NCBI GenBank assembly: GCA_002937585.1
Contig: PTKE01000001.1
Coordinates: forward strand, 5,936-69,935
Source of the DNA: Alphaproteobacteria bacterium MarineAlpha9_Bin6
Lineage (GTDB): Bacteria > Pseudomonadota > Alphaproteobacteria > UBA7887
Direction of reading: 5' to 3'
Length of the DNA stretch: 64,000 nt
How positions within the stretch are numbered: position 1 is the first letter of the stretch; each line of letters opens with the position of its first letter. The notes under the pieces were generated by a model that saw nothing but the letters and a program-made list of their open reading frames with translations, was not told the origin of the DNA and ran no database searches. Positions 1 through 64,000 of the stretch are shown here, one piece after another. The position numbers and the translations under genes are program-made.

Positions 1-1012
1 GACAAAGCATCCTGTTTTAGTATTTCCCTCTTCTGGCCATGGAGCCTGGGAAGCCGCTTTGGTCAACACTTGTTCTGCTGGTGATACGGTACTAATGGCA
101 GAGACCGGCGCTTTCTCCGACATGTGGAAGAAAATGGCCGTAGCGCTGGGGCTTGCAGTTGAGTATTTACCAGGAGATTGGAGACATGGGGCCAACCCAG
201 ATGCTGTTTATGATCGCCTTGCCGAAGACCGTGCCCACAACATCCGCGCAGTCGCGATCGTACACAACGAAACTTCAACCGGGGTGACCACACGACTCTC
301 CGAAGTCCGTGAGGCAATAGACCGAGCGAATCACCCCGCCCTATTTTTAGTTGATACTATATCCTCTCTCGCATCCATGGAGTTCTGCATGGATGAGTGG
401 AAGGTGGACGTAGCAGTTGGCGGTTCGCAAAAAGGTCTGATGTTGCCTCCCGGTCTAAGCTTTAATGGTGTTAACAAAAAAGCATTGCTGTCTGCACGAT
501 CAAGCCGAATGCCACGCCGGTATTGGGACTGGAATGCTTTTATGCCAGACGGGAAGACACCGGGCTTTTTGTCCACTCCGTCAATTAATATGTTTTTTGG
601 ACTTCATGAAGCACTGATTATGCTGAATGAGGAAGGACTCGATAGGGTCTTTGCTCGACACGCCAGGCTGGCAGGGGCCGTTCGTCAAGCCGTTTCCCAT
701 TGGGGAAGAGAAGGGGCCGTCGAATTACTATCGAGGGATCCGCGCGAGCACTCAAATTCGGTTTCGGCAATTCTCATGGCTGACAGATATAACGCAGACG
801 ACCTGCGTGCAGCCTGCATCAAACACACCAATGTGGCACTAGCTGCCGGTTTAGACCGCTTTTCTGGTAAGGTGTTCCGGATTGGCCATCTCGGTGATCT
901 GAACGAACCGATGATCCTAGGCACCTTGAGCGCCATCGAGATGACGCTCAAAAAAACTGGGGTCGCCTACCGCCCCGGCGGAACCACAGCCGCCATCGAT
1001 TATTTGGCCTGA
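1..1012 (+). CDS. Class V (PLP) aminotransferase, serine--glyoxylate / alanine--glyoxylate aminotransferase-like; 5-prime end cut by window edge
   Basis: ORF 59..1012 stays open in frame back to position 1 (upstream translation ...LSGHGAWEAAL-VNTCS...); PLP-lysine motif GGSQKGLMLPPGLSF; TGA stop at 1010-1012. Confidence 0.8.
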   Translation, partial: TKHPVLVFPSSGHGAWEAALVNTCSAGDTVLMAETGAFSDMWKKMAVALGLAVEYLPGDWRHGANPDAVYDRLAEDRAHNIRAVAIVHNETSTGVTTRLSEVREAIDRANHPALFLVDTISSLASMEFCMDEWKVDVAVGGSQKGLMLPPGLSFNGVNKKALLSARSSRMPRRYWDWNAFMPDGKTPGFLSTPSINMFFGLHEALIMLNEEGLDRVFARHARLAGAVRQAVSHWGREGAVELLSRDPREHSNSVSAILMADRYNADDLRAACIKHTNVALAAGLDRFSGKVFRIGHLGDLNEPMILGTLSAIEMTLKKTGVAYRPGGTTAAIDYLA

Positions 1013-1052
1013 TCAATTTGATTGGACCCGACCATCGCCGCGAATTGATCAA

Positions 1053-1541
1053 TTAATCGAGGGGCAACACACGGTCTGGAGCATGGCTGATGAAAGTCGC
1101 AATTTTCCAACCATCTTCAGCCTTCCGCAGCACATAGGTGCTACCCGTTTCGGCAATAATACCGCCATCCCCATTATAACGTATGGCCGAAGTGCTAGCG
1201 ACCACGAGACCCGAGTTGAGTTCTTTTATCCGCAACTTAGTCCAATTGCTGTACGCATAATCCATCTCAGTAAGCTTGCTCTGGATCGATTGTACGTAGC
1301 GGACGATGTCGAGGTTCCTATTCATCGCCACTACACCGGTATCGAACACCGCCAACATTGGGATATGGAAAAAGGGGACCATCTCTTCAGCACTTTTACT
1401 GGCAAATGAGGCAGTATATGACTCGAGCATGGCGGAAGCCTCTTTTTCAGCCGACGAGAGTTCTTCCGCTCGTGCATCGTCAGTCCAAGCCGCAGCAACC
1501 AAAACTAGGGTAGCAAGTAGACGCTGGAAACAGATACTCAT
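1053..1541 (-). CDS. Hypothetical secreted protein, NTF2/SnoaL-like fold suspected
   Basis: 162-aa ORF with N-terminal signal-peptide-like segment LLATLVLVAAAWTDDARA; convergent with the aminotransferase; fold assignment is from composition only. Confidence 0.4.
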   Translation of the reverse strand: MSICFQRLLATLVLVAAAWTDDARAEELSSAEKEASAMLESYTASFASKSAEEMVPFFHIPMLAVFDTGVVAMNRNLDIVRYVQSIQSKLTEMDYAYSNWTKLRIKELNSGLVVASTSAIRYNGDGGIIAETGSTYVLRKAEDGWKIATFISHAPDRVLPLD

Positions 1542-1626
1542 AAACCGCCGCCTTTACGATTCGATGTTGATTAGCACAACCTTAGCAGGCATCACCGAAT
1601 TCTCATAAACTCCCAGAAAACAGCGA

Positions 1627-3093
1627 GTGAGCTATGATCCCAAACGAATATTCCTATGGAACACAATGCTAGCTATGGAAACTCTTTTCAGACTCACGGC
1701 GCGCGAAGCAGTATCCAGGCTAAAAAATGGCGAAGTCTCGCCCATAGAACTGATCGACGCCGCTGAAGAACGAATTAGAAAAACTGATGCAAAGATCAAC
1801 GCATTACCAACACTGTGCTTTGATCGCGCGCGCACCAATGCGCGTCGCCTCATTGAAAAACCTATTAAGGATGCCCCACCGCAATATCTTCACGGCCTTC
1901 CCATCGCAGTTAAGGATTTGGTTGAGGTATCTGGAGTGCGTACGACGTGGGGATCACCGATCCATGCTGAACACATTTCTACCCACTCTGACTACCTAGT
2001 CGAACGCTTGGAGGCCAATGGCGCTATCGTAATTGGCAAATCGAATACACCCGAGTTCGGCGCCGGTTCGCACACGTTCAACGAGGTCTTTGGCCACACT
2101 CATAATCCATGGAACACAAGCTTATCAGCTGGGGGCTCATCAGGCGGAGCTGCGGCCGCTTTGGCAGCGGGACAAGTCTGGTTAGCCACTGGAAGTGATC
2201 TAGGCGGTAGCCTGCGAAACCCAGCAAGCTTCTGTTCATTAGTTGGATTACGACCGAGCCCAGGCCGCATCGCCCACGGGCCTACTTCTCTGCCCTTTAA
2301 CGACCTTTCAGTAGATGGACCGATGGGGCGAAATATTGGCGACGTAGCGCTCATGCTGGACGCGCAGGTTGGACGGGATCCACGCGACCCGTTGTCCCTT
2401 CCTGCGCCAGAGACATCTTTCCTAACGGCAGCCGACCAACCACTGTTACCCAAACGGGTCGGCTTCAGCCCTGATCTCGGATTCTTGCCGGTAGAAAACG
2501 ACGTGAAGGATCTTTGCGCGCAAGCTGCGCAATTTTTTGCTGACATGGGCGTAATCGTCGAGGAAGCCTGTATTGATTTCACAGGTGCAGATGAAATTTT
2601 CCACGTTCTACGAGGCCAGTTATTTGCGGCCGGCCGAGCTAGCCTTCTAGATTACCGGGACCAACTCAAACCCGAAGTCATTTGGAATATTGAGGCAGGC
2701 CTAAAAATGTCGGCGACAGATATAGCGCACGCGACCCATGCTCGGGGCGCACTTTACCAACGTACATTGGAGTTCTTTGATAAATACGACCTATTGCTTT
2801 GTCCCGCTGCCGCAGTACCACCATTCGACGGTCATTCCCGTTACCCGACTGAGATCGCCGGTGTGAAACAAGAGCGTTATATAGACTGGCTCATGATCTG
2901 TGGCGCTATTAGTCTCACGACCTGCCCAGCAGCATCTGTTCCGTGCGGATTTACCAACGATAAGCGACCAGTGGGATTGCAAATAGTGGCGCCACCTCGG
3001 GAGGAAGCCGCGTTAATTTCAGCCTGCTCCTTATACGAGCAGACCCAACCTTACGCCAACATGTTGCCCATCGATCCGATTGAGCCCGTTTGA
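1627..3093 (+). CDS. Amidase (amidase-signature family)
   Basis: 488-aa ORF with the GGSSGGAAAALAAG amidase-signature Gly/Ser-rich motif and the conserved K and S-cis-S context; the start may be an internal ATG at 1666 or 1675. Confidence 0.85.
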   Translation: MSYDPKRIFLWNTMLAMETLFRLTAREAVSRLKNGEVSPIELIDAAEERIRKTDAKINALPTLCFDRARTNARRLIEKPIKDAPPQYLHGLPIAVKDLVEVSGVRTTWGSPIHAEHISTHSDYLVERLEANGAIVIGKSNTPEFGAGSHTFNEVFGHTHNPWNTSLSAGGSSGGAAAALAAGQVWLATGSDLGGSLRNPASFCSLVGLRPSPGRIAHGPTSLPFNDLSVDGPMGRNIGDVALMLDAQVGRDPRDPLSLPAPETSFLTAADQPLLPKRVGFSPDLGFLPVENDVKDLCAQAAQFFADMGVIVEEACIDFTGADEIFHVLRGQLFAAGRASLLDYRDQLKPEVIWNIEAGLKMSATDIAHATHARGALYQRTLEFFDKYDLLLCPAAAVPPFDGHSRYPTEIAGVKQERYIDWLMICGAISLTTCPAASVPCGFTNDKRPVGLQIVAPPREEAALISACSLYEQTQPYANMLPIDPIEPV

Positions 3094-3104
3094 GGTAAAA
3101 ACAC

Positions 3105-3809
3105 ATGGGAGAGAATGTCGTAGTTTCCACTACCGATGGTCCTTACACTGCCTACATAGCTTATCCACGCGCGGGAACAGCACCAGGTCTTCTCGTGCTA
3201 CCTGAAATATACAACTCGAATGACCATATCCGGAGTGTCGCCGACCACTTTGCAGCAGAGGGATTTACAGCATTAGCACCTGATGTGTTCTGGCGGCTCC
3301 AAGCCAATCAGTATTTCCCTTATACAGATGCGGGCCAAGCACAAGCACGTGCATTTAACCAGCGACTCAACGTCGATCAATTAATCGTGGATCTTGGGAA
3401 CGCAGTGCAATTGCTGCGCGCAAACCCAAACAGCTCGGGACTAGTTGGATCAGTAGGATTTTGCTTAGGCGGCAAGCTTTCCTACCTGTGTGCTGCGCGG
3501 CTAGGGGTGGACGCCGCGGTGAGCTATTACGGTGTGAAGATCGAGGATTATTTGGAAGAAGCTGATAATGTTGCGTGCCCAATGGTGCTGCACTTTGCCG
3601 GCAATGATCCAAGGGTCCCTCCCCTAGCGCGAGCTAAAATCGAACACAAATTTGCTGGACGAGAGGAAGTGGATACTTACCTCTACCCGGATGCCGAACA
3701 TGGTTTTAATCGTATTGGATATCCACCTTACCATGAGTCATCAGCAGCGCTTGCCTGGCAACGCACACTAGAACTGTTTCAACGCATTTTGTGCGGACAA
3801 GAAATGTAA
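3105..3809 (+). CDS. Dienelactone hydrolase family protein (carboxymethylenebutenolidase-like)
   Basis: 234 aa; nucleophile-elbow GFCLGG with Cys as in Cys-type DLH; follows the amidase after an 11-bp gap. Confidence 0.8.
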   Translation: MGENVVVSTTDGPYTAYIAYPRAGTAPGLLVLPEIYNSNDHIRSVADHFAAEGFTALAPDVFWRLQANQYFPYTDAGQAQARAFNQRLNVDQLIVDLGNAVQLLRANPNSSGLVGSVGFCLGGKLSYLCAARLGVDAAVSYYGVKIEDYLEEADNVACPMVLHFAGNDPRVPPLARAKIEHKFAGREEVDTYLYPDAEHGFNRIGYPPYHESSAALAWQRTLELFQRILCGQEM

Positions 3810-3861
3810 CTTCTTTACTGAACAAGAATTCCCCATGCGCGCACAGCAATTTTTTAATCTT

Positions 3862-3897
3862 GCGAATTATTCGCTAATGACAGTGTCATCACACTGC
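3862..3897. promoter_or_regulatory. Cluster of overlapping palindromes upstream of the beta-oxidation operon (candidate operator)
   Basis: GCGAATtATTCGC (3862-3874, 13-bp perfect palindrome), TGACAgTGTCA (3878-3888) and CAGTG-tcatca-CACTG, about 130 bp upstream of the ACAD start; no regulator gene nearby. Confidence 0.3.
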
Positions 3898-4023
3898 GTT
3901 AGCTACTTGCATTGCATCCCACATATTTCAAATTCTTCAAATCGAAAAACTTTTTCCTACGATTGAAAATAGCAATAAATTCTATCATGCTTGATTAACG
4001 CCCTAAGGACTGGAACCACTGTG

Positions 4024-5160
4024 ATGCTGCCCCGTCCCATATTTACGGAAGAACACAACATTTTTCGCGATTCCGTGCGCCGCTTTGTGGAAAGAGAAAT
4101 CGTACCCCACCACGATGAATGGGAAAAAAATGGGCTGGTGTCACGAGATGCTTGGCTTAAAGCTGGGCAAGCAGGCCTTCTATGCTGCACCGTGCCAGAA
4201 TCCTATGGTGGACCTGGTGGAGATTTTTTGCACTCCACCATTGTTATAGAAGAACTCGCACGGGCAGGCGCTTCCGGACCAGGTTTTTCGCTGCACACCG
4301 ATATAACCACACCCTATATAATGAGCTACGGCTCGGAAGACCAGAAAAGGCGTTGGGTGCCTCGAATGGTAACAGGTGAGGTGATCACCGCAATCGCCAT
4401 GACGGAACCGGAAACCGGCAGTGATCTACAAGCAGTCAAGACATCTGCAATCCCGGACGGTAATGAACTCCTGATAAATGGTCAGAAAACTTTTATTACC
4501 AATGGGCAGAACGCAGATCTGATTATCGTTGTCGCTAAAACTGAACCTAGTCAGGGTGCACACGGTACTAGTCTTGTGCTCGTAGAAACCGACCGGGAAG
4601 GTTTCAGTCGTGGCCGCAACCTGGAAAAAGTTGGCATGAAAGCCCAGGACACTTCGGAACTGTTTTTCGATAATGTTCGGGTGCCACGCACTAATCTGCT
4701 CGGCGAAGAAGGTGGGGGCTTCAAACAACTGATGCAGGAATTGCCGCAAGAACGGTTACTTATTGCAATCGGAGCAGTAGCCTCTTGCGAGGCGGCACTC
4801 GACTGGACAGTAGCTTATACCCGCGATCGGAAAGCATTTGGAAAGCCAATCGCAGAATTTCAAAACACCCGGTTCAAGCTAGCCGAAATCAAAACCGACG
4901 TGACGGCTGCGCGTGCTTTTCTGGATCGATGCTTGGAACTACACATCGGGGGCGAGCTCGACGCCACCACTGGAGCAATGATCAAGCTCTGGACAACTGA
5001 ACTTCAAGGACGTGTGCTCGACCAGTGCGTGCAATTGCATGGCGGATATGGCTACATGTGGGAATTCCCAATAGCCCGGGCTTGGGTCGATGCACGAGTG
5101 CAACGCATCTATGGTGGCACCTCGGAAATAATGAAAGAATTGATAAGCCGATCCTTGTGA
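4024..5160 (+). CDS. Acyl-CoA dehydrogenase
   Basis: ATG at 4024 preceded by AAGGA (about 4005-4009); ACAD hallmarks (TAIAMTEPETGSDL, IYGGTSEIM C-terminal motif). Confidence 0.85.
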   Translation: MLPRPIFTEEHNIFRDSVRRFVEREIVPHHDEWEKNGLVSRDAWLKAGQAGLLCCTVPESYGGPGGDFLHSTIVIEELARAGASGPGFSLHTDITTPYIMSYGSEDQKRRWVPRMVTGEVITAIAMTEPETGSDLQAVKTSAIPDGNELLINGQKTFITNGQNADLIIVVAKTEPSQGAHGTSLVLVETDREGFSRGRNLEKVGMKAQDTSELFFDNVRVPRTNLLGEEGGGFKQLMQELPQERLLIAIGAVASCEAALDWTVAYTRDRKAFGKPIAEFQNTRFKLAEIKTDVTAARAFLDRCLELHIGGELDATTGAMIKLWTTELQGRVLDQCVQLHGGYGYMWEFPIARAWVDARVQRIYGGTSEIMKELISRSL

Positions 5161-5188
5161 CTGGCGTGATCGGAGGGGAACAGGCGCT

Positions 5189-6397
5189 ATGACTGACGCT
5201 TATATTTATGATGCAGTGCGAACTCCGCGGGGACGTGGCAAAAAAGATGGAGCACTCCACGAGGTCACGCCAATCCGTCTGGCGGCCGGCGTTCTGAGAG
5301 CACTTAGTGAACGAAACCAGCTCGATACGGCGGAAGTAGATGACGTAGTACTAGGTTGCGTCGAGCCAATCGGAGATCAGGGTGCTGACATAGCGCGATT
5401 GGCAGTACTTTACGCAGATTACGACCAATCGGTTTCCGGTGTCCAAATTAATCGATTCTGTGCATCGGGACTGGAAGCGGTAAACATGGCCTCGGGCCAA
5501 ATCATGTCTGGCCAGGCCGACCTTTCAATTGGCGGCGGCGTAGAATCGATGTCTCGTGTTCCGATGTATGCCGGTGGTGGAGCCTGGCCAGTTGATCCAG
5601 ATGTCGCCTTCAAAACATATTTTATTCCCCAAGGCATATCTGCTGACCTTGTGGCAACCAAGTACGGCTATAGCAGGGATGACGTTGACTCCTACGCAGT
5701 TGAATCGCAGCGCCGCGCGGCAGCCGCGTGGGAATTGGGACACTTCAGCAAGTCGGTGGCCCCGGTCGAAGATCAGAACGGGCTTACCATACTCGATCGC
5801 GACGAACACTTGCGACCCAGCACTACCATGCAGAGTTTAGCTGCATTAGATCCATCATTTGAGAAACACGGCGCTGAGGCCGGTTTCGACGATGTAGCCA
5901 TTCAACGTTATCCAGAAGTCGAGCGAATTAATCACGTTCACCATGCCGGCAACTCATCCGGTATCGTTGACGGCGCTGCCGCTGTTCTTGTTGGTAATAA
6001 GGAAATCGGTGACCGTTTGGACCTTAAACCACGAGCACGTATTAAATCTTTTGCTTCCATCGGCACCGAACCCTCAATCATGCTAACCGGGCCAAGCCAC
6101 GCCAGTGAGAAGGCGCTAAAGCGCGCTGGTATGAATTCCAAAGACATTGATCTATATGAACTCAACGAAGCGTTCGCCGCCGTGGTTCTACGATATATGG
6201 AAAAACTTGATATCGAACATGACAAGATCAATGTTAATGGCGGCGCGATCGCCATGGGTCACCCGCTAGGTGCAACTGGCGCAATGATCCTGGGGACACT
6301 CCTCGATGAGATGGAGAGGCGTAACCTGGAAACAGGCCTAGCAACCCTCTGCGTCGGTGCGGGAATGGGCACCGCTACAGTTATTGAGCGAACGTAA
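5189..6397 (+). CDS. Acetyl-CoA C-acyltransferase (thiolase)
   Basis: Active-site Cys motif NRFCASGL; C-terminal GHPLGATGA and CVGAGMG thiolase signatures; 402 aa. Confidence 0.9.
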   Translation: MTDAYIYDAVRTPRGRGKKDGALHEVTPIRLAAGVLRALSERNQLDTAEVDDVVLGCVEPIGDQGADIARLAVLYADYDQSVSGVQINRFCASGLEAVNMASGQIMSGQADLSIGGGVESMSRVPMYAGGGAWPVDPDVAFKTYFIPQGISADLVATKYGYSRDDVDSYAVESQRRAAAAWELGHFSKSVAPVEDQNGLTILDRDEHLRPSTTMQSLAALDPSFEKHGAEAGFDDVAIQRYPEVERINHVHHAGNSSGIVDGAAAVLVGNKEIGDRLDLKPRARIKSFASIGTEPSIMLTGPSHASEKALKRAGMNSKDIDLYELNEAFAAVVLRYMEKLDIEHDKINVNGGAIAMGHPLGATGAMILGTLLDEMERRNLETGLATLCVGAGMGTATVIERT

Positions 6398-6442
6398 AGC
6401 AATAGCCACTGAATCCAGGCAAGAACGGTGTCAGACACCAGC

Positions 6443-6480
6443 GAAGCCCGGGCATAGGTTCGGGCTTCATGTGTTTTGGG
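6443..6480 (+). terminator. GC-rich stem-loop between the thiolase and FadB-like genes (possible attenuator / mRNA-stabilising hairpin)
   Basis: GAAGCCCG-ggcataggtt-CGGGCTTC perfect 8-bp stem followed by atgtgTTTTggg; sits 15 nt upstream of the FadB-like RBS. Confidence 0.25.
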
Positions 6481-6493
6481 TGAGGAAAACTCA

Positions 6494-8635
6494 ATGATCA
6501 ACTACGAGGTCAGCGACGGAATTGCAACGATCACCTGGGATATGGATCGGCCACAAAACGTGATCAATGCGGAGTCATATCCGGCATTCTCCGAAGCAAT
6601 AAACAGAGCTTTGCAAGATCAATCTGTCACAGGAGTTATCATTACCTCCGGGAAGCGGGATTTTCACGCAGGAGCAGACCTGCATGCACTAATGCGCCTA
6701 TCTGACGCCCAACAGGTGATGGAGTTCTGTGCCCAGTGGCACGAAGTCAATCGAAAAATTGAAACCGGCGGTAAACCTTTTGTTGCAGCGATCAACGGCT
6801 CTGCCCTCGGTGGTGGTTACGAACTATGCCTTTCCTGCCATCATCGAATCGCATCGAACCACACCGGCCTCAGGATAGGCTTTCCGGAAATCAAACTCGG
6901 TTTATTTCCAGGTGGGGGTGGCACTCAACGTCTTCCCCGCATGATTGGTCTGCGGGCCGCAGCAAAAATTTTACTCGAAGGGCAATTATTCGATGCAAAA
7001 ACAGCCTTCGATCGTGATCTAATTGACGGAATTGCGACAGCGGACGGCTTGATCGACGCAGCCCGCGCTTGGCTTATGAGTGACGCCGCTGATTCAGAAA
7101 AACCTTGGGACAAACACGGCTTTAAAATTCCTGGTGGAGACGTATGGAGCCAAGTCGGGATGCAGAGCTTTACAGCAGGAAATGCCTTGTTACATGCCAA
7201 GACCAAAGGCAATTACCCGGCACACCAAGCAATCATGTCATGCCTGTATGAGGGACTACAGGTGCCAATCGATCTTGGTCTCCAAATAGAATCACGCTGG
7301 TTCGCAAACGTTCTTTTGGGGAACGTCGCGAAAAACATGATCCGAACCTTTTTCTTTCACATGAAAGATGCGAACAAACTGGTTAGCCGACCAAGGGGCA
7401 ATCCCGTAACCACCTTCCAAACGGTTGGCATACTTGGTGCAGGCATGATGGGTGCTGGAATAGCCCATGCTGCTGTTACTGCAGGACTCGACGTGACACT
7501 TCTGGACACAACCCTCGATCGCGCAAAGCGCGGAAAGGATTATTGCCAATCTTTGTTCTCCGACCAAATTAAACACGGGCATATATCCGAACAAAATGCC
7601 AAAGCGATGCTGAAAAAACTTAACCCGACGACCGACTTCGCCGATTTCGCAGACGCCCAATTGATTATCGAAGCGGTTTTCGAAGACCGAGACGTAAAGG
7701 GCGATGTTACCCGCAAAACCGAGGCAATAATTAAACCCGAAGTAGTATTCGCCTCCAACACCTCGACCCTACCAATAACGAGCCTCGCTGAAACGAGTCA
7801 GCGCCCTGCTAATTTTATTGGCCTTCACTTTTTCTCCCCGGTCCACCGCATGAAGCTAGTTGAAATCATTCGTGGCAAAGAAACATCGGATTCGTCCCTC
7901 GCGTTGGCCATGGATTTCGTCAAACTCATCGGAAAAACCCCGATTGTAGTCAACGATAGCCGCGGCTTCTATACGAGTCGCGTATTTAGCACCTACGTCC
8001 AGGAAGGAATGGCGTTGTTGGCAGAAGGCGTAGTACCAGCGCTCATAGAGAATGCTGGGCGCCTTGCCGGCATGCCCTTGGGACCACTCGCAGTCGCAGA
8101 CGAGGTATCCCTTGAACTTATTTACAGAGTCTCGCTGCAAACCAAGGCCGACCTAGGTGACGTATATATGGATCCACCAGGGATACATGTGATCAAACAG
8201 ATGGTTAAAGAGCTCGGACGACTTGGGAAGAAGACCAGTAAAGGATTCTACGACTATCCGTCGGAGGCACCTAAGCACCTATGGCCTGGGCTTGCGGACC
8301 GATTCCCTCAAAATCTCAGTGAGGAACAGCCCAGTGTTGAATTGGTCAAGAAACGGCTCCTTTACATTCAGGCTATCGAAACTGTGCATTGTCTTGACGA
8401 GAATGTCGTAACCACTCCCGCAGATGCCGATATTGGATCAGTTCTGGGTTGGGGCTTCGCCCCCCACACGGGTGGTGTTGTATCCATGGTTGACACAATT
8501 GGTGTTGCTACTTTCGTTGCCGAGTGCGACCTGCTAGCCCAACAATTTGGCGTACGTTTTACTCCAACTGCTGGTCTCCGTGAACGTGCCCAAAACGACC
8601 AGCGTTTTTATTCTCCTCTAATTGACGCCGCATAG
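6494..8635 (+). CDS. Fatty-acid oxidation complex alpha subunit (enoyl-CoA hydratase / 3-hydroxyacyl-CoA dehydrogenase, FadB/FadJ-like)
   Basis: N-terminal crotonase domain (GADL, LGGGYELCLSCH) plus C-terminal NAD-binding 3-HAD domain (GILGAGMMGAGIA); ATG at 6494 with a GAGGA RBS 8 nt upstream (ORF track starts at TTG 6476). Confidence 0.85.
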   Translation: MINYEVSDGIATITWDMDRPQNVINAESYPAFSEAINRALQDQSVTGVIITSGKRDFHAGADLHALMRLSDAQQVMEFCAQWHEVNRKIETGGKPFVAAINGSALGGGYELCLSCHHRIASNHTGLRIGFPEIKLGLFPGGGGTQRLPRMIGLRAAAKILLEGQLFDAKTAFDRDLIDGIATADGLIDAARAWLMSDAADSEKPWDKHGFKIPGGDVWSQVGMQSFTAGNALLHAKTKGNYPAHQAIMSCLYEGLQVPIDLGLQIESRWFANVLLGNVAKNMIRTFFFHMKDANKLVSRPRGNPVTTFQTVGILGAGMMGAGIAHAAVTAGLDVTLLDTTLDRAKRGKDYCQSLFSDQIKHGHISEQNAKAMLKKLNPTTDFADFADAQLIIEAVFEDRDVKGDVTRKTEAIIKPEVVFASNTSTLPITSLAETSQRPANFIGLHFFSPVHRMKLVEIIRGKETSDSSLALAMDFVKLIGKTPIVVNDSRGFYTSRVFSTYVQEGMALLAEGVVPALIENAGRLAGMPLGPLAVADEVSLELIYRVSLQTKADLGDVYMDPPGIHVIKQMVKELGRLGKKTSKGFYDYPSEAPKHLWPGLADRFPQNLSEEQPSVELVKKRLLYIQAIETVHCLDENVVTTPADADIGSVLGWGFAPHTGGVVSMVDTIGVATFVAECDLLAQQFGVRFTPTAGLRERAQNDQRFYSPLIDAA

Positions 8636-8738
8636 TCCGACAGGCCACGGTTATCCAATTTTACGGCAACGCATGCAGAGAATTTAGATCGAACGGGCGA
8701 ACACGACCATAAACGCCGTATGAAGCAGGCGGTCCCGC

Positions 8739-9431
8739 CTACTCTCCCTCCTTCGAGACGAAGTGCCCACCGGCTTTTTTCGCTTTCTCAAGCCAATATT
8801 GGCCCTTATAGGGGTCGCGCAGCACTCCGGTTCCACGCGCATACATCTTTCCGAGCATCCACTGCGCCTTGGCATCACCGGCCTCAGCAGCGAGCTCGTA
8901 CCACTCCGCGGCGCGGGCGTAATTTAGTGGCACCGCAATACCATGAAATGACATCTCTGCAAGCCGGTATTGTGATGGAATATGATCCTGCTCCGCAGCC
9001 TGAAGATAATAGCTCCATGCCAGGGTAGCATTTTGAACCACACCATCTCCAACCTCGTGAGCTTGTCCCTTTTCATAAAGCTGTTCGGAGGTTAGTTGGG
9101 TAGTTGGCGAGGACGATTCGGAAATAGGAGACTCGACAATTATGTCAGACGACGAATCTTTAACGTCCGTGGGTCCGTTCTCATTTGCGATGACTCCATC
9201 AACAGGCAAGTCGATTGCATCGGGCTGTACGCTCTTGACGTCGGCATCTGTTTCTGGAGCTTGTGCCTGTGCGGCCCCATCCAATTCTTCCTCAAGCGAA
9301 TCACACCCCTCACAGGCGTTCTGTTCCTTCAATTGTTTGAGGTCGGTCTCATCAACCGCGACGGCGGATCCACTATCAAACAGAACAAATGTTACCAGCA
9401 GAAAAACTACACCTCTTCCAAGTTTTTGCAT
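8739..9431 (-). CDS. Sel1-repeat (TPR-like) secreted protein with acidic low-complexity linker
   Basis: C-terminal Sel1 repeats (AEWYELAAEAGDAKAQWMLGKMY...); signal peptide MQKLGRGVVFLLVTFVLFDSGSAVA if the start is at 9431 (ORF track extends to 9536); D/E/S-rich middle region. Confidence 0.55.
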   Translation of the reverse strand: MQKLGRGVVFLLVTFVLFDSGSAVAVDETDLKQLKEQNACEGCDSLEEELDGAAQAQAPETDADVKSVQPDAIDLPVDGVIANENGPTDVKDSSSDIIVESPISESSSPTTQLTSEQLYEKGQAHEVGDGVVQNATLAWSYYLQAAEQDHIPSQYRLAEMSFHGIAVPLNYARAAEWYELAAEAGDAKAQWMLGKMYARGTGVLRDPYKGQYWLEKAKKAGGHFVSKEGE

Positions 9432-9635
9432 TGTCTTGTGAACTGTTTTGTCTGCCGACGGCCGCCATGCCGTAACCATGGCCAACGAACAGATCAAATC
9501 ACCTCTGGCTCGCCACCATATGCCGGCCATCATCAACCTCGCTCACGCTGTGGCATCACTCTCCAGACAAAACTGTTTGGAAAATGATCACTTCTCGAGT
9601 CCGCAACATAACAAATCACACCATCAAATAGAGCA

Positions 9636-11276
9636 TTACGAGACCGTGGGCAGAACGTGACCGGAAAACTCTTTCCGTAACTTTGTCTTGAGCACTTTCC
9701 CGGTCGGAGTATGGGGCAATTCCGGGACGAATACGACATCGTCCGGTGTCCACCACTTCGCGACCTTCCCTACAAAAAACTTGAGTAGTTCTTCTGGCGT
9801 TACAGTACTGCCGGACTCCCGGACCACAACCAACAACGGACGCTCATCCCATTTCGGGTGAAACACACCGATTACAGCACATTCAGCAACCCCTTCATGC
9901 TCCATCGCAACATTCTCAAGCTCGATGGAGCCGATCCATTCGCCTCCCGACTTGATCACATCCTTCGCTCTATCAGTGATTTGCATATAGCCTTCGGAAT
10001 CCAGTGTCGCGACATCCCCGGTTGGGAACCAACCGTCAGGGTCTAGTACCTCGCCGCCTTCATCCTTGAAGTAACGACTGGCAATCCACGGACCACGAAC
10101 CATCAAATTACCGAAGGCGACGCCATCGCGTGGCAACTCCAACCCGTTGTCATCGACGATTTTCATCTCCACGCCGTAAATGCCTCTGCCCTGCTTCTCC
10201 TGCAGCTTGTATTGCTCTTCCTTAGGCAACGAAAGCGAATCCTTCTTCAACACGCCGGTGGTGCCCAATGGGCTCATTTCAGTCATTCCCCAAGCGTGGC
10301 ATACCTGCACCCCGTATTCCTCTTGCAGTGTGCGAACCATGATCGGGGGCGCAGCCGTGCCGCCAATCGCTACCCGCTCTAACGTCCCAAGTTTTTTGCC
10401 AGTCTTCTTGAGATATTGGAGAATTCCCAGCCACACAGTCGGAACCGCAGCACTTACCGTGATATCCTCATTCTCAATCAGTTCAACCAGCGATTCACCA
10501 TCCAGATGCGGACCAGGAAACACCATCTTAGCGCCGCTCATGGGAGCAGCATACGGTGTGCCCCAAGCATTGGCGTGAAACATGGGCACTATCACCAACA
10601 GGCTATCTTTGTTGCAAATACCGAGCGTGTCGACAGAGGAAACACACCAACTATGGAGCACAGTAGAACGATGACTGTACAGAACACCCTTCGGATTCCC
10701 CGTAGTGCCGGAGGTATAGCAAAGAGACGATGCTGTATTTTCATCAAATGATGGCCACGCATAGTGGTCTTCATGACCGGCAATGAGGGTCTCATAACAG
10801 TGAATGTTGTCGAGTGTCGTTTCAAACATTTCCTCTTTGGCACACATTACAATAACGCCCTTCACCCCTTTAAGGCTTGGCGACAATTGTTCGACAAGTT
10901 CGATAAAGGACGAATCTATGAATAAGAATTTATCCTCCGCGTGATTGATGATGTAGATCAGCTGCTCAGTAAACAAACGAGGGTTTACGGTGTGGCAAAT
11001 ACAACCAATTCCCGATGTCGCGTAATAAACCTCAAGATGACGAAAGCTATTCCAGGCAATTGTGCCGATTCTATCTCCCGGCTCAGCTCCCAGCGACTCC
11101 AGCGCATGAGCAAGCCGCTGTGTTCTTTTATAAAGAGCCGAGTAGGTAATCCGATGAATATTCTTGTCGATCGTCCGGGTGACGATCTCCCGCTCCCCGT
11201 GATATTGCGCTGAGTATTGGATCAGTGACGAAATCAAAAGGGGCTGATCTTGGATTAAAGCCTTAAGCAGCGGCAT
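9636..11276 (-). CDS. AMP-dependent acyl-CoA synthetase/ligase (long-chain fatty acid--CoA ligase-like)
   Basis: 546 aa; AMP-binding motif [12 protein letters not shown]; conserved TGD and Lys-rich C-terminus. Confidence 0.85.
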
Positions 11277-11316
11277 CGGTCAGAACTCCATAAAAACGGA
11301 AGGTCGCATTGAATTC

Positions 11317-11326
11317 GTGACGTCAC
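11317..11326. promoter_or_regulatory. 10-bp perfect palindrome GTGACGTCAC about 40 bp upstream of the acyl-CoA ligase start
   Basis: Seen directly in the sequence; further palindromes lie in the same 170-bp spacer (GTCTAGAC at 11355-11362; CTGTC-N11-GACAG at 11376-11396). Confidence 0.25.
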
Positions 11327-11446
11327 TCTGACGGGATCACATGAGACCAAACTAGTCTAGACATTAAGTGTCAAACTGTCGCCACTGCGGAGACAGGTGA
11401 ACCAGCAGCACCAAGCAACCCTAGAATAATGTATGGAAGAAAACGC

Positions 11447-12229
11447 TTACGTAAAACGAGCTTCGACCAAGCCTAAGGTATCGAACTGTGCAATCGCAAT
11501 GTCGCCGGCTTTGGCCCATCCGAGTTCGTCACAACAACTACCCGTGGTGACAAAATCGCCAGAGACTAGTCCGTCTCCGCGCCGGGAACGATCATTGGCT
11601 AGCCAGACCAACGAATCAAGCGGATCACCGAACGCATTCGCACCAACGCCGGTACTTATCATTTCTCCATTTATGACCAATTTTACAGCGATGCCCTGCC
11701 GATCGATGCCACGCCAATCTGCAATCCCACTTCCAACGACAAACCCGGCGTGCGCACCATTATCGGCAACAATCTGAAAAATGCCGGCCTTCAAACCACT
11801 AGTATAGCGGGTATCAACCACTTCAATTGCAGGGTGCAAACTACGTACGGCATCCGCCACTTCATCACGGGCATAGACGGGGCCTGCAGGTAAATCATGA
11901 CCCAGGCAAAAAGCTACTTCCACCTCCACACCCGGTGTGAACAGATCTGCCATCGATAACTCTCCAGCACTATCCAAAATGCTAGCTTTAAACATTCTCC
12001 CGGCGAACGGTTCATTCGTTCCCAACATTGTTTGCGCTTTGACACTCGTCGCACCAACTTTCCAACCTCCGACTTGTAAGCCCAGGCGATTGATCAGAGC
12101 ATCTTGCACTTGATATGAGTCTTCGATTGTCTCCGGCCGGCATTCCACCGGCAGCGTTTCGAGACGCTGATGACTAGCGCGGGCGCCGACCAAAAGCTTA
12201 ACCGCCTGCTCAATAAATGAATTATCCAT
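11447..12229 (-). CDS. 2-keto-4-pentenoate hydratase / 2-oxohepta-3-ene-1,7-dioate hydratase family (MhpD/HpaH-like; FAH fold)
   Basis: Motifs EDSYQVQDALINRLG and GWKVGATS typical of the MhpD family; the start is probably at MDNSFIEQ (12229), while the ORF track extends to 12310. Confidence 0.7.
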   Translation of the reverse strand: MDNSFIEQAVKLLVGARASHQRLETLPVECRPETIEDSYQVQDALINRLGLQVGGWKVGATSVKAQTMLGTNEPFAGRMFKASILDSAGELSMADLFTPGVEVEVAFCLGHDLPAGPVYARDEVADAVRSLHPAIEVVDTRYTSGLKAGIFQIVADNGAHAGFVVGSGIADWRGIDRQGIAVKLVINGEMISTGVGANAFGDPLDSLVWLANDRSRRGDGLVSGDFVTTGSCCDELGWAKAGDIAIAQFDTLGLVEARFT

Positions 12230-12698
12230 GACCTCCCCCGCGAGTTCCAAAATGGACCCTATTGATACCCAAGTCACTGGTATGAGCAAACCGGTTTCTA
12301 ATTTGAGCATGCCCCGCCGGATCTCTATAGATCAACTTAATGCAAGCACCTGATCTAACCCTTCTTATCCGTCGTACTAGGTATGGACACCATCAATCGC
12401 ACGTGGTACCTGTCGGGCGCTTGGCACACTAAATGTGCGTGGGGAAAGAGTGGCTAGAAAGCAACCAGCCGGTGGTTCAACGTGTCCCTGAAGCCAGCAC
12501 TAAGATGACTGCAAAGTACGATAACACTTATATAAATTACTGCGGATTTGGTGGCACCTAGTAAAGGACTGTGGTTATATGCGCTTGGGCTGCCTAAGGG
12601 TCTCGGATTGTTCCTTGAATGAGGTAGTTGGCAGATTCGTTGGCGGCCATTTTCAAGCGCTTTTGGCAAACAGTAAACGCCATAATTGGATGACATAA

Positions 12699-14582
12699 TT
12701 GATGGAAGGTAGCTTACGCAGCTCGGACACGCCGCCGAAGGGCGGGCGCGAGAGTCGCGATTCTGTAGTTATCCGATTCGCAGGCGACTCTGGTGACGGC
12801 ATGCAACTCACCGGTAGCCAATTTGCTCTGTCGAGCGCGATTGTTGGGAATGACCTCTCAACTTTCCCTGACTTCCCTGCAGAAATTAGAGCTCCTGCTG
12901 GATCCACCTTCGGTGTATCCGCATTTCAGGTCCACTTTTCGGCACAGAACATTCTAACTCCTGGGGACGAGCCCGAAGTCCTCGTTGCAATGAACCCGGC
13001 GGCACTGAAGACGAACCTAGCCGACCTAGATCCTGGTGGAATGATTGTCATCGACCGAGATTCCTTCAGCGATAAAAATCTCCGTAAGGCACGTTACGAG
13101 GAAAACCCACTAGAAGATCAATCCCTCGAGGGCTATCGCGTTCTTGCCTTGGATATGTCGCGCCTGACCCAAGCTGCAGTCAAACCGTTCGGCCTTAGTC
13201 AAAAAGAATCACTCCGATGCAAAAACATGTGGGCGTTAGGCCTGATGATGTGGATGTATGATCGTGATCGGAAACCCACGATCGACTGGTTGCGGGAGAA
13301 ATTCGCAAATCGCTCGGAGATCGCCGAAGCCAACGTCGCCGCTCTAAATGCAGGCCACGCCTTCGGGGAAACCGCAGAGCTACCAAATCTCGGTTATGGC
13401 TATTCCGTCCCGCGTGCCGAGATCGCACCCGGCGAATACCGCGCTGTCACCGGCAGCGAGACATTGGCATGGGGTCTTGCAGTCGGGGCACAACTGGCGG
13501 ATTTAAAGTTAGTATTTGCATCGTACCCTATAACCCCAGCTTCTAACATTCTTCATATTTTAGCGGGATTAAAGGCCCAAGGTGTCGTAACATTTCAGGC
13601 AGAAGACGAAATTGCAGCTGTATGCGCCGCGATCGGTGCATCTTATGCTGGGTCCATAGGTGTGACCTCAAGTGCCGGGCCTGGCGTCGCACTGAAAACT
13701 GAGGCAATCGGCCTAGCTGTAGTAGCAGAACTGCCACTAGTTGTGGTCAACTCTCAGAGGTCGGGCCCCTCAACTGGTATGCCAACAAAAGCGGAACAAT
13801 CCGATCTATTTCAGGCAGTTCATGGTCGGAATGCGGACACTCCATTGGTTGTACTTGCGGCTCATTCGCCGGCAAACTGTTTTGAAACGGCCATTGAGTC
13901 AATTCGCTTGGCAACCAAATACATGACCCCAGTCATGTTATTAACAGACGGCTATTTAGCCAATGCCTCCGAGCCCTGGCTTATTCCTAATATCGAGAAA
14001 CTGAATACGTTTCCCGTTGAATTCCACACCAACCCGGATGGATTTCATCCATTCATGCGCGATAACGAGACACTCGCGCGTGCATGGGCGATTCCCGGCA
14101 CCCCCGGCCTTGAACACCGCATTGGTGGTCTAGAGAAAGACTACGCTACCAGCAATATTTCGTACGATCCTGCAAACCACCAACGCATGACCGAGGTTCG
14201 CGCAGAAAAGATCTCCGGAATCGCCAATGAGATCCCGTTACAGGAGGTCGCCTACGGCCCGAAGCAAGGGCCCTTAGCAGTTGTCGGGTGGGGCTCGACA
14301 TTTGGCGCAATCGAGGAGGCGGTGCATGCAGCTGCCGAGGAAGGGCTCGAGGTCGCACACATTCACATCAACTACCTCAATCCCATGCCCAAAAACATGG
14401 GTGGCCTGCTTGCCGGCTATAAAGATATCTTGGTGCCTGAAATGAACTCCGGCCAGTTGGTTAAGCTGTTAAGAAGTGCTTATCTATTACCAGCAGAAGG
14501 TCTCAATAAGGTTACGGGCCAACCGTTCAAGGTAAAGGAAATTTTGATAGCAATTCGCACCAAGCTTGGAAATTGTAAATGA
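12699..14582 (+). CDS. korA: 2-oxoacid:ferredoxin (acceptor) oxidoreductase alpha subunit (KorA-type)
   Basis: 627 aa; N-terminal VVIRFAGDSGDGMQ motif typical of two-subunit KorA; overlaps the beta subunit by ATGA. Confidence 0.8.
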   Translation: MMEGSLRSSDTPPKGGRESRDSVVIRFAGDSGDGMQLTGSQFALSSAIVGNDLSTFPDFPAEIRAPAGSTFGVSAFQVHFSAQNILTPGDEPEVLVAMNPAALKTNLADLDPGGMIVIDRDSFSDKNLRKARYEENPLEDQSLEGYRVLALDMSRLTQAAVKPFGLSQKESLRCKNMWALGLMMWMYDRDRKPTIDWLREKFANRSEIAEANVAALNAGHAFGETAELPNLGYGYSVPRAEIAPGEYRAVTGSETLAWGLAVGAQLADLKLVFASYPITPASNILHILAGLKAQGVVTFQAEDEIAAVCAAIGASYAGSIGVTSSAGPGVALKTEAIGLAVVAELPLVVVNSQRSGPSTGMPTKAEQSDLFQAVHGRNADTPLVVLAAHSPANCFETAIESIRLATKYMTPVMLLTDGYLANASEPWLIPNIEKLNTFPVEFHTNPDGFHPFMRDNETLARAWAIPGTPGLEHRIGGLEKDYATSNISYDPANHQRMTEVRAEKISGIANEIPLQEVAYGPKQGPLAVVGWGSTFGAIEEAVHAAAEEGLEVAHIHINYLNPMPKNMGGLLAGYKDILVPEMNSGQLVKLLRSAYLLPAEGLNKVTGQPFKVKEILIAIRTKLGNCK

Positions 14583-15601
14583 CAGTCACGACAAAGATTG
14601 AAAACTTAAAGCCGACCGACTTCGCCTCTGACCAGGAGGTCCGGTGGTGCCCAGGATGCGGTGATTATGCAATTCTAAAAGCGGTCCAACGAACCCTTTC
14701 TGAGGAAGGTGCACAACGCGAGAATACGGTTTTTGTTTCAGGGATCGGCTGCTCATCCCGTCTGCCATACTACATGTCGACTTATGGTTTTCATACTATC
14801 CACGGCCGTGCGCCAGCCTTTGCTACAGGGATAAAACTTACTAACCCTTCTCTTGACGTATGGGTCATCACTGGTGACGGCGATGGCCTGAGCATTGGTG
14901 GGAATCACCTCATGCATGCGCTTCGCCGCAATGTGAATTTTCAAATACTGCTCTTTAATAATGAGACATATGGCCTGACAAAGGGTCAGTATTCGCCAAC
15001 TTCAAGGCCAGGCACTCGTTCACCGTCATCGCCCTCTGGCTCAATCGATTTCCCATTTATGCCATGCGTTCTTGCACTTGGTGCTGGCGCAAATTTTGTA
15101 GCGCGAGGCGTTGACACGGCAGTCAAGGATCTAACGGAAACTTTTAAACGTGCACGTGCTTTTCCAGGAACAGCATTCGTCGAGATTTTCCAGAATTGCA
15201 TTGTTTATAATGACAAAGTTTTCGCGAACTTTACCGACCGGGATGTATCGTTGGATCTACAAGTGGTCGCTACACACGGTATGCCGTTGATGTTTGGTGC
15301 TGAGAAAAACAGAGGTTTGCGCTTTGATCCCACGCGTGTCCAGATTGAAGTTGTGGTGATTGGTGAGAATGGTGTAACCAAGGACGACATATTGGTTCAT
15401 GACGAAACCAACCGAACGCTGGCAGCACTTTTGGCAGCGATGGAACCACCAAATCACCCGATGGCTATCGGAGTTCTATACAGTAATCAGGTCGATACCT
15501 ATGAGTCCCAGGTATACGGTCAAATTGCGGCAGCCCGAAACGGCGGAGCAGACTTAAATGACGTGATCCGACGTGGTCATACCTGGAGGGTAGAAGGCTA
15601 A
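14579..15601 (+). CDS. korB: 2-oxoacid:ferredoxin oxidoreductase beta subunit (TPP-binding, KorB-type)
   Basis: 340 aa; WCPGCGDY and GIGCSS motifs; TPP-binding GDGDG; translationally coupled to korA. Confidence 0.8.
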   Translation: MTVTTKIENLKPTDFASDQEVRWCPGCGDYAILKAVQRTLSEEGAQRENTVFVSGIGCSSRLPYYMSTYGFHTIHGRAPAFATGIKLTNPSLDVWVITGDGDGLSIGGNHLMHALRRNVNFQILLFNNETYGLTKGQYSPTSRPGTRSPSSPSGSIDFPFMPCVLALGAGANFVARGVDTAVKDLTETFKRARAFPGTAFVEIFQNCIVYNDKVFANFTDRDVSLDLQVVATHGMPLMFGAEKNRGLRFDPTRVQIEVVVIGENGVTKDDILVHDETNRTLAALLAAMEPPNHPMAIGVLYSNQVDTYESQVYGQIAAARNGGADLNDVIRRGHTWRVEG

Positions 15602-15674
15602 CTTTTGGCTAATCCCTTAAAGGCAAAATCACGACGTAGGATAAACACAACACAGTTGCTCTTTTGGTCATGCA

Positions 15675-16841
15675 TTACCCTACCCGGTAACGGTCGACGA
15701 ATTCCTGATTGATAGTCACCCCAAGGCCGGGCCTGCGCGGTATATCGATAAATCCATCCTCAACAAGGAAATCCTCCTCGGCAAGTTCATGCAACATTGG
15801 ATTAGCGCCGAGAGAGTATTCGACGATGAAACCAGTCGAAGCAACCGCAGCCAAATGCAAGCCAGAGGCAAAAGTAAGTGCCCCACCCCACAAATGTGGC
15901 GCAAGCCTAATTTGATAGGCACTTGCCAAAGCCTCGATCTTGATACCTTCGGATATTCCACCTGCGATTGACAAATCAGGCTGAAAAATGTCCGCAGCCC
16001 GTCTCTCCGCAAGATCGCGAAATGCAAATCGGGTGAACTCGCTTTCACCCGTAGCAATCGGTATATCAGTCGATGCGCGGACCTCAGCCAGACCCGCTTT
16101 GTCATCAGCCGTGACAGGTTCTTCAAGCCAGCCAATATCACAATCCGCAACCCTGCGGCAAAAGCGTTTAGCCTCGCTTACATCAAAGGTGCCATGAGCG
16201 TCGCACATAATCGCTATATCCTCACCCAACCCAGCGCGTGCAGCGTGAACCCGCTTGATAGAATGAGCGAGCGTGCCATCACCAGATCCAACCCGCATCT
16301 TCACTGCCTTAAAGTTCCCTTGCTCTATAAAGCCATGCAACTCGTCGGCAATGCGATCTACGGGAGCCCAACCACCCGAGGCGTACGCAGGCATCCGTGC
16401 ATGACGTGTCCCGCCGAGTAGTTGCCAAACCGGCTCCCCGAGTGATTTCCCGAGAATGTCCCACAGCGCCATGTCAATGCCACTAATCGCGGAGACAGTG
16501 ATGCCCCGACGGCCTAAAACAGGAAAAACGTGGCCGCGCTCGATCGCATAGTGGGCACGAACGCCGTTATACATTACATCCCATAAACGAGAGATATCCC
16601 TTGCGTCCTCTCCCAAAAGCTGTGGACCAAGTTCCTGCTCAATTAAGGCACACAAAGCGTGGTTGGTGCTAGCACTGCCGACCTGTGCCTTGGCCTCGCC
16701 GTATCCAATCACTCCTGACTCGGTTTCAATCCGAATCAACGCGCTATCAAACGAATCTACCTTGCCGAAATCGCTCCGGTGCTGACGCGTTTCCGGGATA
16801 GGTACATGCAACCAGGTTGCCTTTACGGATTTAATTTTCAT
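15675..16841 (-). CDS. Enolase-superfamily enzyme (mandelate racemase / muconate lactonizing enzyme family)
   Basis: 388 aa; MR/MLE-type N-terminal capping domain plus a TIM barrel with metal-ligand acidic residues (KMRVG, MCDAHG, WLEEP); convergent with korB. Confidence 0.75.
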   Translation of the reverse strand: MKIKSVKATWLHVPIPETRQHRSDFGKVDSFDSALIRIETESGVIGYGEAKAQVGSASTNHALCALIEQELGPQLLGEDARDISRLWDVMYNGVRAHYAIERGHVFPVLGRRGITVSAISGIDMALWDILGKSLGEPVWQLLGGTRHARMPAYASGGWAPVDRIADELHGFIEQGNFKAVKMRVGSGDGTLAHSIKRVHAARAGLGEDIAIMCDAHGTFDVSEAKRFCRRVADCDIGWLEEPVTADDKAGLAEVRASTDIPIATGESEFTRFAFRDLAERRAADIFQPDLSIAGGISEGIKIEALASAYQIRLAPHLWGGALTFASGLHLAAVASTGFIVEYSLGANPMLHELAEEDFLVEDGFIDIPRRPGLGVTINQEFVDRYRVG

Positions 16842-16993
16842 TGTTTTTACGCCACTTGGCAGAATTTGAACGATTATTGTTAAATCATATATTAAATTGT
16901 AATCACTTCATCACCGAGTTGACCTGCGAACAATAGTTTTAGAAGCGCAGCACGCCTCTGCACGCCAGCGCTTTGGTTGGTATAACCCTTGTC

Positions 16994-17012
16994 GAATTTC
17001 TATAGAAAATTC
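16994..17012. promoter_or_regulatory. 19-bp near-perfect palindrome GAATTTCTATAGAAAATTC upstream of the enolase-superfamily gene
   Basis: CTATAG core with GAATTT/AAAATTC arms, about 150 bp upstream of the minus-strand MR/MLE start at 16841. Confidence 0.25.
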
Positions 17013-17055
17013 ACTCGATTCTGTGAAAACTTGTCAGTAACTTGCAACTTCCGTT

Positions 17056-17916
17056 TTAACAAACAGTGCGGAAACGCTCGACGCATACGTCCAGCACTTC
17101 GCTGGGGTCGCGCTTCCACCAATTATTCACTGAGAACACTTCGACTTCGCAATACCCAGAATAACCGGCATTCTCAACAGCTTGTCGTATAGCCTTCAAA
17201 TCCGCGACACCATCACCCATCATGCCTCGATCTAACAGCACATCGTTAGTGTCAGCGAGCCAATCACACAAATGGTACCCAGCAATCCGATCTGCGCCAG
17301 CTCGTTTCAACTCGGAAGCAAGAGAAATATCCCACCACACATGGTACACATCCACTGCAATTGTAACGAACGGATGTGCAATATCCTCACACATGTTCAC
17401 CGCGTCACGAACCGTCACGAGGCAGGAACGACTCGCCCCGTAGACGGGATGTAACGGCTCAACCGCGAGTCTCACTCCGGATGATTCTGCATATTGCGCC
17501 ATGTCTGCAACAATTGAGGCAACCTCCTTAAGGCTCTCCGTAATACTATGCGAACCTTCAATCACGCCACCGGCACAAACTGTGAGACACCTAGCACCAA
17601 GATCCGAGGCTATCTCGATTGCCAACTTAAAGTCATCGATCACTTCTTGCCTACCGCCAGGTGTGAGTGGACCGACTAAAAAAGGAGCTCGGCACAAGCC
17701 CGATACTTCAAGTCCTGCCGACCGTGTGCGTTCTCCTATTTCGAATCCCCGTTTCCCGATTTCACGCCGCCACCAAGCAATCGCCCCAAACCCTCGTTCT
17801 GCGCAAGCATCGATGATCCGTTCCGGCGACCAGCCCGCACCGCACCCCTCCATAAGGTGACCAAGTGTTGCCGTATTAAGCGCCAAATCCGAGTGATCTT
17901 CCGAGAAATTCCGCAT
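17056..17916 (-). CDS. Sugar phosphate isomerase/epimerase (xylose-isomerase-like TIM barrel)
   Basis: 286 aa; AP-endonuclease-2 / xylose-isomerase-like TIM-barrel composition; upstream of the MR/MLE gene on the same strand. Confidence 0.65.
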   Translation of the reverse strand: MRNFSEDHSDLALNTATLGHLMEGCGAGWSPERIIDACAERGFGAIAWWRREIGKRGFEIGERTRSAGLEVSGLCRAPFLVGPLTPGGRQEVIDDFKLAIEIASDLGARCLTVCAGGVIEGSHSITESLKEVASIVADMAQYAESSGVRLAVEPLHPVYGASRSCLVTVRDAVNMCEDIAHPFVTIAVDVYHVWWDISLASELKRAGADRIAGYHLCDWLADTNDVLLDRGMMGDGVADLKAIRQAVENAGYSGYCEVEVFSVNNWWKRDPSEVLDVCVERFRTVC

Positions 17917-18086
17917 GATTTATAGCCCTACCAATTGATCGCACAAGCGACTTTTTCTCAATACAACAGAGACAAAACAAGCGCCGAAGTAAGACGACAG
18001 ATTATTGAGTTTTCCGACACACTTCTACACTAGAGAGTATGACCACCGCATACCGTTTTGGTTCAGAGTGATATAGGTTTTTAAAT

Positions 18087-19763
18087 ATGGAAAACGAATT
18101 ACCAGACTTCATTGTGGTCTGATCAGGTGCCGCAGGAATGACTGCAGCGTTAACCGGCTTAATGCTTGGTCTAAAAGTTAAAATCTTAGAAAAATCAGAG
18201 GTCATTGGTGGCACTACATCGCTGTCAGCCGGATCGGTGTGGATTCCCAATTCTATGCATTCAACGCCTGGCGCCGATAGCGATAAAAAAACGAGGACCT
18301 ATCTTCGCAAGACCGTTGGAAACAGACTCAAACCGGAACTTTGTGATGCCTTTCTAAAACATGGTCCCGCCATGATCCGATTTTTATCGGACACTGATGT
18401 GAAATTTCGTGCTTACCCAAAGCACCCTGACTATTTTGCAGATGCCGAGGGAGCAACCCTATCCGGGCGTGCTTTGGAGCCCCTTCCCTTCAATGGCGCC
18501 AGCCTGGGCGCAGATTTTCATCGACTGAGAGATCCCCTGCCAGAATTTACTATCCTGGGCGGCAGGATGGTTGATCGGGATGATATTGCAAAGTTGCTCA
18601 ATGCTGCCCAGAACCTCTCATCCTTTGCTCAATCTTCACAATTGCTTGCGCGATATGTTTTGGATCGATTGAGGTTCCACCGAGGCACACGATTAGTGAT
18701 GGGAAATGCCCTCGTCGGCCGGCTTTATTCCTCCCTTCGAAAACAAGGTGTGCGTGTGGATACCGGCACGAATGTAACGGGGTTAACCAAAGAAAATAAC
18801 AAAGTTATTGGCGTAGAAATTAAAAATAATAGGCAAACAGGACTGGCACTGGCGAAACATGGAGTGATTCTTGCGTCTGGCGGGTTTTCCCGTCATCCGG
18901 AACTACGCCGATCGCTTTTGCCGGAACCACTCGCCCAATTTTCTCCTTTGCCGGAAACAATAACGGGAGATGGCGTCTCAATTGGCATAGACGCAGGTGG
19001 ATTCATTGGGAACGGACACGCAGAGAATTGTTTTTGGACCCCTGTCTCGGTTCGAAAACGAAAAGACGGATCCATGACCGTCTTTCCGCATTTTGTCTTG
19101 GACCGGGGAAAACCAGGCTTAATCGCGGTTGATCGAAATGGCAGGAGATTCGTTAGCGAGGCAACGGACTACCATTCGTTCGGAAAAGCAATGTATGCAA
19201 ACAAAACTAGAGGAACAATTCCCTGTTATTTCGTTTGTGATTACAACTTTATCCAGAAATATGGCCTCGGCATGGTTCGCCCTCGCGCGTCAAATCTCTC
19301 GAATCTTGTATCGGAAGGGTATGTTGTAAAAGGAGAGACAATCACCGCTCTCGCCAAGGAACTGAGGATTGATAGTCATGGCCTGTTGGCGGAGGTGAAA
19401 ACTCAAAATGAATATGCACAAAGCGGGGTCGATACAGAATTTGGCAACGGTCGCAACTCGTACGAACGTAACCTTGGAGATCACAGGCATAGGCCTAATC
19501 CCTGCCCTGGCCCCATCAAAAAACCACCATTTTTTGCGATCAAAGTCTATCCCGGGGATTTAGGGGCGAGTATTGGCCTTGTGACCGATAAAAATGCCCA
19601 AGTCATTAAGTCAGGCAATGGACCAATATCTGGACTTTACGCCTGCGGAAGCGATATGGACTCCATGATGGCCGGTGTCTACCCAGGGCCAGGAATTACA
19701 ATTGGACCAGCAATGACGTTCGGTTATATCGCCGCAAAACATATCGCAGGCAACATATCATGA
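18087..19763 (+). pseudogene. FAD-dependent oxidoreductase (KstD / fumarate-reductase-flavoprotein-like) with in-frame TGA inside the GxGxxG FAD-binding motif
   Basis: Upstream of the ORF-track start (18138) the same frame reads MENELPDFIVV-TGA-SGAAGMTAALTG; TGA (18120-18122) occupies the first Gly of the dinucleotide-binding motif; downstream GGTTSLSAGSVW is typical of this family. Confidence 0.5.
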
Positions 19764-19904
19764 CGTTCTTGGGATACCCAGAATGGCAACCCAATAAGCG
19801 GCAGATCGCTACGCTTACCCGTAACCTCGAAGGTTCCATCACTCATTTATGATACAATCTACAATACGTTGTTGTGATCTAAATAAAGATAGGGATCAGG
19901 TTAG

Positions 19905-20606
19905 TTGACGGCAGACAATTACCCTCCAGACAATGCGGCCGGTCAACCAGACAATGCTGCTCCGACTTATCGCTCGACTCAAAAACGAGCGCCTTCTATT
20001 CCCCCGGTCGTGGTCCCCGCAACTCTGGGTGAACTCTCCAAACCATTGTTCGGGCACAACAATCTCACTGAGAATGACTCTGATCTCACACGTCAACATA
20101 ATGCCAAACCACAAGGTGAGCGCATTATTGTTGCTGGAAGGTTACTTGACGAAGGATTGCGCCCAGCGTCGGGGCATCTGATAGAGATATGGCAAACCAA
20201 TGCCGCCGGTCGCTACATTCATGCGGCTGACCAACATGACGCGCCACTCGATCCCAATTTTACCGGCGCCGGCCGAACTGTAACGGATGCAGACGGATGG
20301 TACCGATTTACGACCGTAAAACCTGGTGCATATCCGTGGGGAAATCACACGAATGCGTGGCGACCTGCCCACATTCATTTTTCACTATTTGGCCCCAGTT
20401 TCCTATCTCGACTGGTCACACAAATGTACTTCCCCGCGGATCCACTTTTGGCGCTCGATCCAATTTTGCAATCAGTAGCTGACGCAACAGAACGTGCCCG
20501 CTTGATCTCAATATTGGACTTTGATCTCACCCAACCCGGATGGGCACTTGGATACCGTTTCGACATCACTCTTCGTGGAAACAACCAGACCCCCACTGAG
20601 AGCTAA
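19905..20606 (+). CDS. pcaH: Protocatechuate 3,4-dioxygenase beta subunit
   Basis: 233 aa; TTG start with an AGGGA RBS; strong match to PcaH core (GRLLDEGLRPASGHLIEIWQTNAAGRYIH, AHIHFS). Confidence 0.85.
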   Translation: MTADNYPPDNAAGQPDNAAPTYRSTQKRAPSIPPVVVPATLGELSKPLFGHNNLTENDSDLTRQHNAKPQGERIIVAGRLLDEGLRPASGHLIEIWQTNAAGRYIHAADQHDAPLDPNFTGAGRTVTDADGWYRFTTVKPGAYPWGNHTNAWRPAHIHFSLFGPSFLSRLVTQMYFPADPLLALDPILQSVADATERARLISILDFDLTQPGWALGYRFDITLRGNNQTPTES

Positions 20607-20607
20607 A

Positions 20608-21189
20608 TTGAAAAACGCCACACCATCACAGACTATAGGACCATTCTTCGCCTATAGCCTGACATCAACGAAGTACGGTCGCAGGCTGCTTGCCTCGAAC
20701 CGCATTGACAGTGTATCGGGCACTCAAATCCGTGTTAAAGGGCAAGTGTTTGATGGAGACGGTGAACCGGTGCCGGACGCTATGTTAGAAATCTGGCAGG
20801 CAGACCCTGAAGGACGCCTGGCGGGGGCAAACGATGGCGCAAATATAAAATTCACAGGATTTGCTCGAGCCGCTACTGACCAAGACGGGACCTTCATCTT
20901 TGAAACCGTCAAACCCGGGCGTTTTCATACCTCAAACGACATTCTGCAAGCACCCCACATCAGTGTAATCGTTTTTGCACGCGGCATCCTTACACATCTG
21001 CATACCCGTATCTATTTTGCGGATGAGACAAGTAACGATAACGATCCAATCCTAGCCGCGATCGAAGACCCCAATCGTCGTGTCACACTGATTGCTGTCC
21101 CAGATTCGGATGGAAATGGCTACACAAACTACCGCTTTAATATACGCCTTCAGGGTGAAGAGGAAACTGTTTTTTTTCAGTGGTCATAA
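20608..21189 (+). CDS. pcaG: Protocatechuate 3,4-dioxygenase alpha subunit
   Basis: Probable TTG start at 20608 (ORF track begins at 20521, overlapping pcaH); N-terminal LKNATPSQTIGPF matches the PcaG ELKETPSQTGGPY motif; APHISVIVFARGI...HTRIYF core. Confidence 0.85.
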   Translation: MKNATPSQTIGPFFAYSLTSTKYGRRLLASNRIDSVSGTQIRVKGQVFDGDGEPVPDAMLEIWQADPEGRLAGANDGANIKFTGFARAATDQDGTFIFETVKPGRFHTSNDILQAPHISVIVFARGILTHLHTRIYFADETSNDNDPILAAIEDPNRRVTLIAVPDSDGNGYTNYRFNIRLQGEEETVFFQWS

Positions 21190-21288
21190 AGTAATACAGA
21201 AATTAATTAATCTTCTAGATGAGATGTGTGCCATGAACGATTGGTTATTGAGCAATACTCAAAACCCAAGACTGAGCCGGCGATCCTT

Positions 21289-22611
21289 GTGCTAATTGAA
21301 CCACAGTTCCGCACCAAATTCGGCGATACAATTTGGGATATAACAGGACGCATAGCTCGCATGGCCGCCTTCGAAGGAGCTCTAGCTTCAGCGCAAGCAG
21401 CGACCGGACTAATTCCCGAGACATCCGCTAAATCAATAGTCCGTGTATGCAAAACTGCCCTGCCCGAAGCTAACGACTTATACGAAAAAGCTAAAGTTGC
21501 GGGCAACCCAGCCATCCCTTTTCTCAACTATTTAACAACAGCCGTTGCCTCTGAAGATTCCAATGCTGCTGCTCATGTCCACTTCGGCGCCACTAGCCAG
21601 GATTTAATCGATAGCGCCAACATGATGGCATTAGCGGAGATTGCTGATGCTCTTGATTCCATGTTGCTGGAGGTGGCATCTGATTTGCGCAAACTGGCCA
21701 TCGCTCACACCGAAACCCCCATGGTAGCTCGTACTTTGCTACAGCAGGCAACGCCGATCACGTTCGGACTCAAAGCCGCATTGTGGGGAATAGCCATCAC
21801 GCAAACACGGAAACAATTGAAAGCCGCAAGGTGCAACGATATGGCAGTCCAACTAGGCGGGTCAAACGGCACCCTGTCCGCGATGGCACCACATGGTCCC
21901 GCTGTGCGTGCCGACACTGCGGCACGTCTTGGTCTCACCGATCCGGATCATTGTTGGCATGTATTGCGTGGTCGTATCCTGACAATCTCGACTACGTTCG
22001 CAGCTTTAGTGGGAGCCGCAGCCAAAATTTCAGGTGACTGCATATTAATGATGCAGACTGAAGTCGGGGAATTGCAGGAGGCCTCACCAGGCGGATCATC
22101 AGCTATGCCCCAAAAGAAAAATCCAGTGGATGCGTTGGTGCCCATTGCGGCGCTACCCCTTGCAGCAACGCATCTATCAGCAATGACTGCTTCGCAAATG
22201 CATGCGCATGAGCGCGCAGCAGGACCGTGGCACAGCGAGTGGATCACCTTGCCAGTACTAACCAGTCTCACTCTTGCATCAATCGAGAGTCTCATGGGAA
22301 TGCTTTCTGGCCTAAAAATTAACACCTCTCAAATGAAAGCCAATCTTGCCCGCACCGGTGGAACACTTGCCGCCGAAGAACTTGCTGCAACTCTCGTTGA
22401 AAGCGTGGGACGCAACGAAGCACATAACCTAATCAGAACCCTAGTGGAGCAAAGTGACTATGAAAACTTTGCGGACACAATTCGTTCCAATACAAAGTTA
22501 TCAGGGCTGATTTCCGAAAGCAGGCTTAGCGAAATTTTAAGCTACAAAGGGCCTTTGGCCGCAGCTGCGCAGGAAGCTCAAAAATTGGTAAACACGATCA
22601 GTAACTCGTGA
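21289..22611 (+). CDS. pcaB: 3-carboxy-cis,cis-muconate cycloisomerase (fumarate-lyase superfamily)
   Basis: Fumarate-lyase signature GSSAMPQKKNP; N-terminus aligns with PcaB (FRTKFGDTIWDITGRIARMAAFEGALASAQA); probable GTG start at 21289 (ORF track 21226). Confidence 0.8.
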   Translation: MLIEPQFRTKFGDTIWDITGRIARMAAFEGALASAQAATGLIPETSAKSIVRVCKTALPEANDLYEKAKVAGNPAIPFLNYLTTAVASEDSNAAAHVHFGATSQDLIDSANMMALAEIADALDSMLLEVASDLRKLAIAHTETPMVARTLLQQATPITFGLKAALWGIAITQTRKQLKAARCNDMAVQLGGSNGTLSAMAPHGPAVRADTAARLGLTDPDHCWHVLRGRILTISTTFAALVGAAAKISGDCILMMQTEVGELQEASPGGSSAMPQKKNPVDALVPIAALPLAATHLSAMTASQMHAHERAAGPWHSEWITLPVLTSLTLASIESLMGMLSGLKINTSQMKANLARTGGTLAAEELAATLVESVGRNEAHNLIRTLVEQSDYENFADTIRSNTKLSGLISESRLSEILSYKGPLAAAAQEAQKLVNTISNS

Positions 22612-22650
22612 TTTCAACTTGTCACTAACAAAGTAGGAAAACCTCGACTT

Positions 22651-23454
22651 ATGCTTTCAAAACTGAACGGAAAAACACGTCTTTTTCTGACAGTGGGTTA
22701 CCCGATTGGTCAGGTCAAATCTCCGGCCGACATAACCGACGCATTTGAAGCACGTGGCATAAATGCGGTTCAGGTTCCGGTAGAAGTCTTGCCCGAAGGA
22801 ATTGACACCTTCTTTAAGGGCCTCCATTCAGCCACTAATCTTGATGGGATGGTAATAACGGTTCCATATAAATTTGTCGGCTCGAACATATGCAAGACTC
22901 TTACGCCTCGAGCTGCTCGCCTGGGTGCCGCCAATGTAATTCGCCGAAATTCTGACCGATCATGGCATGGAGACATGACAGACGGACTTGGTTTTTGTAA
23001 TGCGATTCGTGAAGCAGGTAGCGTTATAGACGGGCAACGGGCTTTATTAATCGGAGCAGGCGGAGCAGGTTCCGCGATCGGCCTCGCGTTACTTGATGAG
23101 GGGGTCGCGGAACTTAACATTTATGATATTGATCCAACACGGTCCGATAAGCTCTCGAGCCTCTTGGCAAGCGATTATGACGGTGTATCGGTCGTAAGCA
23201 ATTCCGACCCCATCGGTTTCGATATCATTGCACATGCAACCCCTACCGGCATGAAATCGAAAGATCCCCTGCCGCTCGATGTCGGTCAATTGGCAAACGA
23301 CATGCATGTGGGCGATGTCGTAACTGAACCGGAAATATCACCGCTGATTAAAGCAGCCAAAGAACGCGGTTGCCGAACCAATACAGGCATTGAAATGTTC
23401 GACGGTCACCGCGAAATAATTGTCGATTTTCTACTCCACCAAGAAAAGCGGTAG
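22651..23454 (+). CDS. Shikimate/quinate 5-dehydrogenase family protein (AroE/YdiB-like)
   Basis: 267 aa; VTVPYK substrate motif and GAGGAGSAIG NAD(P)-binding motif; sits immediately downstream of pcaB. Confidence 0.75.
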   Translation: MLSKLNGKTRLFLTVGYPIGQVKSPADITDAFEARGINAVQVPVEVLPEGIDTFFKGLHSATNLDGMVITVPYKFVGSNICKTLTPRAARLGAANVIRRNSDRSWHGDMTDGLGFCNAIREAGSVIDGQRALLIGAGGAGSAIGLALLDEGVAELNIYDIDPTRSDKLSSLLASDYDGVSVVSNSDPIGFDIIAHATPTGMKSKDPLPLDVGQLANDMHVGDVVTEPEISPLIKAAKERGCRTNTGIEMFDGHREIIVDFLLHQEKR

Positions 23455-23484
23455 ATCTGACAATTAAAGAATGGGAGACACCCT

Positions 23485-24174
23485 ATGTTAACCAACGCCG
23501 ATGCCTTCTTAGCCATATGGCATGATTTAGAATCGACCGGAAAATCAGAGTGGGAACGCTGGCATACATATGAGCATATGCCGGAAAGGGTTGGAATTCC
23601 TGGTTTCCTCGCGGGAAGGCGTTATATGAACGACGATGATCCGGAACAGTGTTGTTTCACGATGTACGAAGGGTCTGACCTCTCGGTTTTTGAATCCACG
23701 GCATACTTGGAACGCCTCAACAATCCGACGCCCTGGACTCGAGAAAATGCACCCACGTTCCGGAATTTTACTCGGGGCGCGTGCCATCGCGTCACACGTG
23801 CCGGATCCCAGCACGGCTACGGAGGTGTTATACTAACAGTACGTATTCTCCGTGGTCCGAAGTTTGCCGAAAATACAAAACAACTTTCCACACTGAACAA
23901 ATTAACTACCTCAATATGTGACTTAGAAGGAGTGACAGCAGCAACAATTGGGCTCTGCGACGCCGAGATCACAACTACCGAAACAACCGAGCGGAGCCTG
24001 AGAAAAAAGACTACCGAATCTACGCTCGATGGGGTCCTGATTGTTGAAGGATACAATGTGAGCACAATCAAAACACAGGGACCGAACATCGAAAAATTGG
24101 TCGCAATGTCCGACGTAGATCTGACACCGCTACCCCATCAAATATATGTACTTTCATACATGCTCAGGGGTTAA
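23485..24174 (+). CDS. Hypothetical protein embedded in the pca operon; possible internal two-domain duplication, no family recognised
   Basis: 229-aa ORF with a GGGAGA RBS 7 nt upstream, 30 bp after the AroE-like gene; the N-terminal half (AIWHDLES...WERWHTYEHMPERVGIPGFLAGRRY) and the C-terminal half look like related roughly 100-aa modules. Confidence 0.5.
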   Translation: MLTNADAFLAIWHDLESTGKSEWERWHTYEHMPERVGIPGFLAGRRYMNDDDPEQCCFTMYEGSDLSVFESTAYLERLNNPTPWTRENAPTFRNFTRGACHRVTRAGSQHGYGGVILTVRILRGPKFAENTKQLSTLNKLTTSICDLEGVTAATIGLCDAEITTTETTERSLRKKTTESTLDGVLIVEGYNVSTIKTQGPNIEKLVAMSDVDLTPLPHQIYVLSYMLRG

Positions 24175-24472
24175 CTAAGGTTCCGGTGGCCCTATAAATT
24201 CTTGATTCAAGACACCGTTATCAAAAATTCCACTCGCGCGACGGTTCAATCTACTCTTGGCATCTCGCAAAACGGTGGCCAATCCGGCCCAGAAGAAACT
24301 GCATATCCTGCACAATTGAGAGAACTGAGCTGTATCTAGCTGTCACTGATCGCCAATCGTGTAACATCGTTGTCACGGTGGTTGAGATTTGGATGAGCAA
24401 TCAGTACTGCCTGTTGTTCTCTCTCAAAGATGGCGCGCATGCCATTAACATAATGATGACAATTGAGACAGT

Positions 24473-25624
24473 TCAGTTTTCTATTTCCGGCACATCTACC
24501 CAACGCCGTTCTAATGAACTTTGATACGCAAGTTCTGCCAATTGCACCCCTTTGGCGCCCTCGCGAAGGTCCCAACGAAACGGAGTGTCTTCTGTGACAT
24601 GCCGGAGAAATAACTCCCATTGTGCCTTAAACGCGTTTTCGTAATCGGCATTATCAAGCACCTCCTGCCAATCAGCCAAGTAATCCATAGTTTGCGGTAG
24701 ATCAGGATTCCACACGGGCGTTGGTGTATTGATTCGGGATTGAGTCCAACACCGACGGAGTCCTGCGACCGCACTTCCGTCAGTACCATCAACCTGGATC
24801 GTCAATAAATCATCACGCCGCACTCTAACTGCCCAGGAACTATTGAAGTGAGCAATCCCGCCATTGCCCAACTCGAATGTCGCGTAGGCCGCGTCTTCTG
24901 CATCCGATTCATAACGCTCCCCCGCCTCGTCCCACCGCTCGTCTATATGCACTACGCCGCGACAGCTGACGGCTTTTACACCGCCAAATAAATTGTCGAG
25001 CAAGTACCGCCAGTGAGTCAACATATCAAGGATGATGCCACCGCCCTGACCCCGGCGATAGTTCCACGAAGGCCGTTGTGCTGGTTCACCAGCTCCATCA
25101 AACACCCAATACCCGAACTCACCACGCACCGATAGCAATCGGCCGAAGAAGCCAGAATCAAATAAATATTTTAGCTTTAACAAACCAGGCAACCATAGTT
25201 TGTCTTGTACTACGCCATGCTTAATATCAGCGGCTTTAGCACCACGATAAAGATTAACTGCATCAACAAAGTTTGTAGCTGTCGGTTTCTCACAATATAT
25301 GTGTTTCCCAGCAGCGATAGCTCGACGCACGAAATTTACGCGCAGGTCTGTACTAACGGCATCGAAAAAAATCGGCAAGTTGTCATCCCTGAGCATTTCC
25401 TCAACATCCGTACTCCATCGTGCGATCCCGTGCTCTTTTGCAAGCGAACGCAGTTTTCCCGAATCGCGACCAACTAGTACTGGTTCCGGGATTACACAAG
25501 TGCCATTACCGAGGATCAAACCACCCTCATCACGGATCGCAAGAATAGACCTCAAAAGGTGCTGTTTGGCACCCATCCGGCCTGTAACCCCGTTCATTAT
25601 TATGCCAATCTGTTTCTCTGCCAT
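24473..25624 (-). CDS. Gfo/Idh/MocA family NAD(P)-dependent oxidoreductase
   Basis: 383 aa; N-terminal Rossmann IGIIMNGVTGRMG; family-typical EKP motif (IYCEKPTA). Confidence 0.8.
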   Translation of the reverse strand: MAEKQIGIIMNGVTGRMGAKQHLLRSILAIRDEGGLILGNGTCVIPEPVLVGRDSGKLRSLAKEHGIARWSTDVEEMLRDDNLPIFFDAVSTDLRVNFVRRAIAAGKHIYCEKPTATNFVDAVNLYRGAKAADIKHGVVQDKLWLPGLLKLKYLFDSGFFGRLLSVRGEFGYWVFDGAGEPAQRPSWNYRRGQGGGIILDMLTHWRYLLDNLFGGVKAVSCRGVVHIDERWDEAGERYESDAEDAAYATFELGNGGIAHFNSSWAVRVRRDDLLTIQVDGTDGSAVAGLRRCWTQSRINTPTPVWNPDLPQTMDYLADWQEVLDNADYENAFKAQWELFLRHVTEDTPFRWDLREGAKGVQLAELAYQSSLERRWVDVPEIEN

Positions 25625-25782
25625 GGCCGTAAGTTATCTTATTTAAATGACATACGGAATCGAGGTAATCTGTGGCCGTTGTTGGATGTTTGCCAAGAAC
25701 TAGGTTTTTTCGTGCTTTGAACCGTTTCCATCACAAAGGTAGATGTCCACCTCAAAGATCCTTGCAGTAGGAAGGAAACAAC

Positions 25783-26958
25783 ATGTTGCGTCTGATTAGA
25801 ACAACCGGACCTATCGTCACCATTTTAGCTGCACTTAGCATAGCGCAAGCAGCCGAGGTAAAAATCGGAACGCTGTATCCCATCACTGGAGGTGGCGCAA
25901 TCTATGGATCTCCGGCGATGATCGGACACCGAATGGCAATCGATGAATTGAACTCTCAAGGAGGAATTCTCGGCATGCAGGTGGTGAGTGTGGAACGTGA
26001 CACGAAATTAAATCCCGCCACCGCGGCTGCGGCAGCAAAAGAAATGATCACGAAAGACGGCGTAAACGTGATCATTGGCGGTTTAAGTTCGGCGGTCGGT
26101 CTCGCCATTTCGGAGGTCGCCAAACAGGAAAAGGTCATCTATATCGCAACCATTCCCAAGACCATCCAAATGACAACTAACAGAAGACACGATTATGTTT
26201 TTCGTACAGCGTCACACACTGATTTCGAAGGGGACGCAATAGCGCAAATTGCAAAGCAACTGGGTGCCCAAAAGATTTGCGATATCCAGCTTGATTATGC
26301 GTATGGCCATGATTTAGCTGATGGAATCGAGAGGGGCTTGAAGCGTCATCTGCCGGACGCAAAGAAGGTTTTAGACCTTCGACCAAAATTGAGAGCGACT
26401 GACTACAACGTTTTTATTACCCAAATCATGGGAGCTGGATGTGATGTAGTGACAAGCGGCCTGTGGGGACCCCACTTTGTGGATTTCGCAAAACAGGCGT
26501 CTCCTTTCGGCCTGTTCCAACAGATCAAGTACATTACTGGTGGGGAGATAGGCAGCCAGGAGATTGCGGGTGCGATGGGTGAAGACTACCCAGACAACGT
26601 GTGGGCCAATTCCTACGAGTTGTGGTATCACCACTCGACCCAAGAACACAAAAATTTTCAGGAAGCACTAGCCAAGCGCCTGGACACCATTGAAACCCCC
26701 ATGTGGCCGGTATTAGCATTGATCGGCGTGCGTATGTATGGCGCTGCAGCAGAAAAAGCTGGATCCCTGGATGCGGCCAGCATATCCGATGCTCTTAAAG
26801 GCATGTCGATCGATACACCAGTTGGACCGCGCACCATCGATCCGGAAACGCACCAGGCGGATACTGGCCAGTTTTGGGGACCCATGGTGAAAAAGGAAGG
26901 TGTCCCCTACCGCGTGATGGATCCCATTACCTATATTCCCGCAAAAATCATCGAATAG
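25783..26958 (+). CDS. ABC transporter substrate-binding protein (branched-chain amino acid / LivK family)
   Basis: 391 aa with a signal peptide (ILAALSIAQAAEV); type-I periplasmic binding fold; first gene of the permease/ATPase operon. Confidence 0.8.
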   Translation: MLRLIRTTGPIVTILAALSIAQAAEVKIGTLYPITGGGAIYGSPAMIGHRMAIDELNSQGGILGMQVVSVERDTKLNPATAAAAAKEMITKDGVNVIIGGLSSAVGLAISEVAKQEKVIYIATIPKTIQMTTNRRHDYVFRTASHTDFEGDAIAQIAKQLGAQKICDIQLDYAYGHDLADGIERGLKRHLPDAKKVLDLRPKLRATDYNVFITQIMGAGCDVVTSGLWGPHFVDFAKQASPFGLFQQIKYITGGEIGSQEIAGAMGEDYPDNVWANSYELWYHHSTQEHKNFQEALAKRLDTIETPMWPVLALIGVRMYGAAAEKAGSLDAASISDALKGMSIDTPVGPRTIDPETHQADTGQFWGPMVKKEGVPYRVMDPITYIPAKIIE

Positions 26959-27045
26959 TCCGTTTATTGTCGAACTACGGAGAAAATCTCAGTTAGCCAG
27001 CGTCGGTGACAGGGTGCTTGTGCCGAGCTGAGATCAATCAATGTC

Positions 27046-27990
27046 ATGGAATCGCTGCTGGAATTTATTCGCATCGATATGGGAAGCCCAGGGTTAGCAA
27101 CTCTTGTGAGCAATCCCAAATTTGCTTTTATCCAGCTCCTGAACTCCGTGTCCATGGGCATGAATTTTTTTATTATTGCGGCGGGATTATCACTCATCTT
27201 CGGGGTGCTGAAAGTTATTAACTTTGCACACGGCGCCTTTTACATGTTTGGTGCCTATATTGCTTATTCAGTTACCGAGACGATGGGACTTAGTTTTTTT
27301 TGGGGCGTAATTGGCTCCGCCGTTGGTCTGGTTTTGCTCTCAGTGGTCATTGAACGCAGCCTATTCCGGTTCGTTTATGACAAAGAACACTTGATGCAAC
27401 TTTTACTGACATTTGCCTTGGTACTGATCCTAGGAGATGTAGCAAAAATAATTTGGGGTACCGACCAGTACAGTGTGTCATATCCAGCGAGTCTGTCTGG
27501 AGCAACAAACCTAGGAATAGCGTACTACCCGTCCTATCGCCTGCTACTTTGCATTCTGGGACCAGTCATTTTCCTAGCCTTGTGGCTCTTCATCGAACGC
27601 ACTCGCTGGGGCCGGATCACAAAAGCGGCCACTCAGAATCGTGAAATGCTGGCGGCTTTGGGTATCAACGTCCCAATCATCTACACTGGTGTGTTTGTAG
27701 CGGGCTCAGCACTGGCTGGTATTGGGGGTGCTCTAGCCTCACCATTTAACAGCCCAACTCCCGGCATGGACGCCATCATCATCGTGGAGTGTTTCGTGAT
27801 CGTCATTATCGGCGGCTTAGGCTCATTGTGGGGAACCTTCGTTGGGGCGTTGATTTATGGCTTCGTGTTCAACTTTGGCTCGGTGATCGTACCCAACGGT
27901 CAAGACATATTCGCCTTTCTGATTCTGCTGGTAGTATTGCTTATCCGGCCATGGGGTCTTTTTGGGCGCCCGGAGACGGAAGGGCAGTAG
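27046..27990 (+). CDS. livH: Branched-chain amino acid ABC transporter permease (LivH-type)
   Basis: 314 aa polytopic membrane protein; FAHGAFYMFGAY motif typical of LivH. Confidence 0.8.
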   Translation: MESLLEFIRIDMGSPGLATLVSNPKFAFIQLLNSVSMGMNFFIIAAGLSLIFGVLKVINFAHGAFYMFGAYIAYSVTETMGLSFFWGVIGSAVGLVLLSVVIERSLFRFVYDKEHLMQLLLTFALVLILGDVAKIIWGTDQYSVSYPASLSGATNLGIAYYPSYRLLLCILGPVIFLALWLFIERTRWGRITKAATQNREMLAALGINVPIIYTGVFVAGSALAGIGGALASPFNSPTPGMDAIIIVECFVIVIIGGLGSLWGTFVGALIYGFVFNFGSVIVPNGQDIFAFLILLVVLLIRPWGLFGRPETEGQ

Positions 27991-27995
27991 GACTC

Positions 27996-28937
27996 ATGAC
28001 CGATGCAATGACTCGATCGGCTATGGCCGGCTGTCTGATATCCTTAGCCCTCCTGATATCCGTACCGCTGTTTCAATCGGCCTACTTAATTGATGTTGTT
28101 ACAGAGATTCTGATTTACGCGCTGTTCGCTCTCAGCCTAAACGTTATCATCGGCTATTCAGGCAATGTTTCCTTTGGTCACGCCGCGTATTTTGCGATTG
28201 GCGGTTATACCAACGCTATTTTGCTAACAAGCCACGGATGGGCTTTGGTGCCATCTTTCGTAACCAGCATTCTCGTCACAATGATAGCTGCAGGCTTTGT
28301 CGCTTATTTTTGTACGCGGCTCACCAACATTTACTTTGCAATGTTAACGCTCGCTTTTTCAATGTTGGTCTGGGCCATTGCATTTAAATGGCGCTCAGTA
28401 ACGGGAGGAGACGATGGATTCGTCGGCATCCGTGTCCCAGAGATTATCAACAATCGAGCTCACTTCTACTACTTCACCTTAATCATGGTAACGGCAGCGA
28501 CCACCCTACTATGGTTTATATGCCACTCGGCGTTTGGGCGGACCCTGGTGGCAGTGCGTGAAAACGCTACTCGGGCTGGATTTGTTGGCGTCAACACCCG
28601 TCTCATGCGCTGGTGGGCCTTCGTTGTCGCTGGTACCTTTGCCGGCATAGCTGGGGCCATCTTCGGTATGTTCCACCGCGGTATGTACGTGGAATCAGCA
28701 TTCTGGACTCAATCGGCAACGGTTCTGATCATGACCCTATTGGGTGGCATGTTTTCTTTTTTCGGTCCGGCAATCGGCGCCGCCACACTTTTTATCCTGG
28801 AACGAATAACCAACGAATACACCGAGTATTGGCCAACGGTTTTAGGCTGCATTCTTCTGGTAATATTGCTATTCCTGCCAGATGGCCTAGCCGGGCTGGC
28901 TCGCAAAGTGCGTAGTTATGTTGCGGGAAGCAATTAG
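27996..28937 (+). CDS. livM: Branched-chain amino acid ABC transporter permease (LivM-type)
   Basis: The ORF track starts at 27789 and overlaps livH by 200 nt; ATG at 27996 (MTDAMTRS), 5 nt after the livH stop, gives a 313-aa polytopic permease. Confidence 0.75.
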   Translation: MTDAMTRSAMAGCLISLALLISVPLFQSAYLIDVVTEILIYALFALSLNVIIGYSGNVSFGHAAYFAIGGYTNAILLTSHGWALVPSFVTSILVTMIAAGFVAYFCTRLTNIYFAMLTLAFSMLVWAIAFKWRSVTGGDDGFVGIRVPEIINNRAHFYYFTLIMVTAATTLLWFICHSAFGRTLVAVRENATRAGFVGVNTRLMRWWAFVVAGTFAGIAGAIFGMFHRGMYVESAFWTQSATVLIMTLLGGMFSFFGPAIGAATLFILERITNEYTEYWPTVLGCILLVILLFLPDGLAGLARKVRSYVAGSN

Positions 28938-28939
28938 AA

Positions 28940-29692
28940 ATGTTGGAAACGCACGACCTGCACAAACACTTTGACGGGTTTAAAGCAATCACTGCGATCA
29001 ATTTTAAACTCATTGAGGGGGAACGACATGCCATCATTGGTCCAAATGGTGCCGGCAAAACGACGTTCTTCAATCTCATCACCGGACACCTGCAACCCAG
29101 TGCAGGCGAAGTTCGCTATAAAGGAGACCTGATTAGTGGTCTACCCCCATACAGAATCGTAAAGCTTGGCCTCGCCCGCTCTTTCCAACGCATCAACATT
29201 TATCCGCGAATGACCGTGTTCCAGAATGTCCAAGTGGCGTTAATTGCTCAGAACAATCAACATCTCCATTTTTTCACCCGAGCTCACAATTTATACAAGG
29301 AAGAAACAGAGGACCTTCTTGAACTCGTTGATCTTTTGGGAGAGATACAGGACATCGCTGGTGAACTGGCGTACGGAAAACAAAAACAGCTGGAATTGGC
29401 CATTTCACTTGCCGCCAACCCCCGAGTATTGCTGCTTGATGAACCCACCGCCGGCATGTCGCCCAGTGAGACAGCGGAATCGATCAGGCTAATCAACGAC
29501 ATCACGCAAAGCCGCTCCTTGACCCTTTTGTTTACTGAACATGACATGAGCGTCGTTTTTAGTATTGCCGATCGAATCAGCGTACTTCATCACGGGGAAA
29601 TTTTAGCCTCCGGCGCGCCCGATGAGGTACGTAAAGATGTAGAAGTTAGAAGGGTCTATCTAGGTGAAGAGGTGGGTCATGCCTCAGCTTGA
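28940..29692 (+). CDS. livG: ABC transporter ATP-binding protein (LivG-type)
   Basis: Walker A GPNGAGKTT, signature LAYGKQ, Walker B LLLDEPTAG. Confidence 0.85.
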   Translation: MLETHDLHKHFDGFKAITAINFKLIEGERHAIIGPNGAGKTTFFNLITGHLQPSAGEVRYKGDLISGLPPYRIVKLGLARSFQRINIYPRMTVFQNVQVALIAQNNQHLHFFTRAHNLYKEETEDLLELVDLLGEIQDIAGELAYGKQKQLELAISLAANPRVLLLDEPTAGMSPSETAESIRLINDITQSRSLTLLFTEHDMSVVFSIADRISVLHHGEILASGAPDEVRKDVEVRRVYLGEEVGHASA

Positions 29693-30386
29693 GGTTAAAG
29701 GAATTCACGCTTCGTATGGCCTGAGCCATGTTTTATTTGGCGTTTCATTTAACGTTGAGGCAGGACAGTGCGTTTCCTTGATCGGCAGAAATGGCGTAGG
29801 CAAGACAACCACAATGCGATCCATCATCGGCCTGACACCCGCCCATATAGGAAATATCGTATTCGAAGGCACGGACATCACCCACCTTCCCACACATAAA
29901 ATCGCAAAACTTGGCATCGCGTTTGTGCCGGAAGAACGGCATATCTTTCCAGAGCTTTCCGTATGGGAGAATCTTGATATAGCCCGACGTCGACCAAGGA
30001 ACGATGGGCCGGCTTGGAGCGAAGAAGAGGTCTACGAGTTATTTCCGGACCTGAAGGAAATACGAAACCGACTGGGGGGTGTTTTGTCGGGCGGCCAACA
30101 ACAAATGCTAACTGTAGCACGAAGTCTGATGGGTAACCCAAGGTTGTTGATTTTAGATGAACCCTCCGAGGGCCTTGCCCCAAAATTGGTTGAAACACTT
30201 CGTGATCGAGTAGCACTTCTCAAAGATGGAGGGATGTCGATCGTATTAGCGGAGCAAAATCTTAAGTTTGTTCTATCGCTGAGCGATCACTGCCACATTA
30301 TGGAAAAAGGTGAGATCAAGTTTTCAGGAACTCCTGAAGACCTTCGTGAAAATGCTCAAGTAAAAGAGAAATACTTAACTCTATGA
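29679..30386 (+). CDS. livF: ABC transporter ATP-binding protein (LivF-type)
   Basis: Walker A GRNGVGKTT, signature LSGGQQQM, Walker B ILDEPSEG; start at MPQLEVKG overlaps livG by 14 nt. Confidence 0.85.
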   Translation: MPQLEVKGIHASYGLSHVLFGVSFNVEAGQCVSLIGRNGVGKTTTMRSIIGLTPAHIGNIVFEGTDITHLPTHKIAKLGIAFVPEERHIFPELSVWENLDIARRRPRNDGPAWSEEEVYELFPDLKEIRNRLGGVLSGGQQQMLTVARSLMGNPRLLILDEPSEGLAPKLVETLRDRVALLKDGGMSIVLAEQNLKFVLSLSDHCHIMEKGEIKFSGTPEDLRENAQVKEKYLTL

Positions 30387-30571
30387 ATATGCCCCAACGT
30401 CAACAATTGTTCCCGAGATATTCTTCAGATCTTACCAACCCCGCATTCGCTTCCACCTGTACCAACGGAATGTTCCCGGATATTATCCCAAGCCAAGCTG
30501 AGATTGACCAACGAATAACAGGCATGTTGTTACAATCTCCCATAGACACCCATTGAACAGCGGAGCAGTAG

Positions 30572-31621
30572 ATGGATTTCGGCATGCAGTTCTTCCCCTG
30601 CGTGGGGCCCGAGACCAAACCGGCTGATCAATATTTTCAAGAGTGCCTGTCGTTGGTTAGCCTGGCTGATGAACTTGGGTACAGCCACATCCGGATCGTC
30701 GAACATTATTTTCATCCGTACGGTGGGTACAGCCCTAATCCTATCGTATTCCTGTCTGCAGCATCCCAGCACACGAAAAAAGCGCGTCTTATTACAGGTG
30801 CCATCCTCCCGATTTTCAACAACCCGCTCAAGCTTGCGGGAGAAATAGGCATGCTAGACGCCATATCCGGTGGGCGCCTGGAGGTTGGTTTTGCGCGGGC
30901 TTTTCTCCCCCATGAGTTCAGTCGGTTTGGCGTTTCGCTCGACCAGAGCAAGCGTCGTTTTGTTGAAGGCATGGAGCAGATCCGTGCATTACTCGAAAAT
31001 GACGTGCACGCCGCCGAAGGAGAATTTCATCAGTTCCCACCTACGACTTCACTACCGAGGCCCACTCAGCGCCCGCGCCCTCCGTTCTGGATCGCTGCCT
31101 TCGCTACACCTGAATCATTCGTTGCCGCAGGTGCAGCTGGTCACTCGGTCATGGCGATCCCTTTGTCCGGGGGGCGCATGGCAGAGCTCATTAGTCTATA
31201 TAGAGATGCATGGCGGGCGGGCGGGCACCCAGGAAACGGCCGTGTTATGTTGGCATTTCATATGTTCTGCTGGCCGAATGAAGCAGGAGCCATTGCACAT
31301 TCCCGTGAGCGAGTTAACAGTTACCTACGCTCACTTGCTGATGCGGCCTCCGACTGGATTGGTGGCGCGACATCTGCCGACTACCCCGGATACGACAAAA
31401 TAATGGCGGGTCTGGCTGAGGAAACGTTTGAAAGCCAGGTAAGCAAGGGCGCTGCATGGATCGGAACGCCAGAACAGATTTGTGCGCAGATTACCGATTA
31501 CCAAAAATTAGTCGGCAATTTTGAGATAGCTTCATTGCAGGTTAATTTCCACGATATGCCACTTGAGATGGCAGTATCTTCGGTACGACTTTTTGCCAGT
31601 GAGGTGATGCCAAATTTCTAA
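30572..31621 (+). CDS. LLM-class (luciferase-like) flavin-dependent oxidoreductase
   Basis: 349 aa; bacterial-luciferase-like TIM-barrel composition (IRIVEHYFHPYGG..., LEVGFARAFLPHEF). Confidence 0.75.
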   Translation: MDFGMQFFPCVGPETKPADQYFQECLSLVSLADELGYSHIRIVEHYFHPYGGYSPNPIVFLSAASQHTKKARLITGAILPIFNNPLKLAGEIGMLDAISGGRLEVGFARAFLPHEFSRFGVSLDQSKRRFVEGMEQIRALLENDVHAAEGEFHQFPPTTSLPRPTQRPRPPFWIAAFATPESFVAAGAAGHSVMAIPLSGGRMAELISLYRDAWRAGGHPGNGRVMLAFHMFCWPNEAGAIAHSRERVNSYLRSLADAASDWIGGATSADYPGYDKIMAGLAEETFESQVSKGAAWIGTPEQICAQITDYQKLVGNFEIASLQVNFHDMPLEMAVSSVRLFASEVMPNF

Positions 31622-31934
31622 AATGATCGGCGTGCGAAACATCGCCCCGAGCCTCTACCACACCCCTGAAACGGAGCTTGCGCCTACCACGAAACAATAA
31701 TTGGTCTGGTTCCTCAGCAAGCTTTAGTACTAAGTCGTATCGAACCCGCGTCCGGCCAGGTTTCATCTTAATCATGACAGAATCAGACGTGCTACGCGTG
31801 ACAACTCCATCCCATATAACGTGTCGACCGGCACAAAGCTCATCGAATACTTCGACAGCCTCCTCTGGCGTATTCAAAACGCGTGCTTCCGCTGCACTCC
31901 CGCCAGAAGTCCCTCCAAGCCAACGCGGAACCAT
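31542..31934 (-). CDS. Possible small hypothetical ORF in an otherwise empty 480-bp gap (weak)
   Basis: 130-aa minus-strand ORF with protein-like composition (EAVEVFDELCAGRHVIWDGVVTRSTSDSVMIKMKPGRTRVRYDLVLKLAEE); its 3-prime 80 nt overlap the LLM gene; no RBS and no recognisable family. Confidence 0.2.
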   Translation of the reverse strand: MVPRWLGGTSGGSAAEARVLNTPEEAVEVFDELCAGRHVIWDGVVTRSTSDSVMIKMKPGRTRVRYDLVLKLAEEPDQLLFRGRRKLRFRGVVEARGDVSHADHFRNLASPHWQKVVPKILPSQVAYRGN

Positions 31935-32046
31935 CGAACGCTACGTACTGGCCCAGCACGTAGTAGCAACCACCCGAGGAACACATGATAGAAATTGAGA
32001 CGCACTTTATTATTTCCCGTAACGTTACATCTGAAACTGGCAGGAT

Positions 32047-32080
32047 CGCGGATGAAACTACGACGCCTAACGCATCCGCG
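32047..32080. promoter_or_regulatory. 8-bp perfect inverted repeat CGCGGATG-N18-CATCCGCG immediately upstream of the DUF3237 gene
   Basis: Seen in the sequence at 32047-32054 and 32073-32080; ends 24 nt before the probable DUF3237 start. Confidence 0.25.
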
Positions 32081-32103
32081 TGTCGATATATGGGTTCCGA
32101 TCA

Positions 32104-32574
32104 ATGACACAGCCAACAGCGCTACAAACGGAATTTTTGTGCACCATGCGAATCCGGGTCGTGGACAGCCATATCATCGAAGACATACCAGGTGGCACAC
32201 GTCGGCGCATTGACCTGCTTGGTGACGGCAGTATTACCGGACCTCGCCTAAACGGAAAAATTCTACCGGGCGGCGCCGACGCATTGCTCACACGGAACGA
32301 TGGTAGCCTCACGCCTGATGTCCGGTTAGTCATAAAGACGCATGATGATGCATTGATCTTTGTACAGTACCGTGGCATTCGGCACGGAAAACCGGAGATT
32401 ATGGATCGCATTGCCGCTGGAGAAAACGTCAGTCCAAATGAATATTACCTCCGTAACACGCCGTTTTTTGAAACTAGTTCGGGCCCATATGAGTGGCTCA
32501 ACCATATCGTTTCTGTCGGAGTAGGACGAAGAGAAACAGACAGCGCAGTATACGACGTCTATGAAATTCTCTGA
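32104..32574 (+). CDS. DUF3237-family protein
   Basis: Matches the DUF3237 consensus (GTRRRIDLLGDGSITGPRLNGKILPGGADALLTRNDGSL...FVQYRGIRHGKPE...YYLRNTPFFET); the start is probably at MTQPTAL (32104) while the ORF track begins at 32080. Confidence 0.65.
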   Translation: MTQPTALQTEFLCTMRIRVVDSHIIEDIPGGTRRRIDLLGDGSITGPRLNGKILPGGADALLTRNDGSLTPDVRLVIKTHDDALIFVQYRGIRHGKPEIMDRIAAGENVSPNEYYLRNTPFFETSSGPYEWLNHIVSVGVGRRETDSAVYDVYEIL

Positions 32575-32775
32575 TCTATTGTTTTGTAACCAATAGGGTA
32601 TTTACAGAAACCGTCTTTCATTTTTGAGTTTCAGATTCCTGAAGGACCGGTGCTAACATATGGCCTGAGAAAAATGGGCATGACAAAGAAAGCATCACCA
32701 TTGTAATGACGTAGCGTTTGAGTACTTGGTACGGTGGCGTCCACCAATCGTTCTAACCTCACATATATGATAATC

Positions 32776-34098
32776 ATGAAACAAACTTCTGCTCGGCCTT
32801 CTGCCAATCTTTGCGCCATGTTTTTTGCAGGCATGGCTATCCTTTCCACCCTTATGGTACCTGCTACTGCACGTGCTGAAGATGAAGCCATATTGCGACT
32901 AGGCATCGTAAGTTTTCTCTCCGGCCCAGCAGCTGGACCGTTTGGGGTCCCGGCGGCAAATGCAGCAAAGATGATGGTGGGCGCACTGAACGCTGGGCGC
33001 ATTCCCCAGCCGTACAATGGAATTGGAATAGCTGGCGCCCAAATCGAGATCGTTCTGGTCGATGAAGCCGGTGGTGTTACCAAACAAGTCACCGAATACC
33101 GGAATATGATTCAGCGACGTGGAGTTGACGCAGTTATTGGCTATATCTCCAGTGGAAGCTGCCTGGGGATTGCTCCAGTGGCAGAAGAAATGAAGGTACT
33201 AACCGTATTTCACACATGCGGCACGCCGCGTATCTTCGAGGAAGCTAACTATCGCTATGTGTTTCGTACTGCTTCTCATTCTGCAACGGACGGGATCGGT
33301 GCCGCACGTTACCTCGTTGACCGTTTCCCGAATTTAAAATCATACGCGGGCATCAACCAAAATTACGCTTGGGGCCACGATTCATGGCGCGATTTTGAAG
33401 GTGCGTTAAAAGTTTTGAAGCCAGACTTTGAATTTAAGACTCACCAATTACCCAAATTATTTGCTGGGCAATATAACGCGGAAATTTCAGCTCTGCTGGT
33501 AAGCCGTCCGGATGCCCTTCATTCAAGTTTGTTCGGCGGGGACTTAGAGGCCTTTATTTTCCAAGCAACCGCTCGTGGGCTGCATGAAAACACCAGACTC
33601 ATCCTGACCACCGGCGAAACTATGATGTTCCAGCTCGCCAAACGGCTTCCAGATGGTTTGATTATGGGGGCGCGCGGCCCTTACGGGGTATTTGCCAGCG
33701 ATACTCCCATCAACAAATGGTTCCGCAAGGAGTTCCAAGATAACTTTGGACTGCTACCAACGTATCCAGCCTATATGATGGGACAAGCTATATTGGGACT
33801 AAAAGCAGCCTACGAAGCCGTAAAAACGAAAGACGCTCTTCCTGACACTGAAGCCGTGGTTGATGCCTTCTCTTTTCTTGAATACACCGCCATCGGAACA
33901 ACTGTCAAAATGGCTCTTGGCGAAGGCCATCAAGCGATAACTGGCACTGCTTACGGCATCTTTGGACATAATGAAGATACCGGCGCACCGATTATCAACA
34001 ATGTGATTTCCTATTCGGCAGAATGTGTCAATCCACCAGCGTCCACCAACACCGTCGACTGGATTGCACAAGGTATGCCTGGCGCGCAATGCGACTAA
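32776..34098 (+). CDS. ABC-type substrate-binding protein (Liv/amide-binding type-I PBP), orphan
   Basis: About 440 aa with signal peptide AMFFAGMAILSTLMVPATARA; periplasmic binding fold; no permease or ATPase genes adjacent; start uncertain (ORF track 32734). Confidence 0.7.
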   Translation: MKQTSARPSANLCAMFFAGMAILSTLMVPATARAEDEAILRLGIVSFLSGPAAGPFGVPAANAAKMMVGALNAGRIPQPYNGIGIAGAQIEIVLVDEAGGVTKQVTEYRNMIQRRGVDAVIGYISSGSCLGIAPVAEEMKVLTVFHTCGTPRIFEEANYRYVFRTASHSATDGIGAARYLVDRFPNLKSYAGINQNYAWGHDSWRDFEGALKVLKPDFEFKTHQLPKLFAGQYNAEISALLVSRPDALHSSLFGGDLEAFIFQATARGLHENTRLILTTGETMMFQLAKRLPDGLIMGARGPYGVFASDTPINKWFRKEFQDNFGLLPTYPAYMMGQAILGLKAAYEAVKTKDALPDTEAVVDAFSFLEYTAIGTTVKMALGEGHQAITGTAYGIFGHNEDTGAPIINNVISYSAECVNPPASTNTVDWIAQGMPGAQCD

Positions 34099-34150
34099 CG
34101 ATTTTGAGCACTAGACCACAACGTAACGCAATGCAATCAGGAGCAACGCC

Positions 34151-35941
34151 ATGCCAAAGATGAAAGGTGGAGAACTCGTTACCGAATTCCTGATTAAAGA
34201 AAACATTCCCTATGTATTCGGCATCTGTGGGCATGGAAATGTTGGAATATTAGACGCACTACAACAGGCGCAAGATCGAATTACAATGATTTCGCCACGG
34301 CACGAACAAACTGCGGGCCATATGGCGGATGCATACTTTCGAGTCCGACATGAACCTGTTGCAACATTGACTTCATGTGGACCAGGATCCGCTAATTTAA
34401 TCATGTCGTTGGCCAATGCTCTGGCCGACTCCTCAGCCTTTCTAGCAATCACCGCTAACGTACCAACCCAACAGTTTAACCGGGGTCCGTTCCAGGAACT
34501 CAACCGGCATAATCAGGCTGACTTTCCCTCCCTAGTGCGTCCGGTAGTAAAACGAAGCTTCCAAGCATACCGTGTTGAAATGTTGCCACTAATGTTGAGG
34601 CAAGCGACCACTACCATGATGTCTGGACGGCCCGGACCCGTGAATTTGGACATACCCTATAACCTGTTTCAAGAAGAGGCAGATGTAGAGGTCCCAGATT
34701 CGGCTCGGACATTGATCAGTCAACGCTCGGGTGCATCGACCGAAGATATTGAGGCAGTCGCCAAACTCCTGTCAAAGGCAGAACGTCCCCTGCTATTTAT
34801 CGGTCACGGGGTAACACTTTCAGAAGCAAGCGAGGAACTGAGTACGCTGGTCCGACTACTCAACATCCCTGTAGTCAGTTCCCCAAATGGCATGGGATGC
34901 CTGGATATGCGCGCGCCCCAATCTGTCGGATTCATTGGCAGAAATGGCGCATACCCCGCCAATCAAGCCGGTCGGCACTGCGATCTTCTCTTGGCAATCG
35001 GTGCACGCTTCGACGACCGATCCGCCTCCTCATGGATCCAGGGTTATTCCTGGAACATGCCAGAAACGACGCTGATCCAAGTTGACATCGATGTCTCGGA
35101 GATAGGCCGTAATTATTCCGTCGACCTCGGGATTGTCGCAGATGCGCGCACATTCCTGCGTCAATTGCTGGGCGAATTAGACCACAAAGTAACAAACAAC
35201 ACTGACCACGCCACTGCCTGGCAAGCACAGATCCAGAACTGGCGCGAAGAATGGGAAAATTATACGGCGCCCAATTTTGCGGTGGATTCCTCACCGATGC
35301 GCCCGGAACGAGTAGTTTCCGATGTCCGAAAGGTTCTTCCAAACGATGCAATCATCTCGCTTGATTCCGGCGTTCATCATAATTGGTTCATGCAGTTCTG
35401 GGAGGCTCGCCAACCCCAAACCATGTTGAACGCTTGGGGTTATTCGGCGATGGGTTTCGGCGTAAGCGGAATTCTTGGAGCAAAACTTGCTGCACCGGAC
35501 CGCCCATGCGTTTCGATATGTGGTGATGGTGGTTTCACGATGACTCCCCATGTGCTGTGCACAGCGGTTGAATATGATATTCCGGCGGTCTGGGTCGTTT
35601 GGAATAACTTTGCCTGGGCAGCAATCCGGGACATCCAATACGGACTTTTTGAAGGGCGCGAACTCGGGACAGCGTTTTATAAAGGTGAAAATCGAGAACC
35701 CTATAATCCCGATTTTGCGGCGATGGCTCGATCTTGCGGAGTCGACGCCGCAACTATCACACACTCACGTGATCTGGCAGAAGCACTTGAGCACGCAATC
35801 AAACAGAACAAACCCTACCTATTAGATGTGCATGTAGATGCCGAGATACGTCCACCCGCAACAGGCACCTGGGAGTTACCACCAATTCCTCACAAAGAAC
35901 CGGTATTTGGCAGCCCTTATCTTCAAAACAATGCATCCTAA
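34151..35941 (+). CDS. Thiamine-pyrophosphate-dependent enzyme (acetolactate-synthase / benzoylformate-decarboxylase superfamily)
   Basis: 596 aa; N-terminal Pyr domain (GICGHGNVGILDAL), central domain, and C-terminal TPP-binding motif ICGDGGFTM...NN. Confidence 0.8.
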   Translation: MPKMKGGELVTEFLIKENIPYVFGICGHGNVGILDALQQAQDRITMISPRHEQTAGHMADAYFRVRHEPVATLTSCGPGSANLIMSLANALADSSAFLAITANVPTQQFNRGPFQELNRHNQADFPSLVRPVVKRSFQAYRVEMLPLMLRQATTTMMSGRPGPVNLDIPYNLFQEEADVEVPDSARTLISQRSGASTEDIEAVAKLLSKAERPLLFIGHGVTLSEASEELSTLVRLLNIPVVSSPNGMGCLDMRAPQSVGFIGRNGAYPANQAGRHCDLLLAIGARFDDRSASSWIQGYSWNMPETTLIQVDIDVSEIGRNYSVDLGIVADARTFLRQLLGELDHKVTNNTDHATAWQAQIQNWREEWENYTAPNFAVDSSPMRPERVVSDVRKVLPNDAIISLDSGVHHNWFMQFWEARQPQTMLNAWGYSAMGFGVSGILGAKLAAPDRPCVSICGDGGFTMTPHVLCTAVEYDIPAVWVVWNNFAWAAIRDIQYGLFEGRELGTAFYKGENREPYNPDFAAMARSCGVDAATITHSRDLAEALEHAIKQNKPYLLDVHVDAEIRPPATGTWELPPIPHKEPVFGSPYLQNNAS

Positions 35942-35969
35942 GTGCTGAAGGAAGTAAAACAGGTGACCG

Positions 35970-36359
35970 ATGTCTGACAAAAGCGAAAACAAAGAAGAAA
36001 TTAGCAAAGCAATAATCCGCAAGGCAGTTGAAGTGATGTGGGAGGATTTGCCAGGACACTTCGACGGTGCCTTGTCAAAAATGCTGATAACCCCCTCGAA
36101 TGCTCCGACTAAACATTTTGATTTTCGTCTCTCTACCTACCAACCCAAAGGCTTTGTCGCCAAACACCGTCACGAGGTCGAAGAACAGATTTACTATATG
36201 CTTGAAGGAGAAGGTTTGATGGAGCTAGATGGCGTCCGTAAAGTGGTACGCTCTGGGGCAACCATTTTCATTCCTTCCGGGGTCGAGCACGCTCTTTACA
36301 ATACCGGAACCAACGACCTTACTTTCCTGGTAATCACCAGCCCCCCTCTAACTAACTGA
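35970..36359 (+). CDS. Cupin-domain protein
   Basis: 129 aa; cupin motifs (HRHEVEEQIYYMLEGEG ... FIPSGVEHALYN); overlaps the convergent TcuA-like gene by 12 nt. Confidence 0.65.
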   Translation: MSDKSENKEEISKAIIRKAVEVMWEDLPGHFDGALSKMLITPSNAPTKHFDFRLSTYQPKGFVAKHRHEVEEQIYYMLEGEGLMELDGVRKVVRSGATIFIPSGVEHALYNTGTNDLTFLVITSPPLTN

Positions 36360-37853
36360 ATTTCCTGTATCCTCACCAATAGCGAACTGCCCGGAAGAAA
36401 CGCCAGCAATACGCCCAAAGACAGCTCCAGAGGTCAGGCCGGTACCGCCCGGATAGTTGAAATAGAACAACCCCCCAACCAATTCACCAGCTGCATACAA
36501 CCCAGCAATCGGGGCTTGTTCCATATCAAGGACATGAGCTTGGTTATCGACTCGTAACCCTCCAAAGGTGAAGGTAATGCCGCAGGTTACGGCATATGCC
36601 GAGAATGGGGGTTGATCGATTCGATTAGCCCAATTTGACTTCGGCACTGAAAGTCCGACCGTACCTCGGCCATCCTTGATGTTGGGATTAAAGTCTATCT
36701 CTGTAGACACCGCGGCATTGTATGCGTCAACAGTCATACGGGCACGTGAGGAATTCACACCATCAAGTTTTCCAACGAGATCTTCGAGATTCTCGGCGGT
36801 GACCTTGGTGACCTCACGAATTCGATACTCGTCACGTAAAAGATGAGCCACTTGAGAATCGAATATTTGCCAGGCAAATTGCCCTGGTTGCTTCAAAACC
36901 TCGCTTCCATACTTCGCGTATGTGTAGTTACGAAAGTCCGCTCCCTCATCGACAAAACGTTCTCCGTTGGCGTTGATCATAATGCCAAAGGGATAACTAT
37001 GTTTCTGAAAACCATCTCCGACAGCAAGATCACCAAAGTCAGGCGCATTCCGATCCCATCCAACGGCATGGCAACCTGACCAATTCCCATACGGCATAGC
37101 ACCGGCGTCAAGCGCTATTTTAATGCCACCTCCGGTATTGAAGCGACTTCCACGGACTTTCGCCAAGTCCCAACCAGGGCCTAAATATCGCGTGCGCCAT
37201 TCAGTATTCGCTTCAAAACCGCCACTGGCTAAAACAACTGCATTTGCTTTAATATCGAACGTTTTTCCGTCACGGCGAACGCGAACGCCGTTTACCCCAC
37301 TATTATCTTGCGTCAGTTTAACTGCACGGGTTCCATAAAATACTTCGATCCCGGCTTTTCGCGCTGCTGAAAATAGTGCATCGACTAAGCCGGGACCGCC
37401 ACCCCACGCCTCAACGGTTAAACCACCCCAAAACTTGAACCGCCCACCAACCTTAAACGCTTGGCGACCGTAAATTGGAACAAATCGAACGCCCTTGTCA
37501 CGCATCCACAAGAGCGTCGTCATACTCCGCTTAACCAACAGGTCAACCAGATCAGGATCGGAGCGGTATTCAGTAACACGCGCCATATCATCAAAAAATT
37601 CATCTTGGGTGTATGTGCCAAAATCAGTTGTTTCGATCTCTTGCGCCGATAAGTCTGGCATCAATGCCTTTAATTCTTCGACCCCCTCATAAGCCACCCG
37701 AACCGCACCCGCAGTGAAACGGGAATTACCTCCCCGTTCTTCCTCAGGAGCACACTCTAGAACTACTACCGATGCCCCCTGCTCGCGTGCCGCTATAGCG
37801 GCACATAATCCAGCATTACCGGCCCCGACCACGACTACCTTACGATTCGACAT
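36348..37853 (-). CDS. FAD-binding dehydrogenase, tricarballylate-dehydrogenase (TcuA) / fumarate-reductase-flavoprotein-like
   Basis: 501 aa; N-terminal VVVVGAGNAGLCAAIAA dinucleotide-binding motif; TcuA-like length and motifs. Confidence 0.7.
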   Translation of the reverse strand: MSNRKVVVVGAGNAGLCAAIAAREQGASVVVLECAPEEERGGNSRFTAGAVRVAYEGVEELKALMPDLSAQEIETTDFGTYTQDEFFDDMARVTEYRSDPDLVDLLVKRSMTTLLWMRDKGVRFVPIYGRQAFKVGGRFKFWGGLTVEAWGGGPGLVDALFSAARKAGIEVFYGTRAVKLTQDNSGVNGVRVRRDGKTFDIKANAVVLASGGFEANTEWRTRYLGPGWDLAKVRGSRFNTGGGIKIALDAGAMPYGNWSGCHAVGWDRNAPDFGDLAVGDGFQKHSYPFGIMINANGERFVDEGADFRNYTYAKYGSEVLKQPGQFAWQIFDSQVAHLLRDEYRIREVTKVTAENLEDLVGKLDGVNSSRARMTVDAYNAAVSTEIDFNPNIKDGRGTVGLSVPKSNWANRIDQPPFSAYAVTCGITFTFGGLRVDNQAHVLDMEQAPIAGLYAAGELVGGLFYFNYPGGTGLTSGAVFGRIAGVSSGQFAIGEDTGNSVS

Positions 37854-37969
37854 ACACCGCCTCCGGAAAAACTGCTAACGTGATAATAGCGCTTGCACAA
37901 ACGCCGCAAAGGTCATTACAAACATTCCTTAGCAAAGGCCCGCTTCATAAAAAATTAGAAAGTAAAAGC

Positions 37970-38188
37970 ATGGCGCAGCAAGTCCACACTGATGTTTCGG
38001 GATTGGTTTGGAAAGTGCTCGTTAAACCTGGCGATCAGGTCAAGAGCGGAGACGTGTTATTCATACTCGAAGTAATGAAAACGGAGGTGCCATACGAAGC
38101 CGACATGGACGGTGAAATCACGGCAGTCCACATCACGGAAGACACAGGCATGGTCCAAGAGGACACTCTTGCTATTGAAATCTCCTAA
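37970..38188 (+). CDS. Stand-alone biotinyl (biotin/lipoyl-attachment) domain protein, mini-BCCP
   Basis: About 72 aa from MAQQ (ORF track 37880); flanking pattern G.V..VLVKPGDQVKSGDVLFILEVMKTE...GEITAVHI...TLAIEI matches the biotinyl-domain fold with the candidate biotinyl-Lys in EVMKT; convergent, 24 bp from the carboxyltransferase stop. Confidence 0.55.
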   Translation: MAQQVHTDVSGLVWKVLVKPGDQVKSGDVLFILEVMKTEVPYEADMDGEITAVHITEDTGMVQEDTLAIEIS

Positions 38189-38212
38189 CTGAAAAAATAA
38201 CCCGAGCACATC

Positions 38213-39760
38213 TCAAGGTCGCATCGTAAAACTGGCAGTGCCGGTTTTCCGGAGAGGTGCCGCGATGTTGGCAAACTCACACAACAATGGGCGAGTATCG
38301 CGCGGGTCAATTAGTTCTTCTACTGAATATCGCTCAGCAGTACGGAAGGGCGAACGCACTTGATTAAGCCGATATTCGATGTCTGCCAGCATTACGTCTC
38401 GATCTTCTGCCTTTTCCAAATCTGATTTGTAAGCTGCCTCAATCCCTCCTTCAAGCGGCAGCGAGCCCCAATCTCCAGAAGGCCAAGCGTATCTGTATTG
38501 AAAACGCTCTGCGTTGCTATGGCCGGCACCCGCTACCCCAAATACTTTGCGGATCAATACCGAACACCACGGAACCCGTGCCTGATAGAGTGCGGCGAGT
38601 GCCCGTGCGCCGTGCCGAATCGTTGCTGATTTTTCCGATTGCGTCCCAATCACAAAACCGGGGCAATCGACCAAATGCACCACCGGTAAATGAAACGTCT
38701 CAGCAAAATCGACAAATCGGGTCACCTTTATTGCAGCGTCGGCCGTCCAACCCCCAGCGTAAATGCGCGGATCACCTGCCATCAGTGCCACAGGCCAACC
38801 GTCTAACCGGGCCAAACCCGTAATGGCTGAGCGACCAAACAAGCGCCCTATTTCAAAAAAAGAACCTTTATCAACCACTGCCTCGACGATTGGCCGCATT
38901 TCGTAAATCTTACGACGGTCTCTTGGAACCGCCTCTATCAACCATTCCTCACGCCTGTCTTTTGAATCTGTCGGTTCGGTCCTTGGCGGCAAGTCATGCA
39001 CTGACGAGGGAAGATACGACAAAAAAGACTTTGTTCGAGCAAAAGCCTCAGCCTCGGACTCAACTTCATCGTCTACCGCACCATTGCGACAGTGTATGCT
39101 ACTGCCGCCCAGTTCCTCTTTAGTCACCTTCTCGCCCAGTCTTGCCACCACGGGCGGGCCAGCAACAAACATCTGAGACTGTCCTTTTACCATAAGCGCA
39201 TAGTGACTGGTCGCCACCCTCGCTGCACCAAGTCCGGCTACTGGTCCGAGCGCGAGTGCAACGACGGGCACTTGACCCATATTGGCAACCACCCAGTCCC
39301 ACCCTGGATTACCCGGAACATACGTATATCCGTCGGTTTCGAGTGATTTTACGGATCCGCCTCCGCCCGTGCCCTCAACTAATCTGACTACTGGTAAATT
39401 TAACTCGTAGGCCATCTGCTCGGCCGCGATTTGCTTCTCGTGAATAGTGGCGTCAGCCGCACCACCGCGAACAGTAAAATCGTCGCCTACTAAAACCACA
39501 TTTCGCTCATCGATCCTCCCTCTACCAAATATACAGTTCGAAGGCCGGAAGGACTTTAACTTACCATCTGGACCATATTCCGACTTGCCGCTTATCGCCC
39601 CAATTTCGTGAAAACTATCCGGGTCTAGAATGGCATCAATACGCTCCCGGATAGTAAGTCTGCCTGCATCGTGCTGGCGTTTGATCTTTTCTGGCCCACC
39701 CATCGCGTAAGCCAGACTAATCCGCCTGTTCAGTTCATCGATTTCAGCATTCCAAGACAT
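38213..39760 (-). CDS. Acyl-CoA carboxylase carboxyltransferase (beta) subunit, methylcrotonyl/geranyl-CoA carboxylase beta-like
   Basis: 515 aa; N-terminus aligns with MccB/AtuC-type CT (RISLAYAMGGPEKIKRQHDAGRLTIRERIDAILDPDSF); two crotonase-like CT domains. Confidence 0.8.
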   Translation of the reverse strand: MSWNAEIDELNRRISLAYAMGGPEKIKRQHDAGRLTIRERIDAILDPDSFHEIGAISGKSEYGPDGKLKSFRPSNCIFGRGRIDERNVVLVGDDFTVRGGAADATIHEKQIAAEQMAYELNLPVVRLVEGTGGGGSVKSLETDGYTYVPGNPGWDWVVANMGQVPVVALALGPVAGLGAARVATSHYALMVKGQSQMFVAGPPVVARLGEKVTKEELGGSSIHCRNGAVDDEVESEAEAFARTKSFLSYLPSSVHDLPPRTEPTDSKDRREEWLIEAVPRDRRKIYEMRPIVEAVVDKGSFFEIGRLFGRSAITGLARLDGWPVALMAGDPRIYAGGWTADAAIKVTRFVDFAETFHLPVVHLVDCPGFVIGTQSEKSATIRHGARALAALYQARVPWCSVLIRKVFGVAGAGHSNAERFQYRYAWPSGDWGSLPLEGGIEAAYKSDLEKAEDRDVMLADIEYRLNQVRSPFRTAERYSVEELIDPRDTRPLLCEFANIAAPLRKTGTASFTMRP

Positions 39761-39951
39761 AATATAAATTTACGACTTTCTTGAATTCTTACTGAGCTCG
39801 TTATCTTCAAACAATTTAAATCGTGCCAAGATGGATACCATTTCCCTGATTTTTCTCATGCGACATAACTTTTCTGGCTCGTCTGATCATGGAGGACTTG
39901 TTGTTACAGATAGGATCGGTGTCATAAATCTCTTATTCCAATCTTAGCCCT

Positions 39952-41142
39952 TCAGACTACGCTGTCGGACTGTAATGCCGCAACTTGGTCACGGTCATAA
40001 TCTATCCATTCAGAAAGAATTTCTGCCGTATGCTGACCAGCAGTGGGAATCGGATGTCGAACGGATAGATCCGTCTCAGACAATCTAGTGACAAAGCCAT
40101 GCATCGGAATTTTTCCAGCCTCTGCATGTTCAATTTCAATGATCTGCCCACGATGCCGAAGTTGTGGATCAGCAATTACATCAGCGATTTCAGCCACCTT
40201 GGCGCAGGGAACGCTGAACTTAGCCATAATCTCGACAACCTCGTTTGCCGTACGAGAACACATCCATGGCTCAATCTCTTCCTCCAAGGCGTCCACATTA
40301 GCACGTCGATCCGCATTCGATGCGAACCGAGGATCCGCTTCTAGATGCGAGAGTCCGGTCGCCTCAACAAATCGAGCGAAACGTGTATCGCCTCCCGCAA
40401 CGATTTGTACCCGCGCTCCTTCGGAGGTCACATACGAATTCGACGGCGCACCGAATCGATCCCTATTTCCAAATCTTTGGGCTTCCTCGCCCAATAGCTG
40501 GTATGCCGGAATTGCTGTCATCAGCATTGAAAGCGCACTATCAATAAGCGTCGCCCTAACTAATTGACCACGCCCTGTGGTGTTTCTCGCCTGAAGGGCA
40601 GCCAATATGCCAAGGACCGTATGCAACGCGGTTGCGTGATCCACTACCGTCGTACCCATTAAAGTGGGAGGACCATCGGGGGGACCCGTCATGGACATCA
40701 ATCCACTTGCCGCCTGGGCTATAGCATCAAAACAAGGTCGATCTGAACTTGGTCCCTCGTGGCCATAACCTGAAATGCGTGCCATGATTAGCCGCGGGTT
40801 GAGCTCATGTAACGTCTCCCAGCCACATCCCATTTTTTCCATGACGCCAGGTCGAAAATTTTCAACTAAAATGTCTGCCTCGGCAGCTAATTCACGCAAT
40901 ATTTCCTGCCCACGTGGATCCCGTAGGTTGAGAGTTACACTTTTCTTGTTGCGATTGAACATCATAAAGAAAAGGCTATCACCACCGATAAGTGGTTCGA
41001 TTTCGCGAGTTTCCTCTCCGGTTTTGAGCTTCTCAACCTTTATGACATCCGCACCAAGATCACCGAGCAACATCGCACAGTAGGGACCAGCGATATATCT
41101 TGAGACATCAAGTACCTTTAGTCCCTGCAGAGGTCCCATCAT
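39952..41142 (-). CDS. Family III CoA-transferase (CaiB/BaiF)
   Basis: 396 aa; N-terminal LKVLDVSRYIAGPYCAMLLGDLGADVIKVE is diagnostic of CaiB/BaiF. Confidence 0.85.
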   Translation of the reverse strand: MMGPLQGLKVLDVSRYIAGPYCAMLLGDLGADVIKVEKLKTGEETREIEPLIGGDSLFFMMFNRNKKSVTLNLRDPRGQEILRELAAEADILVENFRPGVMEKMGCGWETLHELNPRLIMARISGYGHEGPSSDRPCFDAIAQAASGLMSMTGPPDGPPTLMGTTVVDHATALHTVLGILAALQARNTTGRGQLVRATLIDSALSMLMTAIPAYQLLGEEAQRFGNRDRFGAPSNSYVTSEGARVQIVAGGDTRFARFVEATGLSHLEADPRFASNADRRANVDALEEEIEPWMCSRTANEVVEIMAKFSVPCAKVAEIADVIADPQLRHRGQIIEIEHAEAGKIPMHGFVTRLSETDLSVRHPIPTAGQHTAEILSEWIDYDRDQVAALQSDSVV

Positions 41143-41209
41143 AATTCCCCCAAGCCAACGTTTCGTTTATTGCTCACATTTAAGGTCAGTCGGCGCTATC
41201 CGTTACAAC

Positions 41210-42001
41210 CTAACCCCTTGCAGGAATTCCTCCCCGCAACAAACCCATACCAGCATCAATGGTAAAAAGCTCACCTGTGATATTTGGGGCTCCTTCCAGC
41301 AACCATACAACAGTGCTTGCAATGTCCTCAGGAGTATTGACCGCTTGAAGTGGTGTAGACGCTTTTATGTGAGCAACCATTCGGTCCGTTGCCTCTTCGC
41401 CAATTGCTTTTCTATGCCACCCACTTTCAATATAGCCAGGACACACAGCATTAATTTTTATTGCAGGACCAAGAGCACGTGCCATAGCGATTGTAATCGC
41501 ATTTAAAGCGCCCTTTGAACCGATATAGGCTAGGGATGAACCAATACTGTAGACGCCGGCCACGGAGGAGACATTGACGACCGCACCCTTCCCAGCAGCC
41601 TCCATATGTGGCGCAACGGCACGGATCATCTGAAACGCGCCAATGGTATTGACTGCATAAATTTCTTGAAAATCCAAGGCTGACAAGCCCTCAAGATCGT
41701 GATGTGGGCAAAATTGGGTAGTGCCGGCGTTGTTAACTAATCCATCTATATGACCCCACCGGTCTATCGCAACTTGCGCGAGCGTTCGACAATCCTCGTC
41801 TTTAGACACATCCGCCTGTTGAAGGATCACCTCAGCTCCGGATGCTTCACAAGCTTGCGCGACAGATTCGGCTTTCTCTGCGGAACGCGAGTAATTTACT
41901 ACTACCCTGGATCCCCGCTCTGCCAACATACGTGCCGTCGCGGCACCCGACCCACTGGCAGAGCCAGTGACAATGACCACTCCACCATCCAAATTAATCA
42001 T
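41210..42001 (-). CDS. Short-chain dehydrogenase/reductase (SDR)
   Basis: 263 aa; cofactor motif VTGSASGSGAA, NNAG, and catalytic YxxxK (YIGSKGAL). Confidence 0.85.
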   Translation of the reverse strand: MINLDGGVVIVTGSASGSGAATARMLAERGSRVVVNYSRSAEKAESVAQACEASGAEVILQQADVSKDEDCRTLAQVAIDRWGHIDGLVNNAGTTQFCPHHDLEGLSALDFQEIYAVNTIGAFQMIRAVAPHMEAAGKGAVVNVSSVAGVYSIGSSLAYIGSKGALNAITIAMARALGPAIKINAVCPGYIESGWHRKAIGEEATDRMVAHIKASTPLQAVNTPEDIASTVVWLLEGAPNITGELFTIDAGMGLLRGGIPARG

Positions 42002-42160
42002 ATCTTGTATTTCCTCTCTCTAATCCTCGGCGAACCAACAACAACCTCGTGGCAGCGAGGTTGGACCAGAATAGCCGGCGACATTTCCCGCCTGACTGAC
42101 AGAAGGCCATTGCGAAATTTATTGGCACGTGAAAAACAGCTTTAGGAAGCAAAAGCTTGT

Positions 42161-43246
42161 CTACTTAATCGCCGCGTTAACACGCGGCATTACTTCCTCC
42201 ATCATTAGCTGCATAGAACGCTTGGCTAATTCTTTATCCATCCAATCGTGGCCTGCATAAAGAAGCGTCCCAAAGTCTCCCACCAACTCTCGAAATTCCA
42301 AAAGCTGGTCCACTACCTCATTCACCGTGCCGCGGATTACTAACTGATCAACAATCGTCTCCAAATTTAATGATTCATCGGTCTGATTTTTATCGGTTTT
42401 GAACAAGTTTGCGCGTCCTCCACGCATCAGTTTCGTAAAAAGCGAATTGAAGTAAAAATAGTACGGACCATTCAGTCCTGTCGCATATGTTTCCGCCACA
42501 TCACTATCATCCGCCACGAATATACTTTTTGCTACTCTCCAATTAGCCGGCTCCGCGGCGCGCCCTGCTTCCGCACATCCCTCGGCATAGTTTGGCCAAT
42601 GTGACGCCACCCAAGCTGGCTGTAGAAAATTCGCCGAAATCGGCTCCCACCCGCGTGCCGCCGCCGCCTTAACACCCTTAGAAAAGGGAGCCACCGCTGT
42701 GACAATGATTGGCGGATGGGGCAATTGGTAGGGCTTACTGATTGTTCCTTGACCAATTTCAGGAATCATCGTTTGTTCAGTAGATATATCCCAGAATTCA
42801 CCCTTCAAATTGTAAGGTCCGTCCGCAGCCCAAATTTTTAATACGAGATCAATACCCTCCAGAAACATGGCGGTTCTGTCGTTTTCTAAATTTCCGAATA
42901 CTTCTGCATCTGACATCAGACCACCCGGGCTGACTCCAAACAAAAACCTGCCTTTTGCCATATGGTCTACCATTGCCACCTCGGCAGCGACTCTGGCTGG
43001 ATGGTGATTTGGAATATTTACTGTCCCAGTTCCTAAAATTATGTCTTTAGTCTGCTCCAGAAGCCACGCAATGAAAATAAGCGAAGACGTAACATTTTCT
43101 GCTTTGTCAGTTATATGTTCGCCAAAAAAACCTTCTTTAAAGCCAAGCTGGTCCGCCAAAATCGTCATCTCAAAATCTTCACGAAGTGTCTCAAATTGTG
43201 GGCGATGAGGCGGATGTACTGGCATTGTAAAAAAACCAAGATCCAT
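42161..43246 (-). CDS. LLM-class flavin-dependent oxidoreductase
   Basis: 361 aa; luciferase-like monooxygenase composition; paralogous to 30572 and 56065. Confidence 0.75.
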   Translation of the reverse strand: MDLGFFTMPVHPPHRPQFETLREDFEMTILADQLGFKEGFFGEHITDKAENVTSSLIFIAWLLEQTKDIILGTGTVNIPNHHPARVAAEVAMVDHMAKGRFLFGVSPGGLMSDAEVFGNLENDRTAMFLEGIDLVLKIWAADGPYNLKGEFWDISTEQTMIPEIGQGTISKPYQLPHPPIIVTAVAPFSKGVKAAAARGWEPISANFLQPAWVASHWPNYAEGCAEAGRAAEPANWRVAKSIFVADDSDVAETYATGLNGPYYFYFNSLFTKLMRGGRANLFKTDKNQTDESLNLETIVDQLVIRGTVNEVVDQLLEFRELVGDFGTLLYAGHDWMDKELAKRSMQLMMEEVMPRVNAAIK

Positions 43247-43443
43247 AACGCTAACTCCAGCATAAATTTATCTGTTAATGACGGATCAACTCAGTTTTCT
43301 ATACTTTCAAATCGGCATTGCGCTTCCACTGAATCGAACTTAAAAGGCCGTTAAGATTGGATCACAATTTTTTATAATCCAACCTGACAAGATAATTTTG
43401 GTGTCCGCAAGCTTGGTGCAGTTACCTTTAATTGTAGTTCCTA

Positions 43444-45402
43444 TTATACAGTTATCCCGGCCTGATGGCCTTCATGGATCGCCGCTGCCATGCCACGGGG
43501 CGCATTGCAATCTCCGACGAATTGTGCTGGGAATCCTGCTCCTCGAACACTCACCATCAGCTCATCATCGACTTTCCTCGGAGTCGCATATGTCAAACAG
43601 GTCACGCCTTCGATTTCAGTTTCATCCCCATTTAGGATATTCCTGAGAAGCAATGTCTCATTATTTAATGCAAGGGGAACTGTGGTTGCAATTATATCAA
43701 TCCGCAAAATTGATAGACGCCGCATCACGCCAATAAGAGATATATAGTTAACCTTCGAGCCAATCGTCGTTTTTGGGGTAACGATTATCAATCTCTGATA
43801 GCGTTGCGCTAAAAGCTCCGACGCTGCGTATACTGCTGCAGTGTGATCCTGATCAAACAGAATTGCTGTTCCTTTTCGTTCCTGATCTTGATGCAACAAC
43901 TCTTTTGACAATGAACGGAGCTCACAAGCTGGACTGTCTTTAGCCAAAGTTTCCGGCCAAACCGGCTGCGCACCCGTGGCAAAAACTACTTTTTGTGGGC
44001 CAAATTCATTAATTTCTCGCAAGGATACTCGTTTCCCCAACTCAAACTGCACCCCCGCTTCTTCGGCACGAATTTTTTGAAAGTTGATTGCTCGGGCGAT
44101 ATCACCTCGCCCTGGCAAACATGCTTCTAAAAATGCTTTCCCACCAACCTTACTTGAAGCACCAAACAGTATGACGTCATGGCCACGGGCGGCCGAAATC
44201 CACGCTGCCTCAAGACCTGCAACCCCAGCTCCCACCACTGCAACGCGCTTTTTTTGAATTGCACGTTCCGGGCGCCAATCGGATTCACCTGAAGTCCCTA
44301 ATTCCGGATTATGAACACAGGCTATGCCACGTCCAACATGGACTTCACCCCAACAATAATTACAAGAGATACAGGGCCGTATTTCATTTTCTCTTCCCTG
44401 CAACGTTTTTTTTACCCATGCGGCGTCACTCAACAGGACTCGACTTAAGCCAATTAGGTCTCCATATCCCTCTGTAAGTGCTTTCTCCGCTGCCTCTGCT
44501 GTTTTTATTCGTCCCATCGTCATAACCGGTATGCTACCCACCCGCTTGCGCATGCGACCATGTAGTTTAAGGAAGGGCCCAAGAGGGAAGTGCATATCTG
44601 GCAAATGAGTCTCGAGGCTCGCGCTGGAATTCCCCTGGCTAAATGCAAAATAGTCGACCCCACCCAAAGCAACGAGATAATCGATAATCTTTTCCGCTTC
44701 GTTTGGGTCTATCCCGCCAGTAACCCCTTCATCGCACGGCATCTTTAGACCAATCAAAAACTCTTTCCCGCACTCCTTCCGTATTCGGTTGATCAGCTGA
44801 CTCACGAATTTTAGGCGGCCTTCACGACTGCCACCATAGTCGTCGTTCCGATCATTGGAAAACGGTGACATAAACTGTGTAAGCAGGTAACCATGTGCTC
44901 CGTGCAATTCGATACCGCTAAACCCAGCTCTTTGAAGCCGTTCCGAAGATTCTACGAAACTATTAATGAGTTCATTTATTTCGTTATGATCAAGCTCGTG
45001 CGCAACGGTCCAGCTTAAAGGATCTGGCTTAGAGGTTGCGCTAACCGGTGTCGCCAAAGAGTTCCACAATTGCTGACGTCCGACATGGCCAATCTGGCCG
45101 ACGAGCCTACAGTCCTCGCCTTCAATTGTATCCGCCCAACGTTTTAGAAGTTCAAAATTTTTTTCATCAAAAACATTCACCAAAAATGGATTGGCGATAG
45201 AGGTGTGATGGACAGGCATTAGCTCGGTCACGATCATTGCCGTTCCACCTGCCGCCCTTGCGTGGTGGTAATCAATAAGGCGTTGGGTTGGCTTTCCGTT
45301 TGCGCCATATGCAGTAACTGTAGCGGTGTGCACAATACGGTTTCGAAGTTTCTGAACCCCAACAGTAATTGGACTAAAAAGAGTGGGGTACTTCATGGAC
45401 AT
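43444..45402 (-). CDS. NADH:flavin oxidoreductase / 2,4-dienoyl-CoA reductase-like (OYE TIM barrel + Fe-S + FAD/NAD(P) domains)
   Basis: 652 aa; N-terminal old-yellow-enzyme barrel; FadH-type 4Fe-4S motif RPCISCNYCWGE...C; C-terminal VAVVGAGVAGLEAA Rossmann. Confidence 0.8.
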   Translation of the reverse strand: MSMKYPTLFSPITVGVQKLRNRIVHTATVTAYGANGKPTQRLIDYHHARAAGGTAMIVTELMPVHHTSIANPFLVNVFDEKNFELLKRWADTIEGEDCRLVGQIGHVGRQQLWNSLATPVSATSKPDPLSWTVAHELDHNEINELINSFVESSERLQRAGFSGIELHGAHGYLLTQFMSPFSNDRNDDYGGSREGRLKFVSQLINRIRKECGKEFLIGLKMPCDEGVTGGIDPNEAEKIIDYLVALGGVDYFAFSQGNSSASLETHLPDMHFPLGPFLKLHGRMRKRVGSIPVMTMGRIKTAEAAEKALTEGYGDLIGLSRVLLSDAAWVKKTLQGRENEIRPCISCNYCWGEVHVGRGIACVHNPELGTSGESDWRPERAIQKKRVAVVGAGVAGLEAAWISAARGHDVILFGASSKVGGKAFLEACLPGRGDIARAINFQKIRAEEAGVQFELGKRVSLREINEFGPQKVVFATGAQPVWPETLAKDSPACELRSLSKELLHQDQERKGTAILFDQDHTAAVYAASELLAQRYQRLIIVTPKTTIGSKVNYISLIGVMRRLSILRIDIIATTVPLALNNETLLLRNILNGDETEIEGVTCLTYATPRKVDDELMVSVRGAGFPAQFVGDCNAPRGMAAAIHEGHQAGITV

Positions 45403-45539
45403 TATAGAGATACCGTACGATTTCAGGTTGTACTACCTATTTAGGAAGACCCAATTCCAAGTACCGCTCGCATTGTGACGAAAACTATCACAACGATTCA
45501 TGGATAATGAAATTTGGGCGCAAAACCCTACCATAATTT

Positions 45540-46835
45540 TTAAGCTAAGGTTGACCACTCCGCAACCACTTCAAGAACTGAGTCCACCAAATATGATAGA
45601 TCTTCCTTACGTATGTTTAGCGCTGGAGTCAGATAGACAATGTCTCGAAAAGGCCTAATCCAAACGCCCGCCTCGATAAATCTCGTGCGCATCCAATCAA
45701 GACGCATCGACCCAGAAAGCTGAACGACCCCTATAGCTCCCTTTACCCTAATGTCTGTTACCCGTGGGATTTTATGAGCTGGTGCCAACGATTCTTTTAA
45801 CTGTGACTCGATGGCCTCGACTTGCTCCAATCGCGGTTCCTGTTCAAACAAATCGAAAGAAGCGTTCGCAGCAGCACAGGCTAGGGCGTTTGCCATATAT
45901 GTCGGTCCATGCATCAAGGCTGCACCGGAATCTTCAGATAAAAATGTTTCAAACACATCCTCTGATGCCACGGTTGCAGCCAATGACATCGTCCCTCCCG
46001 TTAGCGCCTTGGAAAGGGTAATGATGTCAGGAACAATCCTTGCTTCATCGTGCGCGAACATTGCGCCGGTACGTCCAAATCCGGTGAAAATTTCATCAAG
46101 TATCAAGAGCAGGCCCCACTCATTACAGGCGGCTCGCAGACGCTGCAACACAACCGCATCATGCATCTGCATGCCTCCCGCCCCCTGGACTAACGGCTCA
46201 ATGATAACCGCAGCGCAATGATCAGCGTTCGACTGAAGAAACTTCTCAAACTGTTCGAAATCAGATGCGTTGCGCGGCAGCGGCAAAACATGTTGTTCAA
46301 CAAGAGTACTCTTAAACAAGGAATGCATGCCTTCCTCCGGATCACAAACGGACATTGCGCCAAATGTATCGCCATGATAACCGCCCAGAAAACTTATGAT
46401 TCGGTTTCGCTCGGGTCGGCCTTTGTTTATCCAGAATTGGATTGCCATCTTCAGAGCAATTTCGACTGAAACCGAACCAGATTCGGAGAAGAAAACGCGG
46501 CTCAAAGGATTAGGCAGAACATCGGTGATCCGATTGGCCAGTAGGAGAGCGGGCTCATGAACCAACCCGCCAAACATGACATGCGGCATTACATCTAATT
46601 GTTTGGCTACTGCTGCACGGATGTGAGGATGGTTGTAGCCATGACACGCAGTCCACCATGAAGCGATTCCGTCAATCAGCTCCCGCCCGTCTGCCAACCG
46701 TATTCGTGTGCCATTGGTAGCAACCACAGGGGTCGGTGGTGGAGTCGTCTGCATCTGAGTATATGGTAACCAGACGTGTGGGAACCCGTCCTCAAACCAA
46801 GTACAAGACTCTGATTCAATGCTTTTAGGCGGCAC
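45540..46835 (-). CDS. bioA: Adenosylmethionine--8-amino-7-oxononanoate transaminase
   Basis: 431 aa; BioA hallmark SWWTACHGYNHP; class-III aminotransferase motif ILDEIFTGFGRTG. Confidence 0.8.
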   Translation of the reverse strand: MPPKSIESESCTWFEDGFPHVWLPYTQMQTTPPPTPVVATNGTRIRLADGRELIDGIASWWTACHGYNHPHIRAAVAKQLDVMPHVMFGGLVHEPALLLANRITDVLPNPLSRVFFSESGSVSVEIALKMAIQFWINKGRPERNRIISFLGGYHGDTFGAMSVCDPEEGMHSLFKSTLVEQHVLPLPRNASDFEQFEKFLQSNADHCAAVIIEPLVQGAGGMQMHDAVVLQRLRAACNEWGLLLILDEIFTGFGRTGAMFAHDEARIVPDIITLSKALTGGTMSLAATVASEDVFETFLSEDSGAALMHGPTYMANALACAAANASFDLFEQEPRLEQVEAIESQLKESLAPAHKIPRVTDIRVKGAIGVVQLSGSMRLDWMRTRFIEAGVWIRPFRDIVYLTPALNIRKEDLSYLVDSVLEVVAEWSTLA

Positions 46836-46852
46836 GAATAGTCCAGTATAAT

Positions 46853-46915
46853 TTAGACGTTAAGCCGTATATCTTATCTAGGACATAAGATGACAATTTC
46901 TGCTCATAGACGTTA
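46853..46915. promoter_or_regulatory. Candidate bio operator in the bioA/bioF divergent promoter region
   Basis: 7-bp perfect inverted repeat ATCTTAT-ctaggac-ATAAGAT (46871-46891) flanked by two direct copies of TAGACGTTA (46853-46861 and 46907-46915). Confidence 0.3.
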
Positions 46916-47086
46916 GTTAGTTGCGGTCTGCACCATGGTTTTATTCAGAATAGATAACGCTGGGCAGGCGTCAAGCAGCACAACATTGACAGCCTGCTTT
47001 CCATGCGGTGACAATAATAAACATGCAAAACCTAATTGAGTTCTGCTTTGCTCTCCTGATTTGAACGCCAGAGCCTTTTTGTAACC

Positions 47087-48241
47087 ATGCAACCTCTAGA
47101 TCAATTTGCAGCTGAAAAGCTCTTGCAGCTCGAATCCCAAAACCTTAGACGAATCCTGGTTGAAACCCATCGCTCGACAAATGGCACAGCTAAACGTTCT
47201 GGACGCGAACTTATCTCGTTTGCGTGTAACGATTACCTAAACCTTTCTGGCGATTCCCGAGTTGTCCGAGCAGCACAGAAGGCCATTGAGCAATACGGTG
47301 TGGGTGCGGGTGCATCCCGTCTAGTTACCGGAAATCACCCTCTCTATCAAAATTTGGAAAAACGCCTTGCTCGGCTCAAAAACACCGAGGATGCTTGCGT
47401 ATTTGGTTCTGGATATTTGGCAAATCTTGGAATTATCCCAAGTCTGGTTGGAGCTAAAGACCTTATAGTTGCCGATGAGTTGAGCCACGCATGCATTTTA
47501 GCAGCCAGCAAACTAAGTTCCGCGCATCTTGAGGTATTCCGGCACAATGATATCCATCACGCAGCTGAAATTCTTAATGAGCGTCGTGCGCAGCACCCAC
47601 ACGCCATGATCCTTACCGACGGCGTGTTTAGCATGGACGGAGACCTTGCCCCTCTTAACGAACTTTCCGCTCTAGCCAAAGACTATGAGTCCTGGCTAAT
47701 GACCGACGACGCACATGGCGTGGGAGTGCTTGGGGCCGGACGTGGTTCTACTTTTTCTAGCGGCGTTCAGGCGGAAGTACCTCTACAAATGGGGACGCTC
47801 TCCAAGGCGATTGGAAGCTACGGAGGTTACCTTTGCGCCTCTAAGTCTGTCATTAATCTGATACGAACACGTGCTCGCACACTAATTTACTCTACTGGTT
47901 TACCGCCCGCAATCGTAGCAGCGAGCATCGCTGCACTAGAAATTATTGAAACTCATCCCGAATTAACAGCAAGGCCTCTGGAGAATGCTCAGCTCTTTAC
48001 GCAATTTTTAGGTGTTCCCGAAGCTGAAAGTTGCATCGTTCCCTTGGTACTAGGAGATCCAGAGCAAACACTTCGAGCTTCTGAGTCCTTGGAAAAGGAA
48101 GGTTACCTGGTCACAGCCATCCGCCCACCAACAGTACCTACAGGAACCGCGCGATTGCGATTTGCTTTTACAGCCGCCCATGATCCAAAAGATATCCGAC
48201 GACTAGCAGAAATCGTAAAACAGAAAATATTGAAGGGATAA
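47087..48241 (+). CDS. bioF: 8-amino-7-oxononanoate synthase
   Basis: 384 aa alpha-oxoamine synthase; PLP-Lys motif GTLSKAIGS; divergent from bioA. Confidence 0.8.
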   Translation: MQPLDQFAAEKLLQLESQNLRRILVETHRSTNGTAKRSGRELISFACNDYLNLSGDSRVVRAAQKAIEQYGVGAGASRLVTGNHPLYQNLEKRLARLKNTEDACVFGSGYLANLGIIPSLVGAKDLIVADELSHACILAASKLSSAHLEVFRHNDIHHAAEILNERRAQHPHAMILTDGVFSMDGDLAPLNELSALAKDYESWLMTDDAHGVGVLGAGRGSTFSSGVQAEVPLQMGTLSKAIGSYGGYLCASKSVINLIRTRARTLIYSTGLPPAIVAASIAALEIIETHPELTARPLENAQLFTQFLGVPEAESCIVPLVLGDPEQTLRASESLEKEGYLVTAIRPPTVPTGTARLRFAFTAAHDPKDIRRLAEIVKQKILKG

Positions 48242-48245
48242 TCGT

Positions 48246-48950
48246 ATAAGTACTTACTTCATTACCGCCACGGGTACGGGCGTAGGAAAAACCTTTGTTA
48301 CTGCAGCACTTTGCTATCAGCTGCGGTCGCACGGGAATCCGGCGCGTACTCTTAAGCCGGTGATCAGCGGCTACAACGAAAAAGATCTGGAGAATAGTGA
48401 CTCAGGAATCCTATTGAATAGCATGGGGATACAACCTTGCCACGAAGAGGTACAAAAAATCTCGCCATGGCGTTTTTCTGCCGCCATCTCACCCGATATG
48501 GCTGCACAACGAGAAAACCGCCATATTGATTTTGAAGAACTCTTGCAATTCTGCCGAAATATTTCTGCGCAAAAAAACAGCTCACAAAAACATGTCATTT
48601 TCATTGAGGGGGTCGGCGGCGCTATGGTCCCTCTGGATGAAGAACACACGGTAATGGATTGGATGGCCACTCTCGATGTTCCAACACTCGTCGTAGCCGG
48701 CAGTTATCTTGGCACTATCAGTCATACCCTTACTACCGTAGAAGCCATGAGTCGTAATAGTATTCGGCCTGTCGCTATTATCATCAGTGAATCCCAAGAA
48801 AATCCTGTACCACTGGAGCTTACGTCGGAGACAATATCCCGGTTTCTGCCAGAAATCCCTGTAGCGACAGTTCCACGAATTGCCACTTCAAAGCATGCTT
48901 GGAAGAAAGCTCCTGACCTTCGAGGACTTATAAAAATTCCCGGAGACTGA
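48246..48950 (+). CDS. bioD: Dethiobiotin synthetase; apparent non-canonical AUA start
   Basis: The ORF track (48360, GTG) omits the P-loop; the same frame reads (I)STYFITATGTGVGKT from ATA 48246, 5 nt after the bioF stop, with a GAAGGGA RBS 7 nt upstream; no ATG/GTG/TTG between the in-frame stop at 48231 and the P-loop. Confidence 0.7.
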   Translation: MSTYFITATGTGVGKTFVTAALCYQLRSHGNPARTLKPVISGYNEKDLENSDSGILLNSMGIQPCHEEVQKISPWRFSAAISPDMAAQRENRHIDFEELLQFCRNISAQKNSSQKHVIFIEGVGGAMVPLDEEHTVMDWMATLDVPTLVVAGSYLGTISHTLTTVEAMSRNSIRPVAIIISESQENPVPLELTSETISRFLPEIPVATVPRIATSKHAWKKAPDLRGLIKIPGD

Positions 48951-49022
48951 TTTTTGGAACCAACGTCGGGATTATTGAATAACTGCTGTTTACCATGGAA
49001 CAACGAAAAGAGGAGCCGAAGA

Positions 49023-49985
49023 ATGAGATTAGTTCAACTGATAATAATCAGTCTGGCAATGTTGCCCCTCTTAATCTCAGGCTCCACATCTCCCGCTGAA
49101 GCTGAAGTAAGACTTAAAGCTGCAAGCTTTCTACCCGCCCGCTCTGTATATGCGAAGTATTTTTATCGTTGGGTTGACGAACTTAATGATCGCTGCAAAG
49201 GAAAAGTTAAGATCACCATTGTCGGCCCAGAAGCGATAAGCTCGCTCGAACAATGGCGAACATTAAAGGACGGAGTAATTGATATACACTATGGCCCCCC
49301 AAACTATTACAAAGGGATTTTGGTAGAAGCGGATGTCACGAGCCTAGCGAACACCAGCGCATCCGAACAAAGGAAAAATGGTGCTTGGGAAATTATTAAC
49401 ACGCTTCACAATAAGAAAATGAATGCGTGGTATCTTACTCACATCATCGATGGCGTAAGGTTTTTTATTTATACGGTCAAACCGCAAAAAAATGGCCGTT
49501 TCGAAGGATTTCGTCTTCGTTCAACACCCATCTACGATGAGTTCTTCAAATCTCTCGGTGCCGCGCCAGTACGTATGTCCCCCCCTTCCCTTTACACGGC
49601 TCTCGAACGAAACACGGTAGACGGCTATGGCTGGCCGCTTTGGGGTGTCACAGACCTCGGTTGGCACAGACATACCAAATATCGGCACGGCCCTGGTTTT
49701 TTCAGCGCAGTCGTTAACATACTTGTTAATCTTGACCGCTGGAACACCCTCTTGGATAGCCAACGCCAGTGTTTAACCGACATGTCAATTTGGCTCGAAG
49801 CAGAATTCCCAAAATGGCGGGAAATCGAAAACGAGAAACAAGTCGCAGCACAAACGTCCGCGGGGATCACATATGTCGATATGGGTGCAGAATTTTCGAA
49901 CCTTGCTCACCAAATACACTGGAATGTTCTGATGAAAGCAAACCCAGTTGCCATTAGTGCCCTGCGAACTCTTTTAGTCCATTAA
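49023..49985 (+). CDS. dctP: TRAP transporter substrate-binding protein (DctP family)
   Basis: ATG 49023 with an AAGAGGAG RBS; signal peptide LIIISLAMLPLLISGSTSPAEA; DctP-type fold; followed by dctQ and dctM. Confidence 0.8.
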   Translation: MRLVQLIIISLAMLPLLISGSTSPAEAEVRLKAASFLPARSVYAKYFYRWVDELNDRCKGKVKITIVGPEAISSLEQWRTLKDGVIDIHYGPPNYYKGILVEADVTSLANTSASEQRKNGAWEIINTLHNKKMNAWYLTHIIDGVRFFIYTVKPQKNGRFEGFRLRSTPIYDEFFKSLGAAPVRMSPPSLYTALERNTVDGYGWPLWGVTDLGWHRHTKYRHGPGFFSAVVNILVNLDRWNTLLDSQRQCLTDMSIWLEAEFPKWREIENEKQVAAQTSAGITYVDMGAEFSNLAHQIHWNVLMKANPVAISALRTLLVH

Positions 49986-50045
49986 ACTCTCGTCCAGAAT
50001 TGAAATGGACACATCACATCTGTACCAATACTGATAGCCAGCAAC

Positions 50046-50597
50046 TTGTCTGACAACTCGCCGATCCCAAAACGTTTGAAGTGGATAGATTCACTAATTG
50101 ATGGCCTTGCCGCAATCGCTGGCATCATATTGTGTGCGCTCACCTTGCTTCTATGTTTTGACGCCGTTGGGAGAACCATAGTCAGGTTCGCTGGTGATGC
50201 GGGCTGGGGGTACACCATACCGTGGACATTAGATGTAGCGGAATATGCACTTTATCTTATGACATTTTTTGGCGCCCCGTGGGTATTGCGCGAAGGTGGT
50301 CATATTGCCATAGATCTGTTGGTCGAACGTCTAGCGCCCGTCCCGCGACGCTGGGTTTCGGTTGCAACCGATATAATTGGGGCACTTGTCTGCGCAGCGC
50401 TATTTTACTATTCCTGCCAGGTGTGGTGGACATCCTTTGACGAACAAGTTCTGATACACGAAACTTTCGTTTTTCCCGAATGGACACTGTTAAGTGTGGC
50501 TCCAGCTACATTCCTTATGATGACCATCATAATGTTGTGTCGCGCGCACCGCCCATTAATTAACTCGATACGCAATAGGCTAAAAACCGGACTGTAA
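50046..50597 (+). CDS. dctQ: TRAP transporter small permease (DctQ)
   Basis: 183 aa with four predicted TM segments; lies between dctP and dctM. Confidence 0.75.
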   Translation: MSDNSPIPKRLKWIDSLIDGLAAIAGIILCALTLLLCFDAVGRTIVRFAGDAGWGYTIPWTLDVAEYALYLMTFFGAPWVLREGGHIAIDLLVERLAPVPRRWVSVATDIIGALVCAALFYYSCQVWWTSFDEQVLIHETFVFPEWTLLSVAPATFLMMTIIMLCRAHRPLINSIRNRLKTGL

Positions 50598-50601
50598 ACC
50601 C

Positions 50602-51918
50602 ATGGAATGGTATTACGTCCTAGCCATTTTGGTTGGCACCCTACTCTTTTTCATGCTTCTTGGTCTCCCGGTGGTATTTGCCTTCTTCGCCGCAAACATC
50701 ATAGGAGCCATGCTTTTTATGGGTGGCGAAAAAGGCGTGGCACAACTAATTCGAAACGCGGTCGTTGCTACACAAAATTTTTCCCTTTTGCCAATACCCC
50801 TATTCATTTTAATGGGCGAAATCATGTTTCACACAGGAGTCGCGGCTCGTGCTATCGACGCAGTGGACAAATTAATTGCGCGTGTCCCCGGGAGACTATC
50901 TTTAGTCGCCATCGTAGGCGGTACACTGTTTTCGTCGCTCTCAGGATCCACGATCGCCAACACAGCTATGTTGGGAAGCACACTTTTACCGGAGATGTAC
51001 AAGCGTGGTTACAAACCGGAGATAGCGATTGGTCCAATTGTAGCGGTCGGCGGAATAGCAATGCTGATACCACCATCGGCGCTAGCCGTGCTTCTTGGAA
51101 GCGTTGCACGAATTCCGATTAGTGATCTCCTGCTCGCGTCAATCCTGCCAGCGCTTATTCTAGCTTTTCTGTTTTATGTGTACGTGACGATACGATGCTG
51201 GCTAAACCCAAGTATCGCGCCAAGTTACGACATCGCTGGAATGACCTGGTGGCAGCGCATAAAACCATTCCTGATTTATGTGTTGCCTCTAATGAGCATC
51301 TTTCTGGTTGTCGTCGGCAGTATTGTTGCCGGAATTGCGACACCCACCGAATCTGCAGCCCTTGGGACCGTGGCATGTCTTATCATAGCTGCTGCGTATA
51401 GGTCGCTACGATGGCATAATTTTATTACATCGGTCCGACAGACCGTGCGCTTTAGCGTAATGACATTGTTCATCATTTGCGGGTCGATAACTTTCTCTCA
51501 AATACTTGCATTCTCTGGAGCATCAGCCGAACTCTCCAGTGTCATCTTAAACTCCGAATTGGCTCCGCTTTTTATTTTACTCGGAATGCTCGCAATTCTC
51601 ATGATTCTGGGCTGCTTCATGGATCAGGTGAGCATGATAATGATCACGATGCCACTTTATATGCCGGTGATTGAACAGATAGGCTACAACGTTGTGTGGT
51701 TTGGCGTATTAACGTTGATGGTCATGGAGATCAGTTTAGCAACACCACCTTTTGGGCTTCTACTTTTCGTAGCCAAAGGCGCAGCCCCGGCAGACACAAC
51801 AATGCGGCAGGTTATAACCTCTGTCCTACCCTTCGTCTTTATAGCAATGTTAGTGGTCGCATTACTCATAGCAATCCCACAGTTGACGCTTATCGTTCCT
51901 GAGTTAATCAACAATTAA
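50602..51918 (+). CDS. dctM: TRAP transporter large permease (DctM)
   Basis: 438 aa polytopic membrane protein with DctM composition; 4 nt after dctQ. Confidence 0.85.
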   Translation: MEWYYVLAILVGTLLFFMLLGLPVVFAFFAANIIGAMLFMGGEKGVAQLIRNAVVATQNFSLLPIPLFILMGEIMFHTGVAARAIDAVDKLIARVPGRLSLVAIVGGTLFSSLSGSTIANTAMLGSTLLPEMYKRGYKPEIAIGPIVAVGGIAMLIPPSALAVLLGSVARIPISDLLLASILPALILAFLFYVYVTIRCWLNPSIAPSYDIAGMTWWQRIKPFLIYVLPLMSIFLVVVGSIVAGIATPTESAALGTVACLIIAAAYRSLRWHNFITSVRQTVRFSVMTLFIICGSITFSQILAFSGASAELSSVILNSELAPLFILLGMLAILMILGCFMDQVSMIMITMPLYMPVIEQIGYNVVWFGVLTLMVMEISLATPPFGLLLFVAKGAAPADTTMRQVITSVLPFVFIAMLVVALLIAIPQLTLIVPELINN

Positions 51919-51919
51919 A

Positions 51920-51964
51920 ACGTATACCTCTGGCGTTTATACGTATCAGCGTGTGAATGTTCAC
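51920..51964. terminator. Hairpin plus tight palindrome in the convergent gap after dctM and the VOC gene (weak terminator candidate)
   Basis: ACGTATA-N11-TATACGT (51920-51944) starts 2 nt after the dctM stop, then GTGAAtgTTCAC (51953-51964); AT-rich stem and no clear U-tract. Confidence 0.2.
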
Positions 51965-52019
51965 TTTCTCCGCCTCCTGGCTGGTCTTTATTGAAGACTA
52001 GGGCGCACTCTCTTCGGTT

Positions 52020-52493
52020 TTAATATCCTGTTGTGACCTCGACCTGAATATTGTCTGGATCTTGCAGATAAACAGAGCCCCGCTCTTCTGTTCCGTGGAG
52101 AGAATACGCTATCCCTTTATTCTTTAGCCTAACGATAAGGGCTTTAAACCGCACCGAGGTCGCCTTGAGAGCAACATGATGCATGCTCCCTATTCCTCGC
52201 ACGGTGGACTCACCGCCACGCTTGGGAAAATCAAAGAAAGCCAGTAAATTTTCTCCGCCCATATCAAGAAAAATATGTGTAGACGTAGGTTCATCTCGAT
52301 TAGCGACAATTTTAGTAAGACGCATTTGCAAAACACTAGTGTAAAATTCAATTGTGGCACCAAGGTCAGAGCTTATTAGCGCTAGGTGATCAACTCCCTC
52401 AGTACCAACTTCTCCGTTCCCGGAATCTGCACTCGACAAATAACGGCTTCGTAACTCCTCTCGGTAATTCTCATAGCCACTACTTTCAGTCAT
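52020..52493 (-). CDS. VOC-family (glyoxalase/bleomycin-resistance/dioxygenase) protein
   Basis: 157 aa; two beta-alpha-beta-beta-beta modules; metal-ligand-like H/E positions (VDHLALI ... MHHVALK). Confidence 0.7.
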   Translation of the reverse strand: MTESSGYENYREELRSRYLSSADSGNGEVGTEGVDHLALISSDLGATIEFYTSVLQMRLTKIVANRDEPTSTHIFLDMGGENLLAFFDFPKRGGESTVRGIGSMHHVALKATSVRFKALIVRLKNKGIAYSLHGTEERGSVYLQDPDNIQVEVTTGY

Positions 52494-52561
52494 TTTTTTC
52501 TCCAGCGGAGAACCAAGATTTTTGTCTTAGTTAATAACTATTCCCCATAACTTAAGTCCAG

Positions 52562-53518
52562 TTAGCGATTTCTGGGTAAATCGAGACCGATGTCTTCGAG
52601 GTGGCTCATGTCCTCCCCAATCCTCTCCAACGCCATCTGTGATAGAGGAGGCTTTAGTATCGATTTAACATTTGTTTCAACGTGGGCCGGATTCCCACTC
52701 CCAAATAATACTACATTGGCACCAGGTTCATGCCGGACATATCGGTACGCCGCATCAATGATACTGGTAGCACCGCCTTCTTTAAGAAGAAAATCGAATG
52801 GATTGGTGGAGTGATTGTATTTTTCCGCCAATTTTCCGTCGGCCACCAACTTTTCGACGGTCGATGAAAGGTAGGCAGAATCACTAAAAATGCTCCGCAC
52901 TGCAAACATAATAAGGGTGCCAATATTTTTCTTCAGAGTCCGAGCAAATACCGAATCACGGGCATTTTGATGCATCATATGAAAACCAACCATGACCACT
53001 TCCCAGCACTCATCTTCAAAAGCGTGCGTTAGCATGAGGTGTTTGGGATCATTTGGTGGAGTTTCCGTAATACCCAAGTGGGAAAATTTCCCTTTTTCAC
53101 GTTCTCGGAGTAAGGCCGGAACGAGCTCGTCGCACACATATTCATAGTCTCGGCGTTGTACCGCATGCAAATGAAAGACATCTACAAAATCAGTCTGAAG
53201 GTTCCGCAAAGAACGCTCAAGACTGGCAACTATTTGGGACGCCGAATGCAAATTCCGCGGCTCTGGAATACGGCATTTTGTTGAAATGATAACTGAGTCT
53301 CGAGGGACTTTGTGAAGAGCTGTTCCGAGAATTTTTTCTGTTCCATACACCTCCGCTGTGTCAAAAAAATTGACCCCTAGATCCAACGCCTGGTGTATGA
53401 TTGAAATCGACTCCGCGACAGTGCTACCCGTAGATTGGCCCAGGCGGCTATTCCCACCGCACCCCAGACCAGCAACGCTAACCTGAAGTCCTGTTGCCCC
53501 AAGACTGGTAAATTCCAT
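52562..53518 (-). CDS. Aldo/keto reductase
   Basis: 318 aa; AKR TIM-barrel motifs (LGVNFFDTAEVYG, catalytic tetrad context DxxxxY...K...H). Confidence 0.85.
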   Translation of the reverse strand: MEFTSLGATGLQVSVAGLGCGGNSRLGQSTGSTVAESISIIHQALDLGVNFFDTAEVYGTEKILGTALHKVPRDSVIISTKCRIPEPRNLHSASQIVASLERSLRNLQTDFVDVFHLHAVQRRDYEYVCDELVPALLREREKGKFSHLGITETPPNDPKHLMLTHAFEDECWEVVMVGFHMMHQNARDSVFARTLKKNIGTLIMFAVRSIFSDSAYLSSTVEKLVADGKLAEKYNHSTNPFDFLLKEGGATSIIDAAYRYVRHEPGANVVLFGSGNPAHVETNVKSILKPPLSQMALERIGEDMSHLEDIGLDLPRNR

Positions 53519-53734
53519 CGCTTAACTCCGACAGTATGCCAGGATGATCAAACCTAAGTCCTCTGGGGAAATCAGCCCGCGGCCTTAATTCCTCTAGGCG
53601 GGAACATAGAACTAGAATCAGGTGATTTACAGGGATGGATTAAATTTCGTACGCTAATGCCGGCTCTAAAAGGATCTTGCCTCTATAATTCGCACTCTTA
53701 AAAAGATTAAGTGGCACCGGCGTGACGAAGGAGA

Positions 53735-54706
53735 ATGGTCATGGCAATCGAACTAAGCGTAGCCACCAGTGGCCTTTCTGTGTGGTTTAGCAATGATATA
53801 GGGGAGACCTGGGACCGACCTTACAGTGAATCTGGCTTGTATTTGGAAGCGCGTGTTTGGGCGTTATCGTCTCATCCAGGTGAGCCAGAACATCTTTATG
53901 CAGGAACAGATTCAGGAATTTATCGATGGGATAAGGTGACTCAACAATGGAGCCATTTATCTTCACCGATGGACCCGCTATCGGTTTGGTCCCTTGCACA
54001 GGCACCCCATGACCCACGCCTAATCATTGCTGGCACGCAACCCGCGGCCCTTTATCTTTCCAAAAATTCTGGAGAAAGTTGGGAAAAACTTTCAGCGCCA
54101 CTTCCTAATTCATGTCAATTCATCGGCTCCCCACGCGTCACGCACGTCTCCTTTGATCCCGTTGAGCACGACAGACTTTGGGCAGGTGTAGAGATTGGCG
54201 GTGTATGGACTAGCGACAACAATGGACAAAGCTGGGAAGCACGCAACGACGGGCTTATTTCCGAGGACATTCACGGACTTTCCATATCTAACAATGGCAC
54301 CCAAAGAATGTTCGCAACTACCAACAAGGGGCTACACGTCAGTGACGATGCTGGTACGCATTGGAGTTTTCAACGCCTCGACTCGCCTTGGCAATATTGT
54401 CGCGTCATAGCACCGCGCCCAGACAGGAAAGTCCTTTTCCTTAGCAACGGCAATGGCCCTCCTGGTTCTAATGGTCGCCTACTTAAAAGCTTTGATGGGG
54501 GGGAAAGCTGGTGCGATGCCCACTTGCCGGGCACACTCAATAGTACCGTGTGGTGCCTAGCAATGCATGAGTCGGATCCCCAGTTGATCTTTGCTGCAAC
54601 TAATCTTGGTCAGGTGTTCCGAAGTGCTGATGGCGGTGAAACGTGGATTAAGCTTAACCGAGAATTTGGAGAAATTCGCGCGATCACGTGGCGACCGACG
54701 AACTAG
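53735..54706 (+). CDS. BNR/Asp-box repeat beta-propeller protein (sialidase-like / Ycf48-like)
   Basis: Six Asp-box motifs SxDxGxTW (SNDIGETWD, SKNSGESWE, SDNNGQSWE, SDDAGTHWS, SFDGGESWC, SADGGETWI); 323 aa. Confidence 0.65.
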   Translation: MVMAIELSVATSGLSVWFSNDIGETWDRPYSESGLYLEARVWALSSHPGEPEHLYAGTDSGIYRWDKVTQQWSHLSSPMDPLSVWSLAQAPHDPRLIIAGTQPAALYLSKNSGESWEKLSAPLPNSCQFIGSPRVTHVSFDPVEHDRLWAGVEIGGVWTSDNNGQSWEARNDGLISEDIHGLSISNNGTQRMFATTNKGLHVSDDAGTHWSFQRLDSPWQYCRVIAPRPDRKVLFLSNGNGPPGSNGRLLKSFDGGESWCDAHLPGTLNSTVWCLAMHESDPQLIFAATNLGQVFRSADGGETWIKLNREFGEIRAITWRPTN

Positions 54707-54712
54707 CCAACA

Positions 54713-55876
54713 TTAATTGGGAAACCCTTCGAATCCGGTAACTCTGGCCAACGTCTCAAAAAACGCTCGTTTTCTAGACGTGTTGATAGCCCAGTTTATC
54801 GGAGGATTTTGGTATCCGTTGATGTAGTCTCCATAGAAGAGTTTTCCTCCGGCGGCAGCGCCAGGGTCAAAATAACCCCATCCAGCCCGCACCTGTAAAG
54901 CAGCACGGAAGTTGTGGCACGGCTGGTCAAAATCGAAATGATCATCTTCATTAAAAAATACTGGTTGCCCGCGGTAACTCGGGACCGACCGAACCCGTTT
55001 TACCATACGTTTTATACCTTCGGGACGGTCGACTCCGTTTCCATGCAAAAGAATAAAATCAGATACTTCGACCACCTCAGGACTTGGCGCCTCACGCTGG
55101 GTAAAACTTGTACCCACCAAAAGACGATGATTCCCATACTCAACAGAGCGTGCTTGCGAAATTAATTCATGGACCCGATGCGGTTGCAAAATTTGATGTT
55201 CGTATCTAGGAACATCAGTTTCATTATTTATTTCGATAATCACATTTCGATAACCCTGACGAAGTATCCACAGACAGACCTCACCTACAGCTGCACGTAC
55301 CGCTTTTTCATCCGATAATTTTTCATCCTGGCCGAAATAGAATAGCCCCAGGCAAACAATGAGACCTGCAGCATCTGCCGCCTCAATAAGATGAGCAGTG
55401 CGCGAGCAAGTGTCCGGATCAAATACCCCAGCGCCATCAAATCCACTTGACTGCCAAGGCTGAGATTCTAAACCGGTTAAACCGGCCCAAATGTCGGTAT
55501 CTCCTGCACCGGGATGTCGAACATGAATGCGCCTACGTAGTTCATTCAGAAAAACCGGATTATCACGATAATATCCAAGCGGTGAACCACCCTGTAAATT
55601 GACATTAATCGCGGTCAATCCATGTGCGGCATAAACAGGAAGCATTTTTGCTAATTCAATAGTGTTGCGTCCCGCTTCCCAAATTCCAGTGTCAGGGTAG
55701 GCCCACAGATGGCGGGTCAATGAATTCGAGTCGTCAAAAACGCCATTCGCCATTCGAGTGTTGAGGAGCAATCCCTCAATATGGATATCTTGATGCCAAC
55801 GTCCTTCATAAGTCGGATGGCCATTAATCAGCCAACTATCTCCATCAATTTCAATCTCGCTACGAGCTTTCCACAT
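54713..55876 (-). CDS. Putative clan GH-A TIM-barrel glycoside hydrolase (GH5/DUF4038-like)
   Basis: 387 aa; IIEINNE acid/base NE motif typical of clan GH-A; convergent with the BNR protein. Confidence 0.5.
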   Translation of the reverse strand: MWKARSEIEIDGDSWLINGHPTYEGRWHQDIHIEGLLLNTRMANGVFDDSNSLTRHLWAYPDTGIWEAGRNTIELAKMLPVYAAHGLTAINVNLQGGSPLGYYRDNPVFLNELRRRIHVRHPGAGDTDIWAGLTGLESQPWQSSGFDGAGVFDPDTCSRTAHLIEAADAAGLIVCLGLFYFGQDEKLSDEKAVRAAVGEVCLWILRQGYRNVIIEINNETDVPRYEHQILQPHRVHELISQARSVEYGNHRLLVGTSFTQREAPSPEVVEVSDFILLHGNGVDRPEGIKRMVKRVRSVPSYRGQPVFFNEDDHFDFDQPCHNFRAALQVRAGWGYFDPGAAAGGKLFYGDYINGYQNPPINWAINTSRKRAFFETLARVTGFEGFPN

Positions 55877-56064
55877 ATTTCGACGATACCTTCAACTCCA
55901 TCTGCTAATTTCTGATATCACAGGGGTTCTTGTAAATTTTAACAAACAAACCGGGCAAAAAACGGATATACAGGCGACAAAAAGCCTTACGCTAGGATGA
56001 AGCAGGCGTAATCGACACTATTGCGGTTAAATTAGATGGGGACCTTAAGTAATACTCTTGCCCC

Positions 56065-56898
56065 CTACTTCCCTAGCAACGGCATATAGCTGTCTAATAG
56101 TTTGAAGCAGGTGTCACGATCTTCTGTGGGGATTCGCAATAAAGCTCTATGGATTCCAAGTTCATCGTAGGACTGCAACTTTTCCTTTTCAGGCGGAGCA
56201 CCGAATACAGAAACCGAAATCGATGATAGATCGCGTCCTCCTTCCTCTGCAACACGGCGAAGGCGTGTCATTCCATCTACTATGTCAGCCCGTGGACGTG
56301 GCAACCATCCATCACAAAAATCGACCACGCGCTTCAATGTATAGTCCGTCTCTCCACCAAGAATAATTGGGGGGTGCGGCCTTTGAGCTGGCTTCGGCCA
56401 CGAAAAAGCTGGGTCGAAGTCGACGAATTCGCCATGAAATTCTCCCTTCTCCTCTGTCCAAAACTGCTTCATGGCGAGAATATTTTCTTTTAGCAACTTG
56501 AAGCGACTTGAATATTGAGCCCCATGGTTTTCCATCTCATCCACATTCCAACCACCCCCAATTCCAAAGATAAACCGGCCCTTTGACAGGTGGTCAAGGC
56601 TAGCAACACATTTGGCCGTAGCGATGGGGTCACGCTGTGGGATTAAACATATCCCTGTCCCGATTTTGAGCGTTTTCGTCGCGGCCGCAACGAAGGACAG
56701 AGCCACAAAAGGATCGTACGTGTGATAGTACTCTTTCGGTAGGTCACCCCCTCCGGGCCATTCCGTTTTTCGGCTAGCGGGTATGTGCGTATGTTCGGGA
56801 ACCAGCAATGATTCAAAACCACGCTGCTCAAGCTCAGTCGCGAGTTCTACGACATCGATCGAGTATGCGGTAGGAAAGAAATACGCTCCAATATCCAT
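56065..56898 (-). CDS. LLM-class flavin/F420-type oxidoreductase
   Basis: 277 aa; resembles the short Rv2161c-like F420-dependent LLM subgroup (LLVPEHTHIP...GIGGGWN). Confidence 0.7.
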   Translation of the reverse strand: MDIGAYFFPTAYSIDVVELATELEQRGFESLLVPEHTHIPASRKTEWPGGGDLPKEYYHTYDPFVALSFVAAATKTLKIGTGICLIPQRDPIATAKCVASLDHLSKGRFIFGIGGGWNVDEMENHGAQYSSRFKLLKENILAMKQFWTEEKGEFHGEFVDFDPAFSWPKPAQRPHPPIILGGETDYTLKRVVDFCDGWLPRPRADIVDGMTRLRRVAEEGGRDLSSISVSVFGAPPEKEKLQSYDELGIHRALLRIPTEDRDTCFKLLDSYMPLLGK

Positions 56899-56987
56899 TG
56901 CTTCATCTCCAGATTTATTTCGTCTGTCCTGCTAAAACGTTCGATACCAAAACTTTTCTATCAACTAATTCATATGGACTCAAATAT

Positions 56988-57569
56988 CTATTCTTTACCA
57001 AGACTTCTCGAAAAGAAATTTCTGATACTCACCCAAACAGATTTCACCAACAGCCATCCGATTTTCAAATCGCGACCGCTCCTTTGGTAGTCCTTCTTAG
57101 GACCCTCAAAACCCGCACGCCGACTCAGCATTTCATCCAAGCTTGCGCTGAATTGAGTCGTAATTTGTCGTGCAAATTCCTCAACGATGGCACCGCGTCC
57201 AATCTGCGCTAGAGAACCATTCAGTGCATAGTCTGCCTCCACCTCCACCAAGGTTTCGGAGCCCTCGCCAATGTCAATCAACTGGTAGGAAAGGGTGGCT
57301 TTAGCACCTGAGTTGGAACCTTTGTCCCTTCCTTTTCCGTGCAATCTCCCACTCCACGACCCATGATTCCGATCAACCAGACCATCACCCACGAAGTGCA
57401 GTCGCATCGGTCCTAGTCTTGCAGTGACTTCACCGGTAAAAGATTCCGAACCCTCTAGTTTCGTAATTTTGGCACCGGGAAAACAATTTGCCAGTGCCTC
57501 AATATCGTGGAACAAATCCCACACATCCTCCCGAGGATGTGGCACGGAAATTTTTTGCGAAAGCCTCAT
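56988..57569 (-). CDS. CoxG-family (SRPBCC) carbon-monoxide-dehydrogenase subunit G-like protein
   Basis: 193 aa; N-terminus MRLSQKISVPHPREDVWDLFHDIEALANCFPGAKI typical of CoxG; last gene of the L-M-S-G operon. Confidence 0.7.
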   Translation of the reverse strand: MRLSQKISVPHPREDVWDLFHDIEALANCFPGAKITKLEGSESFTGEVTARLGPMRLHFVGDGLVDRNHGSWSGRLHGKGRDKGSNSGAKATLSYQLIDIGEGSETLVEVEADYALNGSLAQIGRGAIVEEFARQITTQFSASLDEMLSRRAGFEGPKKDYQRSGRDLKIGWLLVKSVWVSIRNFFSRSLGKE

Positions 57570-58045
57570 CCGTTTTCACTAGGAGGCCCTAGCACTCGTC
57601 GCAAAGCACACACAATCCCTTTGTAACCGGTACAACGACAAAGATTGCCTGCTAGCTCCAAACGAAGACGATTGTCATCTGCATCCGGCAACCTGTGTAC
57701 GATGTCGTACGCAGTGATCAACATCCCAGGCGTACAGTAACCGCACTGCAACGCATGTTCTGAAATAAAAGCGGAACGCAATTTTTCCATCTGGGGATCA
57801 TCTTTAAATCCTTCGATTGATATCACTTCTGCGTCATCACAAGATGCGGCCAACGTAATACAAGATCTCGAAGGCGCGCCATTGATCCAGACGGTACACG
57901 CGCCACACACACCATGCTCACACCCCAAATGAGTGCCTGTTAACAGTAACGTTTCGCGCAAAAAATCCGCCAAACTTTGCCGAGATTCTATGGTTTCATT
58001 TACTTTTTTCCCGTTCACCCTCAGTCCAATATTCACCTGGGTCAT
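57566..58045 (-). CDS. (2Fe-2S)-binding small subunit of xanthine-dehydrogenase-family molybdoenzyme (CoxS-like)
   Basis: 159 aa; both [2Fe-2S] cysteine motifs (GCEHGVCGACTV and QCGYCTPGM...CRCTGY); overlaps its neighbours by 4 nt. Confidence 0.85.
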   Translation of the reverse strand: MTQVNIGLRVNGKKVNETIESRQSLADFLRETLLLTGTHLGCEHGVCGACTVWINGAPSRSCITLAASCDDAEVISIEGFKDDPQMEKLRSAFISEHALQCGYCTPGMLITAYDIVHRLPDADDNRLRLELAGNLCRCTGYKGIVCALRRVLGPPSENG

Positions 58046-58833
58046 ATCTGTACCTCTGCTATCGCTTTTCGAAGTGCAGCGAAATGCGTGGTACGTTCGT
58101 AAGATTTAGAACTGCCCAGGAAAGCATCGATCTTGGATTCTTCCTTGCCGTCCCAAATCTCATCCAAACAAGCCGGGCTCGACTGTCTTGCACCAAGAAC
58201 GGTCTTGTGGAGATCTAATTTTTCATCAACCAACATGACCGCAATAGCCTTCGCAAATTCTCCTGGCTTTTGACATGCCTTCACGTAGGCCCAACGGGCT
58301 GATTGCGTTAATCTAGGCAACTCGATGGCAAATAGAACTTCGTCATCATTCAGGCTGGTCTGAAACGGCCCTTCCAGAAATTTGTTTATATCGACGGTCC
58401 GGGAGCCATTCGGCCCTCTTACCTCAAGTCGGGCCCCCATTGCGGTAAGTGCGGAAGGCCAGTCCGCCGAAGGATCTGCATGAGCAAGGCTTCCACCGAC
58501 CGTGCCACGATTACGAACGGCTCGATAAGCAATCCCGCCTGCCACTTCACGTAAATAGAGGCCGGTTTTTCCTTCTACAATCCCGTCCTCAATCATTGCA
58601 TGCGTAACCCCGGCACCAATTCTCACAGTTTTGTTTGTTTGTTCAACTCCGTGAAGCTCTCTCAGTCGAGATATGTCGACAACCAAGTCCGGTCGTACCA
58701 GACGAAAATTCATCATAGGGCACAACGACTGACCGCCCGCCAGAAGTTTCTTGAAGACACTTTGGTCCGCCAAGACTGTTACGGCATCCTCTAGAGATGA
58801 TGCCCTATAATATTTAAATGCGGGCGCTTTCAA
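58042..58833 (-). CDS. FAD-binding medium subunit of xanthine-dehydrogenase-family molybdoenzyme (CoxM-like)
   Basis: 263 aa; FAD-binding PCMH domain (LLAGGQSL) plus CO-dehydrogenase flavoprotein C-terminal domain. Confidence 0.8.
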   Translation of the reverse strand: MKAPAFKYYRASSLEDAVTVLADQSVFKKLLAGGQSLCPMMNFRLVRPDLVVDISRLRELHGVEQTNKTVRIGAGVTHAMIEDGIVEGKTGLYLREVAGGIAYRAVRNRGTVGGSLAHADPSADWPSALTAMGARLEVRGPNGSRTVDINKFLEGPFQTSLNDDEVLFAIELPRLTQSARWAYVKACQKPGEFAKAIAVMLVDEKLDLHKTVLGARQSSPACLDEIWDGKEESKIDAFLGSSKSYERTTHFAALRKAIAEVQI

Positions 58834-61181
58834 GTGCCTACGCTCTCACGTTGTGATTTCGCATCCTGGATTGCAGTTAATATTCTCCTTGGAGTCATCG
58901 GCGTTTCACAAACCTCCGCTCCAACCCGGCACAATGCGTCATTAACCGCATTCGTCACAGCTGCGACAGAACCGATGGCGCCACCCTCCCCAATCCCCTT
59001 TTGTCCAAATAACGAGTACGGAGACGGCGTTTCCATATGCTCGATATGAATGTTTGGCACTTCAGTGGCACCCGGCAGAACATAATCTGCAAGAGTAGAA
59101 AACAACGGTTGGCCATTCTCATCGAATGGCATTTCTTCGTATAAAGCTGTGCCAATACCCTGGGCTGCGCCTCCGAGAATTTGGCCATCAACAATCATAG
59201 GGTTTATGAGCACACCACCATCTTCCACAACGACGTATTTGATTATTTCCACAGTCCCAAAATGTGGATCGACTGCCAGGACAGCAGCATGTGCAGCATA
59301 TGAGAACGTCCCATCGTCCCGTCTTAGTTTGTACCCAGCTGTTACTTCTAACCCTTGCCGATCTACATCCGCAGGCAAATCTTGCGGTCGATGGTACCAA
59401 GTACGCGCAACATCGATCAGGGAAATTTGGCCTGACGGGGCTTTGACGTAACCGTCCTCAACCTGAGTGTCCTCAAGTTCCGCTTGCAAAAGATGCGCCC
59501 CAATTAATTGAATGCGTTCACACAACTTTTCGCATGCGGTTGCGACTGCCCCACCGGACATCACCATCACCCTTGATCCCCACGTCCCGGTGGAATAGGG
59601 CGACAACTCTGTGTCGCCATGAACTATTTTGATGGACTCAATATCAAGTCCAAGGATCTCATGTGCCACCTGGGCTAATGTCGTTTCTGATCCTTGACCA
59701 TGACACTGAATTCCCACTCGAACCTCTAGGCCTCCGTCCGGAGTGAATCTAACAAACGCCTGCTCGTAGCCCGGAATCATGGGAATTCCCCAAGCTGAGT
59801 AAACTGCCGTACCATGAGCCGCCTGTTCGTTGAAAATACCCATCCCCAGACCTACCAATCGCCCATCGGGTTCTCCGAGAACCTGCCGTTTACGTACCCC
59901 CTCCACATCAATTGCTGCAGCCGCCCGTTTCAGACACTCTGGATAATCACCACTGTCAAAATGTTTGTTTACGATGTTATCGAAGGGCATTTGCTCTGGA
60001 GTAATCAAATTCTCCAGACGAACATCGTGTGGTTCCTTGTTTATTTTTCTCGCAACCAAGTCAACCATGGATTCAAGTGCATAACAAACTCCTGCCCTCG
60101 CAACCCCTCTGTAGGGAAGAATTGGACACTTGTTTGTTGCTACCGACCAAGTCTGGCAGCGATATGCTGGAAAATTGTACGGGCCCGGAAGGATGCTAGC
60201 GACTTGCGTTGCCTCCAGGCAAGCGGTGAACGGGTAGGACGAGTAGGCCCCAGCATCTACCGTTACCTTCGCATCAAGGGCAAGAAATTTCCCTTCCTCG
60301 TCCGCACAGAGCGTAATGTCGTAGTAATGCTCACGAGCATTTGCCGAAGCTGTCAGCGCTTCACGACGATCCTCGAGCCATCGTACCGGCCGATGGAGAT
60401 GTATAGCCAACCAGCACACGACAAGTTCTTCGGGCAACAAAATTGCCTTGTAACCAAACCCTCCACCCACATCCGGTGCGGTAACTCGTACGGCACTCTC
60501 GTCCAAACCCAGACATTCGGCCAAACCCGTTCGCACAATGTGCGGGATTTGTGTCGCCGTATGCACAACCAACTGTTGCGTTCTGTGGTTCCATTCCGCT
60601 ACGACACCTCTCCCTTCAAGAGGGGCCATACACTGACGAGACATTCGAAGACGCCGCGAAATTTTCACAGGCGCTGACGCAAGCGCAGCCTCTACACCGG
60701 TGTCCACGTTGGTCTCTAGAAAGACATTATCGCCCCATTCCTCGTGCACCAGAGGCACATCAGGAGCGCGGGCAGACAACATATCAGTGACAGGTTCTAA
60801 TTCCTCAATATTAGCGAAAACCTCATCAACAACGTCTTCCGCTAACGCACGATTGCCGCCAACGCACACGGCCAATAGTTCTCCTACCAGACGAACCTTG
60901 TTGGAAGCGAGGGGGGGTTGTTCGGACGATTTGAAACCTTTCAGGCCCGAATTGGCACGAATTGTTTTAAGGCCTGTTAAATCCTTCGCCGTAAAAACGG
61001 CCTCGTGAAATTGTTCTGGGACATCGATAGATACTATGCGGCCGTGGGCAACGGGGCTGCGCACAAATGCAGCATCTAACATACCAGCAAGTTTGATATC
61101 ACCCACAAACTGGCCGCGACCATGCAAAAATCGGCCATCTTCTTTTCGGGCTACCGCGGCTCCAATTCCTGTATTTGCCAA
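58830..61181 (-). CDS. Molybdopterin-binding large subunit of xanthine-dehydrogenase-family enzyme (CoxL-like, active-site loop atypical)
   Basis: 783 aa; GGGFGYK motif; loop region reads PAYRCQTWSVATNKCPILPYRGVARAG, matching neither form I (AYRCSFR) nor form II (AYRGAGR) exactly. Confidence 0.85.
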   Translation of the reverse strand: MANTGIGAAVARKEDGRFLHGRGQFVGDIKLAGMLDAAFVRSPVAHGRIVSIDVPEQFHEAVFTAKDLTGLKTIRANSGLKGFKSSEQPPLASNKVRLVGELLAVCVGGNRALAEDVVDEVFANIEELEPVTDMLSARAPDVPLVHEEWGDNVFLETNVDTGVEAALASAPVKISRRLRMSRQCMAPLEGRGVVAEWNHRTQQLVVHTATQIPHIVRTGLAECLGLDESAVRVTAPDVGGGFGYKAILLPEELVVCWLAIHLHRPVRWLEDRREALTASANAREHYYDITLCADEEGKFLALDAKVTVDAGAYSSYPFTACLEATQVASILPGPYNFPAYRCQTWSVATNKCPILPYRGVARAGVCYALESMVDLVARKINKEPHDVRLENLITPEQMPFDNIVNKHFDSGDYPECLKRAAAAIDVEGVRKRQVLGEPDGRLVGLGMGIFNEQAAHGTAVYSAWGIPMIPGYEQAFVRFTPDGGLEVRVGIQCHGQGSETTLAQVAHEILGLDIESIKIVHGDTELSPYSTGTWGSRVMVMSGGAVATACEKLCERIQLIGAHLLQAELEDTQVEDGYVKAPSGQISLIDVARTWYHRPQDLPADVDRQGLEVTAGYKLRRDDGTFSYAAHAAVLAVDPHFGTVEIIKYVVVEDGGVLINPMIVDGQILGGAAQGIGTALYEEMPFDENGQPLFSTLADYVLPGATEVPNIHIEHMETPSPYSLFGQKGIGEGGAIGSVAAVTNAVNDALCRVGAEVCETPMTPRRILTAIQDAKSQRESVGT

Positions 61182-61433
61182 TTTTATCCCGCTACATTAC
61201 TTCTGTTATCGGAAGCATAGACGCATCTGCATCGTACGTTTTCCCGCTACGCCTACAAAACCTCGGCCTGACCAATCGATCTACGACGACTTCCGCATCG
61301 CCGTTGTCGCATAGTTTCCAATGACCTCGTTCATCTCTGACCAACACCAGAAACAATTTTGGAACCCCTTGTGCCATTCCTCGGGCTTCACTAATCACAT
61401 TTCTGCCTATGCAGATCGGCCTCAGATTTAAGT

Positions 61434-62789
61434 TTACTGGCGAGCCAATGCCCACATCTGTTCAGGAAGCCATAGAGCAATCGCTGGAAAAGCCATCACT
61501 AACCCTATTGCAATAACTTCAAGAGCGATAAACGGCGCCACTCCTTTATACATATGGACCAAGCGAATTTCCGGAGGACTAATGCCACGTAAATAGAATA
61601 TCGCGGGAGCCATGGGTGGTGTCAGATAGCTTGTCTGTATCACAATCAGGAAAAGAATACAGAACCAACTTTTAACCTGTGAAGGATCTAAGCCGTAAAA
61701 TTCAAACTTGGATATGATTGGTATTGCGATCGGTATGATGATCAAAATTATAGAGATAAGATCCAATACGAAGCCCGCTATAAAGGCAAGCAGCAGCAAA
61801 ATACACAGGGTCGCCCAACCTGATAGCTGAGCTGATTCCACCAAACGTTGTGTGCCGATTAGGCCTCCTGAAATTGTAAAGACCGTAGCAAATATATTTC
61901 CCGCCAACAAAATGGTCAGGATCATTGCTGTGATAAGTAGAGTGTTCTTCAGTGCCTGCTTCAGCACCTCAACGCTGAGTTTTTTGTAAATTATCGTCAA
62001 TATTACTGAGCCCAACGCTCCCATCGCAGCAGCCTCGGTCGGAGTTGCCCAACCTAATATAATGGTTCCAAGTACGGAAAATATCAGCGCTAGTGGAGGG
62101 ACCAACGCAACAGCGGTTATCCACAGTTTCCGAACAAGTGGTGGCTCATTCTCATCAGGAGGAAGACGCGGTCCATCCTCAGGTCGCAGGGTACAACGAA
62201 TGAGAATATAAGCGATGTATAGCGCTGCCAGTATGAGGCCTGGGAATAACATACCCATAAAAAGTCCACCAACATCAACGTCAGCAACCGGGCCTAGAAT
62301 TATCACGACGACCGATGGTGGAATAACTGTTCCGAGTGAACCACCTGCACAAATTGTCCCTGAAATCAGACCTTTATCGTAGGCATAACGTAACATCACG
62401 GGGATCGCGAGCAGCCCAACAACTGTCTCCGTAGCACCAACCACACCACTTGCTGCCGCAAAAATAACGCATAATATTACCGTCCCGACCGCGAGTCCGC
62501 CCGGCAACCGCCGTGTCCATAAGTGGATCGCCTCAAACAATCGCTCAGCAATCCCGGATCGCTCAAATAAGGAACCCATTAATATGAATAGCGGTACCGC
62601 AGCCAAAACATACGCGGATGAAACATTGCCGATAACCTGAGAAAAAACGTTGACAGCCGGCAGGGAGAAATTGAAGGCGATAGCACCGAACACGAAGGCA
62701 ACAGACAGCAGTGAGAAAGCTACCGGGAATCCTAAAAAAATCATCAACATAAGTGCCGGAAACATCCACAGTGCTAATCCGACACTCAT
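61434..62789 (-). CDS. dctM: TRAP transporter large permease (DctM)
   Basis: 451 aa polytopic membrane protein; paralog of 50602; 4-nt overlap with the upstream dctQ. Confidence 0.85.
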   Translation of the reverse strand: MSVGLALWMFPALMLMIFLGFPVAFSLLSVAFVFGAIAFNFSLPAVNVFSQVIGNVSSAYVLAAVPLFILMGSLFERSGIAERLFEAIHLWTRRLPGGLAVGTVILCVIFAAASGVVGATETVVGLLAIPVMLRYAYDKGLISGTICAGGSLGTVIPPSVVVIILGPVADVDVGGLFMGMLFPGLILAALYIAYILIRCTLRPEDGPRLPPDENEPPLVRKLWITAVALVPPLALIFSVLGTIILGWATPTEAAAMGALGSVILTIIYKKLSVEVLKQALKNTLLITAMILTILLAGNIFATVFTISGGLIGTQRLVESAQLSGWATLCILLLLAFIAGFVLDLISIILIIIPIAIPIISKFEFYGLDPSQVKSWFCILFLIVIQTSYLTPPMAPAIFYLRGISPPEIRLVHMYKGVAPFIALEVIAIGLVMAFPAIALWLPEQMWALARQ

Positions 62790-63532
62790 CCGATAGTTTC
62801 CTCGCCTTCCGCTTCCAAGACTCTAGGTTTCGAGAGCACCAGAATGCACTTCATCACCTCGGCTATCGTTTGCATCAATAGCAGCACGAACCCGATTACA
62901 AAGGTAAATTTGAATGGCCAAATAATTGGATTCCAAGCTGACTCACCCGACAATTCATTGACTTTGTAGGCTTGGTGGAAATATTCCCAAAGTCCTGCAC
63001 ACAACCACAGAATCATAGGTAAAAGGATCAAAAACCCGAATAAATCGATTATGGAACGAGATTTCAGACCTAAGTTGTCATAGAGAAAATCCACACGGAC
63101 ATGTCGTCGCATCTGCATACAATAGGCAATGCCAAACATAAAAGAGGTTCCCATCAGCATATAAGCGACCTCAAAAGCCCATTTCGTAGGCGCACCCAGG
63201 AAGTACCGAGAAATAACTTCAAAGACCATCGACATCATGAGCAAGGTGAAACCCCAGGCGCCAATCCAGGCAAAAAACCGGGTGTAATTTTCCACTGCTT
63301 GTATCAGGGGCATCACACTGAACCCGGCTACCGACCGCACGGTACCAATAAGTATCGTCAGTGCCACACCTACGAGAAATAAGACAATCAATAATTCAAA
63401 GATGCTCGAGAACGGTGCCTCAGCAACTATCTTGAAAAATGAGCCGGTATCTTGAAAAAATGAGGTCCAAAAATACATCAGGATTCGGCCAATGAAATTC
63501 AGAAAACTTCGGAAAAACTCCAACATTTCCAT
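62786..63532 (-). CDS. dctQ: TRAP transporter small permease (DctQ-like, long form)
   Basis: 248 aa with multiple TM segments; sits between the dctP and dctM genes. Confidence 0.7.
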   Translation of the reverse strand: MEMLEFFRSFLNFIGRILMYFWTSFFQDTGSFFKIVAEAPFSSIFELLIVLFLVGVALTILIGTVRSVAGFSVMPLIQAVENYTRFFAWIGAWGFTLLMMSMVFEVISRYFLGAPTKWAFEVAYMLMGTSFMFGIAYCMQMRRHVRVDFLYDNLGLKSRSIIDLFGFLILLPMILWLCAGLWEYFHQAYKVNELSGESAWNPIIWPFKFTFVIGFVLLLMQTIAEVMKCILVLSKPRVLEAEGEETIG

Positions 63533-63628
63533 GCCTCAAGCGTCAACTGAATCGAAACCTATATAATCCAACCTTCTAGCTGCAATTATTGTTAGGCCTT
63601 TATGTCACAGCAATGGACCGCTACCGTC

Positions 63629-64000
63629 TCAACGTCGGCCAATCGGGAAACGAAATTTTGGCCAAGTTTCCATATCCTTTTGGAAAATTCGGCGATGTTC
63701 CAGTACGCGTTTAAACCATGCATTCTCGGCGGCCTGTTTATCAGCCCACTCATCAGCCGCCTTGTTTGCAGCACGTATAAACTCCGAATCCAAGATCACA
63801 ATCTCATTGCCGGCTGAGCGCATTTCCTCAAGAGCCGCAATGTCCCGATAGGGATAACGTGTCCAACTATCTAGAATCATCAGCCTGCCAGCTAATCGCA
63901 GAATCTCCCTATCTCGTTCAGAAATGCGCTCCCAAGCATCCATATTAAACACGCATTCAAACACGGCACCGGGCTGATGCACGCCGGGCATGATGATATA
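63629..64000 (-). CDS. dctP: TRAP transporter substrate-binding protein (DctP family), C-terminal part; gene runs off the window end
   Basis: Minus-strand ORF open to the window edge; its sequence matches the DctP C-terminal region (NEIVILDSEF..., WADKQAAENAWFKRV...). Confidence 0.7.
   Translation of the reverse strand, partial: YIIMPGVHQPGAVFECVFNMDAWERISERDREILRLAGRLMILDSWTRYPYRDIAALEEMRSAGNEIVILDSEFIRAANKAADEWADKQAAENAWFKRVLEHRRIFQKDMETWPKFRFPIGRR

Follow-up and report, generated by a model that had tools for sequence, protein, structure and literature searches.

A conserved marine operon joining protocatechuate dioxygenase genes to an AroE-like dehydrogenase and an unnamed barrel protein family

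In the window, the whole 64 kb stretch of DNA analysed here, five ORFs form a single tight block on the forward strand (19905-24174), in the order pcaH-pcaG-pcaB-like gene-SDH homolog-229-aa ORF. The cluster described in the original prediction, pcaH-pcaG-pcaB followed by an AroE-like gene and a 229-aa ORF, is real, and its coordinates were confirmed. That prediction overlooked several recurrent neighbours, namely enolase-superfamily, TIM-barrel, KstD-like and Gfo/Idh/MocA genes and a LivJ-type ABC transporter. The features of the region are as follows.

15675-16841, reverse strand: enolase-superfamily (MR_MLE) gene; Pfam MR_MLE_N and MR_MLE_C
17056-17916, reverse strand: xylose-isomerase-like TIM-barrel gene; Pfam AP_endonuc_2
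18087-19763, forward strand: KstD-like FAD-dependent oxidoreductase gene, disrupted here; Pfam FAD_binding_2
19905-20606, forward strand: pcaH, protocatechuate 3,4-dioxygenase beta subunit; TIGR02422, 331.8 against a cut-off of 296.4
20608-21189 (most likely), forward strand: pcaG, protocatechuate 3,4-dioxygenase alpha subunit; TIGR02423, 223.3 against a cut-off of 126.25
21289-22611 (most likely), forward strand: pcaB-like class II lyase gene; Pfam Lyase_1, NCBIfam scores under cut-off
22651-23454, forward strand: SDH-family dehydrogenase gene, divergent subclass; Shikimate_dh_N domain, below every NCBIfam SDH cut-off
23485-24174, forward strand: gene for a 229-aa protein of an unnamed family; predicted tandem ferredoxin-like (dimeric alpha+beta barrel) fold
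24473-25624, reverse strand: Gfo/Idh/MocA oxidoreductase gene; Pfam GFO_IDH_MocA domains
25783-30386, forward strand: LivJ-type ABC transporter; Pfam families from gene calls on identical contigs
25783-26958, forward strand: ABC binding protein
27046-27990 and 27996-28937, forward strand: ABC permeases
28940-29692 and 29664-30386, forward strand: ABC ATPases

The pcaH product matched PCDO_beta_N and Dioxygenase_C in Pfam. For pcaG, the TIGR02423 alignment begins at residue 34 of the longest ORF, and the identical sequence is called as a 193-aa protein in locus L003; this locus and other relatives are likewise consistent with a 440-aa start for the pcaB-like gene. The latter had been named pcaB, a label that we weaken because its scores fall below the family cut-offs (NF006554, 357 against 595; TIGR02426, 302 against 356). 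In the PDB it is nevertheless closest to 3-carboxymuconate cycloisomerases (1re5, E 1e-67, and 1q5n), its translation contains a GSSAMPQKKN loop, and the product is probably a 3-carboxy-cis,cis-muconate cycloisomerase. The predicted lack of pcaC, pcaD and a LysR- or IclR-family regulator was also upheld: a six-frame tblastn search of the window with S. meliloti PcaC, PcaD, PcaI and PcaJ found none (best E = 0.27), Pfam scans found no CMD domain in its small leftover ORFs, and no LysR, IclR or other regulator was seen among its ORFs (by eye, plus Pfam on 20 ORFs). Moreover, pcaC and pcaD are absent from all syntenic loci.

The SDH homolog reached a best NCBIfam SDH score of 131 against a cut-off of 252, and its closest structure is 4k28 (E 3e-49). 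It retains the catalytic Lys/Asp pair and differs, by eye, at what we take to be S14, N59, Y215 and Q244 of E. coli AroE. An acidic residue follows the Rossmann beta-2 strand (IYDID), a position at which acidic residues go with NAD+ use and the catabolic direction; on this basis the enzyme is probably NAD+-dependent and would act oxidatively. Elsewhere, of 80 metagenomic loci with homologs at 45-56% identity, about 40 have a KstD-like FAD gene directly 3'; the subclass is found amid the genes known from the uncharacterised P. putida lig1/lig2 operons, and its gene neighbourhood resembles that of P. putida RifI. In the RifI-class enzyme of P. putida, activity is low towards shikimate and no more than a trace towards quinate; the SDH homolog may truly act on another compound. 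The suggestion that the AroE-like gene feeds the pathway is plausible given the retained Lys/Asp pair, the acidic residue and the recurrence of this subclass and the 229-aa family in hydroaromatic and aromatic catabolic clusters.

The flanking genes are less uniformly retained. The MR_MLE gene, whose best NCBIfam matches are acid-sugar dehydratases (none reaching cut-off), is conserved beside the operon in L010, where it lies upstream and divergent, and in L013; an MR_MLE gene recurs near the 229-aa gene elsewhere: in S. meliloti pRM41A the two overlap by 4 bases at the end of the 229-aa gene, and in Gaiella they diverge. The TIM-barrel gene is closest in the PDB to two uncharacterised proteins, 3ju2 (SMc04130) and 3qc0 (E 1e-74), and is not recognisable as a dehydroshikimate dehydratase, the AsbF and QuiC1 structures being unmatched at E <= 0.001. 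The KstD-like gene scored 704 with NF009477 (cut-off 758), and its closest PDB entry is 7p18, a 3-oxosteroid 1-dehydrogenase (E 2e-92). Its codon 12 is a premature stop, TGA, where haplotype L004 has GGA, encoding the first Gly of the GxGxxG motif; L002 shares the stop, and the sole indels over 20.5 kb in L001 and L003 lie within this gene. The KstD-like gene is decaying in the window population, whereas the SDH homolog and the 229-aa gene are under purifying selection. The Gfo/Idh/MocA gene, closest to the uncharacterised 3oqb (E 5e-157), is variable in the clade and missing from L010 and L013.

The order pcaH-pcaG-pcaB-like-SDH-229-aa gene-ABC transporter is conserved in marine relatives, at identities down to about 43-54%, with the transporter 3' of the 229-aa gene in all of them. 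Locus L100 retains the run pcaB-like gene-SDH homolog-229-aa gene-binding protein, with identities to the window of 43%, 54% and 52%. In L015, pcaHG is joined to the cluster via an inverted segment. The core is intact, with short gaps, in L010, from which the TIM-barrel, FAD and GFO genes are absent; the TIM-barrel gene is therefore dispensable in the marine clade, and the SDH homolog and the 229-aa gene are the sole non-pca, non-transporter genes inside the operon there. Thus, the 229-aa ORF is neither poorly conserved nor missing from the syntenic cluster, and the arrangement holds across the marine clade.

The 229-aa protein had no match in Pfam, NCBIfam or the PDB by sequence or profile searches. 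It is nonetheless the product of a real gene, given a dN/dS of about 0.08 and a confident AlphaFold model (pLDDT 94.8), which predicts a tandem ferredoxin-like barrel, neither an all-alpha CMD fold nor an alpha/beta hydrolase. The stand-alone family comprises about 3,800 clusters at 50% identity. Among homologs of at least 50% identity, the SDH homolog lies 26-45 bp upstream in 13 of 17 distinct loci (tblastn, within 10 kb; L008-L010, L013, L015-L021, the window population L001-L004 counted once, and the BAL199-type L005), and a TRAP binding protein takes its place in the other four (50-60% identity). Across 81 loci, the genes within 5 kb include TIM barrels (46), NAD-epimerase-type dehydrogenase (28), type II dehydroquinase (25), SDH homolog (22), KstD-like FAD enzyme (20), GFO oxidoreductase (20) and intradiol dioxygenase (9). 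The dehydroquinase count is far above chance, as this gene is normally present in one or two copies per genome. Immediately beside the 229-aa gene there is often a dehydrogenase of the ring or alcohol type, drawn from one of several families (SDH homolog, NAD-epimerase type, Zn-ADH or FAD enzyme), and the dioxygenases among the partners are of hydroxyquinol or protocatechuate type.

Our leading, still tentative reading is that the operon feeds ortho cleavage of protocatechuate from a non-aromatic ring acid, with the SDH homolog and the 229-aa protein making protocatechuate and pcaC and pcaD located elsewhere. This would be consistent with the conserved marine core, the SDH homolog directly upstream in 13 of 17 loci, the neighbouring TIM barrels, dehydroquinase, intradiol dioxygenases and varied dehydrogenases, the lig1/lig2-type gene set of the SDH subclass, and the decay of the FAD gene while the SDH homolog and the 229-aa gene stay under selection. 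The near-invariant residues of the family (His, Glu, two Tyr and five Arg) would also suit acid-base catalysis on a carboxylate substrate. Several observations pull the other way. The 229-aa gene stands in a housekeeping context in Hyphomicrobiaceae, beside glmM, folP and ftsH, and its steady position after the pcaB-like gene in the marine clade is equally consistent with a downstream role. The closest PDB matches of the ABC binding protein are 3i45 and 8tg1, followed among others by 4f06, 4ey3 and 4evs, with a score about equal to that for LivJ; as we take the last three to be Rhodopseudomonas aromatic-acid-binding proteins, the imported compound could already be aromatic. In addition, 26 of 27 loci with dehydroquinase also carry a TIM barrel similar to Lmo2234 of Listeria and QuiC1 of P. 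putida, so that the 229-aa protein cannot simply be the dehydroshikimate dehydratase there.

A cofactor-independent, O2-dependent ABM-type oxygenase or oxidase acting on an enediol or catechol is an unlikely alternative. Such an enzyme might convert 3-dehydroshikimate to gallate, a net desaturation also open to a KstD-like flavoenzyme, or oxidatively decarboxylate protocatechuate to hydroxybenzoquinone, which a neighbouring dehydrogenase would reduce to hydroxyquinol. The family is seen only in aerobic lineages, some clusters combine it with maleylacetate reductase and an intradiol dioxygenase of the hydroxyquinol type while lacking a PobA-type hydroxylase, and the SDH homolog is partnered by either the FAD enzyme or the 229-aa protein in many loci, the FAD gene decaying where the latter is present. 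However, the protein shares 6-11% identity with any oxygenase and has no ABM Pfam match; in several genomes the FAD and 229-aa genes adjoin directly, with probable co-translation, which speaks against a simple either-or relationship; and the partner in the window is a bona fide PcaHG, which requires protocatechuate and not a hydroxyquinol product.

We consider it rather improbable that the SDH homolog and the 229-aa protein act on another substrate class that bypasses protocatechuate, such as a sugar or cyclitol processed together with the TIM-barrel and GFO enzymes. Their place next to pcaHGB would then reflect only the crowding of catabolic genes around a common transporter in a streamlined genome. 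In favour of this reading, a keto-sugar is the substrate of at least one SDH-family enzyme (7cok, presumably a 5-ketofructose reductase from its entry name, matched at E 2e-17), uncharacterised members of sugar- and inositol-type families are very close homologs of the TIM-barrel and GFO genes, many of the family's clusters are rich in polyol dehydrogenases, and no regulator links the genes. Against this, L010 drops the TIM-barrel and GFO genes with the rest intact, and ring aromatisation is suggested by the family's linkage, across phyla, to genes for dehydroquinase and intradiol dioxygenases.

A ligand-binding, sensing or protective role, rather than that of a pathway enzyme, is very unlikely: NIPSNAPs of the same fold class, annotated as sensors, are encoded in the lig1 operon of P. 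putida and in at least 24 SDH-FAD loci (as tandem proteins of similar size in those examined), and the Hyphomicrobiaceae context would fit, but homology to tandem NIPSNAPs is undetectable (hhalign probability 0.6%), about 20 residues of polar active-site type are near-invariant across 28-96% identity, and coupling to dehydrogenase genes is tight, apparently at the level of translation.

The earlier proposal that the 229-aa protein performs the lactone steps, replacing PcaC and PcaD alone or with the SDH homolog to convert 4-carboxymuconolactone to 3-oxoadipate, fares worst and is very improbable. It draws on the invariable position 3' of the pcaB-like gene in marine loci lacking pcaC and pcaD, on Chelatococcus (229-aa gene-pcaH-pcaG-pcaF-pcaI-pcaJ, with no pcaB-, pcaC- or pcaD-like sequence by tblastn in the surrounding 20.7 kb) and on muconolactone isomerase, which acts on a related lactone and likewise has a ferredoxin-like barrel. 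However, only 5 of 81 loci, each of them from the marine clade, have a pcaB-like gene within 5 kb of the 229-aa family gene, and outside this clade the family almost never occurs with pcaB. Thalassobaculum and BAL199 carry the SDH-229-aa gene pair by itself, away from any pca genes, the hydroxyquinol pathway to which other clusters belong is not known to have a carboxymuconolactone intermediate, in S. meliloti pRM41A some 9 kb separate the 229-aa gene from a canonical pcaDCHG set, so that it is compatible with standard pcaC and pcaD, the protein has neither a CMD nor a hydrolase domain or fold, and the redox-neutral conversion leaves no role for an NAD-dependent dehydrogenase.

If the operon does funnel a ring acid into protocatechuate, the ABC transporter would bring in a shikimate- or quinate-like hydroaromatic carboxylic acid, and the SDH homolog would oxidise a ring hydroxyl to a ketone with NAD+. 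The 229-aa protein, as a cofactor-independent barrel enzyme, would then turn the cyclic keto/enol intermediate into an aromatic diol by enolisation-driven dehydration or tautomerisation. Protocatechuate would be cleaved by PcaHG and the product lactonised by the pcaB-like enzyme, with PcaC, PcaD and PcaIJF supplied from elsewhere in the genome. The 229-aa family would in effect fill the role of a dehydroshikimate dehydratase with an unrelated fold.

The real lead in this locus is a pair of adjacent genes, an AroE-like homolog of the shikimate dehydrogenase family (SDH) and the 229-aa ORF directly downstream of it (UNK), a variant of a known pathway type that holds a large protein family to which no function has been assigned. 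The original prediction described a cluster of pcaHGB, an AroE-like gene and an unknown ORF without pcaC, pcaD or a regulator, and this description was confirmed from ORF coordinates, profile scores and six-frame tblastn searches, with regulators judged by eye; its interpretation gained partial support. The five ORFs lie where they were predicted, all on the + strand and spaced 1 to about 100 bp apart.

Genes of the operon and the preceding flavoprotein gene (window coordinates)
18087-19763, + strand: KstD-like FAD oxidoreductase (FAD gene), with a TGA stop at codon 12 (18120-18122)
19905-20606, + strand: pcaH; TIGR02422 score 331.8, equivalog cut-off 296.4; PCDO_beta_N and Dioxygenase_C domains
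20608-21189, + strand: pcaG; TIGR02423 score 223.3, equivalog cut-off 126.25
21289-22611, + strand: pcaB-like class II lyase; closest matches are 3-carboxymuconate cycloisomerases
22651-23454, + strand: SDH homolog; shikimate-dehydrogenase substrate domain PF08501, E 4e-16
23485-24174, + strand: UNK, of an unnamed family; tandem ferredoxin-like repeats in the AlphaFold model

The label pcaB had to be weakened. The best PDB matches of the third gene product are indeed cycloisomerases (1re5, E 1e-67; 1q5n, E 5e-65), followed by trans-aconitate decarboxylase (1e-52) and then nitrosuccinate lyase CreD, and the class II lyase signature loop GSSAMPQKKN is readable in its translation; because it nevertheless scores below both PcaB equivalog cut-offs (NF006554, 357 against 595; TIGR02426, 302 against 356), we call the gene pcaB-like. 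The operon thus resembles the pcaHGBDC/pcaIJF beta-ketoadipate pathway in its equivalog-level pcaH and pcaG and the cycloisomerase-like gene directly after them, but differs in this sub-cut-off pcaB-like gene and in having no pcaC, pcaD, pcaI or pcaJ and no PcaQ/PcaR/PcaU-type regulator across the 64 kb and the syntenic loci. S. meliloti PcaC, PcaD, PcaI and PcaJ queries gave no tblastn match in the six frames of the 64 kb, where the small leftover ORFs encode proteins such as a cupin and a biotin carrier, and pcaC and pcaD were not found in any syntenic locus of the marine clade, that is, the relatives sharing this gene order. No transcription regulator of any family was recognised in the 64 kb (by eye, and by Pfam on 20 ORFs), although several blocks of catabolic genes and four transporter systems lie there. 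A search of 16.8-26 kb for promoters and terminators yielded sites no more numerous than in shuffled sequence. That the operon lacks pcaC and pcaD is a conserved trait, yet unremarkable in itself, since pca genes are frequently dispersed in genomes.

The same 20 kb is present in five near-identical population variants (the window and haplotypes L001-L004). Among marine relatives, L008-L010, L013 and L096-L098, with UNK at 72-96% identity, keep the order pcaH-pcaG-pcaB-like-SDH-UNK-ABC transporter, and the pcaHGB-aroE-ORF synteny holds down to 43-54% identity in the metagenomic contig L100 (pcaB-like, SDH and UNK at 43%, 54% and 52% identity to the window). The order in L015, the single-cell genome AG-404-I19, deviates only because pcaH, pcaG and the 5′ part of pcaB-like are inverted relative to the near-identical L100, with the breakpoint within pcaB-like (L015:1-1460 versus L100:1-1564); the arrangement is either a true inversion or an amplification chimera. 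The flanking TIM-barrel, FAD and GFO genes of the window are missing from L010, and the stable core therefore consists of the five genes and the transporter. The original prediction had listed poor conservation or loss of the ORF in relatives as counting against it; instead, UNK is retained in the syntenic loci, with a dN/dS of 0.08 against L008 and L010 that does not exceed the values for pcaH, pcaG and pcaB-like. UNK is a real, conserved gene.

Outside this core, four of the five haplotypes sampled carry a disrupted FAD gene. Codon 12, inside the GxGxxG motif, reads TGA in the window and in L002 and GGA in L004, the only haplotype with an intact gene; for L001 and L003, all indels across 20.5 kb are confined to the FAD gene. 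These three independent lesions suggest ongoing loss, and given the disruption in most haplotypes together with the absence from L010, the flavoenzyme appears dispensable in this lineage, while SDH and UNK are maintained. Its product resembles the ChcC1/ChcC2 desaturases of the cyclohexanecarboxylate pathway (NF053677, 382 bits, and NF053676, 277 bits, both below the cut-offs) and KstD (KstD-type structures match at E 2e-92), enzymes that desaturate beside a ring ketone and are able to make the ring aromatic; the window gene differs from them in its disruption and its loss in L010. The TIM barrel of the window (17056-17916, - strand) was set aside as a dehydroshikimate dehydratase because it has no AsbF/QuiC1 match and is likewise absent from L010. 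Very close structural-genomics homologs without assigned function exist for this TIM barrel (3ju2 and 3qc0, E 1e-74) and for the GFO-family oxidoreductase at 24473-25624, - strand (3oqb, E 5e-157), which hints at a widespread uncharacterised enzyme pair.

Past the ABC transporter lies a second gene block (30572-45402) encoding luciferase-like monooxygenases, a DUF3237 protein, a second binding protein, a TPP enzyme, a cupin, a second FAD_binding_2 flavoprotein related to tricarballylate dehydrogenase TcuA, a carboxyltransferase with biotin carrier, a family III CoA-transferase, an SDR and an OYE-like reductase. In a relative at 58% identity (L089:8115-11760), part of this block is syntenic with the SDH-UNK pair, and the two may form one catabolic island. 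By eye, we also recognised a biotin synthesis block (bioA, bioF, bioD; 45540-48950) and a CoxSML-type molybdenum hydroxylase cluster with an SRPBCC protein and 2Fe-2S, FAD and large subunits (56988-61181).

The SDH homolog missed all AroE and YdiB cut-offs (best NF001319, 131 against 252; YdiB-type NF009390, 77.5 against 349). Its nearest structure is 4k28, deposited as 'SDH family protein' (E 3e-49), and AroE, YdiB and QsuD structures match at only about 1e-20. The catalytic residues K74 and D111, as expected of the SDH superfamily, are invariant in the alignment of its subclass; by eye, we equate them with K65 and D102 of E. coli AroE, and on the same comparison four E. coli AroE substrate-contact positions are presumably changed. 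An acidic residue following the Rossmann beta-2 strand suggests NAD+ as the cofactor. A reciprocal scan with this subclass gave 80 metagenomic loci (L096-L175), in about half of which a KstD-like FAD gene lies directly 3′ of SDH, mostly accompanied by a divergent IclR gene. A TIM barrel is found within a few kb in 25-30 of the 80, and at least 24 have a tandem NIPSNAP (about 210 aa); among these loci, UNK adjoins SDH in the marine clade alone. Literature searches for 4K28, 7VPF, SMc04130 and SDH class names returned nothing.

A comparable gene set is that of lig1/lig2 in P. putida KT2440, which comprises PP_2608 rifI, two FAD oxidoreductases, NIPSNAP, an MFS transporter, the IclR regulators LigR1 and LigR2, a TIM-barrel 'putative DSD' and a LigC-like gene, with enzymes described as functionally uncharacterised (bioRxiv 10.1101/2025.08.13.670189). 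According to the same authors, the role of RifI-class SDHs had not been assigned with certainty even though more than 15 years had passed since these enzymes were identified (bioRxiv 10.1101/2025.08.13.670189). Both lig1/lig2 and the window combine a divergent SDH homolog with an FAD oxidoreductase, a two-barrel small protein, a TIM barrel, a GFO-family oxidoreductase and a transporter, and the lig1/lig2 gene set recurs around metagenomic SDH homologs 45-56% identical to that of the window, a comparison made at the level of gene sets. The window differs in that its transporter is of the ABC and not the MFS type, UNK takes the place of NIPSNAP with no detectable homology between the two, and the genes are joined in one operon with pcaHG and pcaB-like; of the three RifI/lig1-type partners IclR, KstD-like FAD oxidoreductase and NIPSNAP, the window itself has the FAD gene alone, in disrupted form. 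The canonical quinate/shikimate funnel, made up of QuiA or QsuD/YdiB, the dehydroquinase QuiB or QsuC and the dehydratase QuiC/QsuB/AsbF, likewise places an SDH-family dehydrogenase ahead of protocatechuate cleavage, and elsewhere UNK-family genes are found together with type II dehydroquinase and QuiC-like TIM barrels. The window, in contrast, lacks a dehydroquinase as well as any recognisable dehydroshikimate dehydratase, its SDH lies under the AroE/YdiB cut-offs with substrate-contact residues altered (by eye), and the barrel-fold UNK sits where the dehydratase would be expected.

Searches of Pfam, NCBIfam and PDB with the single UNK sequence and with a family profile gave no usable match. 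Homologs are nonetheless numerous (1,908 in a 90%-clustered collection and 3,827 clusters in a 50%-clustered one), and nearly all are stand-alone proteins of about 225 aa; no genuine domain fusion was found among 1.84 billion representatives, three longer matches being mis-called GC-rich ORFs. The AlphaFold model (pLDDT 94.8) repeats a beta-alpha-beta-beta-alpha-beta unit twice, a ferredoxin-like repeat forming a barrel, which places the predicted structure in the dimeric alpha+beta barrel (ABM-like) fold. UNK is only 6-11% identical to solved members of that superfamily (ABM monooxygenases, LsrG, bacterial chalcone isomerase, NIPSNAP, DUF4286), its family profile has no PDB match, and its motif set WHTxEHxPER, GRRY and RLNxPTPWT is found in no described family. 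Specifically, there was no Pfam match to NIPSNAP (PF07978) and an hhalign probability of 0.6% against the tandem NIPSNAP from like clusters; DUF4286 (PF14114) matched only 4 of 41 UNK-family members (best E 0.01), and five distant plasmid homologs carry the DUF4286 name from PGAP; muconolactone isomerase (PF02426) showed neither sequence nor close structural similarity. Near-invariant positions number about 20 in a set of 243 representatives (28-96% identity), including W12, W26, E30, H31, E34, R35, R45, R46, Y61, Y74, R77, W84 and R97 in the N-terminal half and T167, E169, R173 and E188 further on, a set that looks like a polar, carboxylate-binding active site.

The partners of UNK elsewhere were counted within 5 kb in 81 non-redundant genomic loci. 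TIM barrels are the most frequent (46), followed by NAD-epimerase-type dehydrogenases (28), type II dehydroquinase (25), SDH homolog (22), KstD-like flavoenzyme and GFO oxidoreductases (20 each), GntR (18) and IclR (16) regulators and intradiol dioxygenases (9), whereas pcaB-like occurs in only five loci, all of the marine clade. The SDH-UNK pair stands alone in Thalassobaculum and BAL199. In Chelatococcus sp. (L085:3098-15538), the order is TIM-dehydroquinase-TIM-SDH-IclR-SnoaL-maleylacetate reductase-hydroxyquinol dioxygenase-UNK-PcaH-PcaG-PcaF-PcaI, followed by an ORF 49% identical to PcaJ; tblastn over 20.7 kb around this cluster gave no pcaB-, pcaC- or pcaD-like sequence. S. meliloti pRM41A carries a run of aldo/keto reductase, NIPSNAP, dehydroquinase, maleylacetate reductase, UNK, enolase-family protein, NTF2 protein, intradiol dioxygenase, TIM barrel and FAD enzyme, with pcaDCHG adjoining it. 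In Sagittula, the stops and starts of FAD-UNK-Zn-ADH overlap or lie 2 bp apart. Tandem NIPSNAP adjoins the TIM barrel in SDH-FAD modules (L123:2522-3154, L152:2608-3246 and at least 22 more of L096-L175), is also found at L069, L074, L075 and L081, and co-occurs with UNK in Brucella and Ochrobactrum; it is similar to UNK in size and shares its fold class, with undetectable homology.

In 19 of the 81 loci, dehydroquinase, SDH homolog, intradiol dioxygenase, FAD enzyme and TIM barrel are all missing; these include Hyphomicrobiaceae and another marine clade with a TRAP binding protein before UNK. The Hyphomicrobiaceae loci (L023-L030, L042, L090) share a conserved housekeeping neighbourhood, with glmM, a ParA-like gene and a gene of unknown function on one side and folP, ftsH and tilS on the other, and about half of their UNK homologs (247-257-aa forms) have an extra insert of about 10 residues. 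This context does not fit a purely catabolic role of UNK.

By analogy, we read the window as a putative marine variant of a lig1/lig2-type hydroaromatic module that has been joined with the three leading genes of the protocatechuate branch. For the conserved core, the most parsimonious scheme is that the transporter would take up a ring acid, the SDH homolog would oxidise a ring hydroxyl in an NAD-dependent step, UNK would turn the keto intermediate into protocatechuate, and PcaHG and then the pcaB-like enzyme would act on it, with later steps presumably encoded elsewhere in the genome. UNK is placed upstream of protocatechuate because it is constantly paired with a dehydrogenase of changing family, because it is associated with dehydroquinase and two different intradiol pathways, because the window has no other recognisable aromatising candidate (the TIM barrel being lost in L010 as well), and because cofactor-free enolate chemistry is known for its fold class. 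UNK was dismissed as a dehydroquinase substitute because it co-occurs with type II dehydroquinase in 25 loci, and its predicted model is not the xylose-isomerase-like TIM barrel of AsbF/QuiC/QsuB-type dehydroshikimate dehydratases. The main weakness of an aromatising role is that a QuiC-like TIM barrel accompanies 26 of the 27 dehydroquinase-containing UNK loci, so UNK must do something additional there, and the strongest competing reading is a putative role as oxygenase or oxidase. According to papers citing the R. jostii hydroxyquinol study, the hydroxylase ro01860 described there is a PobA-type flavoprotein and no relative of UNK. Replacement of PcaC or PcaD by UNK, the portion of the original interpretation that did not hold up, is weak, since UNK matches neither the CMD family in Pfam or NCBIfam nor alpha/beta-hydrolases, and its predicted fold is neither all-alpha nor that of an alpha/beta-hydrolase. 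Further points against it are the pcaB-like neighbour in just 5 of 81 loci, the SDH-UNK pair without pca genes in Thalassobaculum and BAL199, the presence of UNK in hydroxyquinol clusters, a pathway without a carboxymuconolactone intermediate, and its position about 9 kb from pcaDCHG in S. meliloti pRM41A.

In its fullest form, the aromatisation reading makes UNK the founder of a new enzyme family, a cofactor-free barrel that aromatises the keto product of a ring dehydrogenase and, with a RifI-class SDH, constitutes a portable two-gene module turning a hydroaromatic acid into an intradiol ring-cleavage substrate; we regard this as possible but rather doubtful. On this reading, UNK would do the work of dehydroshikimate dehydratase without being homologous to it, or would oxidise dehydroshikimate to gallate. 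If the pair makes no protocatechuate or related diol, what is left is a common kind of split pca pathway in which two unannotated genes are passengers. Production of protocatechuate or a related diol by the pair would give a function to a large unnamed family (about 3,800 clusters at 50% identity, no Pfam entry) that spans Alpha- and Betaproteobacteria, Actinomycetota and Chloroflexota, and a physiological substrate and role to RifI-class shikimate dehydrogenases. It would also add a compact route, perhaps independent of metals, by which alicyclic acids become aromatic substrates of ring cleavage, with bearing on engineered protocatechuate or gallate production and on how the turnover of carbon from plant and algal hydroaromatics in the sea and in soil is annotated.

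Follow-up and report, generated by a model that had tools for sequence, protein, structure and literature searches.

An aroE-like gene and a gene for a 229-residue protein without a recognised family stand directly downstream of the genes for protocatechuate 3,4-dioxygenase and a PcaB-like lyase in the window (the whole stretch of DNA that was analysed, 64 kb), which raises the question of what this protein, the target, contributes to such an operon. The earlier note on this DNA had speculated that it may replace the missing lactone-processing enzymes. Our best explanation, at a probability of about 0.35, is that it is a cofactor-independent enolising enzyme and helps to convert the ketone formed by the neighbouring dehydrogenase into an aromatic compound, protocatechuate.

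The target gene and its neighbours

The genes around the target, and its putative ribosome-binding site, are as follows.

15675-16841, minus strand: enolase-superfamily (MR_MLE) protein, from Pfam; divergent pair (15675..17916) with the AP_endonuc_2 gene
17056-17916, minus strand: AP_endonuc_2 TIM-barrel protein, from Pfam; other member of the pair
18087..19763, plus strand: KstD-like FAD-dependent ring-ketone desaturase (FAD_binding_2); first gene of the unit
19905..21189, plus strand: pcaH and pcaG, protocatechuate 3,4-dioxygenase beta and alpha subunits; equivalog cut-offs passed
21226..22611, plus strand: pcaB-like lyase, 3-carboxy-cis,cis-muconate cycloisomerase-like (Lyase_1); start codon uncertain
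22651..23454, plus strand: aroE-like dehydrogenase, shikimate dehydrogenase family, RifI-like (Shikimate_dh_N); upstream partner of the target
23473..23478, plus strand: GGGAGA, Shine-Dalgarno-like, 6 nt 5′ of the ATG, as read from the sequence
23485..24174, plus strand: target gene, 229 aa, ATG start; large uncharacterised family, predicted two-domain single-chain alpha+beta barrel
24473-25624, minus strand: GFO/IDH/MocA oxidoreductase, from Pfam and gene tables; convergent with the target
25783-30386, plus strand: Liv-type ABC importer, from Pfam and gene tables

The pcaH and pcaG products score 331.8 bits with TIGR02422 (cut-off 296.4) and 223.3 bits with TIGR02423 (cut-off 126.25), and the PcaB models give 357 and 302 bits on the pcaB-like lyase, under their cut-offs of 595 and 355.75. 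Every NCBIfam match of the aroE-like protein is below cut-off; its closest solved structure is 4k28, a ‘shikimate dehydrogenase family protein’ (E=3e-49), and an Asp after the second Rossmann-fold strand suggests a preference for NAD. The KstD-like protein is closest to 7p18, a 3-oxosteroid 1-dehydrogenase (E=2e-92), and its gene is broken by an in-frame TGA at 18120-18122 that replaces GGA, the codon for the first Gly of GSGAAG. The closest structures for the AP_endonuc_2 and MR_MLE pair are 3ju2 (SMc04130) and 3ozm. The arrangement of the GFO/IDH/MocA gene and the Liv importer beside the target is kept in four related loci (L007, L010, L011 and L092).

The target reading frame is a real, conserved gene under constraint. 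Its dN/dS against the L007 orthologue, with which it is 72% identical, is 0.08, a word-indexed search returned 1,908 homologues, 3,862 cluster representatives (at 50% identity) in public data matched the family at E<=1e-3, and contigs from many samples carry the identical protein. The ribosome-binding site and the 30-bp gap to the preceding gene, whose TAG ends at 23454, are present as the earlier note had described them, and the peptide strings that it cited are found in the 229-aa translation. Expression with the pca genes, which it had also claimed, is plausible from strand, spacing and the synteny in L007, L010 and L011, while promoter and terminator scans gave no signal above chance.

A large family with an invariant polar constellation

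No Pfam or NCBIfam model matches the target, in agreement with the earlier view that it belongs to no nameable family, and neither sequence nor profile searches of PDB sequences turned up a meaningful match. The sole sequence family giving any signal for its relatives is DUF4286 (PF14114), which matches 8 of 46 relatives with a best E of 0.01, short of the gathering score, and does not match the target itself (E>0.1). Shorter plasmid-borne relatives, named DUF4286 by NCBI, align to its N-terminal half, and a remote relationship of that half to DUF4286 is likely as judged from sequence. DUF4286 consists of one domain of ~100 aa with no assigned function, whereas the target family adds a second half that is unrelated in sequence. 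Seeming fusion proteins in the distant matches (P0151, P0259 and others) proved to be frameshifted or low-complexity artefacts and so offer no Rosetta-stone clue.

Conservation was measured in 46 and in 244 sequences, the latter spanning 27-96% identity. Among the 244, H31, R35, Y61 and R97 are 100% conserved, W12, W26, E34, Y74 and P81 at least 98% (W26 and E34 at 98%), E30 93% and H27 89%. Several of these residues fall in one motif:

23560..23589, plus strand: W26-H-T-Y-E-H-M-P-E-R35 on helix 1; family consensus W-H-x-x-E-H-x-x-E-R

From its conservation, this motif is a candidate catalytic or metal-binding face. The strict conservation of the polar constellation formed by H31, R35, Y61, R97 and others speaks for an enzyme, and the target, a member of a large and so far unnamed family, is probably a new one. 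We found no characterisation of it in the literature.

A single-chain alpha+beta barrel

The AlphaFold model of the target (pLDDT 94.5) contains two beta-alpha-beta-beta-alpha-beta halves, and the protein is modelled as a single-chain ‘dimeric alpha+beta barrel’ built from two ferredoxin-like halves, that is, as a tandem member of this superfamily.

23485..23814, plus strand: N-terminal ferredoxin-like half, residues ~1-110; bears most invariant residues, faintly DUF4286-like
23815..24171, plus strand: C-terminal ferredoxin-like half, residues ~111-229; less conserved

The N-terminal half (E7-15, H17-36, E41-48, E57-63, H66-91, E92-107, with E for strand and H for helix) holds the invariant W12, W26, H27, E30, H31, E34, R35, R45, R46, Y61, Y74, R77, W84 and R97, and the C-terminal half (E115-123, H131-145, E150-158, E183-189, H192-207, E219-228) holds the loop motif T167-x-E169-x3-R173 together with E188 and Y221. 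Profile-profile comparison of the halves detected no sequence similarity (hhalign probability 0.09%, E=0.59), indicating that the second half is a structural duplication and not a sequence repeat. The two related modules of about 100 aa postulated in the earlier note thus exist in the predicted structure and not in the sequence, where the internal alignment that it had called for came out negative. Its guess of a tandem small alpha+beta barrel was right, and fold comparison places the target in the superfamily of muconolactone isomerase.

The nearest folds are tandem ABM-like putative monooxygenases (3f44 and 3mcs), an anthrone-oxidase-like protein (5f9p), a marine metagenome protein (2pgc), sulfur oxygenase reductase and bacterial chalcone isomerase. 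Identity of 3f44, 3mcs, 5f9p and 2pgc to the target is only 6-11%, their conserved residues differ from those of the target, and most of these proteins are uncharacterised. The ABM family (PF03992) has no match at E<=1 in the target or in any of the 46 relatives. Sulfur oxygenase reductase (2cb2, 6qpa) is a longer protein of ~308 aa with extra elements and an unrelated biology, and its profile gave an hhalign probability of 0.04% against the target. Its Fe ligands, as checked in the sequence, are H86 and H90, both in the helix that follows strand 3, and E114 in strand 4; by sequence and secondary-structure position neither these nor Cys31 has a counterpart in the target, which has no His in the equivalent segment, residues 66-107.

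Gene context across the family

Context was counted in 80 species-level loci of the target family, with pcaB counted within +/-8 kb. An aroE-like (RifI-class) gene directly adjoins the target gene in 14 of the 80, on the same strand and 21-144 bp away, in both gene orders and in Alphaproteobacteria, Actinomycetota and Chloroflexota. An isolated two-gene unit of the aroE-like and target genes, without pca genes, is kept while its flanks vary. An oxidoreductase gene of some kind directly adjoins the target in 52/80 loci, and the family of the adjacent dehydrogenase varies between aroE-like, extended SDR, classical SDR, Zn-ADH and KstD-like. Near the target lie AP_endonuc_2 TIM barrels in 45/80 loci, AroQ (type II dehydroquinase, family confirmed) in 31, KstD-like flavoproteins in 23 and MR_MLE genes in 8; at least one of four partner types (aroE-like, AroQ, AP_endonuc_2, KstD-like) occurs in 56. 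Across phyla, then, target genes are tightly coupled to those for ring dehydrogenases of the NAD(P) and flavin types, most of all the RifI-class homologue, and also to the genes for dehydroquinase and AP_endonuc_2 proteins that belong to quinate/shikimate-type (hydroaromatic) catabolism.

Ring-cleavage genes accompany the target less often: pcaB is near it in only 3/80 loci and pcaHG in 4/80. Protocatechuate or hydroxyquinol ring-cleavage modules stand beside it in 10 loci and on Sinorhizobium meliloti pRM41A, and an operon of NTF2, maleylacetate reductase, intradiol dioxygenase and target genes was seen in seven loci and on pRM41A. The latter carries its target homologue together with bona fide pcaC and pcaD, and there an MR_MLE gene overlaps the stop codon of the homologue. 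A Chelatococcus locus (L059) combines the target with an enzyme that we read as a fused QsuB-type dehydroshikimate dehydratase.

Two clades depart from this pattern and count against our best explanation. In the Hyphomicrobiaceae the target lies in a housekeeping neighbourhood (glmM, folP, ftsH) and has no catabolic partner, and in another clade its gene overlaps a TRAP solute-binding protein gene with no coupling to a dehydrogenase.

Proposed function

As an enolising enzyme, the target would be soluble, with a putative pocket under helix 1 of the N-terminal half that may be lined by invariant His, Glu, Tyr and Trp together with five or six Arg. The aroE-like enzyme of the operon would oxidise a hydroxy acid resembling shikimate and so form a ring ketone, on which the target would then perform acid/base (enolate) chemistry without an organic cofactor, in a dehydration and/or keto-enol tautomerisation that completes aromatisation. 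The Arg residues may hold the carboxylate while His31, Glu and Tyr shuttle protons, and the product, protocatechuate, would be cleaved by the PcaHG and PcaB-like lyase that the operon also encodes. Among the closest structural relatives, the tandem ABM-like, anthrone-oxidase-like and bacterial chalcone isomerase proteins handle enol, enolate or phenolate substrates and use no organic cofactor. Counted against this explanation are that, where the nearest structural relatives have been assigned an activity, they are for the most part oxygenases and not lyases, and that, to our knowledge, the canonical route from quinate to protocatechuate has no need of a target-like protein. A plain stand-in for dehydroquinase or dehydroshikimate dehydratase was considered and rejected, as the target coexists with AroQ, with AP_endonuc_2 and, in Chelatococcus, with the QsuB-type enzyme; the 29 loci that have both AroQ and AP_endonuc_2, together with the Chelatococcus locus, mean that it does not simply substitute for either enzyme everywhere.

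A more far-reaching proposal, which we hold only tentatively, is that the family constitutes a new class of cofactor-independent enzyme for an unrecognised step from hydroaromatic or alicyclic acids to ring-cleavage substrates, with a RifI-class dehydrogenase as its obligate partner. Such a step would be, for example, that of a non-homologous dehydroshikimate dehydratase or tautomerase, or a decarboxylative aromatisation to hydroxyquinol. Marine and soil bacteria would carry the class widely, and the lig1 cluster of Pseudomonas putida would represent the same module in a version with a NIPSNAP protein.

An oxygenase function is rather unlikely. The target would then belong to the ABM/anthrone-oxidase type, as an oxygenase or oxidase that works without a cofactor (or with a metal), O2 oxidising an enediol or phenolic intermediate, for instance protocatechuate or a dehydroshikimate-type enolate to a hydroxyquinone, hydroxyquinol or gallate-type product. 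The best folds, which include the anthrone-oxidase-like protein, the tandem ‘putative monooxygenases’, the PenE monooxygenase and sulfur oxygenase reductase, speak for this, as do the confinement of the family to lineages of aerobic appearance, a helix-1 motif of H-x3-H with a Glu that could bind metal, and the operons of NTF2, maleylacetate reductase, intradiol dioxygenase and target, which have no obvious enzyme for a hydroxyquinol-forming step. However, no ABM Pfam match was obtained, the iron ligands of sulfur oxygenase reductase lack counterparts, with no His in target residues 66-91, and the constant partner is a dehydrogenase and not a quinone-recycling reductase. Moreover, PcaHG in the window take protocatechuate itself, so that an additional oxygenation is not needed.

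Less probable again is a role as ketol isomerase or epimerase of an LsrG-like or mutarotase-like kind. By shifting a carbonyl, or inverting a centre adjacent to the ring ketone, the target would make the product of a non-canonical dehydrogenase fit for a dehydroquinase or dehydratase, without itself carrying out the aromatising step. The coexistence of AroQ and AP_endonuc_2 with the target implies an extra, non-redundant step, and the variety of adjacent dehydrogenases is compatible with this role, but the isolated aroE-like and target unit has no adjoining dehydratase.

We consider it improbable that the target lacks catalytic activity and instead binds ligands, senses or has an accessory role, escorting reactive diphenols or modulating the dehydrogenase or transporter encoded next to it. 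Such a role would accommodate the Hyphomicrobiaceae clade and the overlap with the TRAP gene, and it has a precedent of sorts in P. putida, where a NIPSNAP ‘energy sensor’ takes the corresponding position in a similar cluster, an accessory role having been proposed for NIPSNAP proteins. A constellation of His, Glu, Tyr and Arg that stays invariant over 27-96% identity is nevertheless typical of a catalytic site, and characterised members of the fold class are mostly enzymes.

The lactone-processing role of the earlier note, in which the target would act as a 4-carboxymuconolactone decarboxylase, isomerase or hydrolase on the lactone of the PcaB-like enzyme in place of PcaC and PcaD, is very unlikely: pcaC (CMD) and pcaD (alpha/beta hydrolase) are indeed not found in the 64-kb window or in the syntenic L007, L010 and L011, the target lies in one putative transcription unit with pcaHG and the pcaB-like gene, and muconolactone isomerase belongs to the same fold superfamily, but pcaB and pcaHG are rare companions across the family, the conserved partner is aroE-like even in pairs far from any pca gene, genuine pcaC and pcaD stand beside the homologue on pRM41A, and hydroxyquinol-type operons form no lactone. 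Nor did Pfam and NCBIfam find a CMD (PF02627) or alpha/beta-hydrolase domain in the target, whose fold differs from theirs.

Should the target prove to be a hydroaromatic-funnelling enzyme, thousands of ‘hypothetical proteins’ would acquire a function, and the RifI-class shikimate-dehydrogenase homologues a testable partner and substrate range. It would also constitute a new way into the beta-ketoadipate pathway, through its protocatechuate and hydroxyquinol branches, with a bearing on how quinate/shikimate-type and alicyclic acids from plants and phytoplankton are turned over in soils and in the sea, and possibly provide a small cofactor-free catalyst for engineered protocatechuate production.

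Comparison with known systems

The 3-dehydroshikimate dehydratases AsbF, QuiC1 and QsuB convert a keto hydroaromatic acid to protocatechuate just before ring cleavage, the same kind of step as is hypothesised for the target, and the gene context is compatible with this analogy. These enzymes are AP_endonuc_2 TIM-barrel metal enzymes, whereas the fold of the target is completely different and contains neither the TIM barrel nor its metal site.

Muconolactone isomerase and 5-chloromuconolactone dehalogenase (1mli, 3znj) are small alpha+beta ferredoxin-like barrels of aromatic catabolism that carry out cofactor-free proton transfer, and they share with the target both this type of barrel and the aromatic-catabolism setting. 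Muconolactone isomerase gave an hhalign probability of at most 0.3% and no blastp match against the target, which shows neither sequence nor closest-fold similarity to that family (PF02426) and, with a pcaB-like gene nearby in only 3/80 loci, no association with the lactone-forming cycloisomerase genes (catB or pcaB).

A parallel in gene content is the P. putida lig1/lig2 cluster, which encodes, besides a RifI homologue and a NIPSNAP protein, two FAD oxidoreductases, a LigC homologue and a sugar-phosphate isomerase described as a putative dehydroshikimate dehydratase, and which responds to quinate and protocatechuate (bioRxiv 10.1101/2025.08.13.670189). According to the same preprint, the only literature that we found on PP_2605 to PP_2608, the function of RifI is still unassigned and the biological role of RifI-class homologues has been open for more than 15 years. 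In lig1 (the PP_2604-PP_2609 region), a RifI-class dehydrogenase, FAD oxidoreductases, a small barrel, an AP_endonuc_2 protein and a GFO/LigC-type dehydrogenase stand under an IclR regulator, and the NIPSNAP protein, itself a small alpha+beta barrel, occupies the place equivalent to that of the target. It is a single-domain protein of another sequence family, and the two do not simply replace one another, given that a NIPSNAP gene and a gene for a target homologue occur together on S. meliloti pRM41A.

Operon structure and its neighbors

The open reading frame that encodes the 229-aa protein (hereafter, the target) closes a run of same-strand genes. The reading frame itself, the GGGAGA ribosome-binding site and the 30-bp gap to the aroE-like gene, whose TAG ends at 23454, are all present in the sequence as the earlier note described them.

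18087-19763, +, KstD-like flavoprotein gene, first in the run (true start 18087)
19905-20606, +, pcaH
ends 21189, +, pcaG
21226-22611, +, pcaB-like lyase gene
22651-23454, +, aroE-like dehydrogenase gene, directly upstream of the target
23473-23478, +, GGGAGA upstream of the target ATG, read from the sequence
23485..24174, +, target ORF, 229 aa, ATG start

Upstream of the run, and divergent from it, lie one AP_endonuc_2 gene and one gene of the enolase superfamily, while the target is followed by a convergent GFO/IDH/MocA gene and then a Liv-type ABC importer. Promoter and terminator scans of the operon gave no signal above chance, which leaves spacing and synteny as the basis of the operon call. 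For pcaG, the mechanical ORF (20521-21189) begins at a TTG within pcaH (20521); since gene calls on identical contigs choose later starts, giving 213 or 193 aa, the true start is probably further downstream, possibly right after the pcaH stop. Downstream of the ABC transporter, at 36348-37853 (-) and 34151-36359 (+), the window also encodes another FAD_binding_2 flavoprotein, together with a TPP enzyme and a small cupin; since the same trio follows the target locus in L092, the catabolic island may extend past the operon.

The closest PDB entry to the aroE-like protein is 4k28, a 'shikimate dehydrogenase family protein' (E=3e-49), which we take to be the P. putida RifI-class enzyme, and every NCBIfam model for shikimate or quinate dehydrogenase scored far below cut-off against it. 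By our reading, this protein appears to keep the catalytic Lys/Asp pair, plus an Asp suggesting a preference for NAD. The KstD-like flavoprotein is closest to 3-oxosteroid 1-dehydrogenases (7p18, E=2e-92), enzymes that desaturate adjacent to a ring ketone, and the AP_endonuc_2 protein to the uncharacterised SMc04130. Both pcaH and pcaG pass NCBIfam equivalog cut-offs; the pcaB-like gene fails both PcaB cut-offs.

The KstD-like gene of the window contains an in-frame TGA (18120-18122) in place of the GGA of intact copies, which encodes the initial Gly of GSGAAG, the FAD-binding motif. This TGA is common to two contigs from independent samples (L002, L005). In three others (L001, L003, L006) the Gly codon is retained, but a 1-bp insertion near window position 18539 shifts the frame, and L006 and L001 have further indels. 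The gene looks to be undergoing loss, assembly errors being the less likely explanation. Among the window and six contigs, L004 alone has an intact copy, while the target is 100% identical in all seven and the rest of the operon 99-100%. The flavoprotein thus seems to be either dispensable or in decay in this population, with the aroE-like gene, the target and the pca part kept. This is consistent with the aroE-like gene and the target as the functional core.

A large family with a predicted tandem-barrel fold

The target is clearly a real gene. The identical protein is present on contigs of many marine samples, and dN/dS against a 72%-identical orthologue (on contig L007) is 0.08. An indexed search returned 1,908 homologues, and 50%-identity cluster representatives numbered 3,862 at E<=1e-3 and 630 at <=1e-30. 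The earlier statement that it matches no nameable family was borne out, as no Pfam or NCBIfam model matches the target. No solved structure was found by sequence with either the target or a 46-member profile, and the sole sequence-family signal was a faint one to DUF4286 (Pfam) in 8 of 46 relatives (E>=0.01). Some shorter plasmid-borne relatives, which align to the N-terminal half, are named 'DUF4286 family protein' by NCBI. Our literature search found no paper on the family, which is very large, uncharacterised and new, inside a known fold superfamily.

An AlphaFold model built with the family alignment (pLDDT 94.5, pTM 0.91) predicts two beta-alpha-beta-beta-alpha-beta halves, at residues of about 7-107 and 115-228, in a tandem alpha+beta barrel. 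The predicted fold is like that of the tandem 'putative monooxygenases' 3mcs and 3f44, and of bacterial chalcone isomerase, chlorite dismutase, coproheme decarboxylase and DyP, with identities within 6-12%. By hhalign the two halves have no sequence similarity (probability 0.09%), so the proposal of two related modules is correct for the structure but not in the sense of a sequence repeat.

Across 244 full-length relatives (27-96% identity to the target), H31, R35, G40, Y61 and R97 are 100% conserved; W12, W26, E34, F41, R45, R46, Y74, L78, P81, W84 and G107 are conserved in at least 95%, and H27, E30, R77, T167, E169, R173, E188 and Y221 in at least 89%. The majority lie in the first half, where helix 17-36 bears W26-H27-x-x-E30-H31-x-x-E34-R35; from the second half comes a T-x-E-x3-R motif in a loop. 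The numerous Arg, alongside His, Glu, Tyr and Trp, would suit a candidate enzyme pocket that takes an aromatic or an alicyclic carboxylate.

Family-wide gene neighborhood

A one-genome-per-species scan gave 516 relatives, and the best 80 of the 516 loci were analyzed at +/-8 kb by tblastn with window and pRM41A (Sinorhizobium meliloti Rm41) proteins and by de novo clustering of neighboring ORFs.

Genes near target-family members in the best 80 of 516 loci
AP_endonuc_2 TIM-barrel proteins: 45/80
Type II 3-dehydroquinate dehydratase AroQ (passes NCBIfam cut-offs): 31/80
KstD-like FAD oxidoreductase: 23/80
aroE-like dehydrogenase: 17/80
Intradiol dioxygenases: 10/80 (pcaHG 4, hydroxyquinol-type 7)
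Enolase-superfamily protein: 8/80
pcaB-like lyase: 3/80

The family is strongly gene-coupled to ring dehydrogenases (RifI-class ones above all) and to genes of hydroaromatic catabolism. At least one hydroaromatic-type partner occurs in 56 of the 80 loci, and in 52 the target has an oxidoreductase gene no more than 300 bp away. The top same-strand pairs are the target followed by an extended SDR (25/80) and an aroE-like gene beside the target (15/80). The aroE-like gene is immediately adjacent (21-144 bp, same strand) in 14/80, preceding the target in the window's clade and following it in Actinomycetota, Chloroflexota, Bradyrhizobium and Sinomonas, and in BAL199/Thalassobaculum-type genomes the two form an isolated unit that stays intact amid changing flanks.

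Ring-cleavage modules are often close by. The order on pRM41A is AKR, NIPSNAP, aroQ, maleylacetate reductase, target, enolase-like (overlapping the target stop codon), NTF2, intradiol dioxygenase, AP_endonuc_2 and FAD oxidoreductase, adjoining pcaG, pcaH, pcaC and pcaD. The operon of NTF2-family, maleylacetate reductase, intradiol (hydroxyquinol-type) dioxygenase and target genes, at 7096-20669 of the pRM41A locus L090, recurs in L047, L057, L059, L062, L064 and L084; it stands beside quinate-type genes and pcaGHCD, and these loci have no obvious candidate for a hydroxyquinol-forming enzyme. In Sagittula, FAD oxidoreductase, target and Zn-ADH genes have overlapping or 2-bp junctions.

A Rhizobiales cluster (L041, L042, L048, L055, L067-L069, L072, L073 and L076, about 5000-16000 in each) has GntR, AP_endonuc_2 and SDR genes on the opposite strand and continues with target, extended SDR, SBP_bac_3 binding protein, AroQ, GFO/IDH/MocA, AKR or AP_endonuc_2, two permeases and an ATPase, frequently with an M24-family hydrolase and a KstD-like gene close by. 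The cluster resembles a pathway acting on some hydroaromatic or cyclitol-like compound that an amino-acid-type transporter brings in.

Two clades are exceptions. The Hyphomicrobiaceae proteins (L015-L020 and L030, target at about 8001-8690; 247 aa, with a 10-residue insertion after the RRY motif) sit among housekeeping genes, with glmM and a ParA-like gene upstream and folP, ftsH and tilS downstream, and have no catabolic partners. In a marine clade (L089, L093; target at 10001-10681, 50-60% identical to that of the window), an orphan gene for a TRAP solute-binding protein (DctP) either overlaps the target start with its end or stops 4 bp short of it, and the two are translationally coupled. 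Upstream of this pair are genes for a DctPQM transporter, an acyl-CoA ligase and an acyl-CoA dehydrogenase.

Proposed function

The target is probably a hydroaromatic-funnelling enzyme and not a lactone-processing one. In the reading we prefer, at a probability of roughly 35%, it would act on the ring ketone produced by the neighboring dehydrogenase through cofactor-free enolate chemistry, by dehydration and/or tautomerisation, and would thereby finish aromatisation; the product in the window operon would be protocatechuate, for PcaHG. A role as a simple stand-in for dehydroquinase or dehydroshikimate dehydratase was rejected, as AroQ and AP_endonuc_2 are both alongside the target in 29 of the 80 loci and, by our reading, the Chelatococcus target (L059) coexists with a fused QsuB-type enzyme.

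A cofactor-independent or metal-dependent oxygenase is unlikely, though the foremost of the alternatives. The Fe ligands of sulfur oxygenase reductase, H86 and H90 on the helix that follows strand 3 and E114 on strand 4 (PDB-verified sequence), have no counterpart in the target, whose residues 66-107 contain no His, and the two profiles are unrelated. A ketol isomerase or epimerase is somewhat less probable again. We consider a non-catalytic binding or sensor protein improbable; the alignment shows an invariant site that appears enzyme-like. The lactone-processing role proposed in the earlier note is very improbable: its premise holds within the 64-kb window, where no pcaC (CMD) or pcaD (alpha/beta-hydrolase enol-lactonase) gene was found across 1-64000, but the role is contradicted by the scarcity of pcaB-like genes in the family-wide context, by the target occurring with genuine pcaC and pcaD on pRM41A, and by its lack of similarity to muconolactone isomerase. 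All the window has instead is a dienelactone-hydrolase family protein (3105-3809), which adjoins an amidase gene and beta-oxidation genes.

The finding as a whole is unsurprising in kind, yet it offers a lead that is concrete and open to test, both on RifI-class dehydrogenases, orphans for a long time, and on thousands of 'hypothetical' proteins. LigC is a member of the GFO/IDH/MocA family. The P. putida lig1/lig2 cluster, described in a 2025 preprint, includes IclR regulators, a LigC homologue and a sugar-phosphate isomerase termed a putative dehydroshikimate dehydratase, and the role of RifI is still unassigned according to its authors (bioRxiv 10.1101/2025.08.13.670189). The surroundings of the target hold the same set of families, differing from lig1/lig2 in the small alpha+beta-barrel protein that occupies the target's place.

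Follow-up and report, generated by a model that had tools for sequence, protein, structure and literature searches.

A carboxyltransferase and a 72-residue biotinyl carrier in a marine alphaproteobacterium as candidate subunits of a split acyl-CoA carboxylase

The stretch of DNA considered in this study (64 kb, hereafter the window) encodes a biotin-dependent carboxyltransferase (CT) and, beside it on the opposite strand, a free-standing biotinyl protein of 72 aa, and so raises the question of what enzyme these two might form. I consider it probable that they belong to a split biotin-dependent acyl-CoA carboxylase of three components, whose biotin carboxylase (BC) is encoded elsewhere in the genome. 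Because no BC was found in the 64 kb searched, this key partner is one that I infer.

The genes in the window

Matches to Pfam and NCBIfam profiles bear out the gene content and coordinates of the region, and every gene described in the original prediction is present. A TcuA-like FAD-dependent dehydrogenase of 501 aa is encoded on the minus strand (36348..37853; NF006130, 586 bits against a cutoff of 369; PF00890), with no TcuB partner within the 64-kb window. Its gene diverges from that of the carrier (37970..38188, plus strand; PF00364, 9e-14), and the 116 bp between them (37854..37969, delimited by reading the sequence) presumably contain both promoters; a sigma-70 promoter scan of the region gave no significant match. 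The carrier gene in turn converges with that of the CT (515 aa; 38213..39760, minus strand; PF01039, 4.6e-86), the two stop codons being separated by a 24-bp spacer (38189..38212). Overlapping the spacer is a weak minus-strand hairpin that resembles a terminator (38217-38201), with six stem pairs and then a T-run; terminator-like matches in the scan showed no enrichment relative to shuffled sequence.

Beyond the CT, the minus strand encodes a family III (CaiB/Frc-type) CoA-transferase of 396 aa (39952..41142; PF02515, 1.9e-128), a short-chain dehydrogenase/reductase (SDR) of 263 aa (41210..42001; PF00106, PF13561), a luciferase-like flavin oxidoreductase (LLM) of 361 aa (42161..43246; PF00296, 9.7e-42), a FadH-like OYE + 4Fe-4S + FAD/NAD reductase of 652 aa (43444..45402; PF00724), whose Fe-S motif is C344xxC347xxC350x11C362, and, as the first gene of the series, bioA (45540..46835), for an adenosylmethionine-8-amino-7-oxononanoate transaminase of 431 aa (NF004624, 575 bits against a cutoff of 494). 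The intergenic gaps on this strand had been described as short, but they measure 191, 67, 159, 197, and 137 bp and are therefore not especially so.

Divergent from bioA lie, on the plus strand, bioF (47087..48241), for an 8-amino-7-oxononanoate synthase of 384 aa (TIGR00858, 443 bits against a cutoff of 426), and bioD (48246..48950), for dethiobiotin synthase (TIGR00347, 87.5 bits against a cutoff of 83.3). The bioD gene is indeed there, but the open reading frame given for it, which starts with the GTG at 48360, leaves out the P-loop TGTGVGKT, found in frame at about 48267-48290 and so upstream of that GTG, the first ATG, GTG or TTG available. Read from 48360, the protein matches TIGR00347 only from profile position 44. 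The possible starts between the bioF stop and the P-loop are ATA (48246) and ATT (48261) only.

That the window lacks a BC gene, as originally claimed, is confirmed in two ways: no ATP-grasp or Biotin_carb Pfam domain appears among its open reading frames of at least 120 aa that were either judged real and scanned or have precomputed Pfam calls, and tblastn with E. coli AccC found nothing in the 64 kb better than E = 2. The claimed absence of a membrane beta subunit (OAD_beta) and of an HMGL-like 5S subunit holds as well, neither being found in the window.

Carrier, carboxyltransferase, and biotin carboxylase across genomes

The 72-aa reading frame, as had been supposed, is a real gene. Of the codon changes that separate it from an 80%-identical ortholog (locus L088), 27 are synonymous and 14 non-synonymous, the latter mostly conservative; the gene is thus under purifying selection, with the lysine motif kept. 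K37, which stands in EVMK37TE, 35 residues from the C-terminus, is the predicted biotinyl-lysine (motif LFILEVMKTEVP). The carrier is a member of a tight family of alphaproteobacterial proteins with the signature LFILEVMK[T/M]EVP, an invariant K37, 58-96% identity and a length of 72 aa (two cluster representatives are shorter fragments). The MKT and MKM forms alternate inside this single family (EVMKTE 57 times, EVMKME 28 times), and MKT occurs also at locus L017 in an AccB-like protein, beside a 59%-identical AccC.

The CT had been called MccB/AtuC-like but is instead PccB/MmdA-like, scoring 279-242 bits against PccB/MmdA/12S-type subunits versus 174 against MccB and 145 against the beta subunit of geranyl-CoA carboxylase; no NCBIfam model reaches its cutoff. 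It represents a widespread and uncharacterised PccB-like clade, with orthologs 60-97% identical in several phyla; across Proteobacteria, Acidimicrobiia and SAR324 the identity is 60-88%. At positions that I take to be the oxyanion-hole and specificity motifs of PccB, AGG is replaced by AGL, YGGA by FGVA and AVMG by GSLP.

In 20 of the 80 ortholog loci, a biotinyl protein of about 70 aa is encoded no more than 1 kb from the CT. Such pairs are scattered through five or more subclades of the CT tree and through several phyla, with the carrier on either side and on either strand; five loci of Acidimicrobiia (L029, L035, L045, L051, L056) have the same convergent layout as the window, with 4-25 bp between the reading frames. 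Some members of the clade have complete sets of BC, carrier and CT. In Cupriavidus (L072/L073) an orthologous CT lies beside a mini-BCCP and a separate BC, the order in L073 being a sigma54 activator, divided from a series of CT, TctC, ADP-forming acyl-CoA synthetase, BC (473 aa), carrier and thioesterase. Two metagenome-assembled genomes also have complete sets: a gammaproteobacterial one, L043 (ECH-HIBADH-carrier-CT-thiolase-like-BC, the BC of 485 aa), and L016 (CT-carrier plus a BC). The BCs adjoining orthologous CTs are in all these cases separate proteins of 450-485 aa. They are 43-53% identical between lineages, about as similar as each is to E. coli AccC (~44-46%), so no single dedicated BC lineage is evident.

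Most CT-carrier pairs have no BC nearby. Among the loci that extend 5 kb or more to either side, none occurs within 10 kb in 12 of 14 pairs of the CT clade or in any of the 8 pairs of its sister clade. So systematic an absence would also fit an enzyme that works without BC: a soluble decarboxylase, in which biotin would take up CO2 from a carboxy-acyl-CoA and then lose it, or an acyl-CoA:acyl-CoA transcarboxylase. The non-canonical motifs, which the CT clade shares with its sister clade, the two distinct CT paralogs side by side in L028 and L055, and the missing membrane and 5S subunits point the same way. I nevertheless regard this reading as unlikely, given the complete clusters within the very same CT clade. 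Furthermore, carriers 55-68% identical to that of the window end LamB-BC-CT_C_D-CT_A_B-carrier operons in 20 metagenomic loci, and members of this carrier family therefore do sit with a BC. Loss of CO2 from carboxybiotin is slow without a dedicated decarboxylase subunit. Finally, unlinked subunit genes are normal in multi-subunit carboxylases, as with accA, accD and accBC of E. coli.

In two chromosome-scale assemblies, even the genes for CT and carrier seem to lie apart from each other on one contig. The CT of L007 and the carrier of L096 are each on a contig of 3,261,019 bp, about 365-385 kb apart, and for CT P0023 and carrier P0187 the longest contig is 2,926,781 bp in each case; in both cases the contig is taken to be the same because the sizes agree. 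Together with the complete sets and the BC-containing operons, this favors the part of the original prediction in which a BC is borrowed in trans.

Neighboring genes and biotin synthesis

The region had been presented as an island devoted to a single pathway, in which the OYE, LLM, SDR, CaiB, CT and TcuA-like proteins would degrade an organic acid as its CoA ester, the CT catalyzing one step. In L088 and L100 seven of its genes are kept in synteny, with products 62-88% identical, and transporter genes flank the region. CaiB identity, moreover, tracks the presence of the CT (77-80% in relatives with it, 57-61% in those without). The synteny, however, is confined to close relatives, and the genes come and go. 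L098, with a carrier 82% identical, reads TcuA, carrier, CaiB-SDR-bioA and bioF-bioD, and lacks CT, LLM and OYE. The LLM and OYE genes are variable inserts, the latter split into two open reading frames in L100 and encoding the most divergent protein in L088 (67% identical). SDR and CaiB are syntenic in L088, L098, L100 and L106, and the divergent TcuA-carrier pair is kept only where the carrier is at least about 80% identical (L088, L098, L100, L105). TcuA, OYE and bio genes are found near the CT in none of the 80 ortholog loci, and relatives with a CT 72-79% identical carry it alone amid housekeeping genes. The gaps of 67-197 bp speak against a single operon, as does the antisense position of the carrier gene between CT and TcuA, and no regulator gene is present. 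A single pathway is thus improbable; the island is a mosaic, in which the TcuA-like, SDR, LLM, OYE and bio genes are lineage-specific neighbors rather than demonstrable parts of one pathway.

The co-localization with biotin synthesis, also part of the original prediction, finds limited support for the carrier and none for the CT. The carrier is near bio genes in two layouts, that of the window, L098 and L100 and that of L099 (bioA|bioD-bioB-carrier), and in L098 this is so without any CT. The carrier might then be mainly an accessory of the bio cluster, serving biotin homeostasis as acceptor, sink or store, with its adjacency to the CT secondary. The linkage recurs only for carriers at least 72% identical to that of the window, however, while those 55-68% identical stand either alone or next to CT or BC genes. 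L088, moreover, still has carrier and CT although its bioFD is gone and only half of bioA remains, a 5'-truncated remnant that matches only residues 200-430, and a search for a BioR-type operator found none. I consider such a role rather doubtful.

Very improbable, in my judgment, is that CaiB and SDR, perhaps joined by OYE and CT, extend the biotin cluster by supplying BioF with a glutaryl or pimeloyl thioester. The window contains none of the known pimelate-synthesis genes (bioC, bioH, bioZ, bioW, bioI), CaiB-SDR-bioA and bioF-bioD are contiguous in L098, and there is a precedent in Agrobacterium, where a type III CoA-transferase (CaiB) makes glutaryl-CoA for the BioZ route (PMC7645780). With the succinate-glutarate CoA-transferase model, however, the CaiB of the window reaches no more than 267 bits, where the cutoff is 750 (and 300 bits with formyl-CoA transferase, its best NCBIfam matches all being below cutoff). 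No BioZ/FabH-like condensing enzyme was found nearby, bioB is absent from the window, and the synteny, limited to one lineage, is broken in L088.

The proposed enzyme and its known relatives

The split carboxylase that I favor would work as follows, if the canonical chemistry assumed for the CT applies. Biotin protein ligase would biotinylate K37 of the free-standing carrier, and the trans-encoded BC, presumably either a dedicated AccC paralog or a BC that another carboxylase uses as well, would carboxylate the biotin with ATP and bicarbonate. The CT, by homology a PccB-type hexamer, would then pass the carboxyl group on to a short acyl-CoA, at its alpha-carbon. A candidate source of this acyl-CoA is the family III CoA-transferase encoded alongside, which may make it. 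Which BC serves the enzyme in the source organism and where it is encoded, in which direction the reaction runs, and whether CaiB is connected with it are all matters that I infer.

Both proteins have relatives of known structure. The closest to the CT is 1x0u (279 bits), an archaeal PccB-type subunit, to which it is nearer than to MccB; the partners of archaeal CTs of this type are separate BC and BCCP subunits. The closest to the carrier is BLAP/YngHB of B. subtilis (1z6h), which is biotinylated by BirA and is thought to serve an adjoining split carboxylase (PMC4016012).

Gene content and variability of the region

According to Pfam and NCBIfam, all the genes named in the original prediction are present where it placed them. 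A TcuA-like FAD dehydrogenase (36348-37853, minus strand) exceeds the equivalog cutoff of NF006130 (586 bits, cutoff 369); with the older TIGR02485 it scores 281 bits and does not reach the cutoff, which is 372. There follow a biotinyl-domain protein of 72 aa (37970-38188, plus strand; PF00364, 9e-14), which I will call the carrier, and a carboxyltransferase of 515 aa (CT; 38213-39760, minus strand; PF01039). After the CT, the minus strand carries genes for a family III CoA-transferase (CaiB), an SDR, a luciferase-like oxidoreductase (LLM) and an OYE-type reductase with a CxxCxxCx11C cluster motif, and bioA (minus), bioF and bioD (both plus) come next. The gaps between the minus-strand genes, at 67-197 bp, are not the short ones that had been described. 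A scan for promoters and terminators over 36-49 kb found no enrichment relative to shuffled sequence, and only a weak hairpin past the CT stop.

In Salmonella tcuABC, TcuA is partnered by the Fe-S membrane protein TcuB and the transporter TcuC. That set of partners is not seen in the window, where no CCG/Fe-S ORF resembling TcuB was found. A cupin gene (35970-36359, plus) converges on the TcuA-like gene, their 3' ends overlapping by 12 bp. NCBIfam gave no clue to a pathway from the upstream TPP enzyme, cupin, SBP and LLM, whose matches were below cutoff and either acetolactate-synthase-like or generic. Further off, genes for the degradation of aromatic compounds occupy the segment 19905-23454, namely those for the beta and alpha subunits of protocatechuate 3,4-dioxygenase, for a Lyase_1 protein similar to 3-carboxymuconate cycloisomerase and for a protein like shikimate dehydrogenase. 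With a second, KstD-like FAD_binding_2 dehydrogenase at 18138-19763, these make the region dense in catabolic oxidoreductases. There are also a two-subunit 2-oxoacid:ferredoxin oxidoreductase (12699-15601, plus) and a cluster of CoxG with a CoxS/M/L-type molybdenum hydroxylase (56988-61181, minus). ORFs of 229 aa (23485-24174) and 387 aa (54713-55876) have no match in Pfam or NCBIfam; the latter is syntenic with the adjoining aldo-keto reductase in the related locus L098.

The minus-strand genes do not constitute one conserved seven-gene unit. The close relatives L098, L100 and L088 differ from one another across the region, which is therefore better described as a mosaic. L098 has the order TcuA|carrier|CaiB-SDR-bioA|bioF-bioD and lacks CT, LLM and OYE; by comparison, the window has the CT (with a 191-bp spacer) inserted between carrier and CaiB, and LLM and OYE inserted between SDR and bioA. 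The carrier-CaiB(-SDR) end of the L098 layout is also seen in two other loci, L104 and L106. Synteny of the window type is found in L100 and L088. L088 keeps the genes from OYE, its least conserved protein, through TcuA, and has rpoZ and other housekeeping genes in place of bioFD. At L088:3770-4480 lies a 236-aa 3' fragment of bioA, matching residues 200-430 of the window BioA (its C-terminal 231 residues) with 71% identity and abutting rpoZ, gmk and yicC-type genes, which puts a rearrangement breakpoint inside bioA. At L100:15237-17195, in a locus with an 81%-identical carrier, the OYE/Fe-S reductase is present as two ORFs, a 334-aa OYE and a 266-aa FAD/NAD domain, owing either to a frameshift or pseudogene or to an error of assembly. 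The window CaiB is 77-80% identical to those of CT-bearing relatives, as against 57-61% to those of relatives that lack CT, and this joint variation of CT and CaiB is the only hint of coupling.

The three biotin genes all exceed their equivalog cutoffs (bioA 575 vs 494, bioF 443 vs 426, bioD 87.5 vs 83.3). They do not make a complete pathway: no Radical_SAM/BATS BioB and no BioC, BioH, BioZ, BioW or BioI was found in the window, outside which they may lie. As given, the bioD ORF leaves out its P-loop, TGTGVGKT (about 48267-48290), which is upstream of the first ATG, GTG or TTG, at 48360, and the only possible starts past the bioF stop (48239-48241) are ATA (48246, preceded by AGGGA) and ATT (48261). 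In automatic annotations of identical contigs, the product is 175 aa long and the P-loop is missing from it. The gene either starts at a rare codon or is defective.

Co-localization with these genes had been taken to suggest a coordinated supply of cofactor. The carrier lends the idea some support, since it lies near bio genes in two arrangements, that of the window, L098 and L100, and that of the MAG contig GCA_028289725.1 (L099:5743-9225), where bioD-bioB is followed immediately, on its own strand, by a 72%-identical carrier, and bioA is divergent. In the latter layout, the free carrier is part of an operon for biotin synthesis. The CT does not support it, having no association with bio genes outside the lineage of the window. 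All cases of the carrier near bio genes belong to one subgroup, whose members have 72% identity or more to the window carrier, and the linkage is possibly due to shared ancestry. Matches to a BioR-type operator (TTATMKATAA, one mismatch allowed) numbered 4, with 4.7 expected, and none fell in the bio or carrier regions. In Agrobacterium, the glutaryl-CoA used in biotin synthesis comes from a type III CoA-transferase (PMC7645780), a precedent that makes the contiguous CaiB-SDR-bioA|bioFD block of L098 worth noting. The window CaiB scores 267 bits against the model for succinate-glutarate transferase (cutoff 750), and no BioZ-like gene lies near it.

The carboxyltransferase and its carrier

The CT is a full-length, two-domain protein of the Carboxyl_trans fold (PF01039, residues 28-499, 4.6e-86), which aligns to the solved structures 1x0u and 3n6r over about residues 7-494. 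Its supposed kinship with MccB/AtuC is contradicted by the scores, which are 174 bits for MccB and 145 bits for GCC beta, compared to 242-279 for the PccB, MmdA and 12S types. The CT stays below the cutoff of every NCBIfam carboxylase model. Orthologs 60-97% identical occur in very many metagenomes and MAGs, their hosts including Alpha-, Beta- and Gammaproteobacteria, Acidimicrobiia, SAR324, Pelagibacterales, Cupriavidus and Pseudonocardia.

The canonical glycine-rich motifs (DSGGARIQEG, AGG, YGGA, AVMG) are replaced. Relative to solved PccB-type structures, the CT has EGTGGGGSV and a 5-residue insertion in place of DSGGARIQEG, AGLGAAR in place of AGGAVYS, FGVAGA in place of YGGAY(D/I/V), and AWPSGDWGSLP (with a GSLPLEGG stretch) in place of AWPTAEIAVMG. 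The replaced motifs are those that I take to line the PccB-type active site. The residue aligned with D422 of PccB, presumably the position that determines specificity, is Ala, invariant within the clade. The replacement motifs are conserved within the clade and common to a sister clade, 43-46% identical to the window CT, which has in addition a C-terminal F[ST][IM]RP. Since the contacts made by the glycine-rich motifs in PccB are, I assume, through backbone amides, activity may well be retained despite the replacements. By its sequence, then, the CT is an uncharacterized branch of the PccB-like carboxyltransferases.

The 72-aa ORF is a gene. Compared to its ortholog in L088 (80% identical, the CT being 88% identical), it shows 27 synonymous codon differences and 14 non-synonymous ones, mostly conservative. 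Its best match of solved structure is the single-domain BLAP/YngHB of B. subtilis (1z6h, E = 8.6e-10). A protein search recovered a tight family, 58-96% identical and 72 aa in length, except for two shorter fragments, with an invariant core LFILEVMKTEVP. The predicted site of biotinylation is K37 within EVMKTE, about 35 residues from the C-terminus and unchanged throughout the family. The residue following the lysine is Thr in 57 and Met in 28 of 85 members, and MKT is present as well in an AccB-like protein of L017 that adjoins a 59%-identical AccC; MKT is thus a variant of the family rather than a sign of decay.

The missing biotin carboxylase

The original prediction held that the 64 kb contain no biotin carboxylase (BC), membrane beta subunit or 5S subunit, and each of these absences stands. 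No ATP-grasp or biotin-carboxylase domain was found among the scanned ORFs (those of at least 120 aa judged real, scanned or with precomputed Pfam calls), and a tblastn search of the window with E. coli AccC returned only noise (E >= 2), so the absence of BC within the 64 kb is real. Nor did the Pfam scan of ORFs find a match to OAD_beta or an HMGL-like domain. The window therefore has neither the membrane beta subunit that accompanies CT and carrier in Na+-pumping biotin decarboxylases (Gcd/Mmd/Oad) nor the HMGL-like/PYC_OADA 5S subunit of 12S/5S/1.3S transcarboxylases.

To assess what accompanies the CT elsewhere, I examined 80 ortholog loci. Neighboring genes were called by codon-position GC scoring, as longest-ORF calls gave antisense shadow ORFs in loci of high GC content. 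A carrier of about 70 aa lies within 1 kb of the CT in 20 of the 80, on either side and on either strand, and the convergent layout of the window recurs in Acidimicrobiia. These adjacencies are scattered over the CT tree, indicating that the arrangement arose or was kept repeatedly. In none of the 80 is the CT near TcuA, OYE or bio genes, and in relatives with a CT 72-79% identical, the gene stands alone amid unrelated housekeeping genes. Labels based on window proteins had suggested a conserved SDR-CaiB-CT-carrier block in Acidimicrobiia; Pfam led me to reject it, the genes upstream of the CT encoding an AIR-synthase-like protein, a phosphotransferase and an ECH.

Most CT loci have no BC. Among loci with flanks of 5 kb or more on both sides, it is present in 2 of the 14 in which a carrier adjoins the CT, and in none of the eight with a CT-carrier pair of the sister clade. 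In that clade, 21 metagenomic loci (L150:8420-10210, L118, L124, L134-L139 and others) have the CT followed about 22 bp on by a carrier of 71-72 aa on the same strand; the neighbors vary, among them an amidohydrolase, SelA/SelB, a PQQ dehydrogenase and TauD. This systematic lack of a nearby BC, along with the altered active-site motifs of the CT, lends some weight to an enzyme that works without BC, as a decarboxylase or a transcarboxylase. I consider it unlikely, given that complete clusters of BC, carrier and CT exist and that BC-containing operons use the same carrier family. A CT and small carrier with no BC nearby is common in the clade and so is not evidence for a decarboxylase.

Such complete clusters are found in a few genomes: Cupriavidus (L072/L073), a gammaproteobacterial MAG (L043) and an alphaproteobacterial MAG (L016). 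The order in L043 is ECH-HIBADH-carrier-CT-thiolase-like-BC, and in Cupriavidus it is sigma54 activator | CT-TctC-ADP-forming acyl-CoA synthetase-BC-carrier-thioesterase. In Cupriavidus ulmosensis (L073:8089-16820), where the activator is a sigma54 enhancer-binding protein, TctC a solute receptor, the carrier a mini-BCCP and the thioesterase of the 4HBT type, the cluster looks like a complete route for the uptake, activation, carboxylation and hydrolysis of an acid. The BCs of these clusters, paralogs of AccC, share 44-46% identity with the E. coli protein and 43-53% from one lineage to another.

The carrier family has its own association with BC. In 20 loci (L131:698-4953 and 19 others among L107-L179), a LamB/YcsF-BC-CT_C_D-CT_A_B-carrier operon ends with the carrier (72 aa), the BC of 455 aa, CT_C_D of 289 aa and CT_A_B of 322 aa, which looks like a split urea-carboxylase-like enzyme. 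The carrier family thus operates alongside a BC. L096 and L097 have the carrier alone amid housekeeping genes, on contigs (3,261,019 and 2,926,781 bp) of the same sizes as contigs bearing CT orthologs, which indicates that the two can be unlinked in one genome. In the larger, the distance between CT and carrier would be roughly 365-385 kb, the contig being taken as shared on the strength of its equal size. A CT match (P0073) and a carrier match (P0176) thought to share a 12,846-bp contig were rejected as a pair, the carrier contig, L099, having no CT.

The best-supported reading, and one I hold to be somewhat probable, is a split acyl-CoA carboxylase composed of the PccB-like CT, the free 72-aa carrier and a BC that I infer to be encoded elsewhere; the adjacent CoA-transferase could supply the substrate. 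The proposal that BC is borrowed in trans is therefore upheld in part, by the BC-carrier-CT clusters of L016, L043, L072 and L073 and by the BC operons with the same carrier family, and for this organism itself the BC is supposed rather than seen. There is an outside chance that the BC-less CT-carrier pairs of the clade and of its sister clade (44% identical), alike in their altered motifs and in their free 72-aa carrier, make up a separate kind of soluble biotin enzyme with no dedicated BC, the carrier in this lineage being tied in addition to biotin supply. Enzymes of that kind could be acyl-CoA:acyl-CoA transcarboxylases or decarboxylases without a pump, and the tie is suggested by two layouts, bioD-bioB-carrier and carrier|CaiB-SDR-bioA|bioFD.

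The CT clade is widespread in marine and soil bacteria, highly conserved (60-79% identity across classes) and outside the curated carboxylase families, and a substrate assignment would supply a missing piece of the carbon metabolism of heterotrophs abundant in the ocean. Within one lineage, a free carrier recurs next to the genes of biotin synthesis, which is a small lead on biotin homeostasis.

Comparison with known systems

Searches of the literature turned up nothing specific on an enzyme or gene cluster of this type. The closest known systems are YngE/YngH/BLAP of B. subtilis (PMC4016012) and the three-subunit acyl-CoA carboxylases of archaea. The former is a split acyl-CoA carboxylase with CT (YngE), BC (YngH) and carrier (YngHB, the 73-aa BLAP) on separate polypeptides, and the window carrier is, like BLAP, free-standing, single-domain, about 72 aa long and devoid of an N-terminal extension. 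BLAP is biotinylated by BirA and presumed to serve the neighboring carboxylase (PMC4016012). The yng genes, however, all lie in one operon, and their enzyme is thought to be MCC-like, whereas the window has no BC within the 64 kb, a PccB-like CT, and a carrier that has MKT rather than MKM and is antisense to the CT.

Among solved CTs, the best match is that of the archaeal acetyl/propionyl-CoA carboxylase (AccC, AccB, PccB) from Sulfolobus tokodaii (1x0u, 279 bits). The archaeal enzyme consists of three separate subunits, its carrier longer than that of the window, and its CT keeps DSGGARIQEG, AGGAVYS, YGGA and AWPTAEIAV, which the window CT does not. Bacterial PccB (3n6r, 1xny; 217-258 bits) has the same fold and domain order as the window CT but is partnered by a fused BC-BCCP alpha subunit.

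GcdABCD, MmdABCD and the 12S/5S/1.3S transcarboxylase resemble the window in that a small carrier accompanies the CT and BC is lacking. For the CT, the 12S subunit scores 242 bits and GcdA is distant (78 bits); for the carrier, the 1.3S subunit matches at E = 6e-8. Carriers of the Na+-translocating decarboxylases and transcarboxylases have an N-terminal anchoring segment, which the window carrier lacks. Finally, the LamB/YcsF operons, which differ in having a CT of another fold (PF02682/PF02626) and a BC inside the operon, share with the window the same family of 72-aa carrier, 55-68% identical and with LFILEVMK[T/M]E.
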